Source: Myxococcota bacterium
GTDB lineage: Bacteria > Myxococcota_A > UBA796 > GCA-2862545
Assembly: GCA_039208735.1 (NCBI GenBank)
Contig: JBCCQY010000004.1
Location: 32,001 to 96,000 of the forward strand
Reading direction: 5' to 3'
Length of the DNA: 64,000 nt
Part shown: piece by piece, positions 1-64,000 of the stretch
Layout of the letters: the number at the start of each line of letters is the position of its first letter
How positions within the stretch are numbered: position 1 is the first letter of the stretch
Program-made: the position numbers and the translations under genes
The notes under the pieces: model-generated
What the model saw: only the letters and a program-made list of their open reading frames with translations
Databases searched by the model: none
Told to the model about the DNA's origin: nothing

Positions 1-31
1 TTCATATATGAGGCTTACATGAAGTGTTTGG

Positions 32-459
32 GTGTACTGCGTGCAGAACAACAGCTCGGCGCCCGCCACGGACTGCGACGATTCCAATCCGCTGGTGAAT
101 CCCGAGCTTCCAGAAGTGGTCGATGGTGTCGACAACGACTGTGATGGCGCGATTGACGAAGACACGACTGCATTCGATGATGATGGGGATTGCTACTGCG
201 AGATTCAACCTGTCGCAAGAGCATCAACAGCATTTGTGAGCCCCAATGGTGCACAGGGAACAACCTCGACAACCCTGGGCTGTCCATAAACGGAATGCGT
301 TGCCAACGTTGGTTACTGAGTTCATCCCCGCAATCTGGCCCCACGTCCATACTACGCCCCACCCGACACTCGGGCCGAAGTGGCTCCAGCTCCCGGACGT
401 TAGCTCCGTTGCCGAAATTACTACGTGGGCGGGGGGATAATCTCCACCGTGGTGCGTGA
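32..459 (+). pseudogene. Fragment of a MopE-like (putative metal-binding motif, PF11617-type) repeat protein, apparently frameshifted
   Basis: DCDDSNPLVNPELPEVVDGVDNDCDGAIDE matches the motif. After DDDGDCYCEIQP the Cys-rich sequence continues in another frame (CRKSINSICEPQ, ORF 190..459). There is an in-frame TGA at 20-22. Confidence 0.55.
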
Positions 460-1149
460 CTGTGTTGAGGAAAAGCCGTCTGACTGCGTTTCTTCAAGAA
501 TGGTCGTGCCGCCATTGAGTAGGTCAGGACCTACAAAATCGCTAACCCAGAACTGTTCGTCGGAGCCGTCAATGAGCCCATCCCGGAACTCAGTATGAGC
601 CACCCAAGAGATGAGTTCCGTCCCTTCATCATTGAACTGGAAGGTATGGAATACGGTTCCGTCCGATGGCACCCAGACTGCGTTGTTGACTTTGTTGGGG
701 CAATCCGTCTCGAAGAGAGACCAGCTTCCATCGAAGGTGACGCAGCGTCCTTCGACATTTGGGGCTCCCGTGGTTTCGCCCGTGAACCGAGCCAGGCAAC
801 TTTGACTCAGGATAGTGACGGCCAGCTCCAACTCAATGATGCCTCCGACCATCGGGTTGGCCGAGGGCCCCGCGCAGGCCGCAGCCATCGCGTCGTCGGG
901 AGGGGGGCCGGTAGGGATGCGGTCATCTTCGGTTTCATCGCCCGTATCCTTTGGGGTGGTGCCGCCCGTCAGCGTGGGTGGGGCGACGCCGTCCTCGCAA
1001 TCCGGAGCCCCTGCACAGTCCGGGTCGTTGCAGTCGAACAGTCCATCCACATCGTTGTCCGCGCCGTCCGTGCATTCGCCGGGGTCATCGCCTTCGCGTT
1101 CGCGGTCGCCAATCAGGACACACGCGACCAACATCCACCACATCGCCAT
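421..1149 (-). CDS. Putative lipoprotein with myxobacterial-type Cys/Asp motif
   Basis: Short hydrophobic N-terminus MWWMLVAC followed by EGDDPGECTDGADNDVDGLFDCNDPDC; a GGAGG lies a few nt upstream of the start. Confidence 0.7.
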   Translation of the reverse strand: MAMWWMLVACVLIGDREREGDDPGECTDGADNDVDGLFDCNDPDCAGAPDCEDGVAPPTLTGGTTPKDTGDETEDDRIPTGPPPDDAMAAACAGPSANPMVGGIIELELAVTILSQSCLARFTGETTGAPNVEGRCVTFDGSWSLFETDCPNKVNNAVWVPSDGTVFHTFQFNDEGTELISWVAHTEFRDGLIDGSDEQFWVSDFVGPDLLNGGTTILEETQSDGFSSTQSRTTVEIIPPPT

Positions 1150-1294
1150 CTGAGGCCTCCGTTGAGGGGGCTGTCCCCGAGGGGGGCATGATAGCCGCCG
1201 GAAGGCTCCTCGACCTGTCGCACTTGCCGAATCGAAGCCTTATGGAACCGAGTCGGCGCCGGGAGGAGATGTCCCGGCCCGCAACGAGGAGATC

Positions 1295-2770
1295 ATGGCA
1301 CAGGATCGAGCAGTAACCCCCCGTTCCGAGGACTACAGCAAGTGGTACCTCGACGTGATCGCGAGAGCCGACCTGGTCGACGACGCGCCCGTCCGGGGCT
1401 GCAAAGTCCTGAAGCCTCATGGCTATGCGATTTGGGAAGCCATCCAGCGCGATCTTGACCGGCGGTTCAAAGATACCGGCCACGAAAATGCCTACTTCCC
1501 CCTCTTCATCCCGATGTCGTTCCTCTCGAAGGAAGCCGATCACGTCGAGGGATTCGCGATGGAGACGGCGCTCGTGACCCACCACCGCCTGCGAGCCGCA
1601 GAAGGGGGCGGCGTCGAACCCGACCCGGATTCGCAACTCGAAGAACCCTATGTCGTACGGCCGACCTCGGAAACGGTCATTTGGCACATGTACGGCCGAT
1701 GGATCGAGAGCTGGCGCGACCTGCCGATCCTCATCAACCAGTGGGCGAACGTGGTCCGTTGGGAACTCCGCACGCGGCCGTTCCTTCGCACGGCTGAGTT
1801 CCTCTGGCAGGAAGGTCACACCGCCCACGCCACGGCCAAGGAAGCGGAAGCCGAAACCTTGCAAATGCTTGAAGTCTACCGTGCGTTCGCCGAAGACTTC
1901 CTCGCGGTTCCCGTATTGACCGGCCGCAAATCAGCGCGGGAGCGCTTCGCAGGAGCCGTCGAGACCTACACCATCGAAGCGATGATGCAGAACGGGTGGG
2001 CGCTGCAGTCCGGTACGAGCCACTTTCTTGGGCAAAACTTCGCCAAGGCATTCGACGTCACGTTCCAGAATGAAGCTGGCGAGCGCGATTTTGTCTGGGC
2101 GACTTCCTGGGGGGTGTCGACGCGGCTCATTGGCGCGGTGGTGATGACTCACAGCGACGACGACGGGTTGGTTCTGCCCCCAAAGGTGGCTCCGGTGCAG
2201 GTCGTCATCATCCCGGTCTACAAGAGCAAAGACCGCGACGTCGTAATGGAAGCGGTCGACAAGCTGCACGCCGACCTTAAGGCGCACTTCCGGGTCAAGG
2301 TCGACGACCGCGACAACCTACGTCCGGGCGCCAAGTACTTTGAGTGGGAACAAAAGGGCGTGCCCCTACGGCTCGAGGTGGGGCCCCGCGATGTGGCCAA
2401 GGGTCAGGCGTTCGCCAAGCGTCGGACGGGGGGCGACAAGTTCGCTGTCACCCTCGACAACGCCGTGGCCGAAGTCACCGAGGTGCTCGATGGGGTCCAG
2501 CAGGCCTTGTTCGATGCCGCTGTCGCACGGCGAGAGGCCATGACCTACACCGTGGAGTCGCGCGAGGCGTTCGTGGAGGGGCTCGACGAGCAACCCGGGT
2601 TCTACCGCATTCCCTGGGGCGGCGATGACGACGATGAAGCGCAGATCCAGTCGGAGGTCCGCGCGACGCTGCGTTGCTATCCGCTCGAGCAGGACGCGGT
2701 CGAAGGAATGACCTGCCCGCTGACCGGAAAGCCTTCACATACCTGGGCCATCTTCGCGCGCGCCTACTGA
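1295..2770 (+). CDS. proS: Proline--tRNA ligase (archaeal/eukaryotic-like type)
   Basis: Motifs VRPTSET, FLRTAEFLWQEGHTAH, QSGTSHFLGQNFAKAF and SWGVSTRLIG; C-terminal FARAY; RBS GAGGAG. Confidence 0.98.
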   Translation: MAQDRAVTPRSEDYSKWYLDVIARADLVDDAPVRGCKVLKPHGYAIWEAIQRDLDRRFKDTGHENAYFPLFIPMSFLSKEADHVEGFAMETALVTHHRLRAAEGGGVEPDPDSQLEEPYVVRPTSETVIWHMYGRWIESWRDLPILINQWANVVRWELRTRPFLRTAEFLWQEGHTAHATAKEAEAETLQMLEVYRAFAEDFLAVPVLTGRKSARERFAGAVETYTIEAMMQNGWALQSGTSHFLGQNFAKAFDVTFQNEAGERDFVWATSWGVSTRLIGAVVMTHSDDDGLVLPPKVAPVQVVIIPVYKSKDRDVVMEAVDKLHADLKAHFRVKVDDRDNLRPGAKYFEWEQKGVPLRLEVGPRDVAKGQAFAKRRTGGDKFAVTLDNAVAEVTEVLDGVQQALFDAAVARREAMTYTVESREAFVEGLDEQPGFYRIPWGGDDDDEAQIQSEVRATLRCYPLEQDAVEGMTCPLTGKPSHTWAIFARAY

Positions 2771-2771
2771 G

Positions 2772-3605
2772 CTACTCGATCGCGGTGGGGTCCCATGCGG
2801 TCCGGCCGTTCTCGTCATCGGCGAGCCCGCCCAGCGCTTCGTGGTCGGACTCGTCGAGGGCGAAATCGAAAATCGCTGCGTTGTCGTCGATGCGTTGGGG
2901 ATTCGAAGACTTGGGCAGGATGACCAGGTTTTGTTCGATGCCCCATCGGAGCAGCACCTGCGCTGCAGTTCGCCCATGTTTGGTGGCTACCGACTGCAGT
3001 GTGGGGTCGTCGAGCCGCTTGCCCTTGGTCAGTGGTGAATACGCCTGAACCGTGATGCCTTGGGCCGCACAGAACGCTCGCAGGCCGGTCTGCGGCAAGA
3101 ATGGGTGGCACTCCACTTGGTTCACGGCGGGCGGAACCTTGGCCTGGTCGAGCAGTTCCGTGAGATGGCGCTGAGTGTAGTTGCTCACGCCGATGGCGCG
3201 GGCCTGACCGTCGGCGAAAATGGCCTCCAAGGCACGCCAACTGTCCTTTCGCTTCTCGGGAACGGGCCAATGGATCAGGTAAAGGTCGACTTGGGCGACG
3301 CCAAGCGTTTCAAGGCTTCGATCGAACGCATGGCGTGCCTCGTCGTAGCCATGGTCATCATTCCAGAGTTTTGTCGTGACGAAAATCTCGTCCCTGGCCA
3401 CCTCGGATGTGCGCAGTGCGGCACCGACTTCCTCTTCGTTCCGATAGATGCTGGCCGTGTCGATGTGTCGATAGCCCGTTCGCAATGCGTGCAGGACTGC
3501 GCCGACCGTTCCGTCTCCTGGGCCGGCACGGAACACCCCGAGGCCTACGATGGGCATCTCGACGTTCGGCGCGATGGTCAGGGTGGATTGCAGGGACATC
3601 GTCAT
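2772..3605 (-). CDS. Aldo/keto reductase (2,5-DKG reductase-like)
   Basis: GYRHIDTASIYRNE, FVTTKLWN, DLYLIHWP, AIGVSNY and LPKSSNPQRI. Confidence 0.95.
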   Translation of the reverse strand: MTMSLQSTLTIAPNVEMPIVGLGVFRAGPGDGTVGAVLHALRTGYRHIDTASIYRNEEEVGAALRTSEVARDEIFVTTKLWNDDHGYDEARHAFDRSLETLGVAQVDLYLIHWPVPEKRKDSWRALEAIFADGQARAIGVSNYTQRHLTELLDQAKVPPAVNQVECHPFLPQTGLRAFCAAQGITVQAYSPLTKGKRLDDPTLQSVATKHGRTAAQVLLRWGIEQNLVILPKSSNPQRIDDNAAIFDFALDESDHEALGGLADDENGRTAWDPTAIE

Positions 3606-4093
3606 GGCAACTCCACGTCCAGGTCGAGTTCATCGATGATCTGTTTGGCCACACGCTGCTCGTGGCGGCCGAGCTGCGGCACAATGACGTGCGACACCAA
3701 TCGATAGAGCTGATCGAGGTCGGAAGCGTCTCCGTCCACGGGTACATAGATCACCGTGCATCGTTCGAGCACCTTGGCCCGGAGCGTCTCGTCGAGGAGC
3801 GTGGTGCTGCCCAACGCGATGACGGGCGGGGTGGACTGTGCAAGCGGACGGTCCAGCAGGGCGGTCTCAGCCTCGCGACGTGCCTCTTCGCCATCTTCGA
3901 GCAGGACGCGGCGGAGGTCCTTGCCCAGACGGTGTTCGACTGCGCGATCGAGGAGGAACAACGGCAGTCCCGTCAAGATCGACACCAAACGAGCCGTCTG
4001 ATTGATGCGGGCCGCGGGAAGTCCCACCAACGCGAGCGGTTTGTCGGGGATGACGAGCGGCGTGTAACTGTAGTAGTCGATCGGTTCAGACAT
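3602..4093 (-). CDS. Shikimate kinase-like protein with degenerate P-loop
   Basis: LD..VE..LG...GE...R..E and VIALG pattern of shikimate kinases, but Walker A reads GLPAARIN. ATG at 4093 chosen; stop overlaps the next start (ATGA). Confidence 0.65.
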   Translation of the reverse strand: MSEPIDYYSYTPLVIPDKPLALVGLPAARINQTARLVSILTGLPLFLLDRAVEHRLGKDLRRVLLEDGEEARREAETALLDRPLAQSTPPVIALGSTTLLDETLRAKVLERCTVIYVPVDGDASDLDQLYRLVSHVIVPQLGRHEQRVAKQIIDELDLDVELP

Positions 4094-4120
4094 GAGAACG
4101 TCGTATCGACGATCCAACGC

Positions 4121-4148
4121 AAAACGGAAGCACTAAGGCTTCCGTTTT
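4121..4148. terminator. Intrinsic terminator, probably bidirectional, closing the rhodopsin transcript
   Basis: Perfect inverted repeat AAAACGGAAGC-actaag-GCTTCCGTTTT, 28 nt past the stop of the 71-aa ORF. Confidence 0.8.
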
Positions 4149-4176
4149 CATCCTTCGGTGCTGATGGTCCTGCGGC

Positions 4177-4392
4177 CTAGTCGTCGTTCGCGGCGTTCCA
4201 GTTCCGCGCGACCAGGTAGCCGCCGACCCCGAGGTAGAGAACAGAGATCGACAAGAACGCGTCGAATCCGATGAACCCTAGGCCTTCGGGGATGAAGACC
4301 CCTGCCAGGACGGCCATGATGAGGCCAAGACCGCCCATGAACAGGATGGCAGCACCGGTGGTCCAGTAGTGGCCTCCAGCGTGCTGCAACAT
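4177..4392 (-). CDS. Small two-TM membrane protein co-transcribed with rhodopsin
   Basis: 71 aa with two hydrophobic Gly-rich segments. ATG lies 3 nt after the rhodopsin stop and a terminator follows. Confidence 0.7.
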   Translation of the reverse strand: MLQHAGGHYWTTGAAILFMGGLGLIMAVLAGVFIPEGLGFIGFDAFLSISVLYLGVGGYLVARNWNAANDD

Positions 4393-4395
4393 GAA

Positions 4396-5181
4396 CTACT
4401 TCGCCGTGGCCAGCCGCGCGTCGGCGACTTCACCCTCGGCTTCCATCTTGGAGCGCGCGATGGCGTAGATCATGAAGCCGTAGCCGCACTTGGCCGCGAT
4501 GTCCGCGATGGAGTAGCCGACCTGCAGGCCCACCACGGTCTCAGGACTCACCCCGAGGAGCGGAAGCGCGTAGGCGATGGGGTAGAAGCCCCACGTGGCG
4601 AGCAGGAGCAGACGGGTGTTGCGGAGAAGAACCTTGGTGTCCTCATCAAAGTCCGCCGCGGCCGAGGTCATTTCGACCCAAAGGACGTAGAGGATGTAGA
4701 GGAACGGAATGGTCGAGAGGACGGCCCAGATCACACGGGTCTGGAAGTCTGCCGAGATCTCGCCAGGGTAGCCAAGGCCGATCATCAGCGCCGAGGCGAT
4801 GACGAGGCGCGGCATCAGCGTGTTGCGGCGTTCGGCCGGCAGCGCGAGAACGGCGACGAGTTCCGCCACGAGGAGAGGCACGGTGAGGAGCCAGTCGACG
4901 TAGCGGTAGGCATCGTTGAACGGCTTTCCGGTTGCGGTGTACACCCCAGCTTCGGTGATGGCATACGCCTCTTCCCAGCTGTTGAAAATTCGCCAGTAGT
5001 GGTACGCGGCAATGCCGACGACCAACGACGAGAGAATCATGGCCGGACGGTACTTCGCAGAGAGCTGCTGGCGAGCCTGAACGAAGAACACGAACGAGCC
5101 GAGCATGGCCGCGATGGCCAGCGACAACATGTTGTACACCAGGTTGAACTGGACTGGCGTAAGTTGGGACGGAAGTTCCAC
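4396..5181 (-). CDS. Microbial rhodopsin, xanthorhodopsin/Gloeobacter/actinorhodopsin-like DTE proton pump
   Basis: Helix C FNDAYRYVDWLLTVPLLVAE (D-T-E; Leu at the spectral-tuning site), helix B His (AYHYWRI), LGYPGE, TWGFYPIAY and Schiff-base Lys in ADIAAK. GTG start at 5181 with RBS AGGAGAGG. Confidence 0.97.
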   Translation of the reverse strand: MELPSQLTPVQFNLVYNMLSLAIAAMLGSFVFFVQARQQLSAKYRPAMILSSLVVGIAAYHYWRIFNSWEEAYAITEAGVYTATGKPFNDAYRYVDWLLTVPLLVAELVAVLALPAERRNTLMPRLVIASALMIGLGYPGEISADFQTRVIWAVLSTIPFLYILYVLWVEMTSAAADFDEDTKVLLRNTRLLLLATWGFYPIAYALPLLGVSPETVVGLQVGYSIADIAAKCGYGFMIYAIARSKMEAEGEVADARLATAK

Positions 5182-5252
5182 TGTTTTCCTCTCCTTGGAC
5201 GGTTGAAGAGAACCCAGGGGTATCAATTCAAAAGCGGTTCGGAGACCTGTTC

Positions 5253-5296
5253 AAAAAAAACAGAAGCTCTTCACGCTGTAGATGGCGGAAGAGCTT
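5253..5296 (-). terminator. Intrinsic terminator between the MerR/LitR gene and the rhodopsin gene
   Basis: Minus strand reads AAGCTCTTCCGC-loop-GCGTGAAGAGCTT, then CTG and T8. Confidence 0.75.
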
Positions 5297-5366
5297 GGGT
5301 TTTTCTTGGGTTGTGCCGCTTGTGCGATCTTGGTGAGCCTACACGATCGCGTTCAGCATGGGCTCG

Positions 5367-6296
5367 CTACGTTGGCACTTCGATGCCGTCATGCTTCAAG
5401 ACCAAGTCAAGCAAGTCCTCCATTTGAAGGCGGGCCCATCCCGTGCCCTCTTCCAGGGTCCGATGCACCGTTTCATCTTCGGGCGACTCGCTAACGCAAC
5501 GTCGACTGTACTCTTCGAATGCCACCAACGACGTCACGAGGCTCGCGATGTGGTTCGGGCATTCGCACTGGAGGCTCGCGGACTGTTCAGCTAGCGCGCG
5601 AAGCTGTTCCAACGAGAATCGGGGCTCGCTCGCGGCCCCGCGACCGAGGGAGCGGGCGCCGCTGTCCGCGAGGAAAAAGTCGGCCAGTACCTGGCGGAAC
5701 TCAGCACTTGGAAGTGGCGTGCGCAGGACCCGTACGCCGGGTAGCTCAAGTTCAGCTCGGCGTGCACTCGGCAGAAAGGCGTAGGTGACGACCACCCGGG
5801 CATCGTTGAGCTTTGATTGCAGGTCGAGCACCGCATCCTTGGGCGTTGGTCCAAGTGCGTCGAGACCGATCACGACCAGGTCGACCTCGTCGTTCGGATG
5901 GGGCAGCTCGCTGCGGTCGGAAATGGTCTGGGTGACCTGGACGCGCACGCCCGATCCCGTCGATCCATCGAGTCGCAGGGGCGTTGACCCAATCCACAGC
6001 ACCCGAATGTCACCATGAACCGGCCTCGGTTGATCCTGGGACAGCTCAAGCCGCTGGCGAAGTTCGGCAAGCTCGAGCTTCGCAAGCGTGCTGATGCGTG
6101 AACCACTCTCGACCAACTGTGCGATTAAACAGAGACGATCTACTTCTTCGTTGGAATACCGCCGTTGCCCACCTGGCGTACGCTCGGGGTTGACCACCCC
6201 GTAGCGACGTTCCCATGTACGAAGAGTTTCGGCGGGGATCCCGGTGAGTTCGGCCACGGCAGCGATGTTGAAGTGCCCACGCACGATTGCCCCCAA
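5367..6296 (-). CDS. MerR-family regulator, CarH/LitR-type HTH with Cys-rich C-terminus (class III LitR-like)
   Basis: HTH contains LRTWERRYG. No cobalamin-binding W-x9-EH or (D/E)xHxxG motif. C-terminus has CECPNH-x13-YSRRC and a later H. Start may be GTG at 6284. Confidence 0.88.
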   Translation of the reverse strand: MGAIVRGHFNIAAVAELTGIPAETLRTWERRYGVVNPERTPGGQRRYSNEEVDRLCLIAQLVESGSRISTLAKLELAELRQRLELSQDQPRPVHGDIRVLWIGSTPLRLDGSTGSGVRVQVTQTISDRSELPHPNDEVDLVVIGLDALGPTPKDAVLDLQSKLNDARVVVTYAFLPSARRAELELPGVRVLRTPLPSAEFRQVLADFFLADSGARSLGRGAASEPRFSLEQLRALAEQSASLQCECPNHIASLVTSLVAFEEYSRRCVSESPEDETVHRTLEEGTGWARLQMEDLLDLVLKHDGIEVPT

Positions 6297-6309
6297 ACCT
6301 GGTCAGTTC

Positions 6310-6337
6310 CGAACATGGGCCTCATAGCCCATGTTCG
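6310..6337. promoter_or_regulatory. Perfect 11-bp inverted repeat between sdhB and the MerR gene (hairpin or operator)
   Basis: CGAACATGGGC-ctcata-GCCCATGTTCG; no U-tract follows on the minus strand. Confidence 0.5.
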
Positions 6338-6338
6338 C

Positions 6339-7088
6339 TCAAGACGCTTCTGCTGTCATCGCCCGGAGGTACTCGCGGTTGAGCTGGGCGATCATGGATA
6401 GGTCGATACCCTTGGGACAGACCGCTGCACACTCACCATGGTTACTACAAGCGCCAAAACCCTGTTCATCATGCACAGCGATCATGTTCAGGACGCGCTG
6501 TGTACGCTCAGGATGGCCCTGCGGAACTTCTGAGAGGTGCGTGACTTTCGCGGCAGTAAAAAGCATCGCGGAGGCGTTGGGGCAGGCGGCGACACACGCG
6601 CCACAGCCAATACAGGCCGCAGCCGCGAACGCACGATCCGCGAATTGCTTGCCAACCTGGATCGCGTGGGCATCGGGGGCTGCACCGGTTCGCACGCTGA
6701 TGTAGCCGCCAGCCTGGATGATCTTGTCGAGCGAGCTGCGGTCGACGATGAGGTCCCGAACGATGGGGAAGGCGTCGGCGCGGAACGGCTCGAGCGTGAT
6801 GGTGTCGCCATCGCGGTACGTCCGCATGTGCAGCTGGCACAGCGTGGCGCGCGTGGTGGGACCATGAGCCACCCCGTCGACCATGCACCCACAGGACCCG
6901 CAGATGCCTTCACGACAATCGTGCTCGTAGGCCACGGGGCGTTCGCCTTTAGACAACAGCTCTTCGTTCAAGACGTCGAGCACGTCCAGCATGGACAGTT
7001 CTTCGGTGACGCCTTGCACCGTATAGGTCTTGAACGCGCCCGCTTTATCGGGCGCTTCCTGGCGCCAGACCTTGAGCGTGAGATTCAC
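6339..7088 (-). CDS. sdhB: Succinate dehydrogenase/fumarate reductase Fe-S subunit
   Basis: [23 protein letters not shown] and [15 protein letters not shown]. Confidence 0.97.
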
Positions 7089-9001
7089 TGGTAGCTCCTC
7101 GTGGAGGGAGTGACAGCCTTGAAAACCAGCTCCTCGGTGTGGCGCACCGGTTCCTGGCCCTCGCCGCGGTACTCGAAGACGGCCGAGTGTGAGAAGTTCT
7201 CATCGTCACGCAGCGCTTCGCCTTCGGGGGTCTGGTGCTCCTCGCGGAAGTGAGCCCCACAGGATTCTTCGCGCGTGAGTGCATCGCGAACCATGATCTC
7301 GGCGAATTCGAGGAAGTCGGCAACGCGGCCGGCTTCTTCGAGTGCGAGGTTCAGGTCGCTGCCCGAGCCGGGCACCGACACGTCGGACCAAAATGCCTTT
7401 TTGATGTCGGGAATACGGGAAAGTGCATCTTCAAGCCCTTCCTTGGTCCGCGACATGCCGCACGCGTTCCAGACGAGCGACCCGAGTTCCCGGTGGAAAC
7501 TTGCCGCAGGGCGGCTCCCCCCGACATCGAGCAGCTTCTGGGTATGGGCGTTGACCTCGTCGACAGCGGCCTGGAACTCACCCTGGCGCTCGTCGACCTG
7601 TCCGGGCTTCTCGCCCGCTAGGTAGTCCCCGATGGTGTAAGGCAGCACGAAGTAGCCGTCGGCCAGACCCTGCATGAGCGCCGAGGCGCCCAAGCGGTTC
7701 GCGCCATGGTCCGAGAAGTTGGCCTCACCGCAAACGAACAGCCCTGGGATGCTGCTCATCAGATGATAGTCGACCCAGAGCCCGCCCATCGTGTAGTGGG
7801 GAGCTGGGAAGATGCGCATGGGAGTCTTGAGGGGGCTGTCGCCCGTGATGCGCTCATACATTTCGAACAGGTTTCCGTACCGTTCGAGAATGCGCTCTTC
7901 GCCAACGCGTGAAATCGCACTTGCGAAATCGAGGAAGACGCTTTCTTTTCGCGCGCCTACGCCAAAACCAGAGTCGCACATGCGCTTGGCGGCACGGCTG
8001 GCAACATCGCGAGGCACGAGGTTGCCAAACGCCGGGTACATGCGCTCGAGGAAGTAGTCGCGTTCGGTCTCTTCATCGATGTCGGCGGGGTCGCGGCCGT
8101 CTTCCTTCTTCTTGGGGACCCACACCCGACCGTCGTTGCGCAGCGACTCGCTCATCAAGGTGAGCTTCGACTGAAATTCGCCCGAACGCGGAATGCAGGT
8201 CGGGTGGATCTGGGTGAAGCTCGGGTTCGCAAAGCCTGCCCCACGCTTGTAGGCGCGGTAGGTCGCGGTGACGTTGCACTTCTTGGCGTTGGTCGAAAGG
8301 TAGTAGACGTTGCTGTAGCCGCCCGTGCACAGCACAACTGCGTCGGCCTTCCAAGTGTCGATGCGCCCCGTCGACAGGTCTCGGGTCACGATGCCCTTGG
8401 CATGGCCATCGACCACGACGATGTCGAGCAGTTCGGTGCGGTTGTGCATCTCGACATTGCCCTCGGCAATCTGTCGGGACAAGGCACTGTACGCACCAAG
8501 GAGGAGCTGCTGGCCGGTCTGGCCTTGGGCGTAGAAGGTCCGCGAGACGAGTGCGCCGCCAAACGAGCGGTTGGCGAGGAAACCACCGTATTCCCTGGCG
8601 AAGGGAACGCCCTGGGCCACCGCCTGGTCGATGATGCCCATGGACGATTCAGCGAGACGGTGGACGTTGGCCTCGCGGGCACGGAAGTCACCGCCCTTGA
8701 CGGTATCGTAGAACAGGCGCCAGACGCTGTCGTCGTCGTTCTGGTAGTTCTTCGCCGCGTTGATGCCGCCCTGGGCCGCAATGGAGTGCGCCCGGCGGGG
8801 GGAGTCGTGGTAGGTGAACGCCGTCACGTGGTAGCCGAGTTCGGCAAGGGACGCGGCGGCGGATGCTCCGGCGAGCCCCGTTCCGACGATGATGACGCTG
8901 TAGCGCCGCTTGTTGGCAGGGCTCACGACCCGAAGGTTGCGCTTGGTGTCGGACCAAGCGGTCTCGACCGAGCCGGAAGGAATGCGAGAATCGAGATTCA
9001 T
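7085..9001 (-). CDS. sdhA: Succinate dehydrogenase/fumarate reductase flavoprotein
   Basis: [34 protein letters not shown] and [11 protein letters not shown]. Real ATG at 9001 with RBS AAAGGA. Confidence 0.97.
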
Positions 9002-9012
9002 CAGTGTTCCTT

Positions 9013-9675
9013 TCAGTTCACGAATCCGAAGAAGATGGCCGAGACGATGGCGGTGTTCCCGGCGAAGACGATGACAGCGATGGTGAGGGCCAAGCCCTTG
9101 CTCCACGACTCGTAGCGAACCGGCAAACCAAGGGTCTGCAGGGCCGACGAAATGCCATGGAAGAGGTGCAGACCCAAGGCGACTTGCGCCACCTCGTAGA
9201 TCCCGGCGTTCACCGGGTTCTGCAGTCCAACGACGAGGTTGTGGTAGACGTCGCCGCGAATGAAGTTCTCATGCACGTGCCCGGTCGTGAAGTGCAGCAA
9301 GTGGTAGACGACGTAGAGGAGCAGGACCGGCCCGCCATAGCGCATGGTTATCGCGGCGTAGTTGGTCCGCTGGTTCTTCCGACCCCCTTGGTACCGGGTC
9401 GCGCGGGCGGAAATGTGAGAGCGCGTGACGCCGACCATGGCCCACACGTGGGCGACCAGTGCGCCCAGCATCACCGCCCGAACCGCCCAAACGGCACCGT
9501 GCGTGCCTTCTTGGATCAACCAACCGTAGTCGTTGATGGCTTTCGACCCCTGAAACACCAGGAGGTTGCCAATCATGTGGAAGAAGACGAAGCCGACCAT
9601 CATGGCGCCCGTGACGGCCATCACGATCTTCTTGCCAACCGAGTTTTGGATCAAGACCTGCCGAGTTTGAACCAC
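9013..9675 (-). CDS. sdhC: Succinate dehydrogenase cytochrome b subunit (b558 family)
   Basis: [18 protein letters not shown], five TM helices with heme-ligating His residues; first gene of sdhCAB. Confidence 0.93.
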
Positions 9676-9896
9676 CGATGACTCCTCGAACTCGTCGCCC
9701 CTATGGGCGTTCGGTGTAGCGGCTGCCTAACCCGACCCATTCGCGGCTAGACCCCGGTTTGCTCCGCCAGCCCCGCGAAGGGCCGTCAAGCAAGAACCGG
9801 GATTTTTCCCTGATACTTCACCCGTATTGAGTGAACGGCTTTTCGACCAGGTTTTGGGTTATCTGAGGGGCTAGGTTCGGCGAATCTCTCGCTCGT

Positions 9897-10730
9897 TTAG
9901 GCAGATTCGGAAACCTGTTCAGTCGCCCACGTCTTCGCGAGCGCGGGCAGGGCGACGCCGAGTGGGGCTTCGACCTTCACACGGGCCAGGCGGTCGGCAC
10001 GTGTCTGGCCGAGATTGATGATTCCAACAGGCTTGTCTTGAGAGAGTGCCCGCTTGACGAATCGATACCCAGAGAACACGGTTAGCGACGAGCCCACAAC
10101 CAACAGTCCATCTGCTTCGTCGACCCATTGGTACGCTTCATCGACCCGCTCCCGGGGGACTGTCCCGCCGAAGAAGACCATGTCGGGCATGAGAGTGCCG
10201 CCGCAATGCGCGCAATCGACAACCTGGAAATCGTCGACTGAGGTGACGTCCGCATCCCCATCCGCCAACAGGATGGGCGCGGGGTTGGCGGTGGGATTTG
10301 CTTTGGCAAACCTTGCTTGTAGTGAGGAGCGTGACGTCACACTCCCGCAGTCCAGGCACCGCACTCGTCGGAGGGCGCCGTGCAACTCTATGATGCGCTG
10401 GGATTCAGCGGCATGGTGCAGCCCGTCTACGTTTTGAGTGATGATCCCGGAGAGCTTTCCCCGGGCCTCGAGTTCAGCGAGGGTGTGGTGCGCCACGTTG
10501 GGGGTGGTGGCGGCCATCAACGGCCAGCCTCGGAACGACCGGGCCCAGTAGCGGCGGCGGGTGAGTGGGTCTTGAACGAAGGCGAGATGCTGAGCCGGAT
10601 TGCGGGCGCGTCGCGCCGTCCCTTCGCCTCGATAGTCGGGAATTCCAGAGTCGGTGCTACAACCGGCCCCCACCAGGGCCACGACCCGGCCCGGAAGGCT
10701 CCGGGCGAGTTCGATGATCGCTTGTTCCAT
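9897..10730 (-). CDS. cobB: NAD-dependent protein deacylase, Sir2 family (class II / SIRT4-like)
   Basis: GAGCSTDSGIPDYRG, RRRYWARS, ITQNVDGLH, ELHG, two CxxC pairs and GSSLTVFSGYRF. Confidence 0.92.
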   Translation of the reverse strand: MEQAIIELARSLPGRVVALVGAGCSTDSGIPDYRGEGTARRARNPAQHLAFVQDPLTRRRYWARSFRGWPLMAATTPNVAHHTLAELEARGKLSGIITQNVDGLHHAAESQRIIELHGALRRVRCLDCGSVTSRSSLQARFAKANPTANPAPILLADGDADVTSVDDFQVVDCAHCGGTLMPDMVFFGGTVPRERVDEAYQWVDEADGLLVVGSSLTVFSGYRFVKRALSQDKPVGIINLGQTRADRLARVKVEAPLGVALPALAKTWATEQVSESA

Positions 10731-10746
10731 GGGTGGCGTTGTAGCC

Positions 10747-11247
10747 TCAGAGGCCCGGCATGGTGACGGGGCTGGTGTGCGGTCCGGGGTCGGGGGGAAC
10801 CACGATGAGCGCGACCACAGAAAGGATCAGGACAACCGCCCAAATCAGGGCCAGCGGGTTCATCGTGATGAGCCCCGGGAGTCCGAACACGAGCGCCATC
10901 CCAATTTGGATCATGGCCGCCGTCCGAAGCCCCCATACGCGCCCTGCAAGGCCCCGGAGGGCAGCGAACAAGCCGAAGCCCCCGCCGACCAGGTTTACCG
11001 ACGCGACGACGCTCATCGCGGCCAGTGCGAGCACGTAGAGCCCTCCGCCGCTCATGAGCACCTCACGGGGGATTTCGACCTCCATCACGGTCGTCGCGAG
11101 CGCGGCGCCTCCAAGCCCGGCCACGCCGAGCACGACACCAAAGAGCAGGATGACAAACCATAGCAGGCCCATGCCCCCAACGAGTACGCTTCCGCACAAC
11201 AGACACAGGCTGGCCACGGACATCCGACGCTGCATGGGACCTCTCAA
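10747..11247 (-). CDS. Hypothetical integral membrane protein
   Basis: About four hydrophobic segments; fills the gap between co-oriented genes. Confidence 0.65.
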   Translation of the reverse strand: MRGPMQRRMSVASLCLLCGSVLVGGMGLLWFVILLFGVVLGVAGLGGAALATTVMEVEIPREVLMSGGGLYVLALAAMSVVASVNLVGGGFGLFAALRGLAGRVWGLRTAAMIQIGMALVFGLPGLITMNPLALIWAVVLILSVVALIVVPPDPGPHTSPVTMPGL

Positions 11248-11290
11248 CCTTGATTTGCCGTGCAGCTACGCGGTTGTCCAGCAGTCTTGA

Positions 11291-11986
11291 TCACCAAAGT
11301 CCCCGCCCTTCGAGCCAGCGAACCTCATCGTCCATGGGCTCTCGCCAGGCTCCACTTGGCAATTCGCCCAGTGTGAACGGCCCAAAGGCGAGCCGGGCCA
11401 AGTCGATGACCGGATGGCCGGCATTGGCGAGCATTCGCCGGACCATCCGATGCTTTCCTTCGCGGACGGTCAGGGTGACGACATCGCCGTCCAAGGACAC
11501 CCCTTCGGCGGTGAAGACGCCAGCGGCGGTCGCGACGCCTCCGGCTAGGATCGAAGGGAGGTCCGGGGTGGGAGCTGGGTCGACGCGGGCCCGATACGTT
11601 CGCGGAACCTCTCGTTTGGGGTGTAAGAGGTGCTGGGTGACGGCCCCGTCCCTGGCGAAGAGGAGCAGGCCCGAAGTGGGAGCGTCCAGTCGTCCGACGG
11701 GATGAAGCTGCCATGTGAGCAGCTCGGCGACCTCGGATTCAAGGTTGCGGCGGCCCAGGCCGTCACCGACGGTGCAATGCACCCCAGGGGGCTTGTGCCA
11801 CACCAACAGTCGCGGTGGAGGGACCAGCGGTTCACCGTCCAAGGCCACCGCAGCCGATTCGTTGACCCGCTCCCGAGGTTGTCGAACCGGATGCCCATCG
11901 ACGGTGACCCGACCTCGGCGAATCGCACGGCCCGCGTCGCGCCTCGACCATCCGGTTCGCTGGGCCACGAGCTTGTCCAGCATCAT
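11291..11986 (-). CDS. rRNA pseudouridine synthase (RsuA/RluB family) with S4 domain
   Basis: SRR..GRVTVDG S4 domain, HKPPG, HPVGRLD..TSGLLL and EGKHRMVRRM. Confidence 0.93.
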   Translation of the reverse strand: MMLDKLVAQRTGWSRRDAGRAIRRGRVTVDGHPVRQPRERVNESAAVALDGEPLVPPPRLLVWHKPPGVHCTVGDGLGRRNLESEVAELLTWQLHPVGRLDAPTSGLLLFARDGAVTQHLLHPKREVPRTYRARVDPAPTPDLPSILAGGVATAAGVFTAEGVSLDGDVVTLTVREGKHRMVRRMLANAGHPVIDLARLAFGPFTLGELPSGAWREPMDDEVRWLEGRGLW

Positions 11987-12729
11987 CGTCGGGCCTGGTG
12001 CACGTGGTCACGGCAGCGCGCGAGCCATGCGCCGATGTGGGCTCGCTCGAACGCCTGAGCCCGGTCGTGGTCGGGATGGCCATGTTCCGCGATGCGGAAC
12101 TCCCGGTTGTGGATCTGCCGACGGCCCGTCCTTCCGGTTTGAGGCGGGTACTGCAGGTGAAGGACTTCGTGAAACACGATAAAGCCAATGAACCAGCCCG
12201 GGACGCTCGCATCGTCGAGCACCGGGTGAATCCGGATGCGAGGGGGAAGGCAACTTCCAAGCTTCAGGCTTCGCGTGGGAGCGACGCGCGGCCAATCGCC
12301 CCATTCGACGAACACTTCGGGAGGGCACGCGGGCCACCGTTCGCGCTCCCGGGCGAGCCACGGCTCAAGATCGTGGACGTGGCCCTGGGCTCCACGTTTG
12401 CGAGCGAGAGGGGCGTTGGGCGGGCCCGAGGAGGCTCCGGGCAGGAGGCTGCGGAGCCGTTCGATGGCTCCTGGCTCCTGGTCCAGCCAGGCGATGACGT
12501 CGTCGGGATGGGGCAACAGGGCCCAGTGCACCGACATCTCGACCACGCCGTTTCGCTTGCGCCACCACAACACCCGCTGCCGATTGGCGTTCACGATGAT
12601 TTGGCAGGGGGCATCGAGGCGTGCTCCGACGGTGTGGCCAAGCGCCGCGGCGGCATCATAGGCCGCGGTCGCTCCCACCTCGGCCGGCAGCGAGCCTCGA
12701 AAGCGGACCTCGACGGTCGGTCGGCTCAA
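11983..12729 (-). CDS. SprT/YgjP(M48)-like zinc metalloprotein
   Basis: [13 protein letters not shown] and FIVFHEVLH (HExxH) with a downstream H. TTG start overlaps the tkt stop. Confidence 0.75.
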
Positions 12730-14693
12730 CGGCCCTCGACAAGCGCTGCTGCGTCGGATGCCACCCGTTCGGCGGTGAAGCCAAACTTCTCGGCGAGCAC
12801 GTGGATGGGGGCCGATGCACCGTAGTGATCGATTCCAATCGCCAATCCATCGCTGCCGACGACCCGGTGCCATCCGAAGGTCGCCGCCGCTTCGACGCTG
12901 ACGCGAGGAACGCCGGCGGGGAACACCGAGGTCTGGTAGGCCTCATCTTGGTCGAAGAAGCGTTCGACGCACGGCATGCTGACCACGCGAGCGCGAATGC
13001 CGCGGGCGGTGAGAAGTTCCCGAGCGTCGCAGCACAGCGCGACTTCAGAGCCCGTGCCCACGAGCACCACCTGGGGGTCATCGGCGTCGACGAGGACGTA
13101 TCCACCTTTGGCCGCGGCCTCGGCCGGGGCGTGGGTCGTGCGGTCGATGATGGGCAACCCCTGACGAGTGAAGATCAAGGCAGTGGGCTTGTCCGTGTTG
13201 CGTAGGGCTTCGCGCCACGCAATGCACGTCTCGGTCGCTTCGGCCGGCCGCCAGGTCTCGATCCCCGGCAGCGCACGGAGGGCGGCAATGGTGGAGATGG
13301 GCTGGTGGGTTGGGCCGTCTTCGCCGAGGAAGATCGAATCGTGCGTATAGACGTGGATCACGGGCTGCTTCATGAGCGCCGAAAGCCGCACCGCCGGACG
13401 CTGGTAGTCGTGGAACACGAGGAAGGTGGCCCCGTAAACGCGCACGCCCCCGTGCAGCGTCATGCCGTTGAGGACCGCCCCCATTGCATGTTCGCGAACC
13501 CCAAAGTGGATGGAGCGCCCGCCGGCGAACTCCTGGGCCGAAAGCCACTTGGCACCGATGTTGGTGCCGTTGCTGCCCGCGAGGTCGGCCGAGCCCCCCA
13601 AGAAGAACGGAAGCCCTGCCGTGAGGGCCTTGAGGCACGCGGCGGAGGCTTTTCGGGTCGCGAGCTTGGTGCCCGCTTCGAAGGTGGGCCATTCCACGTT
13701 CGCGAGTGCCTTGTCGATGTCGGGTGATAGCCAGCTCTGGTACTCCGCGGCCCGCGCATGGTCGGAAAACCGTGCGTTCCAGGCCTCTCGAAGTTCGCGC
13801 GACGCGGCATCGCGGAAGGCCGCGGCGACGTCTTCGGGCACCACGAAGGTCGCGTCGGGGTCCATGCCCAGGCGTTCCTTGGTCTTGCGAACCTCGTCGG
13901 GACCAAGCGGCGAACCGTGGGTCTTCTCGGTGCCTTCGTAGGTCGGCGAGCCCTGACCAATCACGGTCCGGCAGGCGATGATCGAAGGGCGATCGGTTTC
14001 CGCGATCGCGGCTTCGATGGCGCTTGCGACAGCTTCAGGGTCGTGACCATCTACCCGCTGCGCGTGCCAACCCATGGCGGCGAGGCGTTGCGTGGCATCT
14101 TCCGTAAACGCGACTTCGGTAGAACCGTCAATGCTGATGCCGTTGTCGTCGTAGAGGAGCACCAAGCGTCCCAACCGCAGGTGGCCGGCCATGGAGCCTG
14201 CTTCCGACGAAATCCCCTCCATCAGGTCACCGTCGCTCACGATGCCGAACACGCGGTGGTCGCACAGTTCGGTCCCGAAGGTCTCGCGGAGCAGTCGTTC
14301 CGCCATCGCCATGCCTACCGCGTTGGCGAAGCCCTGGCCGAGCGGTCCGGTGGTGGTCTCAATCCCTGGCGTTTCGCCATACTCGGGGTGGCCCGGGGTC
14401 TTGCTGTGGAACTGGCGAAACTGCTTGAGATCTTCGAGCGAAAGGTCGTAGCCCGACAGATGTAGCAGTGCGTACTGCAGCATCGATCCATGACCGGCCG
14501 ACAGCACGAAGCGGTCGCGGTCTGGCCAATCGGGGGCGGCCGGGTCGAAGCGCAGGAACCGCGTCCATAAGACGATTGCAGCATCGGCCATGCCCATGGG
14601 CATGCCGGGGTGTCCCGACTTCGCGGCCTCGACCGCATCCATCGCGAGGCCTTTGATGGTGTTGGCACAGCGACGGTGCAACTCGGCGTCCAA
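12726..14693 (-). CDS. tkt: Transketolase
   Basis: [44 protein letters not shown] and [16 protein letters not shown]. Confidence 0.98.
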
Positions 14694-14752
14694 GCTTCCT
14701 CCAGGGCTACGTGACTACCCTACCTTGCCCACGCGACCCTGCCGGTCGGTGG

Positions 14753-17248
14753 TCATCGATCCTTGCGGCGGCGTCGTTTCCGACTCTTCTTGTCGTCGTC
14801 CGAGGAGCCCTCTTCCTCGGTGTCGTCGCCGTCTCCCTTGCCAAAGAGGTTCCGGAAGAATTTGCCGATCTGGGCTCCCGCACCTCCGTGAACCTCACAC
14901 TTTTGATCGGGCTGGTCGCCGGCGTAGAACAGCTCGGTGGTTGTTTCGGAGCAGCGGGCCCGCGAACGCTGGCTGCTCTCGATGCACAGCTCCACTTCAC
15001 GAAGGCCCTCGGGACGCGGGAAGACGCCCTTGATGGTGCCCGTTGCGGCCATGTACCGAGCCCAGGTGGGCAATGCGGCTCGGCCTCCGGAGAGTCCTAG
15101 GTTCTCGCCCTTGTCTTTGCCCACCCACACCGCGGTCGACAGCTCCGGAGACAGGCCCACGAACCAGGCGTCGCGGTACTCGTCGGTGGTCCCCGTCTTG
15201 CCGCCCGCGGGGTGGCCGACGCCAAAATTGGACGCGGCGCGCCCCGTGCCATTGGAGACGACGCTTTGTAGCAGGTGCATGGCCTGGGCAGCGGCTCGGG
15301 GGTCTACCACCATGCGCTCGTTGGAGCGGACTTCGAGGGCCCACTCGCCGTCCGCCGTGCGCACCGCGGTGACGATCTCGGGCCGATGGGCCACGCCAGA
15401 GTGGAAGAGGGTGTAGGCGCCCGCTACTTCGAGCGGGGAGGCTTCGAACGCGCCGAGCGCCGCTGAGGGCAGGCCGTGGGCTTTGGTGAGGCCTGTCGAC
15501 AGCAGAAACCGCTTGAGCTTGCCGAGCCCCACGCGTTCGGCAAGGTGCACCGAAGGGATGTTTCGACTGGCCTCGATCGCGCGGCGCACCGTGACTTCAC
15601 CTTCGTATTTGCCGTCGTAGTTTCGCGGGGTCCACGATTCACCGCCCAGGTCAACGGTGATGGGTTCGTCAGGTAGGCGGGTGGCGGGATTGGCTACATG
15701 ATCGGTGTAGGCCTTGGCGACGGTCAGCGGCTTCACCGTGGAGCCAATCTGGCGATAGCCGTCGACCGCGCGATTGAAGGCGCTTTCGGCATAGTCTCGT
15801 CCCCCCACCAACGCGACGACCTGGCCGGTGTCGATGCGGACCGAAGCCAGGCCCACCTGCGCTCCCCGTGCCTTGTCGTAGGCCTTTTCGAGCGCTTCCA
15901 TCGACAACGCCACGGCCTCCTCGGCCGCACGCTGATAGAGCGGGTGGATCGTCGTATACACGTCGAGACCCCGCGAGAACACGCCCTGGCCGAGTTCTTC
16001 TTCGACCCGCTCGATGGCCGCATCGACGGCGTAGGGGGCCGAACGGACTTGACTCGGGGCAAGCCCGTCGATCACGACGTCTTCACCCTTGGCCCGCTCG
16101 GCGGCGGACGACTCGAGCTTGCCCACGCTCACCATCTGGGTCAGCACCAGATCCCGACGTTCCTTGGCGACTTCAGCGTGGCGAAGCGGCGAGTAGGAGT
16201 TTGGCGAAGGGATGACGCCCACGATGGTTGCCGACTGGGCGAGGGTGAGCTTGCCTGCACTCGTGCCGAACCAGGCCTTTGCCGCCTGCTCGACGCCGTA
16301 CAGGGGCAACCCTCCCATCTGACCGAGGTAGACCTCGGACAGGTACAACTCGAGGATTTCATCCTTGGAGAGTTGCTGTTCGAGGGCGGCCGCGAAGAAG
16401 ACCTCCCGAACCTTGCGGCGTAGCGTACGGTCGTGAGAAAGAAACAGGTTTTTCGCGAGCTGCTGGGTCAGGGTGGACCCGCCCTGCGTCTTGGAACGGG
16501 TGAGGTTTGACCACAGGGCTCGGACAATCCCGGCCAAATCGATGCCGCTATGTTCCCGAAAGCGCTGGTCCTCCATCGACAACAGCGCGGGCTCAATCCA
16601 CTCCGCCATCTGGTCGAGTTTGACGGGCGTACGCTGCTGATCGGGATTGCCGATGCGGGCGAGCCGCGTGGGGGGCAGGACGATTCCGCCCCCACGTGAC
16701 ACCGAGATGACCCGCCGATCCCGGACTTCGAGTCGGCTGCGGCCCTCGGTGATGGGAGGACCCTGGCCGATGGACTGTCCCGAGAACGTCCAGATGTCGA
16801 AGCGCCCCCCCGATAGCGAGAACATGCCGGTTCCATCTCCATCGCCGGGCTTGTCGAGCACGTTGTCGACGCGTTCGTAGCCGGCGGCCAGCAGGTCCCG
16901 GGAGAGCGCCTCGGGGTCGACCGGCATGTCGGGTTCAATGGTGATGGGGGCCGACCACACGGTCGATGGCACTTCAGAGGGTGGAGAGGCGAGGTAGGCG
17001 GCGACGTCGCGCTGGGCCTGCGACCACAGCAGGAACGCGGTGAGTGAAAGGCCGGCCAGAATGCCGCCACCCCAGACGAAGAGTTCGAGGACGATGGCGC
17101 CGGCCGACGGACCGTTCGAGGGCCGCGCGAGTCGCTGGCTGTGCACGGTGTGGCGGGCTTTGGGCGGACGCGGAGGACGTTGCGAGACCTTCGGGGGGCG
17201 CGGCCGAGAGCGCCGGGAGCGCGAAGGCGGCTTTCGATTCGAGGGCAT
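14753..17248 (-). CDS. mrcB: Bifunctional transglycosylase/transpeptidase, PBP1B-like
   Basis: N-terminal TM and UB2H-like region, EDQRF, GGSTLTQQLAKN, RKVRE, SxxK (GSTVKP), SxN (SRN) and KTG. Confidence 0.9.
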   Translation of the reverse strand: MPSNRKPPSRSRRSRPRPPKVSQRPPRPPKARHTVHSQRLARPSNGPSAGAIVLELFVWGGGILAGLSLTAFLLWSQAQRDVAAYLASPPSEVPSTVWSAPITIEPDMPVDPEALSRDLLAAGYERVDNVLDKPGDGDGTGMFSLSGGRFDIWTFSGQSIGQGPPITEGRSRLEVRDRRVISVSRGGGIVLPPTRLARIGNPDQQRTPVKLDQMAEWIEPALLSMEDQRFREHSGIDLAGIVRALWSNLTRSKTQGGSTLTQQLAKNLFLSHDRTLRRKVREVFFAAALEQQLSKDEILELYLSEVYLGQMGGLPLYGVEQAAKAWFGTSAGKLTLAQSATIVGVIPSPNSYSPLRHAEVAKERRDLVLTQMVSVGKLESSAAERAKGEDVVIDGLAPSQVRSAPYAVDAAIERVEEELGQGVFSRGLDVYTTIHPLYQRAAEEAVALSMEALEKAYDKARGAQVGLASVRIDTGQVVALVGGRDYAESAFNRAVDGYRQIGSTVKPLTVAKAYTDHVANPATRLPDEPITVDLGGESWTPRNYDGKYEGEVTVRRAIEASRNIPSVHLAERVGLGKLKRFLLSTGLTKAHGLPSAALGAFEASPLEVAGAYTLFHSGVAHRPEIVTAVRTADGEWALEVRSNERMVVDPRAAAQAMHLLQSVVSNGTGRAASNFGVGHPAGGKTGTTDEYRDAWFVGLSPELSTAVWVGKDKGENLGLSGGRAALPTWARYMAATGTIKGVFPRPEGLREVELCIESSQRSRARCSETTTELFYAGDQPDQKCEVHGGAGAQIGKFFRNLFGKGDGDDTEEEGSSDDDKKSRKRRRRKDR

Positions 17249-17307
17249 GCCGGTCCTGGGGAGGCAGTCGCCGATCCCTTACCCCGCTGGCCTACTCACC
17301 AACGTGT

Positions 17308-19149
17308 TCAGGGTTGAACCTTGGCTCTCGCGGATGCTTCCAGGACCCCATGAGGAGCGAAGGAAACCCACTCCCCATCGGGCAACGCACGCAGGACCTG
17401 ATGCTCCTTGCCCCACATGTCGATTTCGAGAATGGCCGCGCCCCGGGCAGGCTGAAGAATGCGCCCTGTCTCAGCGTCGACCCAGGCGTACGGCAGCAAA
17501 TCCGATACTTCGTTCACGACTTCGCCGGTGGTTAGGTCGACGTAGATGACCGAGGCGGTGCCATTTTCAGGCACTTGGAACCGCAAGGCGGCGTATTGGC
17601 CACCGGTGATGCCCCACAATCGGTCCACGTCGATCTTGAGGTCAAGGACATCGCGGCCCTCGGCGGGAATGCCCTGGTTCACCGATACCGAAAGGTCGTA
17701 GATGCCGAGAACGCCCTGTTCATCAAGCACGATGAGGTCGGGCCGTCGGTTCACGAACGTGACGAGCCGAACCGGCACTTCCGCGAGGGGACGAGGGGCC
17801 GAAATGGCGTCTTCTCCTGTGGAGGGATCGAGAACGCGCACCTGGCCGCGTGGGGTGACCACCGCCAACCAGGTTCCCGAGCCCGACAAGGCGAAGGTGT
17901 TCACCCAATCGAGTTCGAATGCACTGTTTTCGGCTAGGTCGAACCAGCGCAACCCGCCACGGCTCCGCATACAGGCCAAGATCCTTCCGCCCACTTCCAT
18001 CTTGGGGGTGTCGGCGGTGTCGGGACCGGCCCCGAAAAGGTGGCGACCGGTGCGGGCCTCAAAGGCTTGCACCCCTTCGCCATCGTCGGACAGAGCGGCC
18101 ACCAAGCGCCCATCCCGATCGATCCGCACTTCGACGAACGGCTGCTTGACCAGGAAGGGGACGCGCTGGCGCCCCTTCGTCCACACCGCCATGCGGTCGC
18201 CGTGGACGGCCACGCGGTGGTCGCCAAATCCCGTGCAGCACAGGACGGGGCCAAGGGTTGGCTTGCTTCCTGGGCGATGGAGCACGCCATCTTCGCCCCC
18301 CACGACCACGCCACGGTGGTCCCAGAACGAGGCGTACGTGGGTTTTTTGGCCCCATGTTTCTCGGAGCCCTTGGGTTCGAGGCCGGGGAGCCGGAACGTG
18401 TGGACGGACCGGCCGGTGACGGCGGCCACCGCGTGGTCGTCGGGCGACACCGCCAACGTGAGAATGCCCGATGAACTGGAGGCCGAAAACGACTGCTGGA
18501 TGCGGCCTTCCATGGTGTCGAACAGCGTGATGCCTCGATCGCCCAGGGCCGCAATGCCTCGGCCGTTCTGGATGAAGCGTGCGGTGTGGATGTCCATGGG
18601 CAGATCTTCAAGGTCGATCTGCGCCTGCTCGAGCAGGTCGAGCAGCTTGGGCTGGCCGTTCTCGTCGACGACGAGCAGCCGGTCCCCTTCGGGGTGAAAC
18701 TCGATGGTTCGGCCGCCAAAACCCTGATAGTTCGCGAGGCGATCCCAACGTTCGAGGTCGTAAATGCGGATGATGCCATCGGCCGCGAGCGCGGCCAGGA
18801 TCGTCCCGCTCGGGTTGAACGCCAGAGCCCGCATGGCCCGAGCCCGACCGGCGGGTCCCTCTTTGAGGTCCTCAAAGGCGCAGGATCCATCGAAGGTCTT
18901 GTAGACGGCTACCGTGCCATCGTCGTCGCCGACCGCGACGAGGTCCCCGCCAATGCTGACGGCGGCGGCTCCTAAGACGGGCGCTCCCATACCGAAGATT
19001 AGCGAGGGAAAATCGTCGTCTGGGGCGGTGATCGCAACGGTACCCAAATCATCGGCGGTCACGAGGGCGCCGGACGTGGGGTCGTAAGCGGCCGCCGTCA
19101 AAGGGCCGGTGTGCGGTGAGGCGCAATAGCGGTCAACGAGCGAGGACAC
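17308..19149 (-). CDS. WD40/beta-propeller repeat protein
   Basis: Repeated units such as ALAFNPSG..LAA..DGIIRIYD and LAVSPDD. GTG start at 19149 with RBS GGAGAG. Confidence 0.8.
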   Translation of the reverse strand: MSSLVDRYCASPHTGPLTAAAYDPTSGALVTADDLGTVAITAPDDDFPSLIFGMGAPVLGAAAVSIGGDLVAVGDDDGTVAVYKTFDGSCAFEDLKEGPAGRARAMRALAFNPSGTILAALAADGIIRIYDLERWDRLANYQGFGGRTIEFHPEGDRLLVVDENGQPKLLDLLEQAQIDLEDLPMDIHTARFIQNGRGIAALGDRGITLFDTMEGRIQQSFSASSSSGILTLAVSPDDHAVAAVTGRSVHTFRLPGLEPKGSEKHGAKKPTYASFWDHRGVVVGGEDGVLHRPGSKPTLGPVLCCTGFGDHRVAVHGDRMAVWTKGRQRVPFLVKQPFVEVRIDRDGRLVAALSDDGEGVQAFEARTGRHLFGAGPDTADTPKMEVGGRILACMRSRGGLRWFDLAENSAFELDWVNTFALSGSGTWLAVVTPRGQVRVLDPSTGEDAISAPRPLAEVPVRLVTFVNRRPDLIVLDEQGVLGIYDLSVSVNQGIPAEGRDVLDLKIDVDRLWGITGGQYAALRFQVPENGTASVIYVDLTTGEVVNEVSDLLPYAWVDAETGRILQPARGAAILEIDMWGKEHQVLRALPDGEWVSFAPHGVLEASARAKVQP

Positions 19150-19193
19150 GGTGCTCTCCGCGGAGAAGCCGCAGGAAGGCCGTGTCTTAACCG

Positions 19194-19898
19194 CTACTCG
19201 GCCGGAGGTTCGGCTCGTCCTGAAACGTCCACCATGTCGATGCCCTGGTATTCCTGGGAATAGGCCACGAATCTCCACCCATCGCACGACAGCCCATCGT
19301 CTCGGTACAACGCAAGACCTGGCTCGAGGCGTGCCCATCGGCACCACGGGGCCTCATTGACGAAGCCCTGCGCTTCGGACAGCACGTTTATGCCACGTGG
19401 AGCGTCGACGATAGCGAGCACATGGCCCGTGCTGGCCGCGCGCGCGGAGTGTGGGAGGGGCCCGAAGATCCCAGACGTGTCGCCAACCGTGCCGAGCGAC
19501 CACAACAACAGCGCCGTCGCATCGAGCGGGGGCGGGGTTTCGGCGTACATCACGGGCAGCCCAAAGGCGATCCGAGACCCCTCGGCCCGGAGTTCGAGAG
19601 GGGCCGGGCCCACCCCTTGGGTGTCGGACAACGGTGGAGGCCCTTCGATCGCCATCGCGTACCCAAAGAGGCGAGGTTCGATGTCGGCGGACTGCCACTG
19701 GACGCCCATCTCGTCGTCCGAGATCACCAACCAGGCGACGCCCCCGCGAAACGTGGCCGGGTCTTCGTCTCCATCGAGCAGCGTGCTGTCGAGCCGGCCC
19801 GACAGCGCGAGAAACGGGCCGAAGTCATCGGCCGAACGAATGAGGGCTTGGTCACACCCCGTGGCGGTCAGCCACAAACCCAACCAGGCGGCACGCAT
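19194..19898 (-). CDS. Hypothetical lipoprotein, last gene of the ECF-caspase operon
   Basis: Signal MRAAWLGLWLTATGC; abuts the upstream stop codon. Confidence 0.75.
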   Translation of the reverse strand: MRAAWLGLWLTATGCDQALIRSADDFGPFLALSGRLDSTLLDGDEDPATFRGGVAWLVISDDEMGVQWQSADIEPRLFGYAMAIEGPPPLSDTQGVGPAPLELRAEGSRIAFGLPVMYAETPPPLDATALLLWSLGTVGDTSGIFGPLPHSARAASTGHVLAIVDAPRGINVLSEAQGFVNEAPWCRWARLEPGLALYRDDGLSCDGWRFVAYSQEYQGIDMVDVSGRAEPPAE

Positions 19899-20645
19899 TC
19901 AATCGACCTCCGTTTCGACCGCGGATTGGAGGTTGCTTAGGAACGTGTCGTAGTCGGGGTGTTCGGGTTCGATGATCCAAGGCACCTCGGCCGAAGCAGG
20001 CGGCATCATGCCGTCGAGCCACTGGTCGACCCGCAGACCCAGGCGCACCCGAGGGTCGGGGCCATCACCAAGCACCAAGCGTACGGGCTCCGAAACCAAC
20101 GACAGTGCGTCGGGCACCCGGAACTCGACCGTCCGCGACAGGGACGTCTCGTCGGTCGCGACGCAGGCGGTGGCCCGGGCGGCAAACACCGCCTCAGGTC
20201 CGACACTCGCGCCCACGAGTTCGAGGATCGAGGAGGGATAGTCCGCCAATTCGAGGTCCAGCACGATCTCGTCGTCGCTCGTGGCCGGCCCGACAAGGTC
20301 GAGCTGCCGATCGAGCGGCACCGTGAACGTGCGCTCGGTTTCGCCGGTGACGGTCAGCCGGAACTCCGTCAGCTGGAGGTCGACCGCCGTGAAATTTGCA
20401 CTTCGGAGGGGTAGCACGGCAACGTCACCATCCGGGTCGTCGTTGCTGTCCTGGTCGTCGTCGTCGTCGTCGTCCTGGTCGTCATCCCCGTTGCCCTCGG
20501 CGCAGGGATCGACCCCGGGATCTTCGGGTGGCTCGGCGATCACCACGCGAACGGCGAGGCCACCCCGACGAATCGGGGGCGTGAGGTCTGAGCCATCGTC
20601 GCCGGTGCAGGCCACGAAGAGTCCCCAGAAAAGCCACACCCTCAC
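19899..20645 (-). CDS. Hypothetical lipoprotein with an Asp-rich insert and beta-rich domain
   Basis: Signal MRVWLFWGLFVAC; GDDDQDDDDDDDQD tract; GTGA overlap with the caspase gene. Confidence 0.75.
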   Translation of the reverse strand: MRVWLFWGLFVACTGDDGSDLTPPIRRGGLAVRVVIAEPPEDPGVDPCAEGNGDDDQDDDDDDDQDSNDDPDGDVAVLPLRSANFTAVDLQLTEFRLTVTGETERTFTVPLDRQLDLVGPATSDDEIVLDLELADYPSSILELVGASVGPEAVFAARATACVATDETSLSRTVEFRVPDALSLVSEPVRLVLGDGPDPRVRLGLRVDQWLDGMMPPASAEVPWIIEPEHPDYDTFLSNLQSAVETEVD

Positions 20646-22180
20646 CGGTCACCTCGTTGAAAAGAGAGGCCCGCCCGCACCTGAGCGGCGGGTTGAACGA
20701 CGGGATTGCGCGTTCCGTACACCGTGAGGCCTCCGCCGGCGAAGGCCAAGAGCCCCACCGGGCCGGTGAGCGACCACTCGGCCGTCCATCCTAGCAATCC
20801 CCTCCCCAACGGCACCGTGACGGTGCGCGCAGCCGTTTGGTCGCCATACCAGCGTCCCCAGTCGGGGTCGGCGGCTCGTGCGGCGGTCTGGCGGAGGAAC
20901 CCTGCGCCAAAATCCAGCGTGGGGCCTGTCCGCACGCGGTGGCCCCGCACGTCGAGGCCCCACTCCCCATGCACCAGGCCCCAGGTGTCGGTGCCCACCG
21001 CGCGGGTGATGCCAAGCCCCATCTGGCCCCCTTCGACCCCCAACGCGAGGCGATGGCCCCGGCCTGTCGACCGCCGCAGCGACGCGAAGGCGCCAAATCC
21101 ATCGGGCCGCCCTGGTGCGAAGCCAAGCCCCCCACTGGGCCCAACGGCAAACCGCGTGGGCTTAGGATCGAGGAGGCCGCCCTTCGTGCGAACGCCGGGG
21201 TGCGCATAGAGGCGACGGGCCGAGATGATGGCGTATCCTTTGTTCGGAACTACGACTTCGGTCATGGCGGCCCGGCGACCTCGCTCCAGACGGACCAACT
21301 GGTATCGCCCAGGATCGAGGGCCAGGGTTCGTCCGGCTCCGGCGGGGACTTCGGCGGCCACGGCCTTCGCATCGACATCGATCACGAGCACCGGCTTCTC
21401 CACCGGGCCGGTCACCGACAAGCCGCTGGGAGCGTCGACGAGATTGGCGAGCACCAATTCTCCGAGGGACCCCGCCCACCGGGGTCGTTGCACGACGCCA
21501 AGGCCGGCGGCGGTGCGCTCGGTCTGACGCTGGACAAACCCGTACAGTTCGTGAAGCGTGACCTGCCCGTCGCGGTTGTCGTCTGCCGCGCCACGGGCTC
21601 CCGAGACAAAGAAGTGAGTAAAGAGAGCTCCCCGGCGCTGCTCGACTTCGAACGCGAGTTCTTCGGCCCCCGTGCTCGCGATCCAGGCTTCATCGGCGGG
21701 AGGGTCATAGGCAGGGCTTTCGCCGGGAAGCGCGGGCGCATCGGAGACCGCGACCAGCGTAGCCCCTTTCGATCGGAGCATCGTGCCGGCCTGACAGGCG
21801 TCGACGATGAAGACCCGCCGGTCTGCGGGAACAACGCGCGCAGCCGTCTTGAGGGAAGGGATGGGGAGAACGTCTCCCGCGAGGTGGAGTCCCCGTGACG
21901 AAGCGTGGCCCGTGTAGTACACGACCAGCTCCGTCGTACGGCCCTCACGGCGCAAAGCCGAAGCACGGAGCACGGCCTCGCCAAGCGCATCGGTTACCGC
22001 ATCCACGTCCGCCTCGGGGACGCGAAAGAGGTGTTCCGAGGAGACGTCTCCCAAGGCCCGCAACACGTCGGCCACCCGGTCGCCGTCGTCGTCGGCGTAC
22101 CGCAGAGGCACATCGGTGGTCAGGCCCTCGTTGGCGGAAATCACCACCGCGAGCCGAACCAGGGCGGCGGGCAGGCTCAC
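20642..22180 (-). CDS. Caspase-like (C14) protease with PEGA-like domain and C-terminal beta-barrel-like region (ActC-like)
   Basis: RLAVV..N..PLRYA, YYTGHA (catalytic His), IVDAC (catalytic Cys), FTHFFVSGARGAAD.N.DGQVTL.ELY, then amphipathic beta strands. GTG start overlaps the upstream TGA. Confidence 0.88.
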   Translation of the reverse strand: MSLPAALVRLAVVISANEGLTTDVPLRYADDDGDRVADVLRALGDVSSEHLFRVPEADVDAVTDALGEAVLRASALRREGRTTELVVYYTGHASSRGLHLAGDVLPIPSLKTAARVVPADRRVFIVDACQAGTMLRSKGATLVAVSDAPALPGESPAYDPPADEAWIASTGAEELAFEVEQRRGALFTHFFVSGARGAADDNRDGQVTLHELYGFVQRQTERTAAGLGVVQRPRWAGSLGELVLANLVDAPSGLSVTGPVEKPVLVIDVDAKAVAAEVPAGAGRTLALDPGRYQLVRLERGRRAAMTEVVVPNKGYAIISARRLYAHPGVRTKGGLLDPKPTRFAVGPSGGLGFAPGRPDGFGAFASLRRSTGRGHRLALGVEGGQMGLGITRAVGTDTWGLVHGEWGLDVRGHRVRTGPTLDFGAGFLRQTAARAADPDWGRWYGDQTAARTVTVPLGRGLLGWTAEWSLTGPVGLLAFAGGGLTVYGTRNPVVQPAAQVRAGLSFQRGDR

Positions 22181-22815
22181 GGGCGCCTCGTAACCTCGAC
22201 GGCGAAGGACCGGCCGGGATCGAGGTCGGTGTGGCGTCGTCCGAGCAGGGCCTCCTCCGAGGAAGGTTGGTCGGTGAACTGGGCCATGAGCCACTCCTCG
22301 CCGTCGTAGTCGTCGAGGGCAATCGTCAGCTTGAAGCGTTCGCCAGGGTGGACCGGCCGGCCGACCATCAAGGCGGAGACCGAGCCGTCCTCCTGTCGGG
22401 TCCAGACGTCGAGGAACCCTTTTCCGGGGCTGCGAACCACGAGGTTGAGTCGTTCGGTGGCGTTGGCCACGTCGACCTGCAGGCTCCCCATGGGCAGGTA
22501 GCGATCCGGGGTGGGGGAGGGACGGGTCGCGAGGAAGACGAGGAACAACGACGCGGCCAGAGCGAGGGCAGAGGCCCATGGCCACGCACGCTGCACCCAA
22601 GAAGAAGAAGGGGGGTGTGGGCGCAGCGGCGTGGCATGAGCGTTGAAAAAGGCACGGGCATCCGCGAGTTCCTGGTCGGCCTCGGCCAGAGGGCCCGTGC
22701 GGGACGCTTCGACGCGGGCCCGGTCGAGGCCGTCGGAAATGGCGCCCAGCTCGAGCAGATCGAGGTCGATGTCATCCGGGGTGTCTCCCGGAAGAAGGCT
22801 CAGTTGTGGACTCAT
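22177..22815 (-). CDS. Membrane-anchored anti-sigma factor (ActD-like)
   Basis: Short cytoplasmic N-terminus, one TM (ALALAASLFLVFL) and a beta-rich periplasmic domain; ATGA overlap with the sigma gene. Confidence 0.75.
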   Translation of the reverse strand: MSPQLSLLPGDTPDDIDLDLLELGAISDGLDRARVEASRTGPLAEADQELADARAFFNAHATPLRPHPPSSSWVQRAWPWASALALAASLFLVFLATRPSPTPDRYLPMGSLQVDVANATERLNLVVRSPGKGFLDVWTRQEDGSVSALMVGRPVHPGERFKLTIALDDYDGEEWLMAQFTDQPSSEEALLGRRHTDLDPGRSFAVEVTRRP

Positions 22816-23306
22816 GCGGATTCCAGCTTGGTTCGGAGTCGGGATTCGAATTCGGAGCGGGCTCGGCCCACCGTACGGACGGAGATACCCAGGACTTCCG
22901 CAGCGCGTTGATTGGAAAGGCCCTGGAGCCAGGTGAGGAGCACGACCTCTCCCGTGCGTTCATCGACCTCGTTCAACACACGGTGCACCAGGTCGCGATC
23001 GGCATGGGCGCCCTCGGGATGGTGACCGGGTAGCCCTCGAAGGTAGTCGCCATGGGCCACCCGAATCCGCGCCCGATTGCGCCGATTGCGGAGCAGCCAC
23101 AGGCATCGACGCGTCGCGGTCTGGTAGAGCCAGGCCAACGCTTCGGGCAGGCTGCGAATCTCAAAGCCCACCTCGATGGCACGCATGAACGTCCATTGGG
23201 TCACGTCCAACGCCTCCTGGCGGTCGCCGATCATCTGGATGGAGCGGCGGAGAACCAAGGGCCCTGCGCGCTCGTACAGCTCGTCGATGGTGAGGTCAGG
23301 GGTCAT
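22812..23306 (-). CDS. ECF RNA polymerase sigma-70 factor
   Basis: Region 2 (ELYE..GP.V.RR..EALDVTQ.TF..AWLYQTATRRCL) and region 4 (GLSNQRAAEVLGISVRTVGR). Start is ATG 23306 or GTG 23309. Confidence 0.9.
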   Translation of the reverse strand: MTPDLTIDELYERAGPLVLRRSIQMIGDRQEALDVTQWTFMRAIEVGFEIRSLPEALAWLYQTATRRCLWLLRNRRNRARIRVAHGDYLRGLPGHHPEGAHADRDLVHRVLNEVDERTGEVVLLTWLQGLSNQRAAEVLGISVRTVGRARSEFESRLRTKLESA

Positions 23307-23313
23307 CACGGGT

Positions 23314-23343
23314 CTCAATGCACGGCGCGCCCAGAGTCGGACA
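23314..23343 (-). promoter_or_regulatory. Putative ECF-dependent promoter of the sigma operon (autoregulatory)
   Basis: TGTCCGACTCTGGGCGCGCCGTGCATTGAG, ending 4 nt before the GTG; matches the divergent copy. Confidence 0.7.
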
Positions 23344-23395
23344 CGATTCTCATCGGGACCTTCAACACTACCAAATTGAGAAATCCGACTCGGGT

Positions 23396-23425
23396 TGTCC
23401 GGCTTTTCGAAGCCCGCGCATTGAG
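23396..23425 (+). promoter_or_regulatory. Putative ECF-dependent promoter of the Asp-rich lipoprotein gene
   Basis: TGTCCGGCTTTTCGAAGCCCGCGCATTGAG; same TGTCCG-N16-GCATTGAG layout. Confidence 0.7.
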
Positions 23426-23456
23426 CATGTCGAACGAATGTAAAGGAGACCCGTTC

Positions 23457-24104
23457 ATGCGCCTGTCCACGATTCTTGCCGTGCTCGGTCTGTCCCTGGT
23501 CGCTTGTGAGGATGTCGAGTTGCCGCAGAACGAGCTGCCCGAAGGCGTCTCGCTGCGTGACACTGACAACGACGGCATTCCCGACCTCCAGGACGATGAC
23601 GACGACAACGACGGCATCTCGGATGACCTCGACGATGATGACGATGGCGATGGCATCGACGACGACGACGAGCAGGATGCCGACGGTGACGGCCTCGACG
23701 ACGACGACGACGCCGATGACGACAACGACGGCATCCCCGACGACGAAGATGAAGACGATGACGGCGACGGCATCGATGATGTAGATGAGCCGGATGCTGA
23801 TGGCGATGGCATCGACGATGACCACGACGGCGATGACGACAACGACGGCATCCCCGACGACGAAGACGACGACGATGATGGCGACGGCATCCTGGACGTC
23901 GATGAGCCCGACTCAGATGGCGATGGCATCGACGACGACCACGATGGCGACGATGACAACGATGGCATCAACGATGATGAAGACGATGACGACGACGGCG
24001 ACGGCATCCCCGATTCCGACGAAGGGGACGATGACGGCGATGATGATGATGACGACGACGACGACGACGACGATGACGATCGCGGCGGCTCTTCGGAGGG
24101 TTGA
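23457..24104 (+). CDS. Asp-rich lipoprotein with thrombospondin type 3-like Ca-binding repeats
   Basis: RBS AAAGGAG; lipobox MRLSTILAVLGLSLVAC; 12 x DxDxDGxxDxxDx units and a poly-Asp tail. Confidence 0.88.
   Translation: MRLSTILAVLGLSLVACEDVELPQNELPEGVSLRDTDNDGIPDLQDDDDDNDGISDDLDDDDDGDGIDDDDEQDADGDGLDDDDDADDDNDGIPDDEDEDDDGDGIDDVDEPDADGDGIDDDHDGDDDNDGIPDDEDDDDDGDGILDVDEPDSDGDGIDDDHDGDDDNDGINDDEDDDDDGDGIPDSDEGDDDGDDDDDDDDDDDDDDRGGSSEG
23559..24026 (+). repeat. Coding tandem repeat: 12 x 39 bp with 117-bp higher-order period
   Basis: Units DDDNDGIPDDEDx / DDDGDGIxDVDEP / DxDGDGIDDDHDG recur in triplets. Confidence 0.85.
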
Positions 24105-24164
24105 TCGCGTTTGGGGGCGTCCCGGCTCGGCGCGGTAAGAGGCTCCGTGGAGGATCTCGGTCCC

Positions 24165-25046
24165 GTGACGCGCAACGACGCCCCCGTGATGGGCATTGAC
24201 ATCGGTGGAAGTGGCGTCCGGGGGGCGATCGTGACCCCGGACGGCGAGGTGGGCGAGCTGACACGGGTGGCCTTGCAAAACCGCGAGGTCGAGACAGTGT
24301 TGGACGCCATTCGCGAAGTGGTGGGAGACCGACGGCCCCGTGCGATTGGCATCGGCATGCCTGGATTCGTGCGGGCCGCCACGGTCATCGCCTCACCGAA
24401 CTTCCCGAGTTGGCACGAAGTAGACCTGCAAGCCCTGGTTCAAACCCGCTGTGACACGCCCGCGATCGTCATGAATGACGCGAATGCGGCGACCTTCGGA
24501 GCGTACGAGCGGCTTGGCGATGGGCGAGACCTGCTCCTGCTCACCCTAGGCACCGGGGTGGGCGGAGGCGTCGTGAGTCAGCGACGGCTGATCACCGGCC
24601 GCCGAGGGACCGCGGCTGAAGTGGGTCACATCTTTGCCGGTGGGGATGCGCTCTGTGGATGTGGAGGCCGGGGATGCCTCGAGACCTGGTGTTCCACGCG
24701 GGGGCTTGCGCGACAGGCGGCGGAGTGTGGTCATCCCGTGCCCGACGGCCAAAGCGTGGTCGAAGCGGCCGACCGCGGAGAAGCGTGGGCCAAACAGGTG
24801 CTCCACGCGACTGGTGAGGCGCTGGGGCGGGGTCTAGCCTCGCTCACCAACGTGTTTGCGCCGGAGCACATCGTGCTCGCCGGAGGACTTGCGCAGGCCG
24901 AACGTTGGTTGCACGAGCCAGCGCACACGTATTGGCGAGCCCACGCGATTGGGGCAAATGTGGAGGGTGTAACTTGGCGATGGTGGGGAAGGGCTGATGA
25001 CCTTGCCATTCGCGGTTCAGCCTCTGCGGCCCGAGCGATAGGATGA
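24165..25046 (+). CDS. ROK-family sugar kinase (glucokinase-like)
   Basis: GIDIGGS, MNDANAA, LTLGTGVGGG and EVGH..CGCGGRGCLE. Start uncertain (24111-24189). Confidence 0.9.
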   Translation: MTRNDAPVMGIDIGGSGVRGAIVTPDGEVGELTRVALQNREVETVLDAIREVVGDRRPRAIGIGMPGFVRAATVIASPNFPSWHEVDLQALVQTRCDTPAIVMNDANAATFGAYERLGDGRDLLLLTLGTGVGGGVVSQRRLITGRRGTAAEVGHIFAGGDALCGCGGRGCLETWCSTRGLARQAAECGHPVPDGQSVVEAADRGEAWAKQVLHATGEALGRGLASLTNVFAPEHIVLAGGLAQAERWLHEPAHTYWRAHAIGANVEGVTWRWWGRADDLAIRGSASAARAIG

Positions 25047-26926
25047 CGCGCGTAGCTTTACTCTGGCACTTTCATCAACCGGACTACCGTGACCCTCAAA
25101 CGGGCATTCCGGTCATGCCCTGGACGCGCCTCCACGCGTTGCGTGGATATCGAGATCTGCTGGTCGAAGCTGTCGAATACGACGTGTCGATGACCATCAA
25201 CGTGGTGCCGTCGTTGCTCGACCAGCTGTTGCACTACGCAAACGGGGGAAGCGACACCCACCTCGACCTGACCCGACGCGACGCGGCTTCGTTGTCGCCT
25301 GAAGAAGCCGAGCAAGTGGTGCAGGCGCTACCGACCGGGAATCTCGCGATGACCGAGGCGTGGCCTGACTACGCTCGGCTGCGACGACGCCTTCGCCGAG
25401 GGGCTCCGTACTCGGTGCAAGATCTGCTCGACGTGCAGGTCTGGGGAACGCTGGCGTGGTTTGGGGCGACAGCTCGACGCGATTTCTTGGTGCTTCGCGA
25501 GTTGTCCGACAAGGGACAGGGATTTTCGGAGGCCGACAAGGCCGCCATGCTCGCGGTACAAGACACGATCGTGCGCGCGCTTCCAGACCGGCTCGGCATG
25601 GTCATGGCGGCTCGGGGACCTGCGCTGTCGACCTCGCCTTACTTCCACCCCATTCTGCCGCTGCTCGTCGACGTCCGCCATGCACGACGCAACTTGCCCC
25701 ACCTGCCCGACGACCTTCGCTTCGCCTACCCCGAAGATGCCCGTCGGCAGCTGACCATGGCCCGAGAGCGTCTCACCGAGCTGACCGGGGCTCCGCCAGC
25801 GGGGTTGTGGCCGTCGGAAGGTTCGGTGTCCCCCGAGGTTGTAGGGCTGGCCGGAGAAGTGGGTTTTCGCTGGCTCGTCACCGATCAGGGGGTCCTGGAA
25901 CGGTCGGAGCGTCAGGGGCATTCTGACCAGAAGGGCGGCTGGGATCTTGGCAATGGCATGACCGGGTTCTTTCGCAACACCCACCTCTCTGACGGGATCG
26001 GCTTTCGGTATGCCCACATGGACCCCCATGAGGCGGTGGCCCAGTTCCTCGCCGGCGTGCGAAACGAGGGGCCTGGGGTCGTCACGGTGGCTCTCGATGG
26101 CGAAAACCCATGGGAGACCTACACCGATGCGGGCCGCGCGTTCCGGGCTCGCCTCTATGAGGCTCTCGAGGGAGACATTCGCGCGGTGACGTTCGACGAG
26201 GCCCATGCGGAGCCCCCGGTCGGTACGGTGTCGCGCATCCACACCGGATCGTGGATCGGGGCCAACTTTCAGATCTGGATTGGTCATCCCACGGACCGTG
26301 AGGCTTTTGGGGCGTTGGCAGCGGCCCGCGACGCGGCCGAACAAGCCCCTGAAGCGTTGCGCGAAGCTGCGATGCAGCACCTGCTGCCCGCCGAGGGGTC
26401 GGACTGGAACTGGTGGTACGGCGACGAGTTCCACACCGAATACAACCCGGCGTTTGACGCGCTGTATCGAAGCCATTTGCGAGCCGCCTGGCGGGCGCTT
26501 GGCCAGGAGCCGCCCGAGTCGCTCGATCGGCCCCTGGGGCGTTCGGGGGCGCCCACGGACCGGTCTCCGCTGGGGTTCATCGACGTCACCTGGGACAACG
26601 CATTCTCTACGTTTGCGTGGCGGCGGTCGGGCGCGTTGCGGTCGTGGGGCGGCACGATGGCCCAAGGAGCTGCGGTGACCGAGCTTCGCTACGGGTGGAC
26701 CGTGGATGGAGCCCTCTGGGTGCGGGTGAGCGCGGGTCCCGATCTGCGGCTCTCCGCACCCGATGACCCCGAGGTGCGGGTGCAGGACGGGATCACGGTG
26801 GCTCGATTTGACGGCGGTGCACCCCGCCCCTTTCAATGGGCGGGTCCTGACGGCGTCAGGTGGCCGGCCGAGCCCATCACCCTGGCCCTTCCGGCGCACC
26901 CGACCCTTTCGTGGTGGGACGTGTAG
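25043..26926 (+). CDS. Glycoside hydrolase family 57 (amylopullulanase-like)
   Basis: WHFHQP, PYFHPILPLL, GLWPSEGSVS, ALDGENPWE and AEGSDWNWWYG. Confidence 0.93.
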   Translation: MTRVALLWHFHQPDYRDPQTGIPVMPWTRLHALRGYRDLLVEAVEYDVSMTINVVPSLLDQLLHYANGGSDTHLDLTRRDAASLSPEEAEQVVQALPTGNLAMTEAWPDYARLRRRLRRGAPYSVQDLLDVQVWGTLAWFGATARRDFLVLRELSDKGQGFSEADKAAMLAVQDTIVRALPDRLGMVMAARGPALSTSPYFHPILPLLVDVRHARRNLPHLPDDLRFAYPEDARRQLTMARERLTELTGAPPAGLWPSEGSVSPEVVGLAGEVGFRWLVTDQGVLERSERQGHSDQKGGWDLGNGMTGFFRNTHLSDGIGFRYAHMDPHEAVAQFLAGVRNEGPGVVTVALDGENPWETYTDAGRAFRARLYEALEGDIRAVTFDEAHAEPPVGTVSRIHTGSWIGANFQIWIGHPTDREAFGALAAARDAAEQAPEALREAAMQHLLPAEGSDWNWWYGDEFHTEYNPAFDALYRSHLRAAWRALGQEPPESLDRPLGRSGAPTDRSPLGFIDVTWDNAFSTFAWRRSGALRSWGGTMAQGAAVTELRYGWTVDGALWVRVSAGPDLRLSAPDDPEVRVQDGITVARFDGGAPRPFQWAGPDGVRWPAEPITLALPAHPTLSWWDV

Positions 26927-26934
26927 GAGGTCAA

Positions 26935-28059
26935 ATGGGGTGGCTGCTTTGGCTCGGGGCGTGTGCCACCGTGCCTCCCACGCCTGCCGCAGCGCCGCCC
27001 CCGGCTCCCGGCAGTCCCGCTGACGCACTAGATGCGTTCTATCAGAACTATTCCGTCACATTGCCCGAGGTTCCGCCGAGTCCGGCGTGGCCCGACGCGG
27101 TCGACACCCTGTTGTTCGCTTCGTGCTTGCAGCCCTACAAGCCAGCGCCCATTCTCGAGGCGATGCAGGCCACCAAGGCCGATCTGTTCGTGATGCTCGG
27201 CGACAATGTGTATGGCGACGCTCGCGGCGGCGACATGCGCCTACCTGAACTTCGGGAAGCGTACGCCACGCTCGCGGCCCACGAAGAGTTTGCGAACCTG
27301 GTCGGTGCCATCCCCGTCGTCGCCACGTGGGACGACCATGACTACGGCATGAACGACGCGGGAGCCTCGTTTTCGGCTCGCCGATTTGCCGAGCGCATCT
27401 TCGAGACCTTTTGGCGCGTGCCTAACGACGACCCGCGACGGCAGCGCGAAGGGGTCTACGGCGTGCAGACCTTCGGAGCCGAAGGCCGCCGGGTGCAGCT
27501 CGTGTTGCTCGACCTGCGTTCGTTCAAAGACAACTTCGACCCTTCCCCAACCCCCAACCAGCCGGGCACCGAACGCTACGTGCCGTCCGATGACGCCACG
27601 CGGACGTTGCTCGGCCCGACCCAATGGGCGTGGTTGGCCGAGACCCTGGCGGCCCCCGCCGATCTGCGCGTGGTGATTTCGTCGCTGCAGGTGCATGCAG
27701 ATGGACACGGCTACGAGCGTTGGGGACTGTTTCCGGCCGAGCGAGACCGCTTCTACGAGGCGCTGGCCGCGCGAGCCGGAGGCGAGGTGGTGTTGGTCAG
27801 CGGCGACCGTCATCGGGCGGGGATCTACGCTCGTCCCGACCTTGCGGGGGGCCCGTACCCCGAGCTGACCACGTCTTCGCTCAACCTGTCTTTCGGGGGG
27901 AACGAAGAGGCCGGACCGCACCGGTTGGGGCCTACGTTCGTCGATGAGAATTTCGGCACCATGACCATCGACTGGACGGGGCGCACGGTGGGATTGGCGG
28001 TTCACGATGCCAAAGGCAACGTGGTGCTCGACCATTCCGCGACCCTGGGCACTCCGTGA
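26935..28059 (+). CDS. phoD: Alkaline phosphatase D family lipoprotein
   Basis: FASC, LGDNVYGD, TWDDHDYG.ND, LLGPTQWAWL and SGDRH. RBS AGGAGG; signal MGWLLWLGAC. Confidence 0.88.
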   Translation: MGWLLWLGACATVPPTPAAAPPPAPGSPADALDAFYQNYSVTLPEVPPSPAWPDAVDTLLFASCLQPYKPAPILEAMQATKADLFVMLGDNVYGDARGGDMRLPELREAYATLAAHEEFANLVGAIPVVATWDDHDYGMNDAGASFSARRFAERIFETFWRVPNDDPRRQREGVYGVQTFGAEGRRVQLVLLDLRSFKDNFDPSPTPNQPGTERYVPSDDATRTLLGPTQWAWLAETLAAPADLRVVISSLQVHADGHGYERWGLFPAERDRFYEALAARAGGEVVLVSGDRHRAGIYARPDLAGGPYPELTTSSLNLSFGGNEEAGPHRLGPTFVDENFGTMTIDWTGRTVGLAVHDAKGNVVLDHSATLGTP

Positions 28060-28478
28060 GCGGACCCTCGACCGATGCGTTCACCCATCGGCAGATCATT
28101 GCGCTTTCGCAGGTCGATGCAGCAGGGATCCTGTACTTTGCTCGGTTGTTCGAGATTTGCCACCTCGCCTTCGAGCATTGGTTGATCGACGAGGGCCTTC
28201 CGCTCCTGGCGGGCTTGGGCGAAAGTGATGAGCTGATGCCCATCGTGCATGCCGAGGCGGACTATCGGTCCCCGTTGCGACTCGGCCATGTGATCGACGT
28301 TGCGGTTCAGGTGGAAGCCACCGGCCAATCCTCGATCACCTTTGGATTTCGCGTGACCACCCAGGGGCGACTTGCTGCGGTGGCGCGTCACGTTCATGTG
28401 GCCATCGACAAGGCGGACTTCCGATCGCGTCCCTTGCCCGACGCCATCTTGGGCCTTGCCAAGGGAGAACAGCCGTGA
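28056..28478 (+). CDS. Acyl-CoA thioesterase (hot-dog fold, 4HBT/DHNA-CoA-like)
   Basis: VDAAGILYFAR..EICH.AFE and PIVHAEADYRSPLRLG. Confidence 0.88.
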   Translation: MSGPSTDAFTHRQIIALSQVDAAGILYFARLFEICHLAFEHWLIDEGLPLLAGLGESDELMPIVHAEADYRSPLRLGHVIDVAVQVEATGQSSITFGFRVTTQGRLAAVARHVHVAIDKADFRSRPLPDAILGLAKGEQP

Positions 28479-30160
28479 GTGGATCGTTTTGCCTCGTGCT
28501 CCACGGGCACCTGCCGTGGGTGCTCCACCACGGTCGCTGGCCCCACGGAGAGGACTGGTTGTTCGAGGCGGTCAGCGAGACCTGGCTGCCGATGATCGAG
28601 CTGCTCGATCAATGCCGGGAGGAGGGCCTCCTGCCGCGGTTTACCATCGGGCTCACGCCCATCCTCCTCGAACAGTTGGCGTCGCCCCGACTTCGGGAAG
28701 GCCTTCCGCCGTGGTTGGAAGAGCAGGCGGAACGCGGCCGGCGCGACCGTGCGGAGTTCGAGTCCGAGGGACAGGGCCACATGGCCTGGCTGGCGACCCG
28801 ATGGACAGAGCGGTTTGAACGCCTCCTCGCGCGTTTTGAACAGGCGGATCGCGACATCATCGGCGAGATGCGGCGAGCCTCCGACGAGGGGCTCATCGAG
28901 CTGCTGACGTCGAACGCCACCCATGGCTACCACCCGCTGCTCACCCATGATGCGTGTGGGCGAGCCCAGGTGCGAGCGGGTGTGGCCACCTCGAATCGCC
29001 ACCTGGGGAAGGCTCCGCGAGGCATGTGGCTGCCTGAGTGCGCGTACCGGCCGCCTCGAGGATTTTGGCCGCCCGCGATTCACGGCGATGAGCGGTGGGC
29101 CCAGGGGACGGGGTCGATGGTGGCGGCCGAGGGCATTCGGTACTTCGTTGTCGACTCCCACCTGCTGCACCACGCGACGCCCCAGGCCGTCCTCGTCGGG
29201 CAACGGGCCCAGGCGGTAGGGCCCGAGCAAGCGGGGTGGGACCACCTGCGTGGCTGGAACCACGTGCTCCAACCCCATCGCCTCGTCGAGCAGGAGCGCT
29301 TGCTTGATGTCAGCGTGTTTGCTCGATCACCCAGCGTCAGCGAACAGGTTTGGAGCGGAGCGGTGGGCTACCCCGGCGACGGCCGCTACCTTGAGTTTCA
29401 CAAGCGCCGCGGTCCTCGAGGGCTTCAGTATTGGAAGATCACAGGGCCCAATCGCGATCTGGGAGACAAGGACCTCTACTACCCCGACGACATTGGCTCC
29501 GTTACCCATGCCCAGGCCCAGCACTTTGCCGCGTTGATCCGAGATCAGCTCGGTGGCTTCGAATACCATTCCGGACGCCCAGGCGTGGTCACGGCCCCGT
29601 TTGATGCTGAGTTGTTTGGCCACTGGTGGCATGAGGGGCTGGACTTCTTGCTCGAGGTCGTGCGGGCGATTCACCACGATCCAAGCATCGAGACGGCCAC
29701 GCTCGGTCAGGTGCTGGAGCAGGATCCGCCCGACAAAGCGGTGTCGTTGCCTGAAGGGTCCTGGGGGGAAGAGGGCGACCATCGCGTCTGGCAGAACGAC
29801 GAGTTGCATTTCTACTGGCAGGTCGAGGTCCGAGCCGAAGATCGATTCATGGACCTCTGGCATCGCGCGCCATGGCGGGACGTCGAACCCGTACGGGAGC
29901 TTCTCGAAGAAGCAGGTCGCCAGTTGCTGTTGCTTCAGGCATCGGACTGGCCGTTCGTGATCTCGACCGGAGGAGCTGTGGATTACGGGCTTCGACGCAT
30001 TTTCCACCATGCCTCATTGTTCGATGATCTCTGCAATGGTGTGGAGGATCGCATCGCGCATCCCGAACGAGCGGCCGACCCCGTCGTCGAGGCGGCGCTA
30101 CAGACCTCGCGGCTGCGCGACGCCGTCTTCCCCGACCTGGAGTTGGCCTGGTGGAGCTAA
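28475..30160 (+). CDS. GH57 1,4-alpha-glucan branching enzyme (DUF1957 domain)
   Basis: LHGHLPWV, WLFEA..ETWLP, ATHGYHPL, GMWLPECAY, PFDAELFGHWW.EG and LLQASDWPF. Confidence 0.93.
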   Translation: MSGSFCLVLHGHLPWVLHHGRWPHGEDWLFEAVSETWLPMIELLDQCREEGLLPRFTIGLTPILLEQLASPRLREGLPPWLEEQAERGRRDRAEFESEGQGHMAWLATRWTERFERLLARFEQADRDIIGEMRRASDEGLIELLTSNATHGYHPLLTHDACGRAQVRAGVATSNRHLGKAPRGMWLPECAYRPPRGFWPPAIHGDERWAQGTGSMVAAEGIRYFVVDSHLLHHATPQAVLVGQRAQAVGPEQAGWDHLRGWNHVLQPHRLVEQERLLDVSVFARSPSVSEQVWSGAVGYPGDGRYLEFHKRRGPRGLQYWKITGPNRDLGDKDLYYPDDIGSVTHAQAQHFAALIRDQLGGFEYHSGRPGVVTAPFDAELFGHWWHEGLDFLLEVVRAIHHDPSIETATLGQVLEQDPPDKAVSLPEGSWGEEGDHRVWQNDELHFYWQVEVRAEDRFMDLWHRAPWRDVEPVRELLEEAGRQLLLLQASDWPFVISTGGAVDYGLRRIFHHASLFDDLCNGVEDRIAHPERAADPVVEAALQTSRLRDAVFPDLELAWWS

Positions 30161-31140
30161 ATCGCGAAATTCGCCTCGATCCCCTGACCGGTGAGGCGGT
30201 GGTGTTGTCGGAAGCTCGGGCGGGGATTGCCGCGCCGGAACGACCCCTCGTCGAGCCCGACCCTTGCCCATTTTGCCCGGGGAATGAGGAACACACGGAA
30301 CCCACCATCGAAGCCATCGTCGATGAAGACGGGGTCTGGTTGGCCCGAGCATTTGCCAATCGCAATCCCATGCTGGTGGTCGAGAAACCCCGGGATGTGC
30401 ATGAGCAGGGTGTGTTCTCCTACATGGCAGGGCTTGGGGCCCATGAGGTCATCGTCGAGTCTCGTGCGCACCATCCGTTGCACGAGCAGCCGCCGGAGGC
30501 CCAAACGAACGGGCTTCGTTTGGCCACCCGACGCCTCGCCGACCTAAGCGGCGATACGCGATTGGAAGCGGTGGTGTGGTTCCGCAACGAGGGTCGGCGG
30601 GCGGGGGCGAGTCAGCGCCATCCGCACGCCCAGGTCGTCGGATTGCCCTTCGTGCCTGCACGGTGGCAGCAGATGGCCCAGCGGGCTGCGACTCACCACC
30701 GGCGCTACGGACGCTCGCTGCTCGGTGCAGTGCTCGAGCAGGAGCATGAGGACGGCCGGCGCATCGTGATGCGAGACGGACCCATCACCGCACTTTGCCC
30801 CTACGCAAGCCAGCAACCCTACGAAGTCTGGCTGGTTCCCGACGACCCAGGGCCTCGATTCGCGGATGCGTCCGACGACGAACTCGATGCGCTGTCCCGG
30901 CTCTTGGGGCCGCTTGCTCGCGCAGTTGGTCAGGCATCGGGCATGCCCGTTTCCTACAACCTCGTGGCCCTCGGCGCTCCCGAACGCAACCACGAGCCCG
31001 GGCTTGGCTGGCACTTGCGCTTTTTGCCGAACCTCATCCGGGGGGCCGGCTTTGAGCGCAACACCGGCGCGGCGGTCCATGGGACTTTCCCCGAGGCCGC
31101 GGCGACAGCGATTCGTGGGGCCTGGGACGCTACGGCGTAG
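30151..31140 (+). CDS. galT: GalT-family nucleotidyltransferase (galactose-1-P uridylyltransferase / ADP-glucose phosphorylase-like)
   Basis: CPFCPGNE, GAHEVIVES and GASQRHPHAQ (HxHxQ). Confidence 0.85.
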   Translation: MELNREIRLDPLTGEAVVLSEARAGIAAPERPLVEPDPCPFCPGNEEHTEPTIEAIVDEDGVWLARAFANRNPMLVVEKPRDVHEQGVFSYMAGLGAHEVIVESRAHHPLHEQPPEAQTNGLRLATRRLADLSGDTRLEAVVWFRNEGRRAGASQRHPHAQVVGLPFVPARWQQMAQRAATHHRRYGRSLLGAVLEQEHEDGRRIVMRDGPITALCPYASQQPYEVWLVPDDPGPRFADASDDELDALSRLLGPLARAVGQASGMPVSYNLVALGAPERNHEPGLGWHLRFLPNLIRGAGFERNTGAAVHGTFPEAAATAIRGAWDATA

Positions 31141-31669
31141 ACCAGCTTCCTTCGTACGTGATGGTCCGGTCGGGGTGCGGCGCTTCAAGCGTCCAGGTGC
31201 ACGCCCGGGGCCCGTCCGGGTGAGGGGACGTGACGCGTTGGAGCAAGACCCGGAAGGGGCGTGCGTTCTTGCCTCGGGGGGCCGTAACCTCGTGCTCGCG
31301 GGTGTAGGGCGTGGCTTCGGCTCCTTCGCCCGTGCACGCCGTGGTGACCTTCACTTTCCAGGTGCCGGGAGCGCCGACCGGGGGCACTCGCAAGGCGGCG
31401 TACAAACCGTACTCACCGGGAGCCAACGGTTCTTCTACGCTCTGCCCGAGGAAGGTTTCGCAGGTTTGGGCCCCGCGGCAGAGGCCGAGCCCTTGTTCGT
31501 CGAATGGCCGCACGCCGGCGCGGATCTCGTCGAGTAACGGCCCTACGAGTTGAGCTTCAAAGTTGGTCGCGACCGCGAGTTGTGCGGCGTTTTCGGGACC
31601 CTCCGCGGATGCACCCGTGCATCCGACAAAGCTCGTCCCAATCGCGATCATGGCCCATCTGACGGTCAT
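31130..31669 (-). CDS. Hypothetical lipoprotein
   Basis: MTVRWAMIAIGTSFVGC lipobox with Cys pairs; the 5' part of the called ORF is antisense shadow. Confidence 0.65.
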   Translation of the reverse strand: MTVRWAMIAIGTSFVGCTGASAEGPENAAQLAVATNFEAQLVGPLLDEIRAGVRPFDEQGLGLCRGAQTCETFLGQSVEEPLAPGEYGLYAALRVPPVGAPGTWKVKVTTACTGEGAEATPYTREHEVTAPRGKNARPFRVLLQRVTSPHPDGPRACTWTLEAPHPDRTITYEGSWSTP

Positions 31670-31750
31670 CGGTCGTCCCCCAGGGAGACGGAGACTACCA
31701 ACTGCGACAGGTCTGCGGCACTTGCATAGGTGCTCGAATGGAGGATCCGA

Positions 31751-32689
31751 ATGAGCCTCGCTGAGGCGACGATCAAGGGCCAGCCGGTTGAGCTGCTCGG
31801 TCAAGCCCCCTACGCATGCGAATCGTTGCACCCACTGGTGGGGATCGAGTTCACCCTGCCGACCCGTGATCCTTGGGTGCGGGGCACGGGGGATTCGGCC
31901 CACGCCTACCTGGATGGGGCCCGTCGCGCTTGGTCCGATCTGCCCGAGTACATGGACTTTTTGGCGTTGGATTCGCCGATCTACGATCTCAAACGCGCCG
32001 AGCGAGACTTGTACCTTGCGGTGTGGCGCGACCACCTCGATGCGCCGACGGTTCTGGATGTAGGCTGTGGGGTCGGGCGGATGACGATGCCGTGGTTGGA
32101 TCGCGGTGCGACGGTCACCGCGGTTGATCCCGACCACCAATCGTTGCGGCGCGTGGTGTGGCATGCCGCGGGTCGCGCAGGTCGACTGGATGTGGCCTGG
32201 GCCAGTGTGCATGCATTGCCCGACGTGACCGTCGACGTGGCGATTGCGGCCGAAGTGCTTTGCTACGTGCCCGACGCGACCGCAGCGTTGCGCTCCATCG
32301 CCGAACGGGTCCGCCCAAACGGGCATCTGCTGTTGTCGGTCGAGGCTCGGTATGGTTGGGCGGCCTGTGGCGATGCCTCACCGGGCTCGATCGAGGCGGC
32401 CCTCAACGACGATGGAACGATCGACTTGCCGGGAGATCGGTGGGTGCAAACCTACGACCGAGAGCGATTCGAGTCGTTGATCGTCGATGCGGGCCTCGAG
32501 CCGATGACCATCGTGCCGAGCCACTACGTCCCTGACGGCCCACTCGAACACGTGGCGCCCGACGACTTGTCGCTGGAACAGCTCCTGGCGCTCGAAGCAC
32601 GGTGTCGTCAGCATCCCATTTGGGGCCCGCTCAACCGACTCTGGGTCGGGATTGCCCGTAAGCCATCGGACAAAGCCAAGGACGGATAG
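31751..32689 (+). CDS. Class I SAM-dependent methyltransferase
   Basis: VLDVGCGVGR, VTAVD and EVLCYVPD..LR....RPNG.L. Confidence 0.85.
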   Translation: MSLAEATIKGQPVELLGQAPYACESLHPLVGIEFTLPTRDPWVRGTGDSAHAYLDGARRAWSDLPEYMDFLALDSPIYDLKRAERDLYLAVWRDHLDAPTVLDVGCGVGRMTMPWLDRGATVTAVDPDHQSLRRVVWHAAGRAGRLDVAWASVHALPDVTVDVAIAAEVLCYVPDATAALRSIAERVRPNGHLLLSVEARYGWAACGDASPGSIEAALNDDGTIDLPGDRWVQTYDRERFESLIVDAGLEPMTIVPSHYVPDGPLEHVAPDDLSLEQLLALEARCRQHPIWGPLNRLWVGIARKPSDKAKDG

Positions 32690-32846
32690 AGATCCAGGCC
32701 ATCACCGGAACGCCGTCCTTCGACGTTCAGGCCCGCAGCGCCGTCGCAGGGCGAGACGCATTGGGGTCGGTGATTGGCGAACGGATGGCGGGAATCGTCT
32801 CCATGCGCGTTCCGTAGACTCTATGGAGTAGCGAACCCCCGGAGCG

Positions 32847-33572
32847 GTGATGCGCATTGTAGTGACCGGAGCAAATCGAGGAATCGGCCAAGAGGTCGCC
32901 CGACAGTTGGCGAACGGCGGTCATGAGGTGGTGGGCACCGCTCGGACGGCGGACGCCGAGTTCCCGATGGATCTTTCCAATCCCGCTTCCATCCAGGACT
33001 TCGCCGAACGCGTGGCGCCGATGGATGGTCTGGTCAACAACGCCGCGGTCATGCTCCAACGAAGCGATGTGGAAAGCGCCCGAATGACCTTGGCCGTCAA
33101 CGTCGAGGGCACGATTGCGCTAACCGAGGCCTTGCTGCCGAAGATCAATCCCGGTGGCCGAATCGTCATCGTATCGAGTGGGATGGGGGAGCGAAGCGGG
33201 TTCTCGGGTCCGGCTCAGCGAGCCCTCGAGGATGAGGGCCTCGATCGGGAGGGAGTCCTCCGGCTGGGTGGGTACTTCATCGAGCACGTGGCGAAGGGAG
33301 CCGACACGGTGTACGGATGGCCGTCGTCGGCGTACAGTGTTTCGAAAGGCCTCATCAATGCCTACGCGCGTCATCTGGCCCGGCAGCTCGCGGACGACCC
33401 GCGAGGCATTCGGGTTGTGGCGGTCTGCCCAGGATGGGTTCAGACTCGCATGGGCGGGGGCGGCGCCCCGCGAACCGTTGAAGAGGGAGCCGCTGGCATC
33501 GTCTGGGCCGTCACGGACCCATCCGTTCCCTCGGCCGGGTTTTTTCGGGACGGCAGGTCCATTGCCTGGTGA
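32847..33572 (+). CDS. Short-chain dehydrogenase/reductase (carbonyl reductase-like)
   Basis: VTGANRGIG, LVNNA, YSVSK and CPGWVQTRMGG. Confidence 0.93.
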   Translation: MMRIVVTGANRGIGQEVARQLANGGHEVVGTARTADAEFPMDLSNPASIQDFAERVAPMDGLVNNAAVMLQRSDVESARMTLAVNVEGTIALTEALLPKINPGGRIVIVSSGMGERSGFSGPAQRALEDEGLDREGVLRLGGYFIEHVAKGADTVYGWPSSAYSVSKGLINAYARHLARQLADDPRGIRVVAVCPGWVQTRMGGGGAPRTVEEGAAGIVWAVTDPSVPSAGFFRDGRSIAW

Positions 33573-33657
33573 CGGAGCGCACCGACGTCCGCGCGACGTT
33601 TGGCCAATATGCGCCCGCCATCCAGCCAACGCGTCCGCTCCGGGTGGGTGACCGAAA

Positions 33658-34362
33658 TCAGCGATCGATCGGCGACTCCTCCATCGCGGCACGATTGCGC
33701 GCCGCCAGGTACGAGTCAGGCTCGGGCTCACGGGGCTCCCCTTCGACGAAGACCTGTCCTACACAGTGGGCTTCGCCAGCCTCGCGACGCGCGACCTGCA
33801 CGATGACATCCGCTCCTGGTGGCAGGCCGAGGAACTCGTCGAGGAACGGCTGGCTGGCGATGATCGCAGCTCGGGAACGGAACTCGAACTGGGAAGCATC
33901 TTCGTGGTCGTGGTCCTCTTCCCCACATACGATGTACCACCCCGACTCCTGGGGCTGCTGGCGTTCGTTGCGCTGCATGAAGTACAGCTCGAGATCGCGA
34001 TCGACGCGATTGCACACCAACACGGTCGTCGCCGGATGGGAGAAGTCGGGAAGTAACCCTACGCTTCGGGCCACTTCGAGCTGCCGCCACATCCGCATCA
34101 ACCCTGGCCCAATATCCTCGGCCCATCCGTCGGCCTCCAGCGCACGAAGCACCAACGTGCCATCGCCGTCGGCGTGCAACCTGCCGAGGAGCGACCCTAT
34201 TACAACGGTCTGACCGGGCTCGAAGGTCGTGCCCGCCGCGACTCCCTCCTCGAAGTAGCGCAGTACCATCCGCTCGATGTCGGGCACCGGCAGCGGGTTC
34301 CGAACTTCGAATCGGACTTCGGGGTGCCCTGCCTCGTGACAACGAACAGTCCTAAATTCCAA
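33658..34362 (-). CDS. Imm33-like immunity-domain protein
   Basis: C-terminal ESGWYI..FLGLPPG pattern and N-terminal GHPE..F..G+T; family assigned from memory of the motif. Confidence 0.6.
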   Translation of the reverse strand: MEFRTVRCHEAGHPEVRFEVRNPLPVPDIERMVLRYFEEGVAAGTTFEPGQTVVIGSLLGRLHADGDGTLVLRALEADGWAEDIGPGLMRMWRQLEVARSVGLLPDFSHPATTVLVCNRVDRDLELYFMQRNERQQPQESGWYIVCGEEDHDHEDASQFEFRSRAAIIASQPFLDEFLGLPPGADVIVQVARREAGEAHCVGQVFVEGEPREPEPDSYLAARNRAAMEESPIDR

Positions 34363-34736
34363 CTCTACCTACTTTGTCGCCTCGGCAATCTTGCGGGTAG
34401 CGAACGCGTCGTGAGCGTTGACTGACGGTCAATGTAGTGGAAGAGCCAGCCGTGACCACACCAATCCGGTCATTTTATGGTCGGATCGCGAGCCGCACGT
34501 TCAGAACGCTTCGTCCCTTGCCACACCAGTTCAATCCCCGACTCGGAAGGGTCACCCATGATTTCCTGTTCGAGTTCGATCTCGGAGATTGACCGGGGGG
34601 CTCTCGTACCCACCGAGCCACAACGAATAGGGCACCGGCCCCTGGCGCACAATGACCAAGGGAACGGGATCGACCACGCCGGCGACCATCTCCCCCGACC
34701 AGGTGGCTAAAGGCAGCACCCGGTCGAGCCCCGCAT

Positions 34737-35087
34737 CTACTCCTTGCGCAGGAGCCAAACGTAGGTCGGATTTCCGCTGTCGGCATTGAGCACGTAGCCA
34801 CCACGATCTTCGAAGCCTTGGCTGGCCATGTAGTTCAGGGCGTCGATGGAGGATCGGAACTTTGCCGACTTGCCGGTCACGTCGTCGACCAAACGCTGGC
34901 CGGTGGGCCCGGACTCGCCACAGTCGAGGATCAGCTTCGTGTTCTTGGCCACCGCAGTGGCGCGGTAAGCCGTCATCATGCAGTAGGACGGGGCGCTGGG
35001 CGATTGTGCGACAGCCAACTGAACGGACACGTTGGCGACGATGACAAGGGTAAGCACCGCGAGAGCGACCTGGACGACTTGCTTCAC
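34737..35087 (-). CDS. Small secreted hypothetical protein
   Basis: RBS GGAGG before GTG 35087; signal peptide; YC..LILDCG..LVD..GK..KF.S.IDALNYM..GFE..Y..LLRKE. Confidence 0.7.
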   Translation of the reverse strand: MKQVVQVALAVLTLVIVANVSVQLAVAQSPSAPSYCMMTAYRATAVAKNTKLILDCGESGPTGQRLVDDVTGKSAKFRSSIDALNYMASQGFEDRGGYVLNADSGNPTYVWLLRKE

Positions 35088-35337
35088 GTTGACCTCCGTG
35101 ACCTTAGGCACCTGTGCGCCCGGGCTCGCGGCCAGCATATCGGCTCGTATTGCCAAATTCGATAATACCCTGTCAAATGGCGTTGAACGAACGGAGTTGT
35201 AGAGTGTCATGAAGGCAAATGCATGTGCGGTCAAGTTCGGGCTGCCAGAGCAGGTTGGCCGACGAGAGGGCCAGCGCCAGCACGAGAGGCTCGGTTGGTT
35301 CAGATGTCGTCAACGTCTCCGACGATCTCGTGCTGCC

Positions 35338-36258
35338 TCATGCGTCGGGCAGGAATGCACTGGGGCGGCGGCCCGTCCACCTCGTGAACGCACGGGAGAA
35401 TGCGCTCGTGTCGGAGAACCCCAGATCGAGCGCCACGTGCTTCACTGCCGCACCGCCCTGCAGCATCGCCTGGGCTCGACGCGACAGGATCCGGTCGATC
35501 ACCTGCTGGGGGGTCGTGCCCTCCTGCTCCAGGCGTCGTCGGAGCGTGCGTGGAGACATTCGCACCAGTACGGCCAGGTCATCGACGTTGGGTCGCCCGA
35601 ACTGCAGCCGGGCGTCCAGCACGGCTTCGAGCCGCTCGACCAGGGTGGGTTCGATGCGGCCGTAGCCCAGCGACTGTGCCGCCGCGCAGAGGATGTCATG
35701 GAGGCGCGGGTCAGCGGAGGCGAGCGGACAGTGGAGCGTGTCGGGACGAAGCTCGACTCCAGCCTCCCCCTCGGTCACCGAGATGGTGTCGAGTTCCTCG
35801 CGCATCCAGTCGGGCACCCCGGTCGCCGACAGCCGGAGGGTCCGGAACGGCTCTCGACCGAGAGCATCGCGTCCGCGTGGCACCAACAGCGCAGCGAGGA
35901 AGTCCCGGTGAAAGGGGCCGTCCGCCTTGGAGCTCACCCAGCGGTGGGCGTAGACGTAGCGCATGTCGGGGCTCGCGACCGTGTCGAGGTAGCGGCACAC
36001 CGCAAGGTGGGAGGTGTGGGGGTCTGCTGCAGTGGCGCCGATGTAGTCGATGATGCCGAAGGCGCCGATCGGCACCAGCCAGCCTAGCTGAGCGCCGCTT
36101 GTGGGATCCGCCAGCGCGTCGGTGATGCGGTTGAGCACATCGTCGAAGGAGGTGGTGCCCGCGAGCAGTGTCCTCAGACGTCCCGGCGGCTGACCGCGTC
36201 GCACTTCGAGTTCACCCACCGCCAGCTCCACCGCATGGGCTTGGTCCGTGCGGAGCAT
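35338..36258 (-). CDS. AraC-family transcriptional regulator (OruR/VqsM-like)
   Basis: LA..VRMSPRTLRRRLEQEGT and VALDLGFSDTSAFSRAFTRWTGRRPS. ATG at 36258 with RBS GGAGG. Confidence 0.92.
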   Translation of the reverse strand: MLRTDQAHAVELAVGELEVRRGQPPGRLRTLLAGTTSFDDVLNRITDALADPTSGAQLGWLVPIGAFGIIDYIGATAADPHTSHLAVCRYLDTVASPDMRYVYAHRWVSSKADGPFHRDFLAALLVPRGRDALGREPFRTLRLSATGVPDWMREELDTISVTEGEAGVELRPDTLHCPLASADPRLHDILCAAAQSLGYGRIEPTLVERLEAVLDARLQFGRPNVDDLAVLVRMSPRTLRRRLEQEGTTPQQVIDRILSRRAQAMLQGGAAVKHVALDLGFSDTSAFSRAFTRWTGRRPSAFLPDA

Positions 36259-36274
36259 CGTGCCTCCGTCCCCC

Positions 36275-37621
36275 CTATTCCACCGTCCACCGAAGTGGTG
36301 GGCTCTCGGAGATGTCCGTGATGCGACCGGCCTCCACGTCGAGGTACCGTGGTGCGCCCAGGGCGTTCCGCACGTAGGTACTCCACTCCGCGTCCGGGCT
36401 CGCCAGGCCGCCCCGGGTCGACCCGACCACGAACCATCGTCCTGGCTGCAACGCGAGCACCGTGGTGAAGACGCCGTCCTCCTCGGAGCTCCGGTCACCG
36501 ACGAGAAGCTGGCCAGCCGCGAGCCCCGCCGGCGGATCTTCCGGCTCGGGTGCGTCCAGGCCGAGGAAGATCGGGAACGGGGTGTCGACGCCCTCGGGTC
36601 GCTCGTAGCGGAACCGCACCCAGCCGACCTCCTGGGGCGACACCACGAGCTCGTCGGCGTCGAAGGTGGTGAGTGCCGTGTGGCACACCGTGCACGTGCC
36701 ATTTCCAATCCGTCCGCCGTAGCCGTCGAAGTCGACCTGCGCGTCGATCGCGCGGGCCCCGACCCATCCCGCACCGAAAGCCGGTGTGGTCGGGGGATCG
36801 GCCAGCAGCCCTCGCCGCGCCTCCTCGGCGTTCTGGAGGCGGGCGTCGACGAGGTCGCGAAACGGCCACTGGTAGGCCAGGTTGGTGTTCAGGGCGCTAA
36901 AGTAGGCCCGCTCGGCGCCTTCCACATCGCCGGCCATCAGGAGCATGTCACCCTGGAGCACGTTGGTTCCCGGTATGTTGTAGGGGGCATGATCCCAATC
37001 CCCGAGTCGTCGGACGCGCTCTCCCTGGTTCCCGATCTGGTAGCCGAATGCGTCGTCGAAGATCACGTCGTAGGCATCAACCCCTTCTTCGTAGAGGGCG
37101 GGCCCGCCGTGGGGATCGGCTGCAATGGCGAGGGTGAGCCCGAACAGGGTGAAGCCTGGGTAGTCGACCCCGGTGCGACGCAGTTCCTCGTACGCGGCTT
37201 CGAGCGCGACATCGTCCATCGGATCGGCGAGGAACACCTGCTTCCAAAGCAGGAACGCTCGCCAGAGGGGTAGCCGAGCGTCGCTGGGGTTCGCGGCGGT
37301 CGCCCGCTCGAGTGCGGCGACGGCAGGGTCGATCACGTCTTCGCGGGAGAGCTCGAAGGCACCGAGCAAGCCGGCGGTGCCGATCGCGAGGTCGCGCTGC
37401 GCGCCCGGCGTCGCCTCGTTCAAGAAGGCCCAGGTGCGCTCGAAGTCGCGGTTGTCGTACTGCATCATCCAGATCATGCGGGCCATTGGGTCATCAGGGT
37501 CGACAGGCGCATTGGGAATGACGGATGGCTGAAGCCACTCCGCGGGAGCATCGTCGACGACCGGCGCCGGCAGACAGCCGACAGCCGACAGCAGGGTGAG
37601 CGAGCGGAGCAGGCGAAACAT
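36275..37621 (-). CDS. Lipoprotein with helical/TPR-like region and a single CxxCH heme-c motif
   Basis: Lipobox LSAVGC; CTVCH at 36680-36694; RBS AGGAGG. Confidence 0.75.
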   Translation of the reverse strand: MFRLLRSLTLLSAVGCLPAPVVDDAPAEWLQPSVIPNAPVDPDDPMARMIWMMQYDNRDFERTWAFLNEATPGAQRDLAIGTAGLLGAFELSREDVIDPAVAALERATAANPSDARLPLWRAFLLWKQVFLADPMDDVALEAAYEELRRTGVDYPGFTLFGLTLAIAADPHGGPALYEEGVDAYDVIFDDAFGYQIGNQGERVRRLGDWDHAPYNIPGTNVLQGDMLLMAGDVEGAERAYFSALNTNLAYQWPFRDLVDARLQNAEEARRGLLADPPTTPAFGAGWVGARAIDAQVDFDGYGGRIGNGTCTVCHTALTTFDADELVVSPQEVGWVRFRYERPEGVDTPFPIFLGLDAPEPEDPPAGLAAGQLLVGDRSSEEDGVFTTVLALQPGRWFVVGSTRGGLASPDAEWSTYVRNALGAPRYLDVEAGRITDISESPPLRWTVE

Positions 37622-37668
37622 AAGGAAACCTCCTGCTCGACGAATACGGCGTTCGCGACCTGTTTTGC

Positions 37669-37706
37669 GATGGGATATCCGGCCATGTTGATGGCCGATC
37701 CGGACA
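37669..37706 (-). promoter_or_regulatory. Putative AraC operator: 17-bp direct repeat with 21-bp period
   Basis: Minus strand TGTCCGGATCGGCCATC and TGGCCGGATATCCCATC (13/17 identical), upstream of the heme-lipoprotein gene. Confidence 0.6.
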
Positions 37707-37902
37707 GCGTTTCGATGCGATCGCTGAACGTCGCGTCACAAGGGCTCCTGCGAGCATTCTCCTGCACAGACCTTTGCGATCATGGGTGAAGGGATTGTGT
37801 TTTCCATGAATACATCGGGTTTGACCACCGGGACGGCCCTTCGGCGGGAGCCCGCTTCCTAACTTGCGAGGTTATGGCGCCTTAAAGCGGAGTGAACGCA
37901 GC

Positions 37903-38874
37903 ATGGTGCGCCTGGGAAATAGCACGGTCATCGTCGATCGTGGGCGTCGGAAGGATGAAGATCGCGACCGCAGGCTGCTCCGTGAGATCGAACGTCAGGC
38001 AGGCCTCGTGCGTGGAACCCTCGAGCGCACCGACGTCATGAATGCCCGTGAGTACCGTCTCATTGAAGGCGTGGACCATGAGTCGGCGGATCGACTCGCC
38101 GCGCTCGCCCGTCGCATGGGCTTCAATCCGCTGGTGGTCGACCATCTGGGCATTCATTGGACCCCCTCGCTGCGGCTCGAGGTCCTGATTGCGGTTCCAG
38201 TGGGCATCTTGGCCGTGCCGCTGGCGTTGTCGATCGTCCAGCTCCTAACCGGGGGTCTGGGCACGATGTTTGGCGTGCTCGTGGGGCTGGTCTCGGGGCT
38301 GCTGGTGTGGTGGTGGGCCCGCCTTCGCTCCTACCTGCCGCTCGTGGTCTCCCCGCATGCGATCGCAGAACAGATCGCAGAGCCCGTCCGTCAAGCGCTC
38401 GTCGAAGCGGATGAAGCGGTCCAAGACCTCGCCGAACAACTGAACCGGCCCGATGCTACCGAATCCGCCAAGGCCGAGCTGAAACCCGTGATCCGCGAGC
38501 TACGCGAACGCCTCGTCCTGCTTCGCGGGGAAGCGGCCCGCTCGTTTGCGGTGACGGAGTCGCGCCTGGACGCCATGCGGGACCGCCTTCACGAAGCTGC
38601 CGAAGCGGGAGAGGTTGCGGCCGCACTCGATGTGCTCGTGGCGACGATCGAGCACGAAAAACCTGCTCAGACCAAACGCGAGGGCCGCGTTCGGGGCGTT
38701 GCCAGCGAACTTCGCTCAATCCGTGAGACCGCACGCCAGGCCCTCTCCCGGCGCCCCGTTCTCGACGCCGACTCCGAAACGATGGACCAACTCCGCGAAG
38801 AAGTCGCCGAGATGCGGCGTCGGGCCGATGGTTCGGCCTCGGCCAGTGCCTCGGTCATTCGAGAAATTCAGTAG
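37903..38874 (+). CDS. Membrane protein with two TM helices and long C-terminal coiled coil
   Basis: Hydrophobic hairpin mid-protein followed by a heptad-rich E/R/A tail. Confidence 0.75.
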   Translation: MVRLGNSTVIVDRGRRKDEDRDRRLLREIERQAGLVRGTLERTDVMNAREYRLIEGVDHESADRLAALARRMGFNPLVVDHLGIHWTPSLRLEVLIAVPVGILAVPLALSIVQLLTGGLGTMFGVLVGLVSGLLVWWWARLRSYLPLVVSPHAIAEQIAEPVRQALVEADEAVQDLAEQLNRPDATESAKAELKPVIRELRERLVLLRGEAARSFAVTESRLDAMRDRLHEAAEAGEVAAALDVLVATIEHEKPAQTKREGRVRGVASELRSIRETARQALSRRPVLDADSETMDQLREEVAEMRRRADGSASASASVIREIQ

Positions 38875-38921
38875 CCGCGTCGATTTGCGGAGCCTACGGC
38901 TCGGCCAATAGACAGGTGTTC

Positions 38922-39419
38922 ATGAAGGTGTTTGGGATCGACCCGGGCAGTCGGGTCACAGGGTTTGGCGTTGTCGAACGACGGCGTGGCCGACTGTGCT
39001 TTATCGATGCGGGGTGCGTGAAGACCAACGCGTCACAGCCGATGGAAGAACGGCTCTTGGCGATCTACACAGGCCTCGTTGAAGCGCTCACGCGGCATTC
39101 GGATGTGGATTCGGTAGCCATCGAGGCCATTTTCAAGCACAAATCTGCTGAGTCGGCGATTCGATTGGGCCAAGCCCGTGGGGTGGCGCTCCTTGCCGCG
39201 GCGCAGGCCGGGTTCAACGCGGTGCCCTACAACCCCGGCACGGTCAAGCGCACCGTTGGTGCCCACGGCGCGGCCGACAAGAACGCCGTCGCCCGGGTGG
39301 TCACGATGTTGCTGGGCGAGCTGCCTCCGGGGCCTCACGACGTGGCCGATGCGCTCGCCATCGCGATCACGCATTTGTCCCACGCCCGCAACGCGGTCCC
39401 GGTTCGGAGGGCGCGATGA
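38922..39419 (+). CDS. ruvC: Crossover junction endodeoxyribonuclease RuvC
   Basis: GIDPGSRVTGFGVV, AIE, LGQARGV and DVADALAIAITH. Confidence 0.97.
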   Translation: MKVFGIDPGSRVTGFGVVERRRGRLCFIDAGCVKTNASQPMEERLLAIYTGLVEALTRHSDVDSVAIEAIFKHKSAESAIRLGQARGVALLAAAQAGFNAVPYNPGTVKRTVGAHGAADKNAVARVVTMLLGELPPGPHDVADALAIAITHLSHARNAVPVRRAR

Positions 39420-40018
39420 TCGGTCGCCTGCGTGGACAGTGGATCGACGAGGCGCCCGGCCAGGGCGTCGTGGACGTCAATGGCGTTGGTTACCTGGTGT
39501 TCGCCCCTGCCCGGGCGGTCCTTGCTTGGCAAGGCGAACCTGAGGTCACGGTGCACATCCGCACCCAGGTTCGCGAAGATGCGATCACCCTCTACGGCTT
39601 TTCAGAGCCCGTCGACCGCGACGCCTTCGATGTTCTGCTCACCGTCAACGGCGTAGGTCCTCGCATGGCGTTGGCCACGCTCGACACGTTGACGGTCACC
39701 GAACTCGCCCAGGCGGTCCAGGCCGACGACGTCCTGGCGTTGTCGCGAATTCCCGGCATCGGCCGGAAAAAGGCGCAACGGTTGGCGCTCGAACTCAAGG
39801 GCAAGTTGCCGTCTGGCGTGGGCAGTGGGGCGACGCCGACGCCGCGGCCGCGTGCCCCCGCCGACGATCTGCCGTTGGCGTTGGCCCAGTTGCAGTACGG
39901 AAAGACCGAAATCGACCGTGCCCTGGCCGGCTTGGCCAAGCTCGGGATTGCCGATGATGCGCCGCTGCAGGAACGCCTCGCGGGGGCCTTGCGGGTGCTT
40001 GCCGGGGGGGCCACGTGA
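39416..40018 (+). CDS. ruvA: Holliday junction branch migration protein RuvA
   Basis: [35 protein letters not shown] and [12 protein letters not shown]. Confidence 0.97.
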
Positions 40019-41049
40019 GCGACGACGACGACGACGAGTCGAGAATCATCGATCCGAGGCCGAACGTCTCGGACGACCCTGCATTGCGACCGCGGAACTT
40101 GGCCGAGTATGTCGGACAGGAGCGAGTCCGCGACAACCTGCACATCTACATTCGGGCGGCCCTGCAGCGGGGCGAGGCCCTCGACCACGTGCTGTTCTCG
40201 GGTCCGCCGGGGCTCGGGAAGACGTCGATGGCCTACATCGTGGCCGAGGAGCTCGGGGTCGAGCTGCGGACGGCGTCGGGCCCGACCATCGAGCGAAAGG
40301 GTGATCTCGCCGCGATCCTCAATGGTCTGCAGCCCCGTGAGGTGCTGTTCATCGACGAGATTCACCGGTTGCACCGCGCGGTCGAAGAAATCCTCTACCC
40401 CGCCATGGAGGACTTCGAGATCGACCTGGTGCTCGGTCAAGGCCCAGGGGCCAACTCGATCAAGCTCCCCTTGCCCCGCTTCACGCTGGTGGGGGCGACC
40501 ACCCGGTCGGGCATGTTGTCGGCGCCGCTGCGGGCGCGGTTTGGCATCCACGCCACGTTCGACTTCTACACGCCCGAAGAACTCGAACAGATCCTCACGC
40601 GGTCTGCGCAGAAGCTCGGGGTGGAGCTGACCGAGGCGGGCTGCCGGGAACTCGCCCGCCGTTCGCGGGGCACGCCCCGGGTGGCGAATCGGCTCTTGCG
40701 ACGGGTGCGAGACTTTGCCCAGGTCGAAGGCGACGGTCGGGTGGATGAGGCCGTCGCGGGCTCGGCACTCGAGCGGCTCGACATCGACGACGAAGGGCTC
40801 GACGGCATGGATCGAAAGATCTTGTACGCCATCGCCGCGAAGTTCGATGGAGGCCCCGTGGGGCTCGACACACTGTCTCACGCCGTAGGCGAATCCCCGG
40901 ACACCATCGAAGACACCTACGAGCCCTTCCTCATCCTGCAGGGGTATGTCAATCGCACACCGCGAGGACGCGTCATTACATCGCGGGGCTTGCGCCAGGT
41001 AGGCTTGGACGACAAGAAACGTCCCGGCGACCAGGGGAGCTTGTTTTGA
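40015..41049 (+). CDS. ruvB: Holliday junction branch migration helicase RuvB
   Basis: [33 protein letters not shown] and [16 protein letters not shown]. Confidence 0.98.
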
Positions 41050-41474
41050 TCGCATTCGTGTTGTTGGCCTGCTCGAGCAAGGGTCCTTCTGTCTCTGCCA
41101 ACGCCGGAGAGGCCGTGCTGCGCTTCGGCGAGCATGAACTTACCGTCGAAATCGTGGCGGACAACGAGAGCCGGGCCCAGGGGCTCATGCACCGCAAGAG
41201 CATGGACGAGAACCGCGGCATGCTGTTCATCTACCCTGACGAGGCGGTCCGGCAGTTTTGGATGAAGAACACGCACATTCCGCTGTCCATCGCGTTTGCG
41301 AATCGGAAGGGCAAGATCGTCACGATCTCCGACATGGAGCCCTTCGACTTGACCCGGACCTCCTCGTTCGTACCGGCGAAGTACGCCGTCGAAACCAATG
41401 TGGGTTGGTTCGACAAGCGTGAGGTCAAGCACGGCCTCGTCATCGAGGGCATTCCCGACGTCGAAGCCAAGTAG
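41046..41474 (+). CDS. DUF192 family lipoprotein
   Basis: [31 protein letters not shown] and YAVE.N.GWF. Confidence 0.92.
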
Positions 41475-43674
41475 CGGCCCAGGGCTGCAAGCCCTCGGCC
41501 TGCAACGCAGCCACGAAGTCTGCCCCTGCAGCCGACCCTTCGCGGTAGAACACGGCGGGCTCTCCGATGGGGGCATCCACGCGTTCGGTGGAGACGGCGT
41601 CTGCGCTGCCGTACACGTCACCCGTCCACACATGGACCCACCGGTCGGGCGGGAAGGTCACGTTGACCCCGAGCTGCCCCGGGTCGAGCACCGGGGCCAC
41701 CAGAAATTCACTTCCCAGCAGCCACTCGGTGGTCACGTCACGAAGCTCGGGCGCATCGGGGTAGTGCAGCGGCAGATGGCGCACCACCGGCCACCCACGT
41801 TCACTGGCTTCGGTGAACAGCGTCCGGCGGTAGGGGGTGAGCGCTCGATAGACCTTCGCCATTCGCCCGAACAGCTCGGTCAGCTCGTCGTTCGTGTGCC
41901 ATTGCGAATTGGCGGCGGCGTTGCTGCCCCCGTGGGTTCGGTAGACCGCGGTGAACGCATTGGCCTCCATCCACCGCGACAACAGCTCGTCGTTGCGTGC
42001 GGCGAGCACGAGGTTGCCTTGCAGTAGCGTGGTAAACCCGCCGATGTCGCTGTGGTTGAGGCTCATGCCCGAGTACCCGCCGGACAACAGCCCCACTACG
42101 GCGCTCTTGATGCCGTCGAACTCATCCCAGGTCACGTTCTGGTCGCCTTCCCAGAACAACGGCACCAAGCCGGGGCTCTCGGTGTAGGCGGCGCGGGCGA
42201 AGAAGAGGGCGTCGCCGATGAGGCCTTCCTCTTCGAGCACTTCGCGGTTCAGTTTGGCCCATTCGACGGGATACCGGTTGTGCCACGCCACAGGGTCATC
42301 GCCCGAGAACAGGGCGCTTTCGAAGGGCAAGGCTTCGCCGAAGTCGCACATCCAGCCCGACGTTCCGGTCGACAGCACCTCATCGCGCATCACCCCCTTG
42401 AACCACTCGCGCGCATCCGGGTTGGTGAGGTCCACAATGGCGGCCGAAAAGTCGCTATTCGGAATGAGCAACGTCTCGCCTTCTTCGTTGGCCACGAGGT
42501 AGCCAGCCGCCTCCGCCTCCGCGAAGAGGTTGCGTCGGAAGTTCCCAAGCGTGGAGACGTCGATGAGGAAGGGGTTGACGTAAGTAAGGACGCGGATGCC
42601 GTCCTTACGCAGGTCTGCGACGAGGTCGGTCCAGGTTGGGTAGATGTCCTCGGCGAGAATCCAGTTCCAGAACAACTGGCGTCCGAGGATGGTTTCTCGG
42701 TCGCCGACCCAATCTTCGATCCACATGGCGGCGACGGGCACGTCAAACTCAGCCAACCGGTCGATGAAGCCGCGAATCTGCTTTTCTCCGCCCCGGTGCC
42801 ACACGATGGCGCCCTGGTCCACCCAGTTGGGCAGCGGCTCCATGCGTCCGGAGTACTCGGTGAAGGTCTCGATGAGGTCGAGCGCAGAGTCGCCGTGCAA
42901 GACACGGGCGTCGAGTCGGCGAGCCAGCACCTCGGTTTCGACAACCTCGTCGGCGGTCATGTCGAAGATCGCCACCTCGTCGTTTTCGAGGAACATCGAG
43001 TGAAGATCGGAGGTGATGTAGTGAGGCATCGGTGCGTTCGTGCTGAACTCTGAGCCGCCTGTGCCCGGGGCAATCTGCTCCACGACCGGCGTGACGATAG
43101 GGTCTCCCCGACCGATGCCTTGTTCCTGAACGACAATGGGCAGTCGGCGTCCCTTTTGGTCGAGCGGCGAGTATTGCTCTCCGAAGCCGTAGAACGACTC
43201 TTCCGCCCGGCTTGCGGTCCGCAGTCGGATGCGGTTTAGGCTCGTCTCGTCGTCGAGGACCGCAGAGATGGCCACCTGCCGCTCGTCCAGGGCGGTGAAG
43301 GTGACGGTGAGGGCCGCATCGCAGCCGCCTCCGGTCACCCGTCCGGCGACGGTGACGGTCGGATGTTGGGCGTCGATCGAGGTGACGTCGAAGTTTCGGC
43401 AGTCGCTGATTTGGTTTTCTTCGATGGTCACCGAGGCCGCTTGTTCGATGAACTCGGTCTCCACCTCCGCGGCGCCCACGAAGCTGCCCGCAGCGGGGCT
43501 CTCCCAAACGGTGTTGTCCCCCTCCGTCACCGCGAGTCGAGCGGTGCTGTCCGCGTTGATGGTCAACGAGAAGGTGCCCAGCGGAAAGGTACCGGTCGTC
43601 ACCGCCATGGGGTCGTCGCCGGAGCGGCAGGCCAATACCCCCAGCCCGATCCAAAAGAACCATCGCCCAGCCAT
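41440..43674 (-). CDS. GH31 alpha-glycosidase lipoprotein, YihQ/sulfoquinovosidase-like
   Basis: YGFGEQ, GWMCDFGE (nucleophile), WEGDQ (acid/base) and HSDIGG. Lipobox LGVLAC; RBS GGAGGG. Confidence 0.9.
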   Translation of the reverse strand: MAGRWFFWIGLGVLACRSGDDPMAVTTGTFPLGTFSLTINADSTARLAVTEGDNTVWESPAAGSFVGAAEVETEFIEQAASVTIEENQISDCRNFDVTSIDAQHPTVTVAGRVTGGGCDAALTVTFTALDERQVAISAVLDDETSLNRIRLRTASRAEESFYGFGEQYSPLDQKGRRLPIVVQEQGIGRGDPIVTPVVEQIAPGTGGSEFSTNAPMPHYITSDLHSMFLENDEVAIFDMTADEVVETEVLARRLDARVLHGDSALDLIETFTEYSGRMEPLPNWVDQGAIVWHRGGEKQIRGFIDRLAEFDVPVAAMWIEDWVGDRETILGRQLFWNWILAEDIYPTWTDLVADLRKDGIRVLTYVNPFLIDVSTLGNFRRNLFAEAEAAGYLVANEEGETLLIPNSDFSAAIVDLTNPDAREWFKGVMRDEVLSTGTSGWMCDFGEALPFESALFSGDDPVAWHNRYPVEWAKLNREVLEEEGLIGDALFFARAAYTESPGLVPLFWEGDQNVTWDEFDGIKSAVVGLLSGGYSGMSLNHSDIGGFTTLLQGNLVLAARNDELLSRWMEANAFTAVYRTHGGSNAAANSQWHTNDELTELFGRMAKVYRALTPYRRTLFTEASERGWPVVRHLPLHYPDAPELRDVTTEWLLGSEFLVAPVLDPGQLGVNVTFPPDRWVHVWTGDVYGSADAVSTERVDAPIGEPAVFYREGSAAGADFVAALQAEGLQPWAATWLRRRECPR

Positions 43675-43744
43675 CGTACCCTCCAGAAATTCGAAGCCCG
43701 ATGATAGCCGGAGACGTCCCCGGCGACGGGCGAAGGGGGTGGGT

Positions 43745-44683
43745 GTGCACTCGATACAGACAGAAGAACCATCCGAGGTTCCCGACCTTCGAGGAAGGGT
43801 GATCGCGGTGACGGGGGCCACGGGGTTCATCGGTCGTCACTTGGTGGCGGGACTGAAGAACGCGGGGGCGAACCTTGTTGGCGTGGTGCGACGGCCCGAG
43901 CGAGGGAACGACCTCATGGAGGCTGGAGTCGAACTCCGCAAGGCCGATCTCCGGGATGAGGACGCGCTTCGGCGCGCGCTTACGGGGGTGGATGCGGTGG
44001 TTTCAAATGCCTCCATCGCAGTTGGTCGATCGCCTCAAGGCTCCGTGCGCGACCATGCCGAACTCGAAGCCCAGATCATGGTGGGGCTCGCCCGTGCCGC
44101 ACGGGATGCCGGCAGTCCGCGCTTCATCCACATTTCATCGGTCGCTGTGTATCGCGATGTTCCCCTGTTTCGACCTGGTCAAGAGTCGGCCCCTCTCCGG
44201 GGAATGCAACGCAATCTCGCCTCTCTGTTCTTTTCGCGCGGGTACGGCGAAGCCAAAGCCACAGCGGAAAAGGCACTTTGGAACCAGTCTGGGCTTTCGT
44301 TGACGGTATTACGGCCCGGTCCGGTGTATGGGTCGGGTGACCACAAGGTGCTGGTGGACTGGGGAAAGTGGCTGCTCGGTCGTTGGGCGGTGGTGCCCAA
44401 CGCACACATTCCGTTTGTGCATGCGGGCGACGTGGCCACAGCGGTGGTGGGTGCACTTGCGAATTCGGACACGATCGGGCGAGCCTACAATGTAACCGGA
44501 CCACCACTCGCAATTGCTGATGCAGCGCGAATACTTCGGTCAATCCGGGGCATTGAGGGGCCGGTGGTCGGGATTCCCGTCCCCGTGCGGGTTTCATGGG
44601 ATAATGCCGCAGCTCGAAGGGATCTGGGCGTGAGTTTTCGAACCATTGAGGCAGGACTTCAAGAATCCTTCGGTGTCACGTAG
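43745..44683 (+). CDS. NAD-dependent epimerase/dehydratase (extended SDR)
   Basis: VTGATGFIG, HISSVAVY, YGEAK and LRPGPVYG; start uncertain. Confidence 0.88.
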   Translation: MHSIQTEEPSEVPDLRGRVIAVTGATGFIGRHLVAGLKNAGANLVGVVRRPERGNDLMEAGVELRKADLRDEDALRRALTGVDAVVSNASIAVGRSPQGSVRDHAELEAQIMVGLARAARDAGSPRFIHISSVAVYRDVPLFRPGQESAPLRGMQRNLASLFFSRGYGEAKATAEKALWNQSGLSLTVLRPGPVYGSGDHKVLVDWGKWLLGRWAVVPNAHIPFVHAGDVATAVVGALANSDTIGRAYNVTGPPLAIADAARILRSIRGIEGPVVGIPVPVRVSWDNAAARRDLGVSFRTIEAGLQESFGVT

Positions 44684-44834
44684 CGGGTACAGGGTGCGAT
44701 CCAGGTTGAAATACGCTCGAAGGGATGGGCAGCACGGGCTTTCCGTTTCCCTGAGGTGAGCGATTTCCCACGATTGCCAATCTTTGATTATCGGTTCAGC
44801 AGCCCGCGGTTTGTCCTGCCCCCGGAGCAGTGCC

Positions 44835-46094
44835 ATGGCCCCCTCCCGTCATCGAAGTGCCGTCCGTACCGCCTCTGTGGCGGCGGTTCTGGTTGTCGTG
44901 ACGGCCACCTTGTGCCTCGCAGTGCGCCCCGAAATGGCCCCACTGTATGGCTTGATTGCCGGAATGGGCGGCATTGGCTGGGTCTTGTCACAAGTAGGTG
45001 CGCCCACCATGGGAGGCCTGCTTGCGAGTGCGGCGGGGCTCTTCCACCCTTGGTACGGTCTGTACACTCCGGAGCCTTCGACCACGGTGGTGAGCGAAGT
45101 GGGTTGGCTCGTGCTGGCCAGTTGCATGGCGGCAGCGACCCTTCGTCCTGCGCTCTTTCTGGCCTTTTCCACAGCAAACGCCACCATCTTGCTGGGATTG
45201 GTGTGGTCGCATGCCGCACTTGAACCGTCGATACGGTGGGCGCTTGCGGGGCTTGTGGGACTGTTGACGCTTGGCGGGGTGGTCGTGGCCTGGCAGCGTC
45301 GTCGACTGGCTGACGATGTGGAACGGCGCGAAACCGACCTGCGGGATGCCGAGTTGGTTGCCCGGGCCCGCGCGGCCGCGGCGGAAGCCGCACGGGAGCG
45401 CCTTGAGCGCGCGCATACCGAACTAATGGCCGAGTCGCGCACCGCAGTGGTGGGCGAGTTGTCAGCGGCGATCGGCCATGAGATCAACAATCCCCTCACC
45501 ACCATCATGATGGCGTCGGAGGACCTGGCGCTCCGGCGGCCTCGTGACCCTGATGTCGAGGCTGCTCTCGAGCTGATTCGAACCGCGACGAACCGCTGCC
45601 GAGAGGTGGTAGGACGGCTACTTCGGCACGCAGAACTTGGCGATACCACGGTCCGCAGCGTCGACTTTGCCGCGATTGCCCAGGATGCGCTGGAGTTGAC
45701 ACGGCGTCACCTGGAGCAACACGGCGCCCACGTCGACATTCAGCTCGCCGAGCCGCTCGTGGTGTCTGGCAATGCGGGAGAGTTGAGGCAGGTGGTGTTC
45801 AATCTGCTGATGCACGTGGCGACCCGCTCGCCCACGCTTGTGGAGGTCATCGGCGGAACCAGTCCTGTGCAGGCTTGGCTCACCATTCGAGACGATGGGG
45901 CGCCCATGGCAGACGCCCAACGCGCCGCGGCCTTCCAGCCACTCCTCGCCGGCCATCCGAGTCCGATGATCGGGTTGGCCCTGTGCCGCACCTTGGTTCA
46001 GCGACATGGTGGACAGATTGGACTGACATCCGGCGTGCGGGGTTGTACCTTCACGGTGGCATTGCCACGCCGTGGGGGTCCGGTCGCTGGATGA
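44835..46094 (+). CDS. Membrane sensor histidine kinase-like protein with degenerate ATPase domain
   Basis: Multiple TMs, coiled coil, H-box GHEINNPL; altered N, G1 and G2 boxes. Confidence 0.85.
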   Translation: MAPSRHRSAVRTASVAAVLVVVTATLCLAVRPEMAPLYGLIAGMGGIGWVLSQVGAPTMGGLLASAAGLFHPWYGLYTPEPSTTVVSEVGWLVLASCMAAATLRPALFLAFSTANATILLGLVWSHAALEPSIRWALAGLVGLLTLGGVVVAWQRRRLADDVERRETDLRDAELVARARAAAAEAARERLERAHTELMAESRTAVVGELSAAIGHEINNPLTTIMMASEDLALRRPRDPDVEAALELIRTATNRCREVVGRLLRHAELGDTTVRSVDFAAIAQDALELTRRHLEQHGAHVDIQLAEPLVVSGNAGELRQVVFNLLMHVATRSPTLVEVIGGTSPVQAWLTIRDDGAPMADAQRAAAFQPLLAGHPSPMIGLALCRTLVQRHGGQIGLTSGVRGCTFTVALPRRGGPVAG

Positions 46095-46456
46095 GCTTTC
46101 ACGTGCTCCTCGTCGACGACGACGAACTCGTTCGGCGGAGTGTCGCGAGAAACCTCGAGTTTCGGAAGTACGGGGTGACGGCCTGCGCGAGTGGGCCCGA
46201 GGCGCTGGACGTGCTTGCGCAACGCGACGTGGACGTCGTGCTAAGCGATGTGTGGATGCCTGAGATGGACGGACTTCGGCTCCTTGAGATCATCAAGGAA
46301 CGGCGACCCAATTTGCCGGTCGTCCTGTTCACGGGCAACGCCATTGCGGAGTACGAAACCCGGGCTCGCGCGCTAGGCGCCGTGGAACTCCTCGCGAAGC
46401 CGTTGACCCCAGAGCGGCTTGAGTTGGCGCTCCGTCGTGCGGTGGGCGCGGACTAA
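46091..46456 (+). CDS. Single-domain response regulator (CheY-like)
   Basis: LLVDDD, SDVWMPEMDG, FTG and KP; ATGA overlap with the kinase gene. Confidence 0.93.
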   Translation: MSFHVLLVDDDELVRRSVARNLEFRKYGVTACASGPEALDVLAQRDVDVVLSDVWMPEMDGLRLLEIIKERRPNLPVVLFTGNAIAEYETRARALGAVELLAKPLTPERLELALRRAVGAD

Positions 46457-47454
46457 GGCAGCGTGAGGGTCGCACGTACGGCCAAGTGGTCAGACCCTCC
46501 CCCCGCCAGGCGGGTGGCATCGTTCAACCCGACGGAGGGAGACACCAGCAGGTAGTCAATGCGAAACCAGGGGCCTTGCCGGGCGACCACCCCAAGCGGC
46601 CATGGGGGACGGTGAGCCGAGGCGGCGATGCGAGGCCAGGTCGCCTGACGAAGGCCGAGTCCTCGCGCGGCATCCACCCATTCGTGGCGAGCCTCGATGA
46701 GCCAGGGTTCTTCGGGCAAGGTGTTGAAGTCACCGCCGATCAGAATCGGGTCGTGACGGTCTTTCATTTCGCGGGCGAGCCGGGTCCATTGGCGCTCGCG
46801 GAGTCGCGCGTTGCGTTCCAGGGCGATGGCGGCGCGTACGGGATGCTCCGATTGAGTCACGGCGCCCGAAGGTGAGGCGAGGTGAACGTGACAGATTCCA
46901 GAGCCACGAACGCTCTTGGGACCTTTGAGATCGACGCACTGCCCGATGACGCGTCCCGAGTCGTTTCGCCAGAGCTTGGGTCGGGTGAGGGGCACGCGAG
47001 AAAGCACCGCCATGCCGTGGGTTCCGCGATGGGGAGCGAAGACGTGGTAGGGAAGGAGCTTGGCTCGTTTGAGGCGGCCCACCCAATCGGGAGTCACCTC
47101 CTGCAGCAGGATGACGTCTGCGTTCTGTTGTCTCAACATGCGAATCGTGGCGTTGGGGCTGCCTCCGCGAAAGAGCACGTTGTGGCTCACGACGGTGAGG
47201 GGCGTGCCGTCATTGATTCGAGCCGGCCGGGACTCGTTGGTTGCGCGCACCACCAAGGTGCCGACGATCAAGGCGGCGATGACCGCAAGGCCCCGAGCCG
47301 CTCGGGGGTTGCGTCGGCCGAGGAACGCCGTGAACAACGCGAGCCCGGCCACGGGAACCAAGATGGTGTTCGCCGCTGTGGCGCCAAGTTGGAGGGGACT
47401 TGCCACCGCAAGCACCCAGATTCCCAGCCACAACACACCTGCAAGCTGAATCAT
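46453..47454 (-). CDS. Endonuclease/exonuclease/phosphatase family membrane protein (YafD-like)
   Basis: N-terminal TMs, SHNV, LQEV, HL, GGDFN, RIDY and SDH. Confidence 0.9.
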   Translation of the reverse strand: MIQLAGVLWLGIWVLAVASPLQLGATAANTILVPVAGLALFTAFLGRRNPRAARGLAVIAALIVGTLVVRATNESRPARINDGTPLTVVSHNVLFRGGSPNATIRMLRQQNADVILLQEVTPDWVGRLKRAKLLPYHVFAPHRGTHGMAVLSRVPLTRPKLWRNDSGRVIGQCVDLKGPKSVRGSGICHVHLASPSGAVTQSEHPVRAAIALERNARLRERQWTRLAREMKDRHDPILIGGDFNTLPEEPWLIEARHEWVDAARGLGLRQATWPRIAASAHRPPWPLGVVARQGPWFRIDYLLVSPSVGLNDATRLAGGGSDHLAVRATLTLP

Positions 47455-47517
47455 TCTTCCTCCGAACCCGGTTTATTCGAAGAACGTGCACGAATCGTGC
47501 AACCTGCGCGCAGAAGC

Positions 47518-49203
47518 CTATGCGCCGTAGAGGGTTCGATAGGGGCCATCCACCTCGATGAGCGCTTGGTGAGACCCGCGTTGGACGACCCGTCCTCCTT
47601 CGAGGACCACGATTTCATCGGCCTTGGACAGCGTTCCCACTCGGTGGCTCACGAGCAGCGCGCCCACGTGGGGGGCTTCGGTCTCGAGCGCGTCCCAGAA
47701 CGCGGCCTCGACTTCGGCGTCAAGAGCGCTGGTGGCGTCGTCGAGCAGCAGCACCTGGGGTTGTCCGACCAATGCACGCGCAATGGCAACACGCTGACGT
47801 TGGCCCCCGGACAACGACGAGCCGCGCTCTCCGACCCACGTGTCGAGGCCCTGGGCGAGCTGCGGAAGGTCACGGTCGACCTGGGCGATGCGCAGCGCGC
47901 GGTCGAGCACAGCGTCGGAGACCTCACGGCCCAGCAAGATGTTCTCGCGGACGGTGGCCGAGAGCAGCACGGGCACCTGTGGGACTACCGCGGCATCGGC
48001 CACGGCGACCGTTCCATGAGCGGGAGCGCGAAGCCCCGACAACGCCTCCATCACGAGCGTTTTGCCGGCGCCGACGGTGCCCACGAGGCCCACCCGCCGG
48101 CCGGGGATGACGTCGAGATCAACATCTTCGATGAGAGGAGCGCCCTTGGGGCTCACCAGTCGCAGACCGCTCGCGAGGGCTCCCGCTCCGTCCTTGCGGT
48201 TCACCGACGGAGCTGCGATAGGCAACGCGACGACCTCGTCGAGTCGGCGCAGGGCGACGGCGGCTTGCGGAAGCTTCGAGGCCAGGGTGCCCAAGTCGAA
48301 CATCGGCCAAACCATGACCGCGAGCAGGCCCTCGAAGGTGAGGTAGCGCCCCAACGTGAGGTCGCCTTCCAGCACTCGCAGGCCCCCAAACCACAGCAGG
48401 GCGACCATCGCGACCTGCCAACCGTACTGGTAGAGCCGCTCGATGCCCTGCTGGAGGATGGCGACGCGCACTTCAGCATCGCGTTGCTCCCGGGTGGACG
48501 CGACGAAGCGACGGCGGGCGAGGTCTGACAGGCCACAGGCCTGCACCACGCGAATGCTTGAAAACGTGGTCGTCAGCTGGTCGGAGACCTGGGCAATGGC
48601 GCGCTGGACGCGCTGGTGCCGTCGTGCAAGGGCCGACTGAAACCCCGCTTGGGCCAACAGCAAGAACGGCAAAGGTCCCACGACCCAGATCGCAAGCCCT
48701 GGCTCGGTCGTCACCATCAACGTGAAGCAGCAGAGCACGACCAGAAAGGACTCCCAGGCGCGGAACACCCCCGAACAGAGGAACCAGCTGATTTTGTCCC
48801 CCGCATCGTCGTGCAGCCGAGAGACAAGTTCGCCCGTGCGCCACCTGCGCAACGCATCGGGGTCGGCCTTTGCGACCGCGTCGATGACCGTGTTGCGAGC
48901 GTGCCCTGACACGACCGCATTCCCGAATCCACGCGCGCCTTGCAGCAGGGTGTAGGCCAACGCGTGGCCCAGGCCCGCGAGCAGCATCCAGATCGCGAGT
49001 TCACGCAGTCGGACAGGCTGTGCTCCCGCATCGAGGGCATCGATGACGTACTGCCAGAGCCAGGGGAATGCGACGAGGAGAATCGCGGTGGGGAACGAGC
49101 CCAGCACGATGCCGGCGAGCATTCGTGGGTGGTCACGCCAGATCTGCGCAGACCACCGACGGACCACCGCCACGTCGTTGAAGAAGGACTGCACTGCGGT
49201 CAT
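47518..49203 (-). CDS. ABC exporter, fused TMD-NBD (MdlA-like)
   Basis: GTVGAGKT, LSGGQRQR, LLDDATSALD and SHR. Confidence 0.92.
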   Translation of the reverse strand: MTAVQSFFNDVAVVRRWSAQIWRDHPRMLAGIVLGSFPTAILLVAFPWLWQYVIDALDAGAQPVRLRELAIWMLLAGLGHALAYTLLQGARGFGNAVVSGHARNTVIDAVAKADPDALRRWRTGELVSRLHDDAGDKISWFLCSGVFRAWESFLVVLCCFTLMVTTEPGLAIWVVGPLPFLLLAQAGFQSALARRHQRVQRAIAQVSDQLTTTFSSIRVVQACGLSDLARRRFVASTREQRDAEVRVAILQQGIERLYQYGWQVAMVALLWFGGLRVLEGDLTLGRYLTFEGLLAVMVWPMFDLGTLASKLPQAAVALRRLDEVVALPIAAPSVNRKDGAGALASGLRLVSPKGAPLIEDVDLDVIPGRRVGLVGTVGAGKTLVMEALSGLRAPAHGTVAVADAAVVPQVPVLLSATVRENILLGREVSDAVLDRALRIAQVDRDLPQLAQGLDTWVGERGSSLSGGQRQRVAIARALVGQPQVLLLDDATSALDAEVEAAFWDALETEAPHVGALLVSHRVGTLSKADEIVVLEGGRVVQRGSHQALIEVDGPYRTLYGA

Positions 49204-50882
49204 GCGGCCGCCTGGGTGCGCACGAGGTCCGCGTAGATGCCGCCAAGCGCGATCAATTCGTCATGCGTCCCCGATTCGCAAATGCGTCCTGCCCCGAGGA
49301 CCACGATGCGGTCGCAGTGTCGGACGGTGTCGAGGCGGTGGGCGACGATCACCGCGGTTCGCCCTTCAAGAAGGCGTTCGAGGGCGGCTTGGACACGGGT
49401 TTCCGAGACCGGGTCGATGGCCGAGGTGGCTTCGTCGAGCACCAGCAGGTCGGGACTGCGCACCCAGGCCCGGGCAAAGGTGAGGAGTTGCCGTTCCCCG
49501 TGTGACAACCGCCCCTCGTCGACGGAATCGTGAAGGGCAAGGGGCACGCCGAGGGAATCGAGGGCGGCGGTTGCGGCTTCGGGGGGGCCGCCAAGGTTTT
49601 CGTGGACGGTGCCGGGCATCAGTCGCACGTCTTGAAGCACGAGGCCGATGCGGTCGCGCAGATCGGCCAGAGCGAGGTCGCGAAGGTCGATGCCATCGAA
49701 GGTGACGCGGCCTGCGGTGGGGTCGCGAAACCGCAGCAGCAGGTCGAGGACGGTGCTCTTGCCGGCTCCCGTGGGGCCGACGATACCCAGCCGGCTCCCC
49801 GCCGGAATCTCAAGGTCGAACCCCTCGAGGACCGAAGTGCCTTCGACGTAGTGAAACCCAACGTCCTCAAAACGGATGGCCTGGCGGAGTCCGGGCCACG
49901 GCTTGGGATGGGGAGGGTCGGCGATCGTTCGGGGTTCTCGCAGGAGTTCGTCGATGCGCACGGCAGCGGCCCGCGCTTGTTCGAGCGTCGCGAGCTGTTG
50001 GGACAGGCGCATCAGTGGGTGGAACATTTGGCGGAGAAACCCGATCGCCATGGCCAGGGCGCCGACGGTGACCTGGCCCGCGGCGACCAAGGTCGCGCCC
50101 CAGGCCAAGATGGTGACGATGCCGAGCGAGCGAACGAGTCGGGCCGAATTGAAGAACCACACCGGCTGAAATCGCGACCACCCATCGGCGCGCCGTGCAG
50201 CGGCGATCGCTTCAGCGGCGCGTTCGCGGGCCCAAGCCTGTCGTCTAAGGGCGCGCAAGGCGGGCATGGCGATGACGCTTTCGGCCAGGATGCCGGTGAG
50301 CCGTGACACCAGACGGCGGTGGGCGAGGAACGCGGGGGCGGCCACGCGTCGAAAGAGGATGAGAAGCGTCCCAAACACCAGCAAGATGGCCACGACCGGC
50401 CATCCCAACCGACCGGCTTCAGCAAACACGATCGTCACCATCGCGACGACCTGAAGCATGTCGGCGGGAATTGCGAACACGACCTCGACGAGCAACACAC
50501 GCAAGGCTTGGACATCGCCTTGCACCCGTCCCACCAACGAGCCGCTCGCGACGCGGTCGTGAAGCTGTGCGTCGTGGTTCAGCAGGTGGTCGAAGAGCTG
50601 TTCTTTGAGGTCCTGCAGGGCATCTTGGGCCGCGATCTCGAGGACGACCCGCGAGGCCCAGGTGGCAAGCCCCGCCCCGCAGACGGCGAACAAAAACCAC
50701 AGCGCTCGATTGGCCAGGCCGTCTCGGTCTCCGTTCGCGAGGTCGACATCGATGGCCTGGGCAACGAGCCAGGGTCCGGCGAGGGCGAGCAACGCGGCAC
50801 ATGTCGATCCGACGAGCCCAGCCACGAGCATCGGCGCGCGCGGTCGCAGCACCGGCCCGAGGCGCATCAGCGGGGCCGCCAT
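49200..50882 (-). CDS. ABC exporter, fused TMD-NBD (MdlB-like)
   Basis: GPTGAGKST, LSHGERQLL, LDEATSAID and AHRL. ATG at 50882 with RBS GGAGG. Confidence 0.92.
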   Translation of the reverse strand: MAAPLMRLGPVLRPRAPMLVAGLVGSTCAALLALAGPWLVAQAIDVDLANGDRDGLANRALWFLFAVCGAGLATWASRVVLEIAAQDALQDLKEQLFDHLLNHDAQLHDRVASGSLVGRVQGDVQALRVLLVEVVFAIPADMLQVVAMVTIVFAEAGRLGWPVVAILLVFGTLLILFRRVAAPAFLAHRRLVSRLTGILAESVIAMPALRALRRQAWARERAAEAIAAARRADGWSRFQPVWFFNSARLVRSLGIVTILAWGATLVAAGQVTVGALAMAIGFLRQMFHPLMRLSQQLATLEQARAAAVRIDELLREPRTIADPPHPKPWPGLRQAIRFEDVGFHYVEGTSVLEGFDLEIPAGSRLGIVGPTGAGKSTVLDLLLRFRDPTAGRVTFDGIDLRDLALADLRDRIGLVLQDVRLMPGTVHENLGGPPEAATAALDSLGVPLALHDSVDEGRLSHGERQLLTFARAWVRSPDLLVLDEATSAIDPVSETRVQAALERLLEGRTAVIVAHRLDTVRHCDRIVVLGAGRICESGTHDELIALGGIYADLVRTQAAA

Positions 50883-50935
50883 CACCACCTCCCGCGGAGG
50901 CGATATCACGGCCGAACGCATCCTACGGGCCTCGC

Positions 50936-51475
50936 TCAACCATAGTTGACCGAACGCAATAGCCGTTCGTCGCCGGTCGACGCGACGCCCTCGAAGACCG
51001 GATCGACCTCGCTCCATACCCTCCAGAAGTCCTGGTCGGAGTGGTCGGCGAGGAGCCGCGCAGTGCGTTCTTCGAGGCCCGCGACCCGTTTGCCCTTCCA
51101 CAACTTGTCGGCGAGAGCCACCAGGATCGGTTCGAGTTCCTTCTGCTCGGTCCACGCAGCGTGCAGCCATGCATGTCGGGCGAACCGTTCGGGCACTCCA
51201 TTCTCGAGTAGAAGCCGGTGACCATCGTGCTCGTGCTCGCAACCGCCGCCGTGCATCTCCGCCGGGTGCAGCGTCTTGCCAACATCGTGGAGGGACGCTC
51301 CGACAAGGACCTCGGTCCGGTCGAAGCGACCAAGCCCAACGGCTGACAGACCGTCGCAAAGCTCCGTCGCGGCTTCTACGACGAGCCGGTGGTGTTGCAC
51401 CAAGTGAGGGACCGCACCGAGTTCAACCAGGAGCGCAAGGGCTTCTTCGACAGACGCAAGGTCACGCTGTGGCAT
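50936..51475 (-). CDS. HD domain-containing protein
   Basis: H..LV, LHDVGK, HE..G and LADKLWKGKR. Confidence 0.88.
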   Translation of the reverse strand: MPQRDLASVEEALALLVELGAVPHLVQHHRLVVEAATELCDGLSAVGLGRFDRTEVLVGASLHDVGKTLHPAEMHGGGCEHEHDGHRLLLENGVPERFARHAWLHAAWTEQKELEPILVALADKLWKGKRVAGLEERTARLLADHSDQDFWRVWSEVDPVFEGVASTGDERLLRSVNYG

Positions 51476-51533
51476 TGGATGACTCCGGGGCCTCGTTGGC
51501 CATACTTGCTGATTCGTTGCTCATAGCTGTGAA

Positions 51534-52145
51534 CTACGCTGGACGAACCGCCGTCATCAGGAAGATCGGATAGGTCCGGTTGTTCTTGTCGAGCGCTCCG
51601 GCATCCGTGAATTCCACGTGGATGAATCCGGCTTCGGTCGCCAGTTCTCCCAACGCCGCCCGGTCGAACCCCGCATGGTACACCCCCTCCATGCCGGCGG
51701 GGTGGAAGGAACCGTCTTCGGCATCGAGGTCGGACAGTGCGATGCGCCCGCCAGGCACGAGATGGTCGAACAGGCTCTTCATCAAGGCACGGGTGTCGCG
51801 CACGTGGTGCATCGCCATGGCGCTGACGACAAGATCGACGCGCACCTCGAGCGGTTCAGAGAGGATGTCCTGGCAATGAGCTTGGACCTTGCCCCGTAAC
51901 TCGGCCTTCGTGGCGAGCTGGGCCAGCATCGCCTCCGAGACATCGACGGCGTGAAGCGTCGCGACCTCGTTGGCGATTCCACTGCCGATCAGACCGGTAC
52001 CCGCTCCGAAGTCCATCGCCGTTAGCTCGGGGCCGAGCGGCACAGTCCTTCGGATCGCGCCGATCACTTGCGTCGAGATTTGGACCTGGAGTGGCTGCTG
52101 GTCCCAGTCGGCGGCACGTTCTTCGAAGAGATCCCGTTCGGCCAT
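51534..52145 (-). CDS. Class I SAM-dependent methyltransferase
   Basis: F...A..WD, MDFGAGTGL, VDVSEAML, MAMHHV and DLDAEDGSFH; RBS GGAGGG. Confidence 0.92.
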   Translation of the reverse strand: MAERDLFEERAADWDQQPLQVQISTQVIGAIRRTVPLGPELTAMDFGAGTGLIGSGIANEVATLHAVDVSEAMLAQLATKAELRGKVQAHCQDILSEPLEVRVDLVVSAMAMHHVRDTRALMKSLFDHLVPGGRIALSDLDAEDGSFHPAGMEGVYHAGFDRAALGELATEAGFIHVEFTDAGALDKNNRTYPIFLMTAVRPA

Positions 52146-52343
52146 TGCGCCCTCCACTCGTACTGCCCGGTCCATACCCGATTGGCCAAGGAATGGTTTC
52201 TGGGCGGTGCTGCAGGCACGAAGGGATGAGAGAGTTGGCTTCGCACGTTCGAAGATGTAGCGACCCGCACATCCTGTCAGGTTGAAGGGGTGGATTCGGT
52301 GAATGCAATGAGTCGACGAAAAGCCAACTGTTTGGCCTATCCT

Positions 52344-52447
52344 TGCCACGACGGCTTCAAGGCTCCCACGACGGGAACAACGAGAAGTGGGACGGCTGCC
52401 GAGACGACTGTCAGCAGATTGGCGGGTGGACAATCGTCTGGAACTGA
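52344..52447 (+). pseudogene. Remnant of a myxobacterial cysteine-rich repeat
   Basis: CHDGFKAP, then in a shifted frame HDGNNEKWDGCRDDCQQIGGWT; resembles CGDG..CDDGN..DGC..C..GW. Confidence 0.5.
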
Positions 52448-52512
52448 GTCCTCTGCAGCGAAAGCAACAAAGTTGTTGAACGGTTGTAAGGCTGCTGACG
52501 CCATCGAGAGGC

Positions 52513-52761
52513 CTACTCGTCGATGGCGTTGACATCGATATGCAGATCCTCATCCTCGAGCCGGCGGAATCGATGGTAAGCGGCTTGTCTCACGACGAAT
52601 GCCCCCAGCAAAAGGGGAAGGGCGTGCGCCACGCTTTGCGTGAACTGGACGACCCCTCCCACCAATAGAAGCCATGACAGTCCGTGCAGCAAATAGCCCG
52701 AGCGATGACGCTGCTTCTGTCGCGCGTCCTGTTCATCAGGGTTCAAATCAAATCCACTCAT
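52513..52761 (-). CDS. Small two-TM hypothetical protein
   Basis: 82 aa with two hydrophobic segments; GAGGA upstream of the ATG. Confidence 0.55.
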   Translation of the reverse strand: MSGFDLNPDEQDARQKQRHRSGYLLHGLSWLLLVGGVVQFTQSVAHALPLLLGAFVVRQAAYHRFRRLEDEDLHIDVNAIDE

Positions 52762-52851
52762 GACGAAATCCTCTGCATGGAACGATTCAGTGCTTCAACC
52801 GTAGACCGGGGTGTCCCCCATCGCATCATCGAAAGGCGAGCCTACTGGTAG

Positions 52852-52924
52852 GAGCCCAGTGCAGCAGTACCGCTCGCTGGGATTTGCGCGGGGGGCGGCC
52901 CGTAAGGGCCGTTCCTGCCGCTAC
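52852..52924 (+). mobile_element. Group II intron 3' remnant (domains V and VI)
   Basis: GAGCCCAGTGC..CGCTCGCTGGGATT (domain V with AGC triad), then TGCGCGGGGGGCGGCCCGTAAGGGCCGTTCCTGCCGCTAC (domain VI hairpin ending in AC). No RT ORF nearby. Confidence 0.8.
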
Positions 52925-53168
52925 CACCCCGCCGAGGGCTTTCTCCATCATTGACCAACCTGGCCGGTTCCTGGGACACGATAGGGACATCGCTTATTGA
53001 GGACGTTCTCTAGGCAAAGTTTGCCTTCGTTCGCCTCTGACGCTGTCGGGGCACCTGGCGGTTCCTGTCGTGTCGAAACATGAACCGGAATCCAGGCCTG
53101 TATCCACGAGTCGGTCGTTCGGACTCGGGACGTCTGGTGTTGGAGGAAGCTTGCACTTGAACGTGCTG

Positions 53169-53423
53169 ATGGTGTGGAGCGGTTACCTTTGGGGGCTGCT
53201 CGGATGTGAGACATCGCCCGAGGGGCCTGTCGAGTTTACCCCTTGCATAAACGCAGCCTCTCTGATTTCAAAGGGTGGTGGCGCGATTACGATTATTGAG
53301 GGAGACCATTTTGCCGAGTTCGCTGCACCGGTAGCAATCATGATTGGAAGTCCAAGGCTTTCGGCTAGCTCCTGGCCGAAAAGCGTCTTGACTGCAGTGC
53401 ATCGGTTCACGGAGGCAACATGA
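53169..53423 (+). CDS. Possible small lipoprotein or remnant preceding the Rhs gene
   Basis: MVWSGYLWGLLGC lipobox-like start; stop overlaps the Rhs ATG (ATGA). Confidence 0.35.
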   Translation: MVWSGYLWGLLGCETSPEGPVEFTPCINAASLISKGGGAITIIEGDHFAEFAAPVAIMIGSPRLSASSWPKSVLTAVHRFTEAT

Positions 53424-56400
53424 CGGGACGCGTCCTACTGTTGGCCTGGGTTGCTGCATGTCATACGCCATCGTCCAAGCCGAATGGCCCCGAGTCGCTC
53501 GACACAGGCTCTATGGATGAAGCTCGCACCCATGCCCTGGCTGGGCCTGTAGACCCCACAGGAGCGTTGCCCGCTCTTACAGGTAGCCTCGACTCGGAGG
53601 ATACCGGCGGTGGGTGTACGACGTTGTTGGAGGCGGGATGGACCGAGGATGTTTTCTCGGGAACGTTCGTTGCCGACCAGGATGGATTGTATCGCTTCCA
53701 GGTAGAGCGCTCCGATGTGCTTCTCACGCTCATGGATCGATGCGGCGGCGACGAGCTGGTGGAAGCGGAGACCGGCGAAGCCATCGAACTCCGTTTGCTC
53801 GCGGGTGAGCCCATCGTGGTTCGGACCAGCGAAACGACCGGTTTGTGGGTAGAGGCGGTCGAACATGCACCTCTCACGGTTCCGGAGGTGACGGAGCGGG
53901 TTGAGCGAATCTCGACGGGGGGGCGAACCTGCGTCACTCCGGAAACCGTGGTTTCCGAACTCTCATGGACGCTGCGCGGTGATGCCGGTGACCAAAACCT
54001 CCTCGGGATGACCTCCGCGTGCTCCGGTGAGGTGGTGGACGCGATTGTCTTCGACGCTCCACGTGCCGGAGAGTACGTCTTCGACACCGCGGGGACGGAG
54101 TTCCCCAGTGGCGTCAGCGCACACCCCGATGCCTGCACGGATGAACTCGCCTGTTCGGAATGGGGTTTTGGTGCCGAGGCGGATGACGGATCTCTGCAAC
54201 TGAGCCTCGACAAAGGCCAGCGCATTGTTTTGGCCATCCACCGACAGGACCAACCTAGTGCACGGGATGGCGACGGATATCTCCTCAACATCGACCTTCT
54301 GGCTGACCGTGAACAGGATTGCCTGTTGCATCGTGACGCCGATGGAGATGGCGACATTGGCTGCCAGGACTTTGACTGTACGGCGGAACCGCAGTGCGCG
54401 GCGGAGCGGTCGTATGCGGAGAGCGCAGACCCAAGCTGTTTGGGGTCCGCCGCCTGCCGGAAGGATTGGAGTGCCGCCCGTCGTGGTCGAGTCGCGGCTC
54501 GAGAGCTTGCCGACCTCGGTCGGATTCAAGACAAACGGCGAAAGGCGGGGGTGGAGAGGAAAACGCAGGTCAGTCAGCAAACTCCGCCGAATTCACCCGA
54601 AGGCGATCCCCCCACTCCTCCGACACCGAATGGGTCGCACACCTACGCCAAGGTGTTGAGTTGGGCAGGCCCAGACCGGGCGGCTCCTGAACCCGAGTGG
54701 GTCATTGATGATTACGCCGCAATGTATATGGGTGGCTACCCCATTTCCATGGCGTTTGAGTTTCCGCCTGCCCCAAACGACCTTTCCCCATCGGTCACGG
54801 TGAACCACAACCATCGATCGGGTTCCAGGGAAGTTGGACAGGCCTTTTCCCTCACGGTTCCGGGACCGGTGCTTCGGACGTCGGAGGATGGCCAACCTGC
54901 CAACCATACTGCTACGGACCGCTATACCTTTGACGGTGTCGAGTTTGTGCCAACCTCGCGGGGGTATGAGCCCCGACGTCGGGACGGAAGGGTTGCCGTC
55001 CACGACACGCAGGACAACAGCTGGGTCCTATACTATCCATCGGGAACCCAAACGATCTACGGCACGATGTCGGTCGGCGGGCCGACCCGTGGTGCGAAGG
55101 TGTCCCTCTACGAGCACGGTGGTCGCGTCCAGCCCGACAACGGAATCTATCCGACCGACGCAGCCATGGACGATAGCTTTGATGATTGCGACCGGTATGA
55201 TGGTGAACTTTGCAATACCGTCGCCTGGTATCCTGCGGTTACGCTGGATCCATTCGGAAACGCCATTCAGTATTACTGGCGGAAAGCGGCGTTGCCGAAT
55301 TCTACTCCGTCAACGGACGCCTATTGGTGGAGTGACTCACGGACCCATGTGATCGACCACATCCAGTACGGTGAGAACCTCAGGGAACGGGTGCAATTCG
55401 AGTGGCAAACTCGAGACACGCAGCGGCTCAGCTTTTCCCTCGGTGTTCCGCAGTACCGGACCGAGCGGTTGCAGGCGATTGAGGCTACGAGTGATGGCGT
55501 CTTCTTCAGCCGCTACGAGTTTAGCTACACCGGCGATGATTACCTCGATCGGGTAGAGCAAACCGGGCCTGGAGGAAATCCTCGTCAACTGGTCCAGTCC
55601 TTTGAGTACAGTCCTTCTGAGCCGGTGACGTACGGAACGGCCCAGTCCTTCGGCGGGGCACCGTTCGACCTTGATCAATCCACGGACTTCGATTTTCAAA
55701 CCTGGAACGACGAAGAGCATTGGGCTGCCCTTCATGTCGTTGATCTCAACGGTGATGCACTCGATGATTTGATTGTCGAATGGCATGATCGCGCGGCCAC
55801 GAACGGCGCTGATCATTTTCAAGGCTATACGGGGACATATGGGGGCTTCTCCGCCTGGTCTGGAGATGCGGAATACAAACTCAACGAGCTGACTACCGGC
55901 CTCAAAGCCGATATCGACGGTGATGGTTGCGCAGACACCATCGATGTTGAAACCAACACCTGGACGAATTGCGAAAACGAGGATCACCCCCTCGGGTTTG
56001 ATGACATTCTGTGGTCCGATTGGGAAACTGAGACCGGCTTTACGTACGCAGCAACAGGTGAATTCGCACATCGCCCTTGGCATCTCGTGGATGTGAATAG
56101 CGATGGCCTGGCCGATTTGGTGCTGAATACGTTTATGCGTTGGGAAGAGGCCACGACCTGCGAAAATCTAACGGCATGCGACCGTTGGCTACCCCGAAGC
56201 CATGATCCACAAGGTGGGGACCCCTCTGCCCTAACGAATGCAATTGTGTCGAGGATCTATTGGGGTGATGGCTATGGCGGGTTTGTGGACTCTGGCCTGG
56301 AGGCGGGGGGCCCCCCGTTGTTGATGGAGGCTCCGCGCCCGGCCAACGATGCCACCGTGGAACGCGATCGGACCCTCTATAGCTTCTGGTCATTGATCCC

Positions 56401-59400
56401 CCTCAACCGTCGCTTTCGGCACCTGGTCGCCTCTCGCGCGCCCTCGCCCGGCGGCGGCTCGTTCGACCTTGGATTTAGCCAATACGAGGGAGAGTTCAGC
56501 GGATTTGCGCTGTCGCCTTACCAGGTCACCCTTACCGAAGCGATGGGCGATGGGATTGCTGATGTGCAACATACCCACGACTACCAAGCGCCCTCTCAGG
56601 TTCTCGGGATAGACCGAACTCATCAAGGAGACAGCTGCCACGAAGAAGGGAAGCTGGTGGCGTTTGGCGACTTCGATGGGGATGGTTTCGCCGATCTGGT
56701 CCAGCTGGACACGACGGCACGAGGGGTTCCTGATTTATCGGTGCGCCACAGCGAACTCACGAAGGTGCCTGGGCGCCTTAGCAAGATCACCTACCCGAAC
56801 GGGGGCACGGTCGACCTGACATGGGGCTTCTCAGCTAGTCCCACGCACAGCAATCCCGACCTCCGACAGAATCTCGAAGTCCTTGAGAGTGTGACGGGAC
56901 CCAAAGGCACCGTCGAGCTTCGCTATGGGAAAGGCTACACGGGTCCTGACGGCTTCGGAGGATTCGGTGTCGTCGAGGTCAAGCAGCGCGGCATTCTGGA
57001 GCGATTTGGCTACTTCACGACGCCCGCGTTGGCAGGCCAGTCCTTGTTTCGAGCCCGTTACCGTTCGGATGGTAGCCTCGAACAAGCTGAAGTCAGTGTC
57101 TACGGAACTGAACCCGCCAATGGGCCTCGGTTTCTTTCCATCAACCACGATTCGGCAGGTGATGGAGAGTCCTTCTTCAATCCCTTGGTCCGGTTCTGTC
57201 AGTTCGAGAATGCAGATGAAACAAGGGATGTTGATGAACTGATGGAGTTCTGCTGGGGGATTGGGCTCGACAACGATTACCAGCCCTCGCGGTCCTCGAT
57301 CTATGCCGTGGCTGGGTTGTGGCCGGCACCCCCTGAAGCGGAGAATCCAAGTTCCACCGATCCTGCGGCGTTGGCAGCCGCGGCATGGGACCGACAGCGG
57401 GTAGACCTGAATCATCTCGAGCAGGAAGGGTTCGAGAACCGATTCGTCGTGGATGGAGATTCGAGCTGGCTTCCGACGGGACTAACCTTTGCAGATCTTG
57501 CGAATCCGGCTCCGGATGATGTGAGCTATGCCGCCCTGCGCTCCACGGAAAGCTACGAGAATCAGCGCCCGACCGAGGCAGCAAGCGATAATAGTACCAC
57601 CGCTTACGTCACGTCCTATAGCTACGATGCTGCAATTCAACGGCCCACATGGGAGTACCAGTACCGTGATTGGCTAACCGACGACGATGATGGAACTACC
57701 GAAACCATTTTCGGCGCGGTGGGGCACGCAGACTGGCCCTTCCTCTTTCGACTTGAGACAAAACGAAACTACTACGGCATCGGGCCAGTTGCGCCGCGAT
57801 CAAGCTCGAGCTGGTCTGGTTGGTCAGCCAATAGCGCCTTCAGCCGTCCGACGTTCGAAACCAACTGCGGAAAGGTCCCGGGAAGTTGCTCTCAGGTCAC
57901 CCGTTCCTTCGCTTCGAATGGTGAACCCACAGGCGAGACCCGCCACTATGCAGATACCCCAAGCCCCACGTACACCCGAACCTTCACAGATTGGTGTCGC
58001 GACCTGACCATCACCAACCCCGTTGGTGAACAGACAGTGGTGACGATGGACGGTCGGTGTCGGCCGACTCGGATGGTCGATGGTGCAGGTGAGACGGGCT
58101 TGGACTATCTCGACACCTTCGGGACAGATGTACGAGAAGAGAAGCTCTCCGGAGCGCCGTTGGAGCCGGGTATGCCAGCCGGGACGGTGCACATCCGGAC
58201 GACCTCATCGCCGAGTGAATCCCGGATCTTCAACGAAACGCTCGGAGTGTTGACCACGGAGCGTTTGGATGGCTACGGGCGGCCGATCGCCGTTGAGCGT
58301 TGCGCCAGTTCAAACGGGCACTCGTGCTCGGGGCCGATGACCTCCGCATACCGTGGTTACTCGACCGATGGCGACTTGGTGATCAGTGCCCCCCCTGCCT
58401 TCGCGGGCGAGCCGGTAGTCGCAACGCGTTCGACGTTCGACGGCGCAGGGCGTGAGATCATTCGGGACGATCCTGCAGCCAATGCAGACATGCCAATCGA
58501 GTATGTTCCCACCTATACGTACCATTGGCCCGGGCGAACCATTGACCGCGGAGTAGTGTCCGTATCGGACACCGTCGTTTCAAGGATCGAGTGGTCGACC
58601 ATGGGTTCCAGCACATGGGTTGAGAACGACCTAGTGCATCAGTCGATCGACAATGCGGATGGGCAGCCCATCGAGAAGACCGAGGACGGAATCACTGCCG
58701 TGTTCGGCTACGATGCATCCGGCTTGTTGTCTCGGAAGAGTATGGCCGATTCTGCAACCTCCGTCCGGCCAGATGACACGTTGGCTCCAATGCAATGGGA
58801 GCAACGGTTTGAGTACAATGACGCTGGGCAAGTAAAAGCCATAATTCAGCCGGACAATACGAGAGTTGCTTCACTGTACGATGCGATGGGACGCAATCTA
58901 GAGCAAGTCATTTATGACGACGTAGGTGTTCTCGTTGCCACATTGTCTTCAACGACCTACTCGAGAGACGCGGCGGGTCGCCAAGTTGAGTTCCATACCG
59001 ACATCTCCGGAGGATGGACGGAAACAACCTTCGATGGCCAGGGCCGTGTGATTCGGAAGAAGAATTCGCTGGACCATGTGACACTATTTCACGCGCCGGT
59101 TGCGGGTGGGAACGGTCGCGCAATCCACCGGACGATTCGCTTAGACGGTGCGCTTGAGCTTGAGGAAGAGCGTGTCCTCGACGCGTTTGGCAACGATGTC
59201 GAGGCGGCGGTCCCCGGTCAGGGGACGACGACTCGAACCTTCGATGGGCAAGGTCGTCTGCTCACGGAAGTCGATGCGGATGGAGCAAGGCTCGTCTGGA
59301 ACCCTGTTTACGCTCATAATGGTGAACTCCTCCAAGAGCAATTGGGAGATTGGGTTACCGCGCGACACGAGTATGACCTGAGTGGTCGTCTCACGCGGAG

Positions 59401-62400
59401 TGAAACCGTTGATGGTGTCGTGACACTGGATTACGACCACCTGGATCGGATTGTTCAGCGGCGGTACGGAAATCCGTCAAGTCCAGATCAAAGCGAGCAC
59501 TTTACTTATGATGGAACCTCCGAGCGAATCACGGGAACGGCGATTCATGCGAGCGGGCAGCCTCAGTCTCGGCAGTATCAGGTGGAGTTCGATAGCTGGG
59601 GCCGTGCCTGGCGAACCGTAGGTCCCACAGGGGTAGAAAACTTCACCTACTTGGATGTCATGGGCCGTCCACGCATCGCAGAAGATGGGACGGGCTACCA
59701 GCGGATCACTCGGTACGATGAACTTGGAGAGGTCGTCTTTGCGGAGTCGGCGGGCCGAAACACCCTCGCAACACAGAGGGTTCGGTCAGCCGGACAAACC
59801 GAAGTCATCACGACGCATGCGGATGGCACCCAGGAACGAGTGGAACTCGATTTTCTGGGACGACCCGTTCTTCAGTTGGACGCCGCCGGAGCGTCGAGAA
59901 CGTTCACGTACGACGGTACGCGGTTGGTCTCGACTCAGATGCAAGGTTCGAATGGCGACACGGTGCGGATGGAGTTTGGATATGACGCTCATGGGCGTCA
60001 GAATCTAGAAGAAGGTCCGTTCGATCCGACCGTTGCGAATCCCCTGAAGCCAAGGACGACCTATACGTATACCGCGGCTGGTCGCCAGGACACCGTTTCT
60101 TCGGATGGAATGGAAACGGACTTCGACTATGGCACGCTAGATGGCCTGCCCACTTTCGAGTCGTACTTTGGATTGGAGCAGGAAACAACGTATACGTCCA
60201 CCACGTGGGGTCTTGGTCCGCAGGTGGATGTTGTGGAGGTCCGGCCGACCGGCACGACCGATGAACGAACGACGACGTTTGACTACGATCATCGGGGCCG
60301 AGTGACATCCACCTTGGTTCAGGTGCCAAATGGAGACTCCGTTCTTCAGACCTCCCAGTTTGACGATTGGGGTCAGTTGGCGTCGACTCGGGCCGAAACC
60401 ACGACCTCTGGCGTCACCGACACCGTTGAAACATCCCTGACCTACGACACACTTGGTCGGCTGACGCGTCGTCGCTTGAGAGTCAACGGTACGAATGAGG
60501 GAATGACACGATTTGGGTACCTCGATAATAATCAGCTATCCTACTACATTACCCCCTCGGGCGAACGGATCGACTACAACTATGGTCCTACGTTCGATCA
60601 CGAAATCGACAGCATCACCCACGATGGGGCTGTACTGTTCACGGTGCTCACTCGTGACAACGTAGGTCGTCCCCTGACGGTGGAACTCGACTCCGGCAAC
60701 GTGGCGACTCAGACTTACGACGCTGTTGGGCGACCGATTGAACGGATCGAACGCAATGGGGCGCAGGTCGAGAAGCGCGTGCTGATGGCCTACGATGGTC
60801 TAGGGCGACCAATCTCGGAGGCCCAGACCATCCTTGGTCAAACACATACGAACACCTACACCTACTACGGTCCAGGCTACCTGAAGCGTGAGGTCGTCGG
60901 AGTGGATGGCTCCATCCATGAATACACGGTGGATGCCGCAGGTCAGCGCACGGCGACCGATGTGACGGTGGGTGGCGTCACCACAACGACCAACCTCACT
61001 TACGCGAATGGACTCCTGGCTACCGTAGGTGGGAATCCGATTGTTCGAGATCCTTGGCTCGGGATTGTCAATAATCACGATGGCACGACGATCGAGCGCG
61101 ACGCGTCGGGCGCGGTACGAAGGATTACCCGTGGCTTGTTGGGGCTAGAGCTTCTACGCGATGCACAGGGCCTCCCCGTTGGTCGTACGGTCGGCAGTTT
61201 CGGGCAACGGATCTCACACTGGAACCCAGGGAACCATGGTGCGCCGCCGCTGGAGGAGTCGTTACCGTCTGGCCAGTCGCTGGCCTTCGTTGAAGGTCCG
61301 GGAGCGACCCAACGTCTGTTGTTCAACGCGGCTGGGACGCTGATGCAATCCGCTACCCTGGATTACGATGCTTCGGGATCTGCGGCGAGCGAGGATTTGA
61401 GCGTCGTTCATCACGGAACCGTCTTTGGTGCGGGTGGTACTGCCGTTCCGACTACCGAGGACATCATCTCCTTTGCTGGAATGCAAGCGGTTCCTGGTTC
61501 GTCCTCATTGCACTTGGCGCGACATCGGCTCTATGACGCCCAAACCGGTCAGTTTGCATCGCCAGACCCCATTGGACTTGCAGGTGGGCGTCATCGGCTG
61601 TTGTATGCAAATGCCAATCCGGTGCAGTTCCAGGATCCTATCGGTTGGACGGCGGAGCCCTTCGAGGCCTTCTGTGAAGAAGGACCGAATCCGAACGCGG
61701 CGGTCGAAGAGCGGGAGCCGGTTCGTCGAGGCTTTGGTGCCGCCACCGTCGAACCACCGGAACCGGTCGAGTCGCCATCAGTCGAAGAAATGATTGGGAT
61801 GCCCGCTGCGGAATTACCGAATGCACCACTTTCCTTCACCCGCCCAATCCCCATGCACTGCTCCCCGTGGTCGGTTGGGTGCAAGGCTGAGAATCGGCGC
61901 AGAAAAGCCGATTGGGAGGCAAAGACGTATGTCAAGCCTGATGCGAAGGCTCGATCGGAGGCTCGGACGGCGGCGCGGGTAAATAGAGTCATTGAACGTA
62001 GGATAGCTCGCGCTGACGTTCGAGCTGAACGCAGGCACAAACCCCGCAAGGCACGGGCCGAAAAAAAGGTTGAGGGCTGGAGTGATGCCAAAGTGGCGGC
62101 CAAGAAGGCAAAGTTGGAAGCTCGACTGGAGGCTGGCACACTAGGCACACGAGGCCAATACTTGCTCGCGGGAGCGCAGGCGAAGTGGCTGGAAAACGTC
62201 AAGCAGGCATACGAAACGGTCATGTGGCACAACGTCCTGGCCGCGATGCTCCCATCTAGTTCCGCACTTTCGCAAGCGCTCACGGAGGCGATTGAAGCCA
62301 AGGCCATGGGGCCTACCGAAATTGTGAATCAGTACCGTTGGAACAGTCCGGACTTCAGCGGCGGTGGTGAAGCGGACGCTTTTGAAGGACATATCGGCTT

Positions 62401-63091
62401 TTCCGACCCGATAGCTGTTGAGGTTGAAGAAGTCGCATACCTGGGACTGACTGGGAATGCTACGGACAATACGTTCTTCGGCCCAATGGACATCATGGTC
62501 GGTGAGACGCCATCAATATGGTTGCCGCCCCGTACCTACCTAGGCATTTTAATTCAGCTGTCACAGGTGGAAGGTATCGAAGGCCTGGTCTATGACCGTT
62601 ATGGAGACAAGGACTGGCCGTTATTCACGGAGGAAGAAGCCGAGATAATCGAGCGGCTGGAAGAGTTGGGCTCCCACCCGTTCGATCTTGAGGGAGGTGA
62701 CTATTACGTTTACTACCATTGCTGTGATGACCTTGATCGACCAACGTATTGGGGGATAACAAGCCGGATTGGATGGCGAGTAAGCGAACATAAGGCCGAC
62801 TGGTCGAAGCCTGGTCCGTGGATGATTATCGCGACATATCCGGTCAGCGAAAGGACGGCCTTGACCATTGAGGCGAAAATGATTCGACTGCGAATTCGTG
62901 AGGCGATCGCCGCCGGATTTACGACGGAAAATCACTCAGTCAGGCATCAGTTGATCGCCGCTGGTTTGCTCAATAAGGATCGAGGGCTCGATCCGTCAAA
63001 GTGGAACTCTGCGACATTGCTCCACGTTCAGTGGAAGCAGGGACCCGTTTTCAATATCTCGAATCCTCAGTGGGACCTTATTGACGATTGA
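53420..63091 (+). CDS. Giant lipoprotein-anchored Rhs/YD-repeat toxin (TcB-TcC-like fusion) with GIY-YIG-like C-terminus
   Basis: Lipobox LAWVAAC; SpvB-like segment; FG-GAP repeats (DLNGDALDD, DVNSDGLAD, DFDGDGFAD); GFGGFG; many YD/FD..GR repeats; Rhs core PDPIGLAGG..YANANPVQFQDPIG; tip YVYYH..YWGIT..R..EH..E..LLN. Confidence 0.92.
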   Translation: MTGRVLLLAWVAACHTPSSKPNGPESLDTGSMDEARTHALAGPVDPTGALPALTGSLDSEDTGGGCTTLLEAGWTEDVFSGTFVADQDGLYRFQVERSDVLLTLMDRCGGDELVEAETGEAIELRLLAGEPIVVRTSETTGLWVEAVEHAPLTVPEVTERVERISTGGRTCVTPETVVSELSWTLRGDAGDQNLLGMTSACSGEVVDAIVFDAPRAGEYVFDTAGTEFPSGVSAHPDACTDELACSEWGFGAEADDGSLQLSLDKGQRIVLAIHRQDQPSARDGDGYLLNIDLLADREQDCLLHRDADGDGDIGCQDFDCTAEPQCAAERSYAESADPSCLGSAACRKDWSAARRGRVAARELADLGRIQDKRRKAGVERKTQVSQQTPPNSPEGDPPTPPTPNGSHTYAKVLSWAGPDRAAPEPEWVIDDYAAMYMGGYPISMAFEFPPAPNDLSPSVTVNHNHRSGSREVGQAFSLTVPGPVLRTSEDGQPANHTATDRYTFDGVEFVPTSRGYEPRRRDGRVAVHDTQDNSWVLYYPSGTQTIYGTMSVGGPTRGAKVSLYEHGGRVQPDNGIYPTDAAMDDSFDDCDRYDGELCNTVAWYPAVTLDPFGNAIQYYWRKAALPNSTPSTDAYWWSDSRTHVIDHIQYGENLRERVQFEWQTRDTQRLSFSLGVPQYRTERLQAIEATSDGVFFSRYEFSYTGDDYLDRVEQTGPGGNPRQLVQSFEYSPSEPVTYGTAQSFGGAPFDLDQSTDFDFQTWNDEEHWAALHVVDLNGDALDDLIVEWHDRAATNGADHFQGYTGTYGGFSAWSGDAEYKLNELTTGLKADIDGDGCADTIDVETNTWTNCENEDHPLGFDDILWSDWETETGFTYAATGEFAHRPWHLVDVNSDGLADLVLNTFMRWEEATTCENLTACDRWLPRSHDPQGGDPSALTNAIVSRIYWGDGYGGFVDSGLEAGGPPLLMEAPRPANDATVERDRTLYSFWSLIPLNRRFRHLVASRAPSPGGGSFDLGFSQYEGEFSGFALSPYQVTLTEAMGDGIADVQHTHDYQAPSQVLGIDRTHQGDSCHEEGKLVAFGDFDGDGFADLVQLDTTARGVPDLSVRHSELTKVPGRLSKITYPNGGTVDLTWGFSASPTHSNPDLRQNLEVLESVTGPKGTVELRYGKGYTGPDGFGGFGVVEVKQRGILERFGYFTTPALAGQSLFRARYRSDGSLEQAEVSVYGTEPANGPRFLSINHDSAGDGESFFNPLVRFCQFENADETRDVDELMEFCWGIGLDNDYQPSRSSIYAVAGLWPAPPEAENPSSTDPAALAAAAWDRQRVDLNHLEQEGFENRFVVDGDSSWLPTGLTFADLANPAPDDVSYAALRSTESYENQRPTEAASDNSTTAYVTSYSYDAAIQRPTWEYQYRDWLTDDDDGTTETIFGAVGHADWPFLFRLETKRNYYGIGPVAPRSSSSWSGWSANSAFSRPTFETNCGKVPGSCSQVTRSFASNGEPTGETRHYADTPSPTYTRTFTDWCRDLTITNPVGEQTVVTMDGRCRPTRMVDGAGETGLDYLDTFGTDVREEKLSGAPLEPGMPAGTVHIRTTSSPSESRIFNETLGVLTTERLDGYGRPIAVERCASSNGHSCSGPMTSAYRGYSTDGDLVISAPPAFAGEPVVATRSTFDGAGREIIRDDPAANADMPIEYVPTYTYHWPGRTIDRGVVSVSDTVVSRIEWSTMGSSTWVENDLVHQSIDNADGQPIEKTEDGITAVFGYDASGLLSRKSMADSATSVRPDDTLAPMQWEQRFEYNDAGQVKAIIQPDNTRVASLYDAMGRNLEQVIYDDVGVLVATLSSTTYSRDAAGRQVEFHTDISGGWTETTFDGQGRVIRKKNSLDHVTLFHAPVAGGNGRAIHRTIRLDGALELEEERVLDAFGNDVEAAVPGQGTTTRTFDGQGRLLTEVDADGARLVWNPVYAHNGELLQEQLGDWVTARHEYDLSGRLTRSETVDGVVTLDYDHLDRIVQRRYGNPSSPDQSEHFTYDGTSERITGTAIHASGQPQSRQYQVEFDSWGRAWRTVGPTGVENFTYLDVMGRPRIAEDGTGYQRITRYDELGEVVFAESAGRNTLATQRVRSAGQTEVITTHADGTQERVELDFLGRPVLQLDAAGASRTFTYDGTRLVSTQMQGSNGDTVRMEFGYDAHGRQNLEEGPFDPTVANPLKPRTTYTYTAAGRQDTVSSDGMETDFDYGTLDGLPTFESYFGLEQETTYTSTTWGLGPQVDVVEVRPTGTTDERTTTFDYDHRGRVTSTLVQVPNGDSVLQTSQFDDWGQLASTRAETTTSGVTDTVETSLTYDTLGRLTRRRLRVNGTNEGMTRFGYLDNNQLSYYITPSGERIDYNYGPTFDHEIDSITHDGAVLFTVLTRDNVGRPLTVELDSGNVATQTYDAVGRPIERIERNGAQVEKRVLMAYDGLGRPISEAQTILGQTHTNTYTYYGPGYLKREVVGVDGSIHEYTVDAAGQRTATDVTVGGVTTTTNLTYANGLLATVGGNPIVRDPWLGIVNNHDGTTIERDASGAVRRITRGLLGLELLRDAQGLPVGRTVGSFGQRISHWNPGNHGAPPLEESLPSGQSLAFVEGPGATQRLLFNAAGTLMQSATLDYDASGSAASEDLSVVHHGTVFGAGGTAVPTTEDIISFAGMQAVPGSSSLHLARHRLYDAQTGQFASPDPIGLAGGRHRLLYANANPVQFQDPIGWTAEPFEAFCEEGPNPNAAVEEREPVRRGFGAATVEPPEPVESPSVEEMIGMPAAELPNAPLSFTRPIPMHCSPWSVGCKAENRRRKADWEAKTYVKPDAKARSEARTAARVNRVIERRIARADVRAERRHKPRKARAEKKVEGWSDAKVAAKKAKLEARLEAGTLGTRGQYLLAGAQAKWLENVKQAYETVMWHNVLAAMLPSSSALSQALTEAIEAKAMGPTEIVNQYRWNSPDFSGGGEADAFEGHIGFSDPIAVEVEEVAYLGLTGNATDNTFFGPMDIMVGETPSIWLPPRTYLGILIQLSQVEGIEGLVYDRYGDKDWPLFTEEEAEIIERLEELGSHPFDLEGGDYYVYYHCCDDLDRPTYWGITSRIGWRVSEHKADWSKPGPWMIIATYPVSERTALTIEAKMIRLRIREAIAAGFTTENHSVRHQLIAAGLLNKDRGLDPSKWNSATLLHVQWKQGPVFNISNPQWDLIDD

Positions 63092-63347
63092 ACTGGCTTA
63101 CTAGGGGAACGCTAGATTCAGTGGAGTCCAGCTATTGAGGTAGGGCCCAAGGCGACCATGAAGTGGTGCTTCTGTCGAGCCTTGGGTCCTTTGGTGTTGG
63201 CTCTAAGGCTTCAACGAAAGCTGGACAACTTGGTGTCCATGATTGGAAGCTGAAATCTGGTCCCTGACGGCGAACGGGTCGGGCTCGAGCACGTCGTCGA
63301 AAACTACCCCCGTGCGGCCCGCTGGGCTCACTTATGTTAGGATTCCA

Positions 63348-63434
63348 CTCACGTTGCGCTTCGTGAAGCCGCAGTGCGTCTCGGACCACCTCGCTCATCG
63401 ACCTGAAGGAGCCGGACTCCACAAGCGAGTCCAG
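63348..63434 (-). pseudogene. ParD-like (ribbon-helix-helix) antitoxin fragment
   Basis: LDSLVESGSFRSMSEVVRDALRLHEAQRE matches the LV.SG.Y.S.SEVVR.ALR pattern. No N-terminal strand and no ParE partner. Confidence 0.6.
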
Positions 63435-64000
63435 CGGACGCCGTAGGGCTTCCAGCAATCTCCATTACCCGTTGATGCCGTCCACAATCGATCGCGGCCA
63501 CGGGTTCTGTCCAGAACGCAGTGCTGAGGGCGCTGCGTACATGAACGGCACGTTGGTGACCGAGGTGGTGGTCTCATTTGTGTTGAATGGAAGATGCGGG
63601 CCGACGCCTTGGTGGGTTTCAGGGTGAGCTGTCGTGCATCCAAAGGCGGTGACCAGAACGGTGAACTCGAAGCGTTCGAGTTGAGCACCTCTTAGATTTG
63701 GGTCCGACCGGTGACCGCCTCTTCGGCGGCCTGAAGGAACGTTCGCCCATCAACGAGGAGGACGTTGCCGCTGCGCGGACTCGCGAGCCCGAGTTTGAGA
63801 GCGGCCGGGACTGCGAGGGTCCTGCGGGTCAATCTCCCAACGCATCGCGACCGGCGGGTTCAGGAACGCCAGCGGCTCCGCGGCAGGGTTGATCGTTCCC
63901 TGGCCGGAGGCCTGCCCGCGGGGCCACCATTGGCGAAGGAGGGGACTCCGGCCGAACGCGTTGGCCGGACAACCCGCCAAGGGCTTCTTCCATCATTGAT

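Follow-up and report, generated by a model that had tools for sequence, protein, structure and literature searches.

A xanthorhodopsin gene in Myxococcota flanked by a LitR-like regulator gene and a conserved gene for a two-helix membrane protein

Layout and boundaries of the locus

The locus lies in the window (the whole stretch of DNA that was analysed, 64,000 nucleotides) of the genome termed G000, which was compared with the class genomes G001, G002, G017, G021, G024, G036, G086 and G095. ORF calls in the window gave three minus-strand ORFs, encoding a regulator, a xanthorhodopsin (XR) and a small protein of 71 aa (Table 1). In a preliminary description of this DNA, a MerR gene with an RxWERRY helix-turn-helix (HTH) had been placed directly upstream of a DTE rhodopsin, and this was confirmed by the ORFs, the RTWERRY sequence of the regulator and the DTE residues of the rhodopsin.

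Table 1. Positions of the genes, hairpins and candidate operator in the window.
Feature	Position	Strand	Details
Class III LitR-like regulator	5367..6284	-	305 aa from GTG 6284; alternative start TTG 6296
Xanthorhodopsin-clade DTE rhodopsin	4396..5181	-	261 aa; GTG start; K231; Ala153 at Gly156 fenestration site
71-aa two-helix membrane protein	4177..4392	-	Unnamed family; start 3 bp past XR stop
Intrinsic-terminator-like hairpin and T8	5253..5296 (stem-loop 5264-5296, T8 5253-5260)	-	z -6.2
Terminator-like hairpin, 11-bp stem, trailed by T4 only	4121..4148	-	z -3.5; closes the XR-small protein unit
Hairpin in sdhB/regulator gap, 12-bp stem, without U-tract	6310..6337	-	z -5.7; inverted GAACA/TGTTC half-sites
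Candidate operator, three boxes	5225..5253	-	Degenerate TGAACA-N5-TGAACA copy; 6.6 bits, not significant

The rhodopsin and the 71-aa ORF had been described as bracketed by two terminators. The hairpins at 5264-5296 and 4121-4148 do fold better than 200 of 200 shuffled sequences, but the bracket looks local, because in both G021 and G036 less than 100 bp separates the regulator from XR and inspection of the gap showed no U-tailed hairpin. A simple terminator scan listed neither hairpin, and its three hits are about what chance would give (2.5 expected). The hairpin at 6310-6337 may be an RNA-end element or an autoregulatory operator. A search of positions 3500-7000 gave no promoter with a sigma-70 consensus. 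Recent transfer of the unit was considered, and with a GC3 of 0.84 for XR and 0.83 for the small ORF, near the 0.73-0.79 of the flanking genes (0.69 for the regulator), there is no clear sign of it. The XR sequence points to Myxococcota only indirectly, in that its nearest relatives are mostly from Myxococcota, Myxococcales or Deltaproteobacteria records.

The xanthorhodopsin and its two-helix partner

The closest solved structures to the rhodopsin are psXR (9wfa), Gloeobacter rhodopsin (6nwd), Kin4B8 (7ytb) and Salinibacter XR (3ddl), with E values of about 1e-80 to 1e-83, and it shares with them the DTE motif, the His-Asp pair and the retinal lysine (key residues H61, R93, D96, T100, E107, D227 and K231). 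On the strength of the DTE motif and its homology to the XR/Gloeobacter rhodopsin clade, it is very probably an outward light-driven proton pump. Unlike these four proteins, it has Ala153 in place of the Gly found at position 156 of the XR antenna site, a clade-specific AKCGYG in helix G and an obligate downstream two-helix gene, with no blh found in its genome. Alanine occupies the fenestration site in 14 of the 42 clade tips.

The family search that failed to find blh in G000 (92.7% complete) did find it in G017 and G024. G000 carries crtEBIY and five RPE65-family oxygenases and, because blh was not found, one of these five oxygenases would have to make the retinal by cleaving the carotene product of crtEBIY, unless it is scavenged or taken from prey. 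Myxococcota MAGs have already been reported to encode proton-pumping rhodopsins, both with and without blh, in a paper whose accessible portion mentions no LitR-type regulator and no small partner gene (PMC10576062). In the open-access literature, likewise, a search turned up neither a LitR-rhodopsin circuit nor a small XR partner.

No other part of the module is as well conserved as the 71-aa ORF, which was underrated in the preliminary description. In one clade of Myxococcota XRs (support 0.986), its gene lies directly 3' of XR in 41 of 42 tips, the lone exception being a contig end, and it follows XR in 0 of 79 cases outside the clade. Among 153 class genomes, it is found directly after XR in all 12 genomes carrying an XR of the clade and in none of the other 141, which include six with proteorhodopsin-type genes only. 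Comparison with G001 indicates purifying selection on the ORF (dN 0.20, dS 0.99). The family is two-helix and Pfam-less, with the pattern G-H-Y-x-T-x-G...G...F-I...G and 192 representatives at 50% identity; in a Pfam scan of 110 members, the best family was matched by five, at E 0.004 or weaker, and Atlas matches were below 0.9 and unnamed. Weak paralogs exist away from XR. Three proteins, P0125, P0175 and P0093, are natural fusions of the small protein to an XR copy without the retinal lysine (hhalign 98.2%), and the two full fusions share 63% identity. The fusions form one lineage with a degenerate opsin, which could have originated by stop loss. A search of genome contigs for the context of P0125 returned one weak unrelated match only. 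Longer forms of the small protein were also sought, and that none turned up counts as weak evidence.

Because of the clade-wide linkage and the three natural fusions, the small protein is likely to be a partner or subunit of XR, with physical association between the two judged, from these sequence data, slightly more probable than not. XR pumps are usually studied alone. Because this small membrane protein accompanies every XR of a whole clade and has been joined to an opsin in natural fusions, it is a candidate for an accessory subunit, one that may matter for XR expression and for antenna binding where Gly156 is replaced by Ala.

The regulator and its neighbourhood

The only Pfam match of the regulator is the MerR HTH, with no match to the B12 domains PF02310 and PF02607. 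A motif search found RTWERRY and CECPNH-x13-YSRRC, an exact fit to CxCPxH-x13-YSxxC, while Wx9EH and ExHxxG were absent, and the earlier claim that the protein lacks B12-binding motifs and carries this cysteine pattern is thus borne out. The model NF052513 scored 64 bits, through the HTH part only, against a cut-off of 400, which places the regulator outside class I CarH/LitR. Its domain order is a MerR winged HTH, a receiver-like Rossmann domain (about 90-212) and a C-terminal helical hairpin with the conserved residues C240, C242, H245, E257, C263, H274 and E289, of which C240 and H245 are near-invariant in the family and the other five invariant. The C-terminal domain has a confidently predicted fold (pLDDT 93.4), for which Foldseek gave no match at E<=0.001. 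Because its structural matches are generic helical hairpins only (best Z 8.1; ferritin-like EncB, with Z 7.8, is tied with coiled coils), the type of chromophore cannot be named. Atlas matches of the regulator were to unnamed clusters only.

The regulator is a full-length homolog, with identical Cys spacing, of MerR proteins from Burkholderia, Caballeronia and Ralstonia that are encoded in folE-cfa-sigma-photolyase clusters, and this supports the preliminary assignment as class III LitR-like. Homology to the Burkholderia anthina plasmid MerR protein WP_009687760.1 is full-length (hhalign 99.7%), with the C-terminal part aligning at 28% over 179 aa (E 7e-17). We take that protein to be class III from its gene cluster and from the B. 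multivorans region, and its C252, C254 and C275 align with the regulator's three Cys. A class III LitR would be expected to show a light-dependent spectrum and to release DNA under UV-A, at about 340 nm. B. multivorans class III LitR (Sumi et al., 2018; described in PMC9758184 and PMC6739363) has the same CarH-type HTH, lack of a B12 domain and CxCPxH-x13-YSxxC; the class comparison here was made with the B. anthina protein. Unlike the Burkholderia proteins, the regulator is on a Myxococcota branch and neighbours a rhodopsin unit, with no adjacent folE/cfa/photolyase-type cluster. With class I CarH/CarA/LitR (Thermus CarH, 5c8d-f; Myxococcus CarA) it shares the RxWERRY recognition helix and, going by the motif learnt for its family, putative tandem 11-bp TnnACA direct-repeat operators, but not the Wx9EH four-helix cap or the B12-binding motif. 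It is the sole RxWERRY-type CarH relative found in G000, where the class I CarH reads LLAWERRY. These loci offer a second system for finding the class III LitR chromophore.

The association of regulator and rhodopsin genes is recurrent, not obligate. The two adjoin, in both orientations, in 13 of 35 clade loci and in 0 of 70 other XR loci, counts that include kin and are not independent. XR-adjacent regulators are spread over five or more branches in the tree of regulators, and in a Burkholderiales MAG (L346) the regulator is divergent from a DTE proteorhodopsin. The adjacency had been expected to be conserved in relatives, and this holds for those 13 clade loci but not for the other 22. Most class III copies adjoin unrelated genes: 22 of the 26 regulator copies in class genomes are not adjacent to XR, a rhodopsin lies within 3.5 kb of 3/80 copies in an unbiased sample, and none was near the 14 metagenome regulator loci searched. 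In G002, which lacks XR, the regulator is found at sdh genes. Family members elsewhere neighbour PYP-like, cryptochrome/photolyase and folE genes.

Candidate operator and control of the rhodopsin unit

A motif, TGAACA-N5-TGAACA, was learnt de novo from 22 non-adjacent regulator promoters and fits the CarH repeat nnnnTnnACAn (PMC9304148). Upstream of XR, the motif reaches significance at 10 of the 13 adjacent loci; the corresponding figures are 8 of 28 for clade loci without adjacency and 10 of 77 for the other XR loci. Seven of the 13 adjacent loci are divergent, so the site in these may be the regulator's own operator only. In G000 the boxes before XR are TGAACA (5253-5248), CGAACC (5241-5236) and TGAATT (5230-5225), spaced by 12 and 11 bp; the region's best site has a shuffle p of 0.28, and an equal or better score is reached by 22% of the 4,454 promoter-like regions. 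The G001 site scores 5.6 bits (p=0.23), and the regulator's own promoter in G000 reaches at most 4.3 bits. The motif is absent from the G000 photolyase promoters, and when the whole of G000 was scanned for operators, the top 30 regions did not form a coherent light regulon. The claim that the regulator controls the XR promoter thus gains from the CarH-type 11-bp repeat in the adjacent loci, but loses from its degenerate, non-significant form in G000 and G001 and its presence in G024, G086 and G095, where XR sites are strong but a class I B12 CarH, and no class III gene, turned up. On this evidence, control by light is likely in the clade as a whole and less certain in G000.

For the question of how rhodopsin phototrophs switch on their pump genes in light, these loci offer a candidate for the repressor, together with a defined operator and a promoter suited to reporter assays. 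In the mechanism proposed here, the class III regulator would likely repress XR and the small gene in the dark through the TGAACA repeats and release the unit in light; XR would pump protons outward, and the small protein would likely bind it as a subunit or assembly factor. We give about even credence to this account as a whole, that is, an XR with an always-linked two-helix partner gene under a light-released, B12-independent LitR-type repressor. Control of XR by the class III regulator in G000 is, from sequence, reasonably probable and, given such control, light is a likely signal. More tentative, and on balance doubtful, is a wider reading of a two-subunit XR in Myxococcota, in which the two-helix protein would be an obligate pump subunit, retained even where the opsin has lost its retinal and become fused to it. 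CarH-family photoreceptors with two different chemistries would switch the complex on, among them a B12-free class III LitR whose chromophore site would be of a metal type, built from Cys, His and Glu, and which would have been recruited repeatedly to rhodopsin genes including a betaproteobacterial proteorhodopsin.

The circuit may instead be ancestral in the clade and relaxed in this genus, with a decayed operator, a regulator now serving the sdh region or targets elsewhere, and expression of XR and its partner from their own promoter regardless. The non-significant operators of G000 and G001, the terminator between regulator and XR, the motif-less photolyase genes and the position of the regulator at sdh in G000, G001 and the rhodopsin-less G002 all agree with this, but the two distal boxes form a block shared by G000 and G001 in intergenic DNA that otherwise does not align, and they match up with the strong boxes in G021 and G036. 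Half-site density before XR is also in the top 2.5% of G000 promoters (a post hoc measure; 31% in G001), and binding to CarH operators persists when just one or two of the repeats are good (PMC9304148); we consider relaxation a minority possibility. It is most improbable that the XR unit answers to the class I B12-dependent CarH of the crt cluster on contig C43, with the class III neighbour redundant or incidental. G000 does have a full CarH, with Wx9EH and the B12 motif, beside crtY/E/B, and strong XR operators occur in the three genomes where only class I CarH was found, but each of those genomes has a CarH of the RxWERRY type while that of G000 is LLAWERRY, and an upstream site of at least 15 bits is present for 12 of 16 RxWERRY class III regulators as opposed to 0 of 6 of the LLAWERRY-type variant.

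Control by the class III regulator could also hold with a different signal, if what the Cys/His/Glu site responds to is metal, redox state or photo-oxidative stress and not light itself. The seven conserved residues resemble metal ligands, many family members adjoin genes with no evident light role, and the literature, as far as accessible, does not name the class III LitR chromophore. Set against this, recombinant Burkholderia class III LitR is described, in the available part of the source, as changing its absorption with light (PMC9758184), and 32 of 80 sampled regulator-family loci have a light-type neighbour (by our own list, with no background control), which makes light the preferred signal and the alternative quite unlikely. 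For the small protein, a role in retinal or carotenoid supply (pigment loading, or coupling to Blh or a carotenoid oxygenase), as opposed to that of a stable XR subunit, is unlikely, though a little less so. The small gene does lie between XR and crtY/blh in several loci, and a weak paralog in G024 is directly upstream of an ORF matching the G000 carotenoid oxygenases; however, only 13 of 43 loci have blh within 2 kb, against 41 that retain the small gene, and the fusions join the small protein to an opsin fold that has no retinal lysine.

The minus-strand locus and its regulator

On the minus strand of the window, sdhCAB are followed by a MerR gene, a xanthorhodopsin (XR) gene and a 71-aa ORF. 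The preliminary description placed a MerR gene of the RxWERRY type upstream of a DTE rhodopsin and the 71-aa ORF, which is confirmed by gene calls, by RTWERRY in the regulator and by D96/T100/E107 in the rhodopsin, which also carries H61, D227 and K231. Comparison with the related genome G001 shows purifying selection on each of the three genes. A simple terminator scan listed none of the three hairpins tabulated below, and a simple scan of 3500-7000 found no sigma-70 promoter.

Features of the regulator-rhodopsin locus in the window
Feature	Position	Strand	Remarks
MerR regulator, 305 aa	5367-6284	-	alternative TTG start at 6296
Rhodopsin, XR clade	4396-5181	-	homology and residues
71-aa ORF	4177-4392	-	begins 3 bp past rhodopsin stop
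Hairpin then T8	5264-5296	-	folds better than all of 200 shuffles
Hairpin then T4	4121-4148	-	folds better than all of 200 shuffles
Hairpin without U-tract	6310-6337	-	folds better than all of 200 shuffles
Shikimate-kinase-like ORF, divergent, without evident P-loop	3602-4117	-	kept downstream of the unit in G001

The regulator has a MerR HTH as its sole Pfam domain and, as had been described, lacks B12 motifs and bears the CxCPxH-x13-YSxxC pattern, here CECPNH-x13-YSRRC. Full-length homologs occur in seven plasmid-collection records, four of which had their neighbourhoods inspected (Burkholderia anthina, Caballeronia, Ralstonia and Methylomagnum). The B. anthina homolog shares the Cys spacing, its C-terminal profile aligns with that of the regulator (hhalign, 99.7%), and its neighbours are the genes for GTP cyclohydrolase I, cyclopropane fatty acid synthase and a sigma factor together with photolyase genes, a set that agrees with the class III litR region reported for B. 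multivorans. The Caballeronia and Ralstonia homologs adjoin folE, and no folE or photolyase-type neighbours were found for the Methylomagnum homolog in its plasmid record. The AlphaFold2 model (pLDDT 88.8, pTM 0.55) predicts a wHTH, a receiver-like Rossmann domain matching 2qxy (Z 12.4, rmsd 2.3, 108 aligned) and a C-terminal helical hairpin for which structure searches returned no significant match. Class III LitR is described as having no known C-terminal domain and a spectrum that changes with light (PMC9758184). Across 40 regulator sequences, six residues (C242, E257, Y259, C263, H274 and E289) never vary; they may form a metal or chromophore site. The receiver-like domain and the Cys-hairpin of the regulator are also present in proteins of 179-260 aa that lack the MerR HTH (P0016-P0020, Atlas rows).

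Recurrence of the regulator beside xanthorhodopsin

The component parts are of known kinds, and rhodopsins have already been reported in Myxococcota MAGs, as stated in PMC10576062; no description of a LitR-rhodopsin circuit or of an XR partner gene was found in the open-access literature. Among 153 genomes of the class (≥80% complete), the XR-clade gene is present in 12 and the regulator C-terminal domain in 24 (26 copies), and the two genes adjoin in four (G000, the genome of the window, G001, G021 and G036), while G083 has them separated by 5.6 kb. The expected conservation of this adjacency in relatives holds in part, as it recurs in 13 of 35 clade loci (six co-directional, seven divergent) and is absent from the remaining 22; it is seen in none of 70 other XR loci (loci merged by identical sequence, clade loci with ≥1,200 bp upstream). 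In a regulator tree (FastTree, 55 sequences), those next to XR are spread over five or more separate branches, mixed among non-adjacent ones, so the link has been gained or lost more than once.

Eighty regulator loci were sampled by pattern from an estimated ~1,000, leaving out 40 further flankless matches; a rhodopsin lies within 3.5 kb of the regulator in three of them, namely two Myxococcota XRs that the set already contained and one Burkholderiales proteorhodopsin. The gene of the last, a DTE protein from a MAG, and a class III LitR-type gene point away from each other with 426 bp between them (L346:1353-3713), an independent pairing outside Myxococcota. Rhodopsin was absent from all 14 metagenome regulator loci. 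A class III subgroup carries LLAWERRY in place of RxWERRY without an upstream TGAACA tandem (L146, L149-L151, L163, L168), and four loci of this subgroup have in common a different conserved leader, which precedes a gene arrangement of regulator and methylmalonyl-CoA mutase. The titles of L038, L058, L061, L278 and L283 (Enterobacteriaceae, Bdellovibrionales, Klebsiella) clash with their GC-rich, Myxococcota-type XR and partner DNA, and MAG record titles look unreliable for these loci.

The probable partner protein and retinal supply

The small protein contains two hydrophobic stretches, conserves G7, H8, Y9, G13, G20, F40, I41 and G57, matched no Pfam family in a Pfam scan, and belongs to a family of 192 representatives at 50% identity. 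Its gene directly follows XR in exactly 12 of the 12 XR-clade genomes of the class and occurs in none of the other 141; as the query alignment already included at least seven of the 12, it is the absences that count. A tree of 121 XRs groups the 41 partner-bearing sequences in a single clade with 42 tips (support 0.986), whose one partnerless tip stops at a contig edge. The gene accompanies none of the 79 tips outside (75 of 78 with sufficient sequence downstream), and a further XR, with a Myxococcales title, stops 91 bp short of the end of its contig. Three XR-derived seven-helix proteins, P0125 (336 aa), P0175 (343 aa; 63-64% identical to P0125) and the partial P0093, have the small domain joined in frame to their C-terminus and have lost the acceptor Asp (to Val) and the retinal Lys (to Leu). 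These fusions are Rosetta-stone evidence, from a single lineage, for an XR-partner association. Two loci hold another, divergent copy of the small protein (L050:9470-9688; L052:6082-6303), placed upstream of XR and behind a cupredoxin gene, with an EYDH loop in place of GFID; a crtI-like gene comes after the unit.

The antenna-site Gly156 of XR is Ala153 in the window rhodopsin (4723-4725). This fenestration Gly is replaced by Ala in two separate subclades of the XR tree (10 and 4 tips), which suggests that antenna binding has changed repeatedly. In relatives, a common gene order is XR, small gene, (crtY), blh; 13 of 43 loci have blh within 2 kb of the XR unit. No blh was found in G000 (92.7% complete), G001, G036 or G095 by the search that detected it in G017 and G024. 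G000 has crtY, crtE, crtB, a crtI/D-like gene and five RPE65-family oxygenases.

Operator motif and competing explanations

In the mechanism judged most likely, the regulator would in the dark occupy repeats of the TGAACA type immediately before the XR ribosome site, and light at its C-terminal Cys/His site would release it from DNA; XR and its partner would then be transcribed together and combine into a proton pump. The motif, TGAACA-N5-TGAACA, came from a random-seed search of 22 promoters belonging to regulators without a rhodopsin next to them, and agrees with the 11-bp CarH operator repeat nnnnTnnACAn (PMC9304148). It reaches ≥15 bits before 12 of 16 RxWERRY-type regulators vs none of six LLAWERRY-type, which, being drawn from the training set, does not test the motif independently. 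Over the 160 bp preceding XR, scored against shuffles (p ≤ 0.05), it is significant at 10 of 13 adjacent loci (4/6 co-directional; 6/7 divergent, where the sites may be autoregulatory), at 8 of 28 clade loci without adjacency and at 10 of the 77 other XR loci; the Fisher p values (0.006 and 6e-6) are overstated owing to kinship. At clade loci with strong sites, the whole mechanism is judged fairly probable.

For the genome of the window itself, the chances of the whole mechanism appear about even. The co-directional loci lacking a significant motif are G000 and G001, and the G000 site, CGAACC-N5-TGAATT, scores 6.6 bits, a value reached by 22% of 4,454 promoter-like regions, both of which count against an operator. 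The hexamer TGAACA occurs in perfect form 12 bp further upstream, one base out of register. In favour of an operator, the box block is the common part of an otherwise unalignable G000/G001 spacer and sits where the strong G021 and G036 boxes sit, and half-site density, considered post hoc, places the G000 XR promoter in the top 2.5% and that of G001 at 31%. That the circuit has relaxed in this genome is a possibility of lesser likelihood. Control of XR by a class I CarH is very unlikely. Besides the window regulator, a single CarH relative was found in G000, of class I with LLAWERRY and located in the crt cluster. The motif was absent from the G000 photolyase promoters. G024, G086 and G095 do combine strong XR sites with an RxWERRY-type B12 CarH, no class III gene being found in them, so that the XR unit seems, from these sites, to be wired to the CarH family in general.

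A regulator answering to a signal other than light is improbable, if somewhat less so. Non-adjacent copies in the class lie mostly beside unrelated genes; three lie beside PYP-like PAS genes (L136:7015-7773, G039; L156:1-393, G045; L134:10356-11048, G035), whose products carry the VAPC cysteine and score below the TIGR02373 cut-off, with the PYP-like gene directly upstream on the same strand in G039 and G045. A light-type neighbour, by our gene list and with no background control, is present in 32 of the 80 sampled loci. Whether the small protein serves pigment supply is a separate question, and such a role is rather unlikely. Weak paralogs lie away from XR at L185:2-253 (G024:C234), G000:C123:14151-14360 and L184:1483-1701 (G086), that of G024 directly upstream of a carotenoid-oxygenase-like gene.

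Elsewhere in G000, a strong operator-like site, TGAACAGGTCTTGAACC, near-identical to the XR promoter sequence, precedes an unannotated 169-aa ORF (G000:C33:32372).

Follow-up and report, generated by a model that had tools for sequence, protein, structure and literature searches.

The locus studied here raises the question of what a caspase-like protease fused to a membrane barrel does directly behind an ECF sigma factor and its presumed anti-sigma factor, and whether it could be the enzyme that sets the sigma factor free. The window, a stretch of 64,000 nucleotides of a Myxococcota bacterium, holds six genes of this locus (Table 1). As originally predicted, five of them are coupled on the minus strand and a lipoprotein gene diverges from them; the coordinates and the junctions (ATGA, GTGA, GTGA, and then abutting genes) were confirmed. 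A contig from one run, which may be the source sample, spans positions 19100-23743 with zero differences and zero gaps, and no plasmid match was found. A WD40 gene 3' of lipoprotein 2 recurs only in L001 among the loci listed, and it was not counted as part of the locus for this reason.

Table 1. Features of the locus, with positions in the window
Feature	Position	Strand	Basis
Lipoprotein 2, 234 aa, Myxococcota family	19194..19898	-	lipobox-like Cys15
Lipoprotein 1, 248 aa	19899..20645	-	lipobox-like Cys13
C14 protease, 512 aa	20642..22180	-	PF00656 (E 5e-7), model, Foldseek and VIA, N-termini
Predicted OmpA-like outer-membrane barrel	20657..21157	-	model, OmpA 9fzc_A, TM by target 0.62
Candidate release site K333-G334, Ig-like/barrel junction	21179..21184	-	K/R-G in 66/68, G in 68/68 (68 of 71 triplets used, 3 truncated loci omitted); putative cleavage
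Candidate self-cleavage site K138-G139	21764..21769	-	71/71 triplets; putative cleavage
Anti-sigma-like protein, 212 aa	22177..22815	-	model pLDDT 87.6
Candidate site-1 cut M109-G110, anti-sigma linker	22486..22491	-	[K/R/M]-G at the column in 70/71 triplets; putative cleavage
ECF sigma factor, 164 aa	22812..23306	-	Pfam Sigma70_r2 and r4_2, TIGR02937, all above cut-off
Predicted ECF promoter of the operon, TGTCCGAC-N12-GTGCATT	23317..23343	-	rank 2, genome scan
Predicted mirrored ECF promoter of the acidic lipoprotein, TGTCCGGC-N12-GCGCATT	23396..23422	+	rank 6 of 18.8 million positions
Divergent acidic lipoprotein, 215 aa	23457..24104	+	54% Asp+Glu, 18 Dx[DN]xDG motifs

The ECF identity of the sigma factor was borne out by its profile matches; it consists of sigma2 and sigma4 only, sigma3 being absent, and its length lies in the range used for this class (about 160-200 aa). 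Its neighbor is predicted to comprise a three-helix N-terminal domain (residues 15-60), one TM helix (79-97), a linker and a DUF4384-like beta-sandwich (113-207), which upholds the single-TM architecture proposed before. The helical bundle, the one TM helix and the ATGA overlap with the sigma gene are those of class I (ASD/ZAS) membrane anti-sigma factors, and the protein would bind the sigma factor. The window copy had no match in Pfam; among its homologs, 12/36 matched DUF4384 and 4/36 matched zf-HC2 at E<=0.01, mostly under the cut-off, and the zinc ligands are missing from the anti-sigmas of the window's subfamily. Among the supplement entries listed for the ECF groups of Casas-Pastor 2021, DUF4384 appears once (ECF25), and caspase or C14 nowhere.

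A gene-neighborhood census, already envisaged in the original prediction, showed that the order sigma, anti-sigma, caspase is kept at 62 of the 67 loci picked by their caspase. In the reverse test, a caspase was found next door in 35 of the 38 loci picked by their anti-sigma, 31 of which also have the motif described below. The synteny is near one-to-one, each paralog having its own pair, and eight paralogous modules with differing C-terminal regions were observed within one genome. This gene set is common in myxobacteria; the anti-sigma profile matched in 89 of 151 sampled genomes, where the weakest matches may be other anti-sigmas, and the module is present in many Myxococcota as well as in Fibrobacterota and Spirochaetota.

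The model of the protease (pLDDT 88.5) displays a caspase domain (residues 9-248), an Ig-like domain (249-333) and an 8-stranded barrel (342-508). Its earlier description as a C14 protease with an intact His/Cys dyad holds, as PF00656 was matched above the cut-off and H92 and C129 are invariant across 67 aligned caspases. Residues 4-249 show the caspase fold, with a Z of about 20 against caspases and metacaspases (Foldseek, VIA); a phmmer search of the core against the PDB found nothing. Of the region described as PEGA-like, only the resemblance stood, since it gave no PEGA match at E<=1 and is a predicted beta-sandwich. The barrel claim was confirmed by structure prediction, which gave eight amphipathic strands matching OmpA, with long outer loops and short inner turns, and a conserved outward loop, PDPxWGxWYG, is specific to the window's subfamily. 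In the S1 pocket, D32, D127 and E178 are acidic in 71/71; the alignment places D32 and D127 on aspartates of the metacaspases, E178 being matched by position only, and by position the three correspond to D365, D462 and E500 of MALT1 (residues as numbered in PMC4626109). The pocket therefore appears to be of the type taking Arg or Lys, a predicted P1 specificity, and C14 proteases outside animals are described as cutting after these two residues (PMC5756287). The second pocket Cys of metacaspases is replaced by Ala in the window caspase, and the loss of this Cys is flagged as a caution in the same source.

What ties the protease to its neighbor is a motif, x-x-[K/R/M]-G, which recurs in three predicted loops, namely in the anti-sigma linker, after the catalytic Cys and before the barrel, at the frequencies given in Table 1. 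The first of these lies just outside the membrane, at a median of 14 residues from the TM helix, and the second stands nine residues downstream of the catalytic Cys, inside a loop (136-154) with pLDDT<50. The background rate of the motif is 0.015 per position, and the sigma control had no such column. These counts overstate independence, because kin share motifs, and a conserved [KR]G can also be structural, since a fourth conserved pair, R196-G197 (96% of rows), is located in a helix end. The similarity of cognate motifs was 13.3 compared with 10.9 when shuffled, 0 of 5000 shuffles reaching it, but kinship inflates this score and we therefore relied on the P1 counts on the tree. There, the caspase's own site is Arg in 11 of 101 rows (at least four origins), and in these rows the anti-sigma P1 is nine times Arg, twice Met and never Lys, with Lys holding the anti-sigma P1 in 74 of the 101 rows overall. 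The P1 residue co-varies between the protease's own linker and its cognate anti-sigma in at least four lineages.

This co-variation bears on whether the caspase could be an output of the system, that is, a protease with other substrates that is induced by the sigma factor, the anti-sigma being cut by general proteases or freed without proteolysis and any cut by the caspase being feedback. ECF operons usually include their own targets, this operon is predicted to be autoregulated, and the structural explanation of a conserved RG would suit such a reading; both the co-variation and the one pair per paralog argue against it, and we consider it quite unlikely. The reading we prefer, which we judge to be probable by a small measure, is that the self-activated protease cuts the anti-sigma. 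In the predicted topology, the protease is anchored in the outer membrane and extends into the periplasm, and it would cut itself at K138-G and K333-G, thereby coming free of the barrel. Once loose, it would act as the site-1 protease and cut the anti-sigma at M109-G, and RseP would follow and set the sigma factor free. The cue may be sensed by the outer loop of the barrel or by the lipoproteins, and the sigma factor would induce its own operon and the acidic lipoprotein. Since the candidate anti-sigma cut is juxtamembrane, prior self-release at K333-G334 is probably required. The earlier idea of a caspase cutting the anti-sigma gains partial support, at the level of the family, from the synteny, the predicted periplasmic-side protease on a barrel and the co-varying motif, with the corrections that self-release is probably needed first and that RseP likely acts after. 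A point against the preferred model is that K-G is retained at 2 of 3 anti-sigma loci that have no caspase next to them. In its favor, the genome has an RseP-type M50 gene (on C116), with a long insert between its two M50 halves.

The distance between the outer membrane and a site lying so close to the inner one would also be solved if the protease met the anti-sigma only when barrel insertion fails, so that envelope assembly stress rather than an outside ligand is reported. A release site would then be needless, and the eight paralogs with different C-termini, together with the subfamily-specific outer loop, fit different ligands better, which makes this sensor of barrel assembly highly improbable.

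The self-release model meets a difficulty in the window copy, whose caspase has no signal peptide, with just 8 residues before strand beta1, a feature that was missed in the original prediction. Twelve or fewer residues before beta1 were noticed in 18 of 40 subfamily caspases and in 0 of 54 outside the subfamily, where all 54 have at least 14 residues, a hydrophobic stretch included. The last barrel strand ends at Phe507 and is followed by five more residues; a terminal F/W/Y occurs in 0/15 in the subfamily compared with 25/47 outside. The delivery of the window protease to the outer membrane is left unaccounted for by the 8-residue N-terminus and the lack of a terminal aromatic, and in the preferred model the signal-less protease would be exported by some unusual route.

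Several explanations of the missing signal were rejected. A fusion of the anti-sigma with the caspase by frameshift or read-through would require a frame that varies within one clade; the junction is a -4 overlap in the window, where GAGG precedes the GTG start of the caspase, a +10 gap with its own GGAGG in L001, and -11 in L005, L006 and L055, and no fused form was present among 112 homologs of 281-896 aa. An upstream start was dismissed because the upstream open frame is not hydrophobic, and an assembly error because the covering contig is gap-free and the three nearest relatives also lack the signal. Genome-wide signal loss was likewise discarded, as inspection by eye revealed short N-termini of hydrophobic character in the majority of 27 TonB-dependent receptors and two POTRA proteins, some of the stretches being only 10-11 aa and a few starts unclear. 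As to a relaxed SecY, which would be another explanation, the protein is ordinary save for Ala at E. coli position 187, a position of the pore ring.

It could be supposed that the window copy is decaying or cytoplasmic, its protease being trapped inside and unable to reach the periplasmic site, and that it is a relic or works in another mode. The absence of both signal peptide and terminal aromatic would agree with this, as would the P1 Met, the Leu that replaces the usual P3 Arg and a deletion in the anti-sigma, which is about 14 residues shorter than in the two nearest relatives. Nevertheless, signal loss has recurred (6 changes at the fewest, at least 3 of them forced) with dyad, pocket and motifs intact, the barrel strands are equally amphipathic in signal-bearing and signal-less members, and barrel identity is 65-71% between signal-less close relatives, so that we hold decay to be very unlikely.

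At 14 of the 17 loci of the subfamily the anti-sigma P1 is Met, the sole neutral residue seen there; that the S1 pocket remains acidic all the same is an observation against the main model, as are the strict preference of MALT1 for Arg and its activation without cleavage (PMC3304489). Translation starting internally at Met109 was rejected for want of a consistent Shine-Dalgarno. Met might mark a pseudo-substrate, the self-processed protease docking on the Met-Gly loop and beta-sandwich and acting through a stoichiometric change of conformation or by making the anti-sigma accessible to a general protease. The restriction to Met fits this docking, as do the acidic S1 and the caspase self-sites, which remain Lys or Arg in most members of the Met subfamily. 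However, in L011 and L052 the first self-site of the caspase is likewise Met, which suggests that Met is cleavable, and Csx30 is cut around M427 (PMC10028731); we regard docking as unlikely. Under cleavage, the preferred reading, the anti-sigma of this subfamily would be cut slowly on account of its P1 Met. In the window copy, export and cleavage are uncertain because of the missing signal peptide and the Met, and the support for the caspase cut comes from the family level.

On the side of the outputs, the original claim that the divergent Asp-rich lipoprotein shares the operon's promoter motif was sustained, the motif being found twice, mirrored and with the same spacing. The operon motif also precedes the sigma gene at 9 of 15 related loci of the subfamily, and the mirrored pair occurs at 8 of 16 subfamily loci examined. 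Judging from these sequences, the sigma factor would control its own operon and the acidic lipoprotein. The latter has no Pfam match (low complexity), its positional equivalents in L002 and L004 match TSP3_bac (PF18884) with E of 6e-66 and 2e-55, and it is likely a calcium-binding target gene; co-induction of this DxDxDG-repeat protein might, speculatively, point to a response to calcium or cations. Lipoprotein 1 is predicted to fold as an MbnP/DUF4382-like beta-sandwich that bears an acidic insert; for this fold a TM of 0.61 to an MbnP-domain cluster (Atlas structure) is a lead only, and a similar gene lies 3' of the caspase at most subfamily loci. A homolog of lipoprotein 2 is present at 14 of 17 subfamily loci. 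Neither lipoprotein fell into a Pfam family, and lipoprotein 2 was also without structural match. A bolder version of the model, which we find rather unlikely, is a receptor-protease class of trans-envelope signaling in which one polypeptide senses the exterior through its small barrel, releases itself into the periplasm and serves as a dedicated site-1 protease by a K/R-G code, and in which, for the window's subfamily, translational coupling to the anti-sigma gene hands the signal-less protease to the translocon, while the P1 Met sets a slow, high-threshold response inducing a calcium-binding lipoprotein.

Myxobacteria harbor many caspase homologues of unknown function, for which cell-death roles have long been guessed. 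Operons of sigma-70 and metacaspase genes were noted in 2012 in Myxococcus xanthus DK1622, Anaeromyxobacter, Haliangium, Sorangium and Fibrobacter (Asplund-Samuelsson, PMC3501461). With a metacaspase beside sigma, several copies per genome and the same taxa, they are very likely the same module, the DK1622 genes being compared by description only; the portions of that paper available to us name no anti-sigma, barrel, substrate or mechanism. The main text of a 2026 M. xanthus Tn-seq preprint mentions neither 'caspase' nor 'ECF'. The module described here gives these caspases a predicted substrate, three exact candidate sites and a promoter read-out, and point mutants in a tractable host can therefore settle the question. 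If true, it would be a trans-envelope route needing neither TonB nor DegS, and orthogonal sets of protease, anti-sigma and promoter could serve as synthetic parts. Protein export poses a puzzle of its own here, in that a barrel protein which looks intact has repeatedly lost its signal peptide.

In the DegS/RseA/RseP system, site-1 and then site-2 cuts are made, the site-1 protease being an inner-membrane or soluble serine protease, and in TonB-dependent cell-surface signaling a 22-strand transporter is the receptor upstream of the anti-sigma. In contrast to both, receptor and protease would here be one polypeptide. MALT1 and the metacaspases share with the module a full caspase fold, followed in MALT1 by an Ig-like domain, and acidic S1 residues at matching positions with a basic P1. 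MALT1 accepts Arg only and is switched on by dimerisation, with no cleavage involved (PMC3304489), whereas in the module P1 is mostly Lys, the second Cys of the metacaspase pocket is missing and the protease has a barrel at its C-terminal end. The claim that such a mechanism had no described precedent has to be softened in view of two related systems. DdvA/DdvS of M. xanthus also pairs an ECF with a single-TM anti-sigma, a periplasmic CHAT domain of caspase fold is the proposed site-1 protease cutting a juxtamembrane linker, and RseP was shown to act on the truncated form; there, the TPR-CHAT protease is part of the anti-sigma, its active site is incomplete and no outer-membrane component is involved (PMC11506125). 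In Craspase, the caspase-fold protease Csx29 relieves the inhibition of the ECF sigma CASP-sigma by cutting the anti-sigma Csx30 near a Met (PMC10028731, bioRxiv 2022.08.17.504292), one group of Csx30 carrying a C-terminal DUF4384 domain (bioRxiv 2022.08.17.504292). That protease is a cytoplasmic TPR-CHAT enzyme, RNA-triggered via Cas7-11, and the passages of these sources consulted mention neither a TM helix nor a barrel. Unlike it and DdvA, the window caspase is C14 by Pfam, not CHAT or TPR, its model is without TPR helices, and it is carried on a predicted outer-membrane barrel facing a TM anti-sigma.

The module in the window is real, conserved and testable. Re-reading of the genes located all six members where they had originally been predicted, and the five minus-strand genes are coupled as claimed, with junctions of ATGA, GTGA, GTGA and a zero gap, while profile matches agree with the proposed sigma and caspase identities. 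Run X1, which may be the source sample, has one contig that spans 19100-23743 with zero differences to the window. One flank (14753-19150, minus) holds a penicillin-binding-protein-like gene and a gene for a WD40 propeller protein, and the other (24111-30160, plus) a ROK kinase with apparent glycoside hydrolase and alkaline-phosphatase genes; profile scanning of these covered WD40 and ROK. GC content is 60-63% at 1-10000, ~65% in the middle and 58-59% at 52001-64000.

Genes of the sigma/anti-sigma/caspase module in the window
Feature	Position	Strand	Basis
ECF sigma	22812-23306	minus	profile match
Single-TM anti-sigma-like protein, 212 aa	22177-22815	minus	structure model
C14 protease, 512 aa	20642-22180	minus	profile match
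Lipoprotein 1	19899-20645	minus	
Lipoprotein 2	19194-19898	minus	
Acidic lipoprotein	23457-24104	plus	

The protease model, built from 36 sequences (pLDDT 88.5, pTM 0.84), displays a full caspase fold with Z ~20 against metacaspase 4 and caspase-7, followed by a predicted beta-sandwich at residues 249-333. The suspected barrel-like C-terminus was recovered as eight predicted strands with a structural match to OmpA. Since short turns alternate with long loops in this predicted barrel, OmpA topology would put the protease domain on the periplasmic side, with the conserved PDPxWGxWYG loop facing the exterior. Every one of the 71 complete triplets of sigma, anti-sigma and caspase has an acidic residue at the caspase positions D32, D127 and E178; D32 and D127 align with metacaspase aspartates, and all three match by position the P1 anchors of MALT1 described in the available text of PMC4626109. 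Non-animal C14 enzymes cleave after Arg or Lys, according to the portion of PMC5756287 consulted. A family-conserved DxDxDG-type loop at 21563-21592 (caspase residues 197-206; weak EF-hand_5 match, E 0.15) is a possible calcium site. The anti-sigma model, from 67 sequences (pLDDT 87.6), runs from three N-terminal helices through a TM helix and an unstructured linker to a beta-sandwich; among 36 homologs, DUF4384 matched 12 and zf-HC2 matched 4, mostly weakly. Lipoprotein 1 is like MbnP/DUF4382 folds, a lead only, and structural matching found no counterpart for lipoprotein 2.

The gene-neighbourhood census that the original prediction had called for supported the module from both directions. 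It comprised 84 distinct caspase loci, namely the window, nine paralogs of its own genome and fetched loci, and order was scored only in the 67 with at least 1.5 kb upstream. Sigma, anti-sigma and caspase followed in that order in 62 of these, the exceptions being C1 (a reordered copy), C207 (a distant caspase) and C235 of the window's genome, and the fetched loci L017 and L042. In the reverse direction, 40 anti-sigma matches were hand-picked (20 strong, 20 medium or weak), and a caspase adjoined the anti-sigma in 35 of the 38 left after removing 2 duplicates. Named records with the module include Myxococcota, Fibrobacterota and Spirochaetota. Among 151 Myxococcota genomes, 89 had a match to the anti-sigma profile, although the weak ones may represent other anti-sigmas. 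Both lipoproteins, like the acidic gene, belong to the window's subfamily.

The window's genome holds seven further modules (C1:100401-103300, C14, C20, C30, C50, C55 and C77), all with short signal peptides and differing C-terminal regions; the C1 order is caspase, sigma, anti-sigma. At L042:5800-6500, anti-sigma and caspase homology overlap and the N-terminal part of the caspase is absent, which is a deletion or misassembly. Anti-sigma homologs at L122 (C9:12752-13141 of the window's genome), L121 and L127 bear a K-G motif, have no caspase within their 3.7-kb stretches and are possibly served in trans. L001 and L006 are labelled Enterobacteriaceae, yet both group among Myxococcota, L001 matching the same-genus genome L044, and by their sequences these labels look wrong.

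A shared candidate cleavage motif links the two proteins. Over the 71 triplets, the anti-sigma P1 column, a median of 14 residues past the TM, holds K in 50, M in 14 and R in 7, with Gly directly after it in 70. The caspase carries [K/R/M]-G nine residues beyond the catalytic Cys in 71/71, inside a low-confidence loop, and [K/R]-G directly ahead of the barrel in 66/68 (3 truncated loci left out). Against a motif background of 0.015 per position, no comparable column turned up in the control alignment of the sigma factors (best 0.13). On a 101-row tree built with the motif excluded, Arg at the caspase's own site arose at least 4 separate times, and in those rows the cognate anti-sigma carries Arg in 9, Met in 2 and Lys in none; Lys pairs with Lys in 74 of the 101 rows overall. 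In the anti-sigma-picked set, the motif occurs in 31 of the 35 loci with an adjoining caspase and still in 2 of the 3 others. Conservation alone is no proof of a cut, as caspase R196-G197 is 96% conserved, yet lies at a helix end.

The claim that the divergent acidic lipoprotein shares the operon's promoter motif also held. Scored by a matrix that was derived from 9 sigma-side sites of relatives, the two window sites rank 2 and 6 among 18.8 million positions. Since the training pattern was chosen after the window was seen, the mirrored sites serve as the independent test: 8 of 16 subfamily loci have a further, oppositely oriented site. Seven of the eight face a gene for an acidic secreted protein in which the Dx[DN]xDG motif occurs 8-24 times, and the eighth contig ends too early; two of these proteins match TSP3_bac. 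Repeats of this type bind calcium, and those found here may do so too.

In the proposed mechanism, a signal would meet the barrel loop or the lipoproteins, and the protease would cut itself at K138 and K333. Given the width of the periplasm, the inner membrane probably lies beyond the reach of a domain still tethered to the barrel; the freed protease would diffuse there and cut the anti-sigma at M109. RseP, which is present in the window's genome, would act next, and the released sigma would induce the operon and the acidic lipoprotein. With each cleavage and binding step putative, we consider the whole mechanism fairly probable for the K/R family and only just probable for the window copy.

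Three problems concern this copy. Its caspase has 8 residues before strand beta1, with GAGG ahead of the GTG start. At most 12 such residues occur in 18 of 40 subfamily caspases and in none of the 54 outside it; many of these short starts are gene-caller assignments, of which 7 of 17 were checked on DNA. A quick tree that excluded one truncated protein requires 6 changes for the short N-terminus, and well-supported branches force at least 3 of them; the barrel of signal-less members is still amphipathic and conserved. Secondly, Met occupies P1 of the anti-sigma in 14 of 17 loci of the subfamily, with the S1 pocket still acidic. Met may be cut, perhaps slowly, because the caspase's own site is Met as well in two loci, and Csx30 is cut around M427 (available text of PMC10028731). 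Thirdly, the window anti-sigma lacks the P3 Arg and ~14 residues. As further observations, the caspase at L004:5995 apparently starts with CTG, overlapping the anti-sigma stop (CTGA). Basic n-regions are often absent from the very short signal peptides of TonB-dependent receptors in the window's genome (10-11 aa in some) and from lipoproteins of L008, L009 and L054, with just 7-8 aa ahead of the Cys. SecY at L090:1390-2727 (minus) has Ala in place of E. coli Ile187, which we take to be a pore-ring residue.

With reference to the literature, the available text of PMC3501461 reports that, of the five metacaspases of M. xanthus, four are encoded in operons that also contain sigma-70 factors, an arrangement also found in Anaeromyxobacter, Haliangium, Sorangium, Ralstonia and Fibrobacter, and gives no mechanism. 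Protease control has been proposed for other ECF contexts (PMC8999054, PMC8195603, in the parts consulted). Neither the caspase-barrel module nor its motif was found described in the accessible, mostly non-subscription literature; an ECF classification supplement may describe the context. The module in the window is a new form of regulated anti-sigma proteolysis, in which we infer every cleavage. It resembles the Csx29/Csx30/CASP-sigma system, where, from the accessible accounts, a caspase-fold protease cuts an anti-sigma, and DdvA, for which the available text of PMC11506125 proposes that a CHAT domain in the periplasm makes the site-1 cut and shows RseP action on truncated forms.
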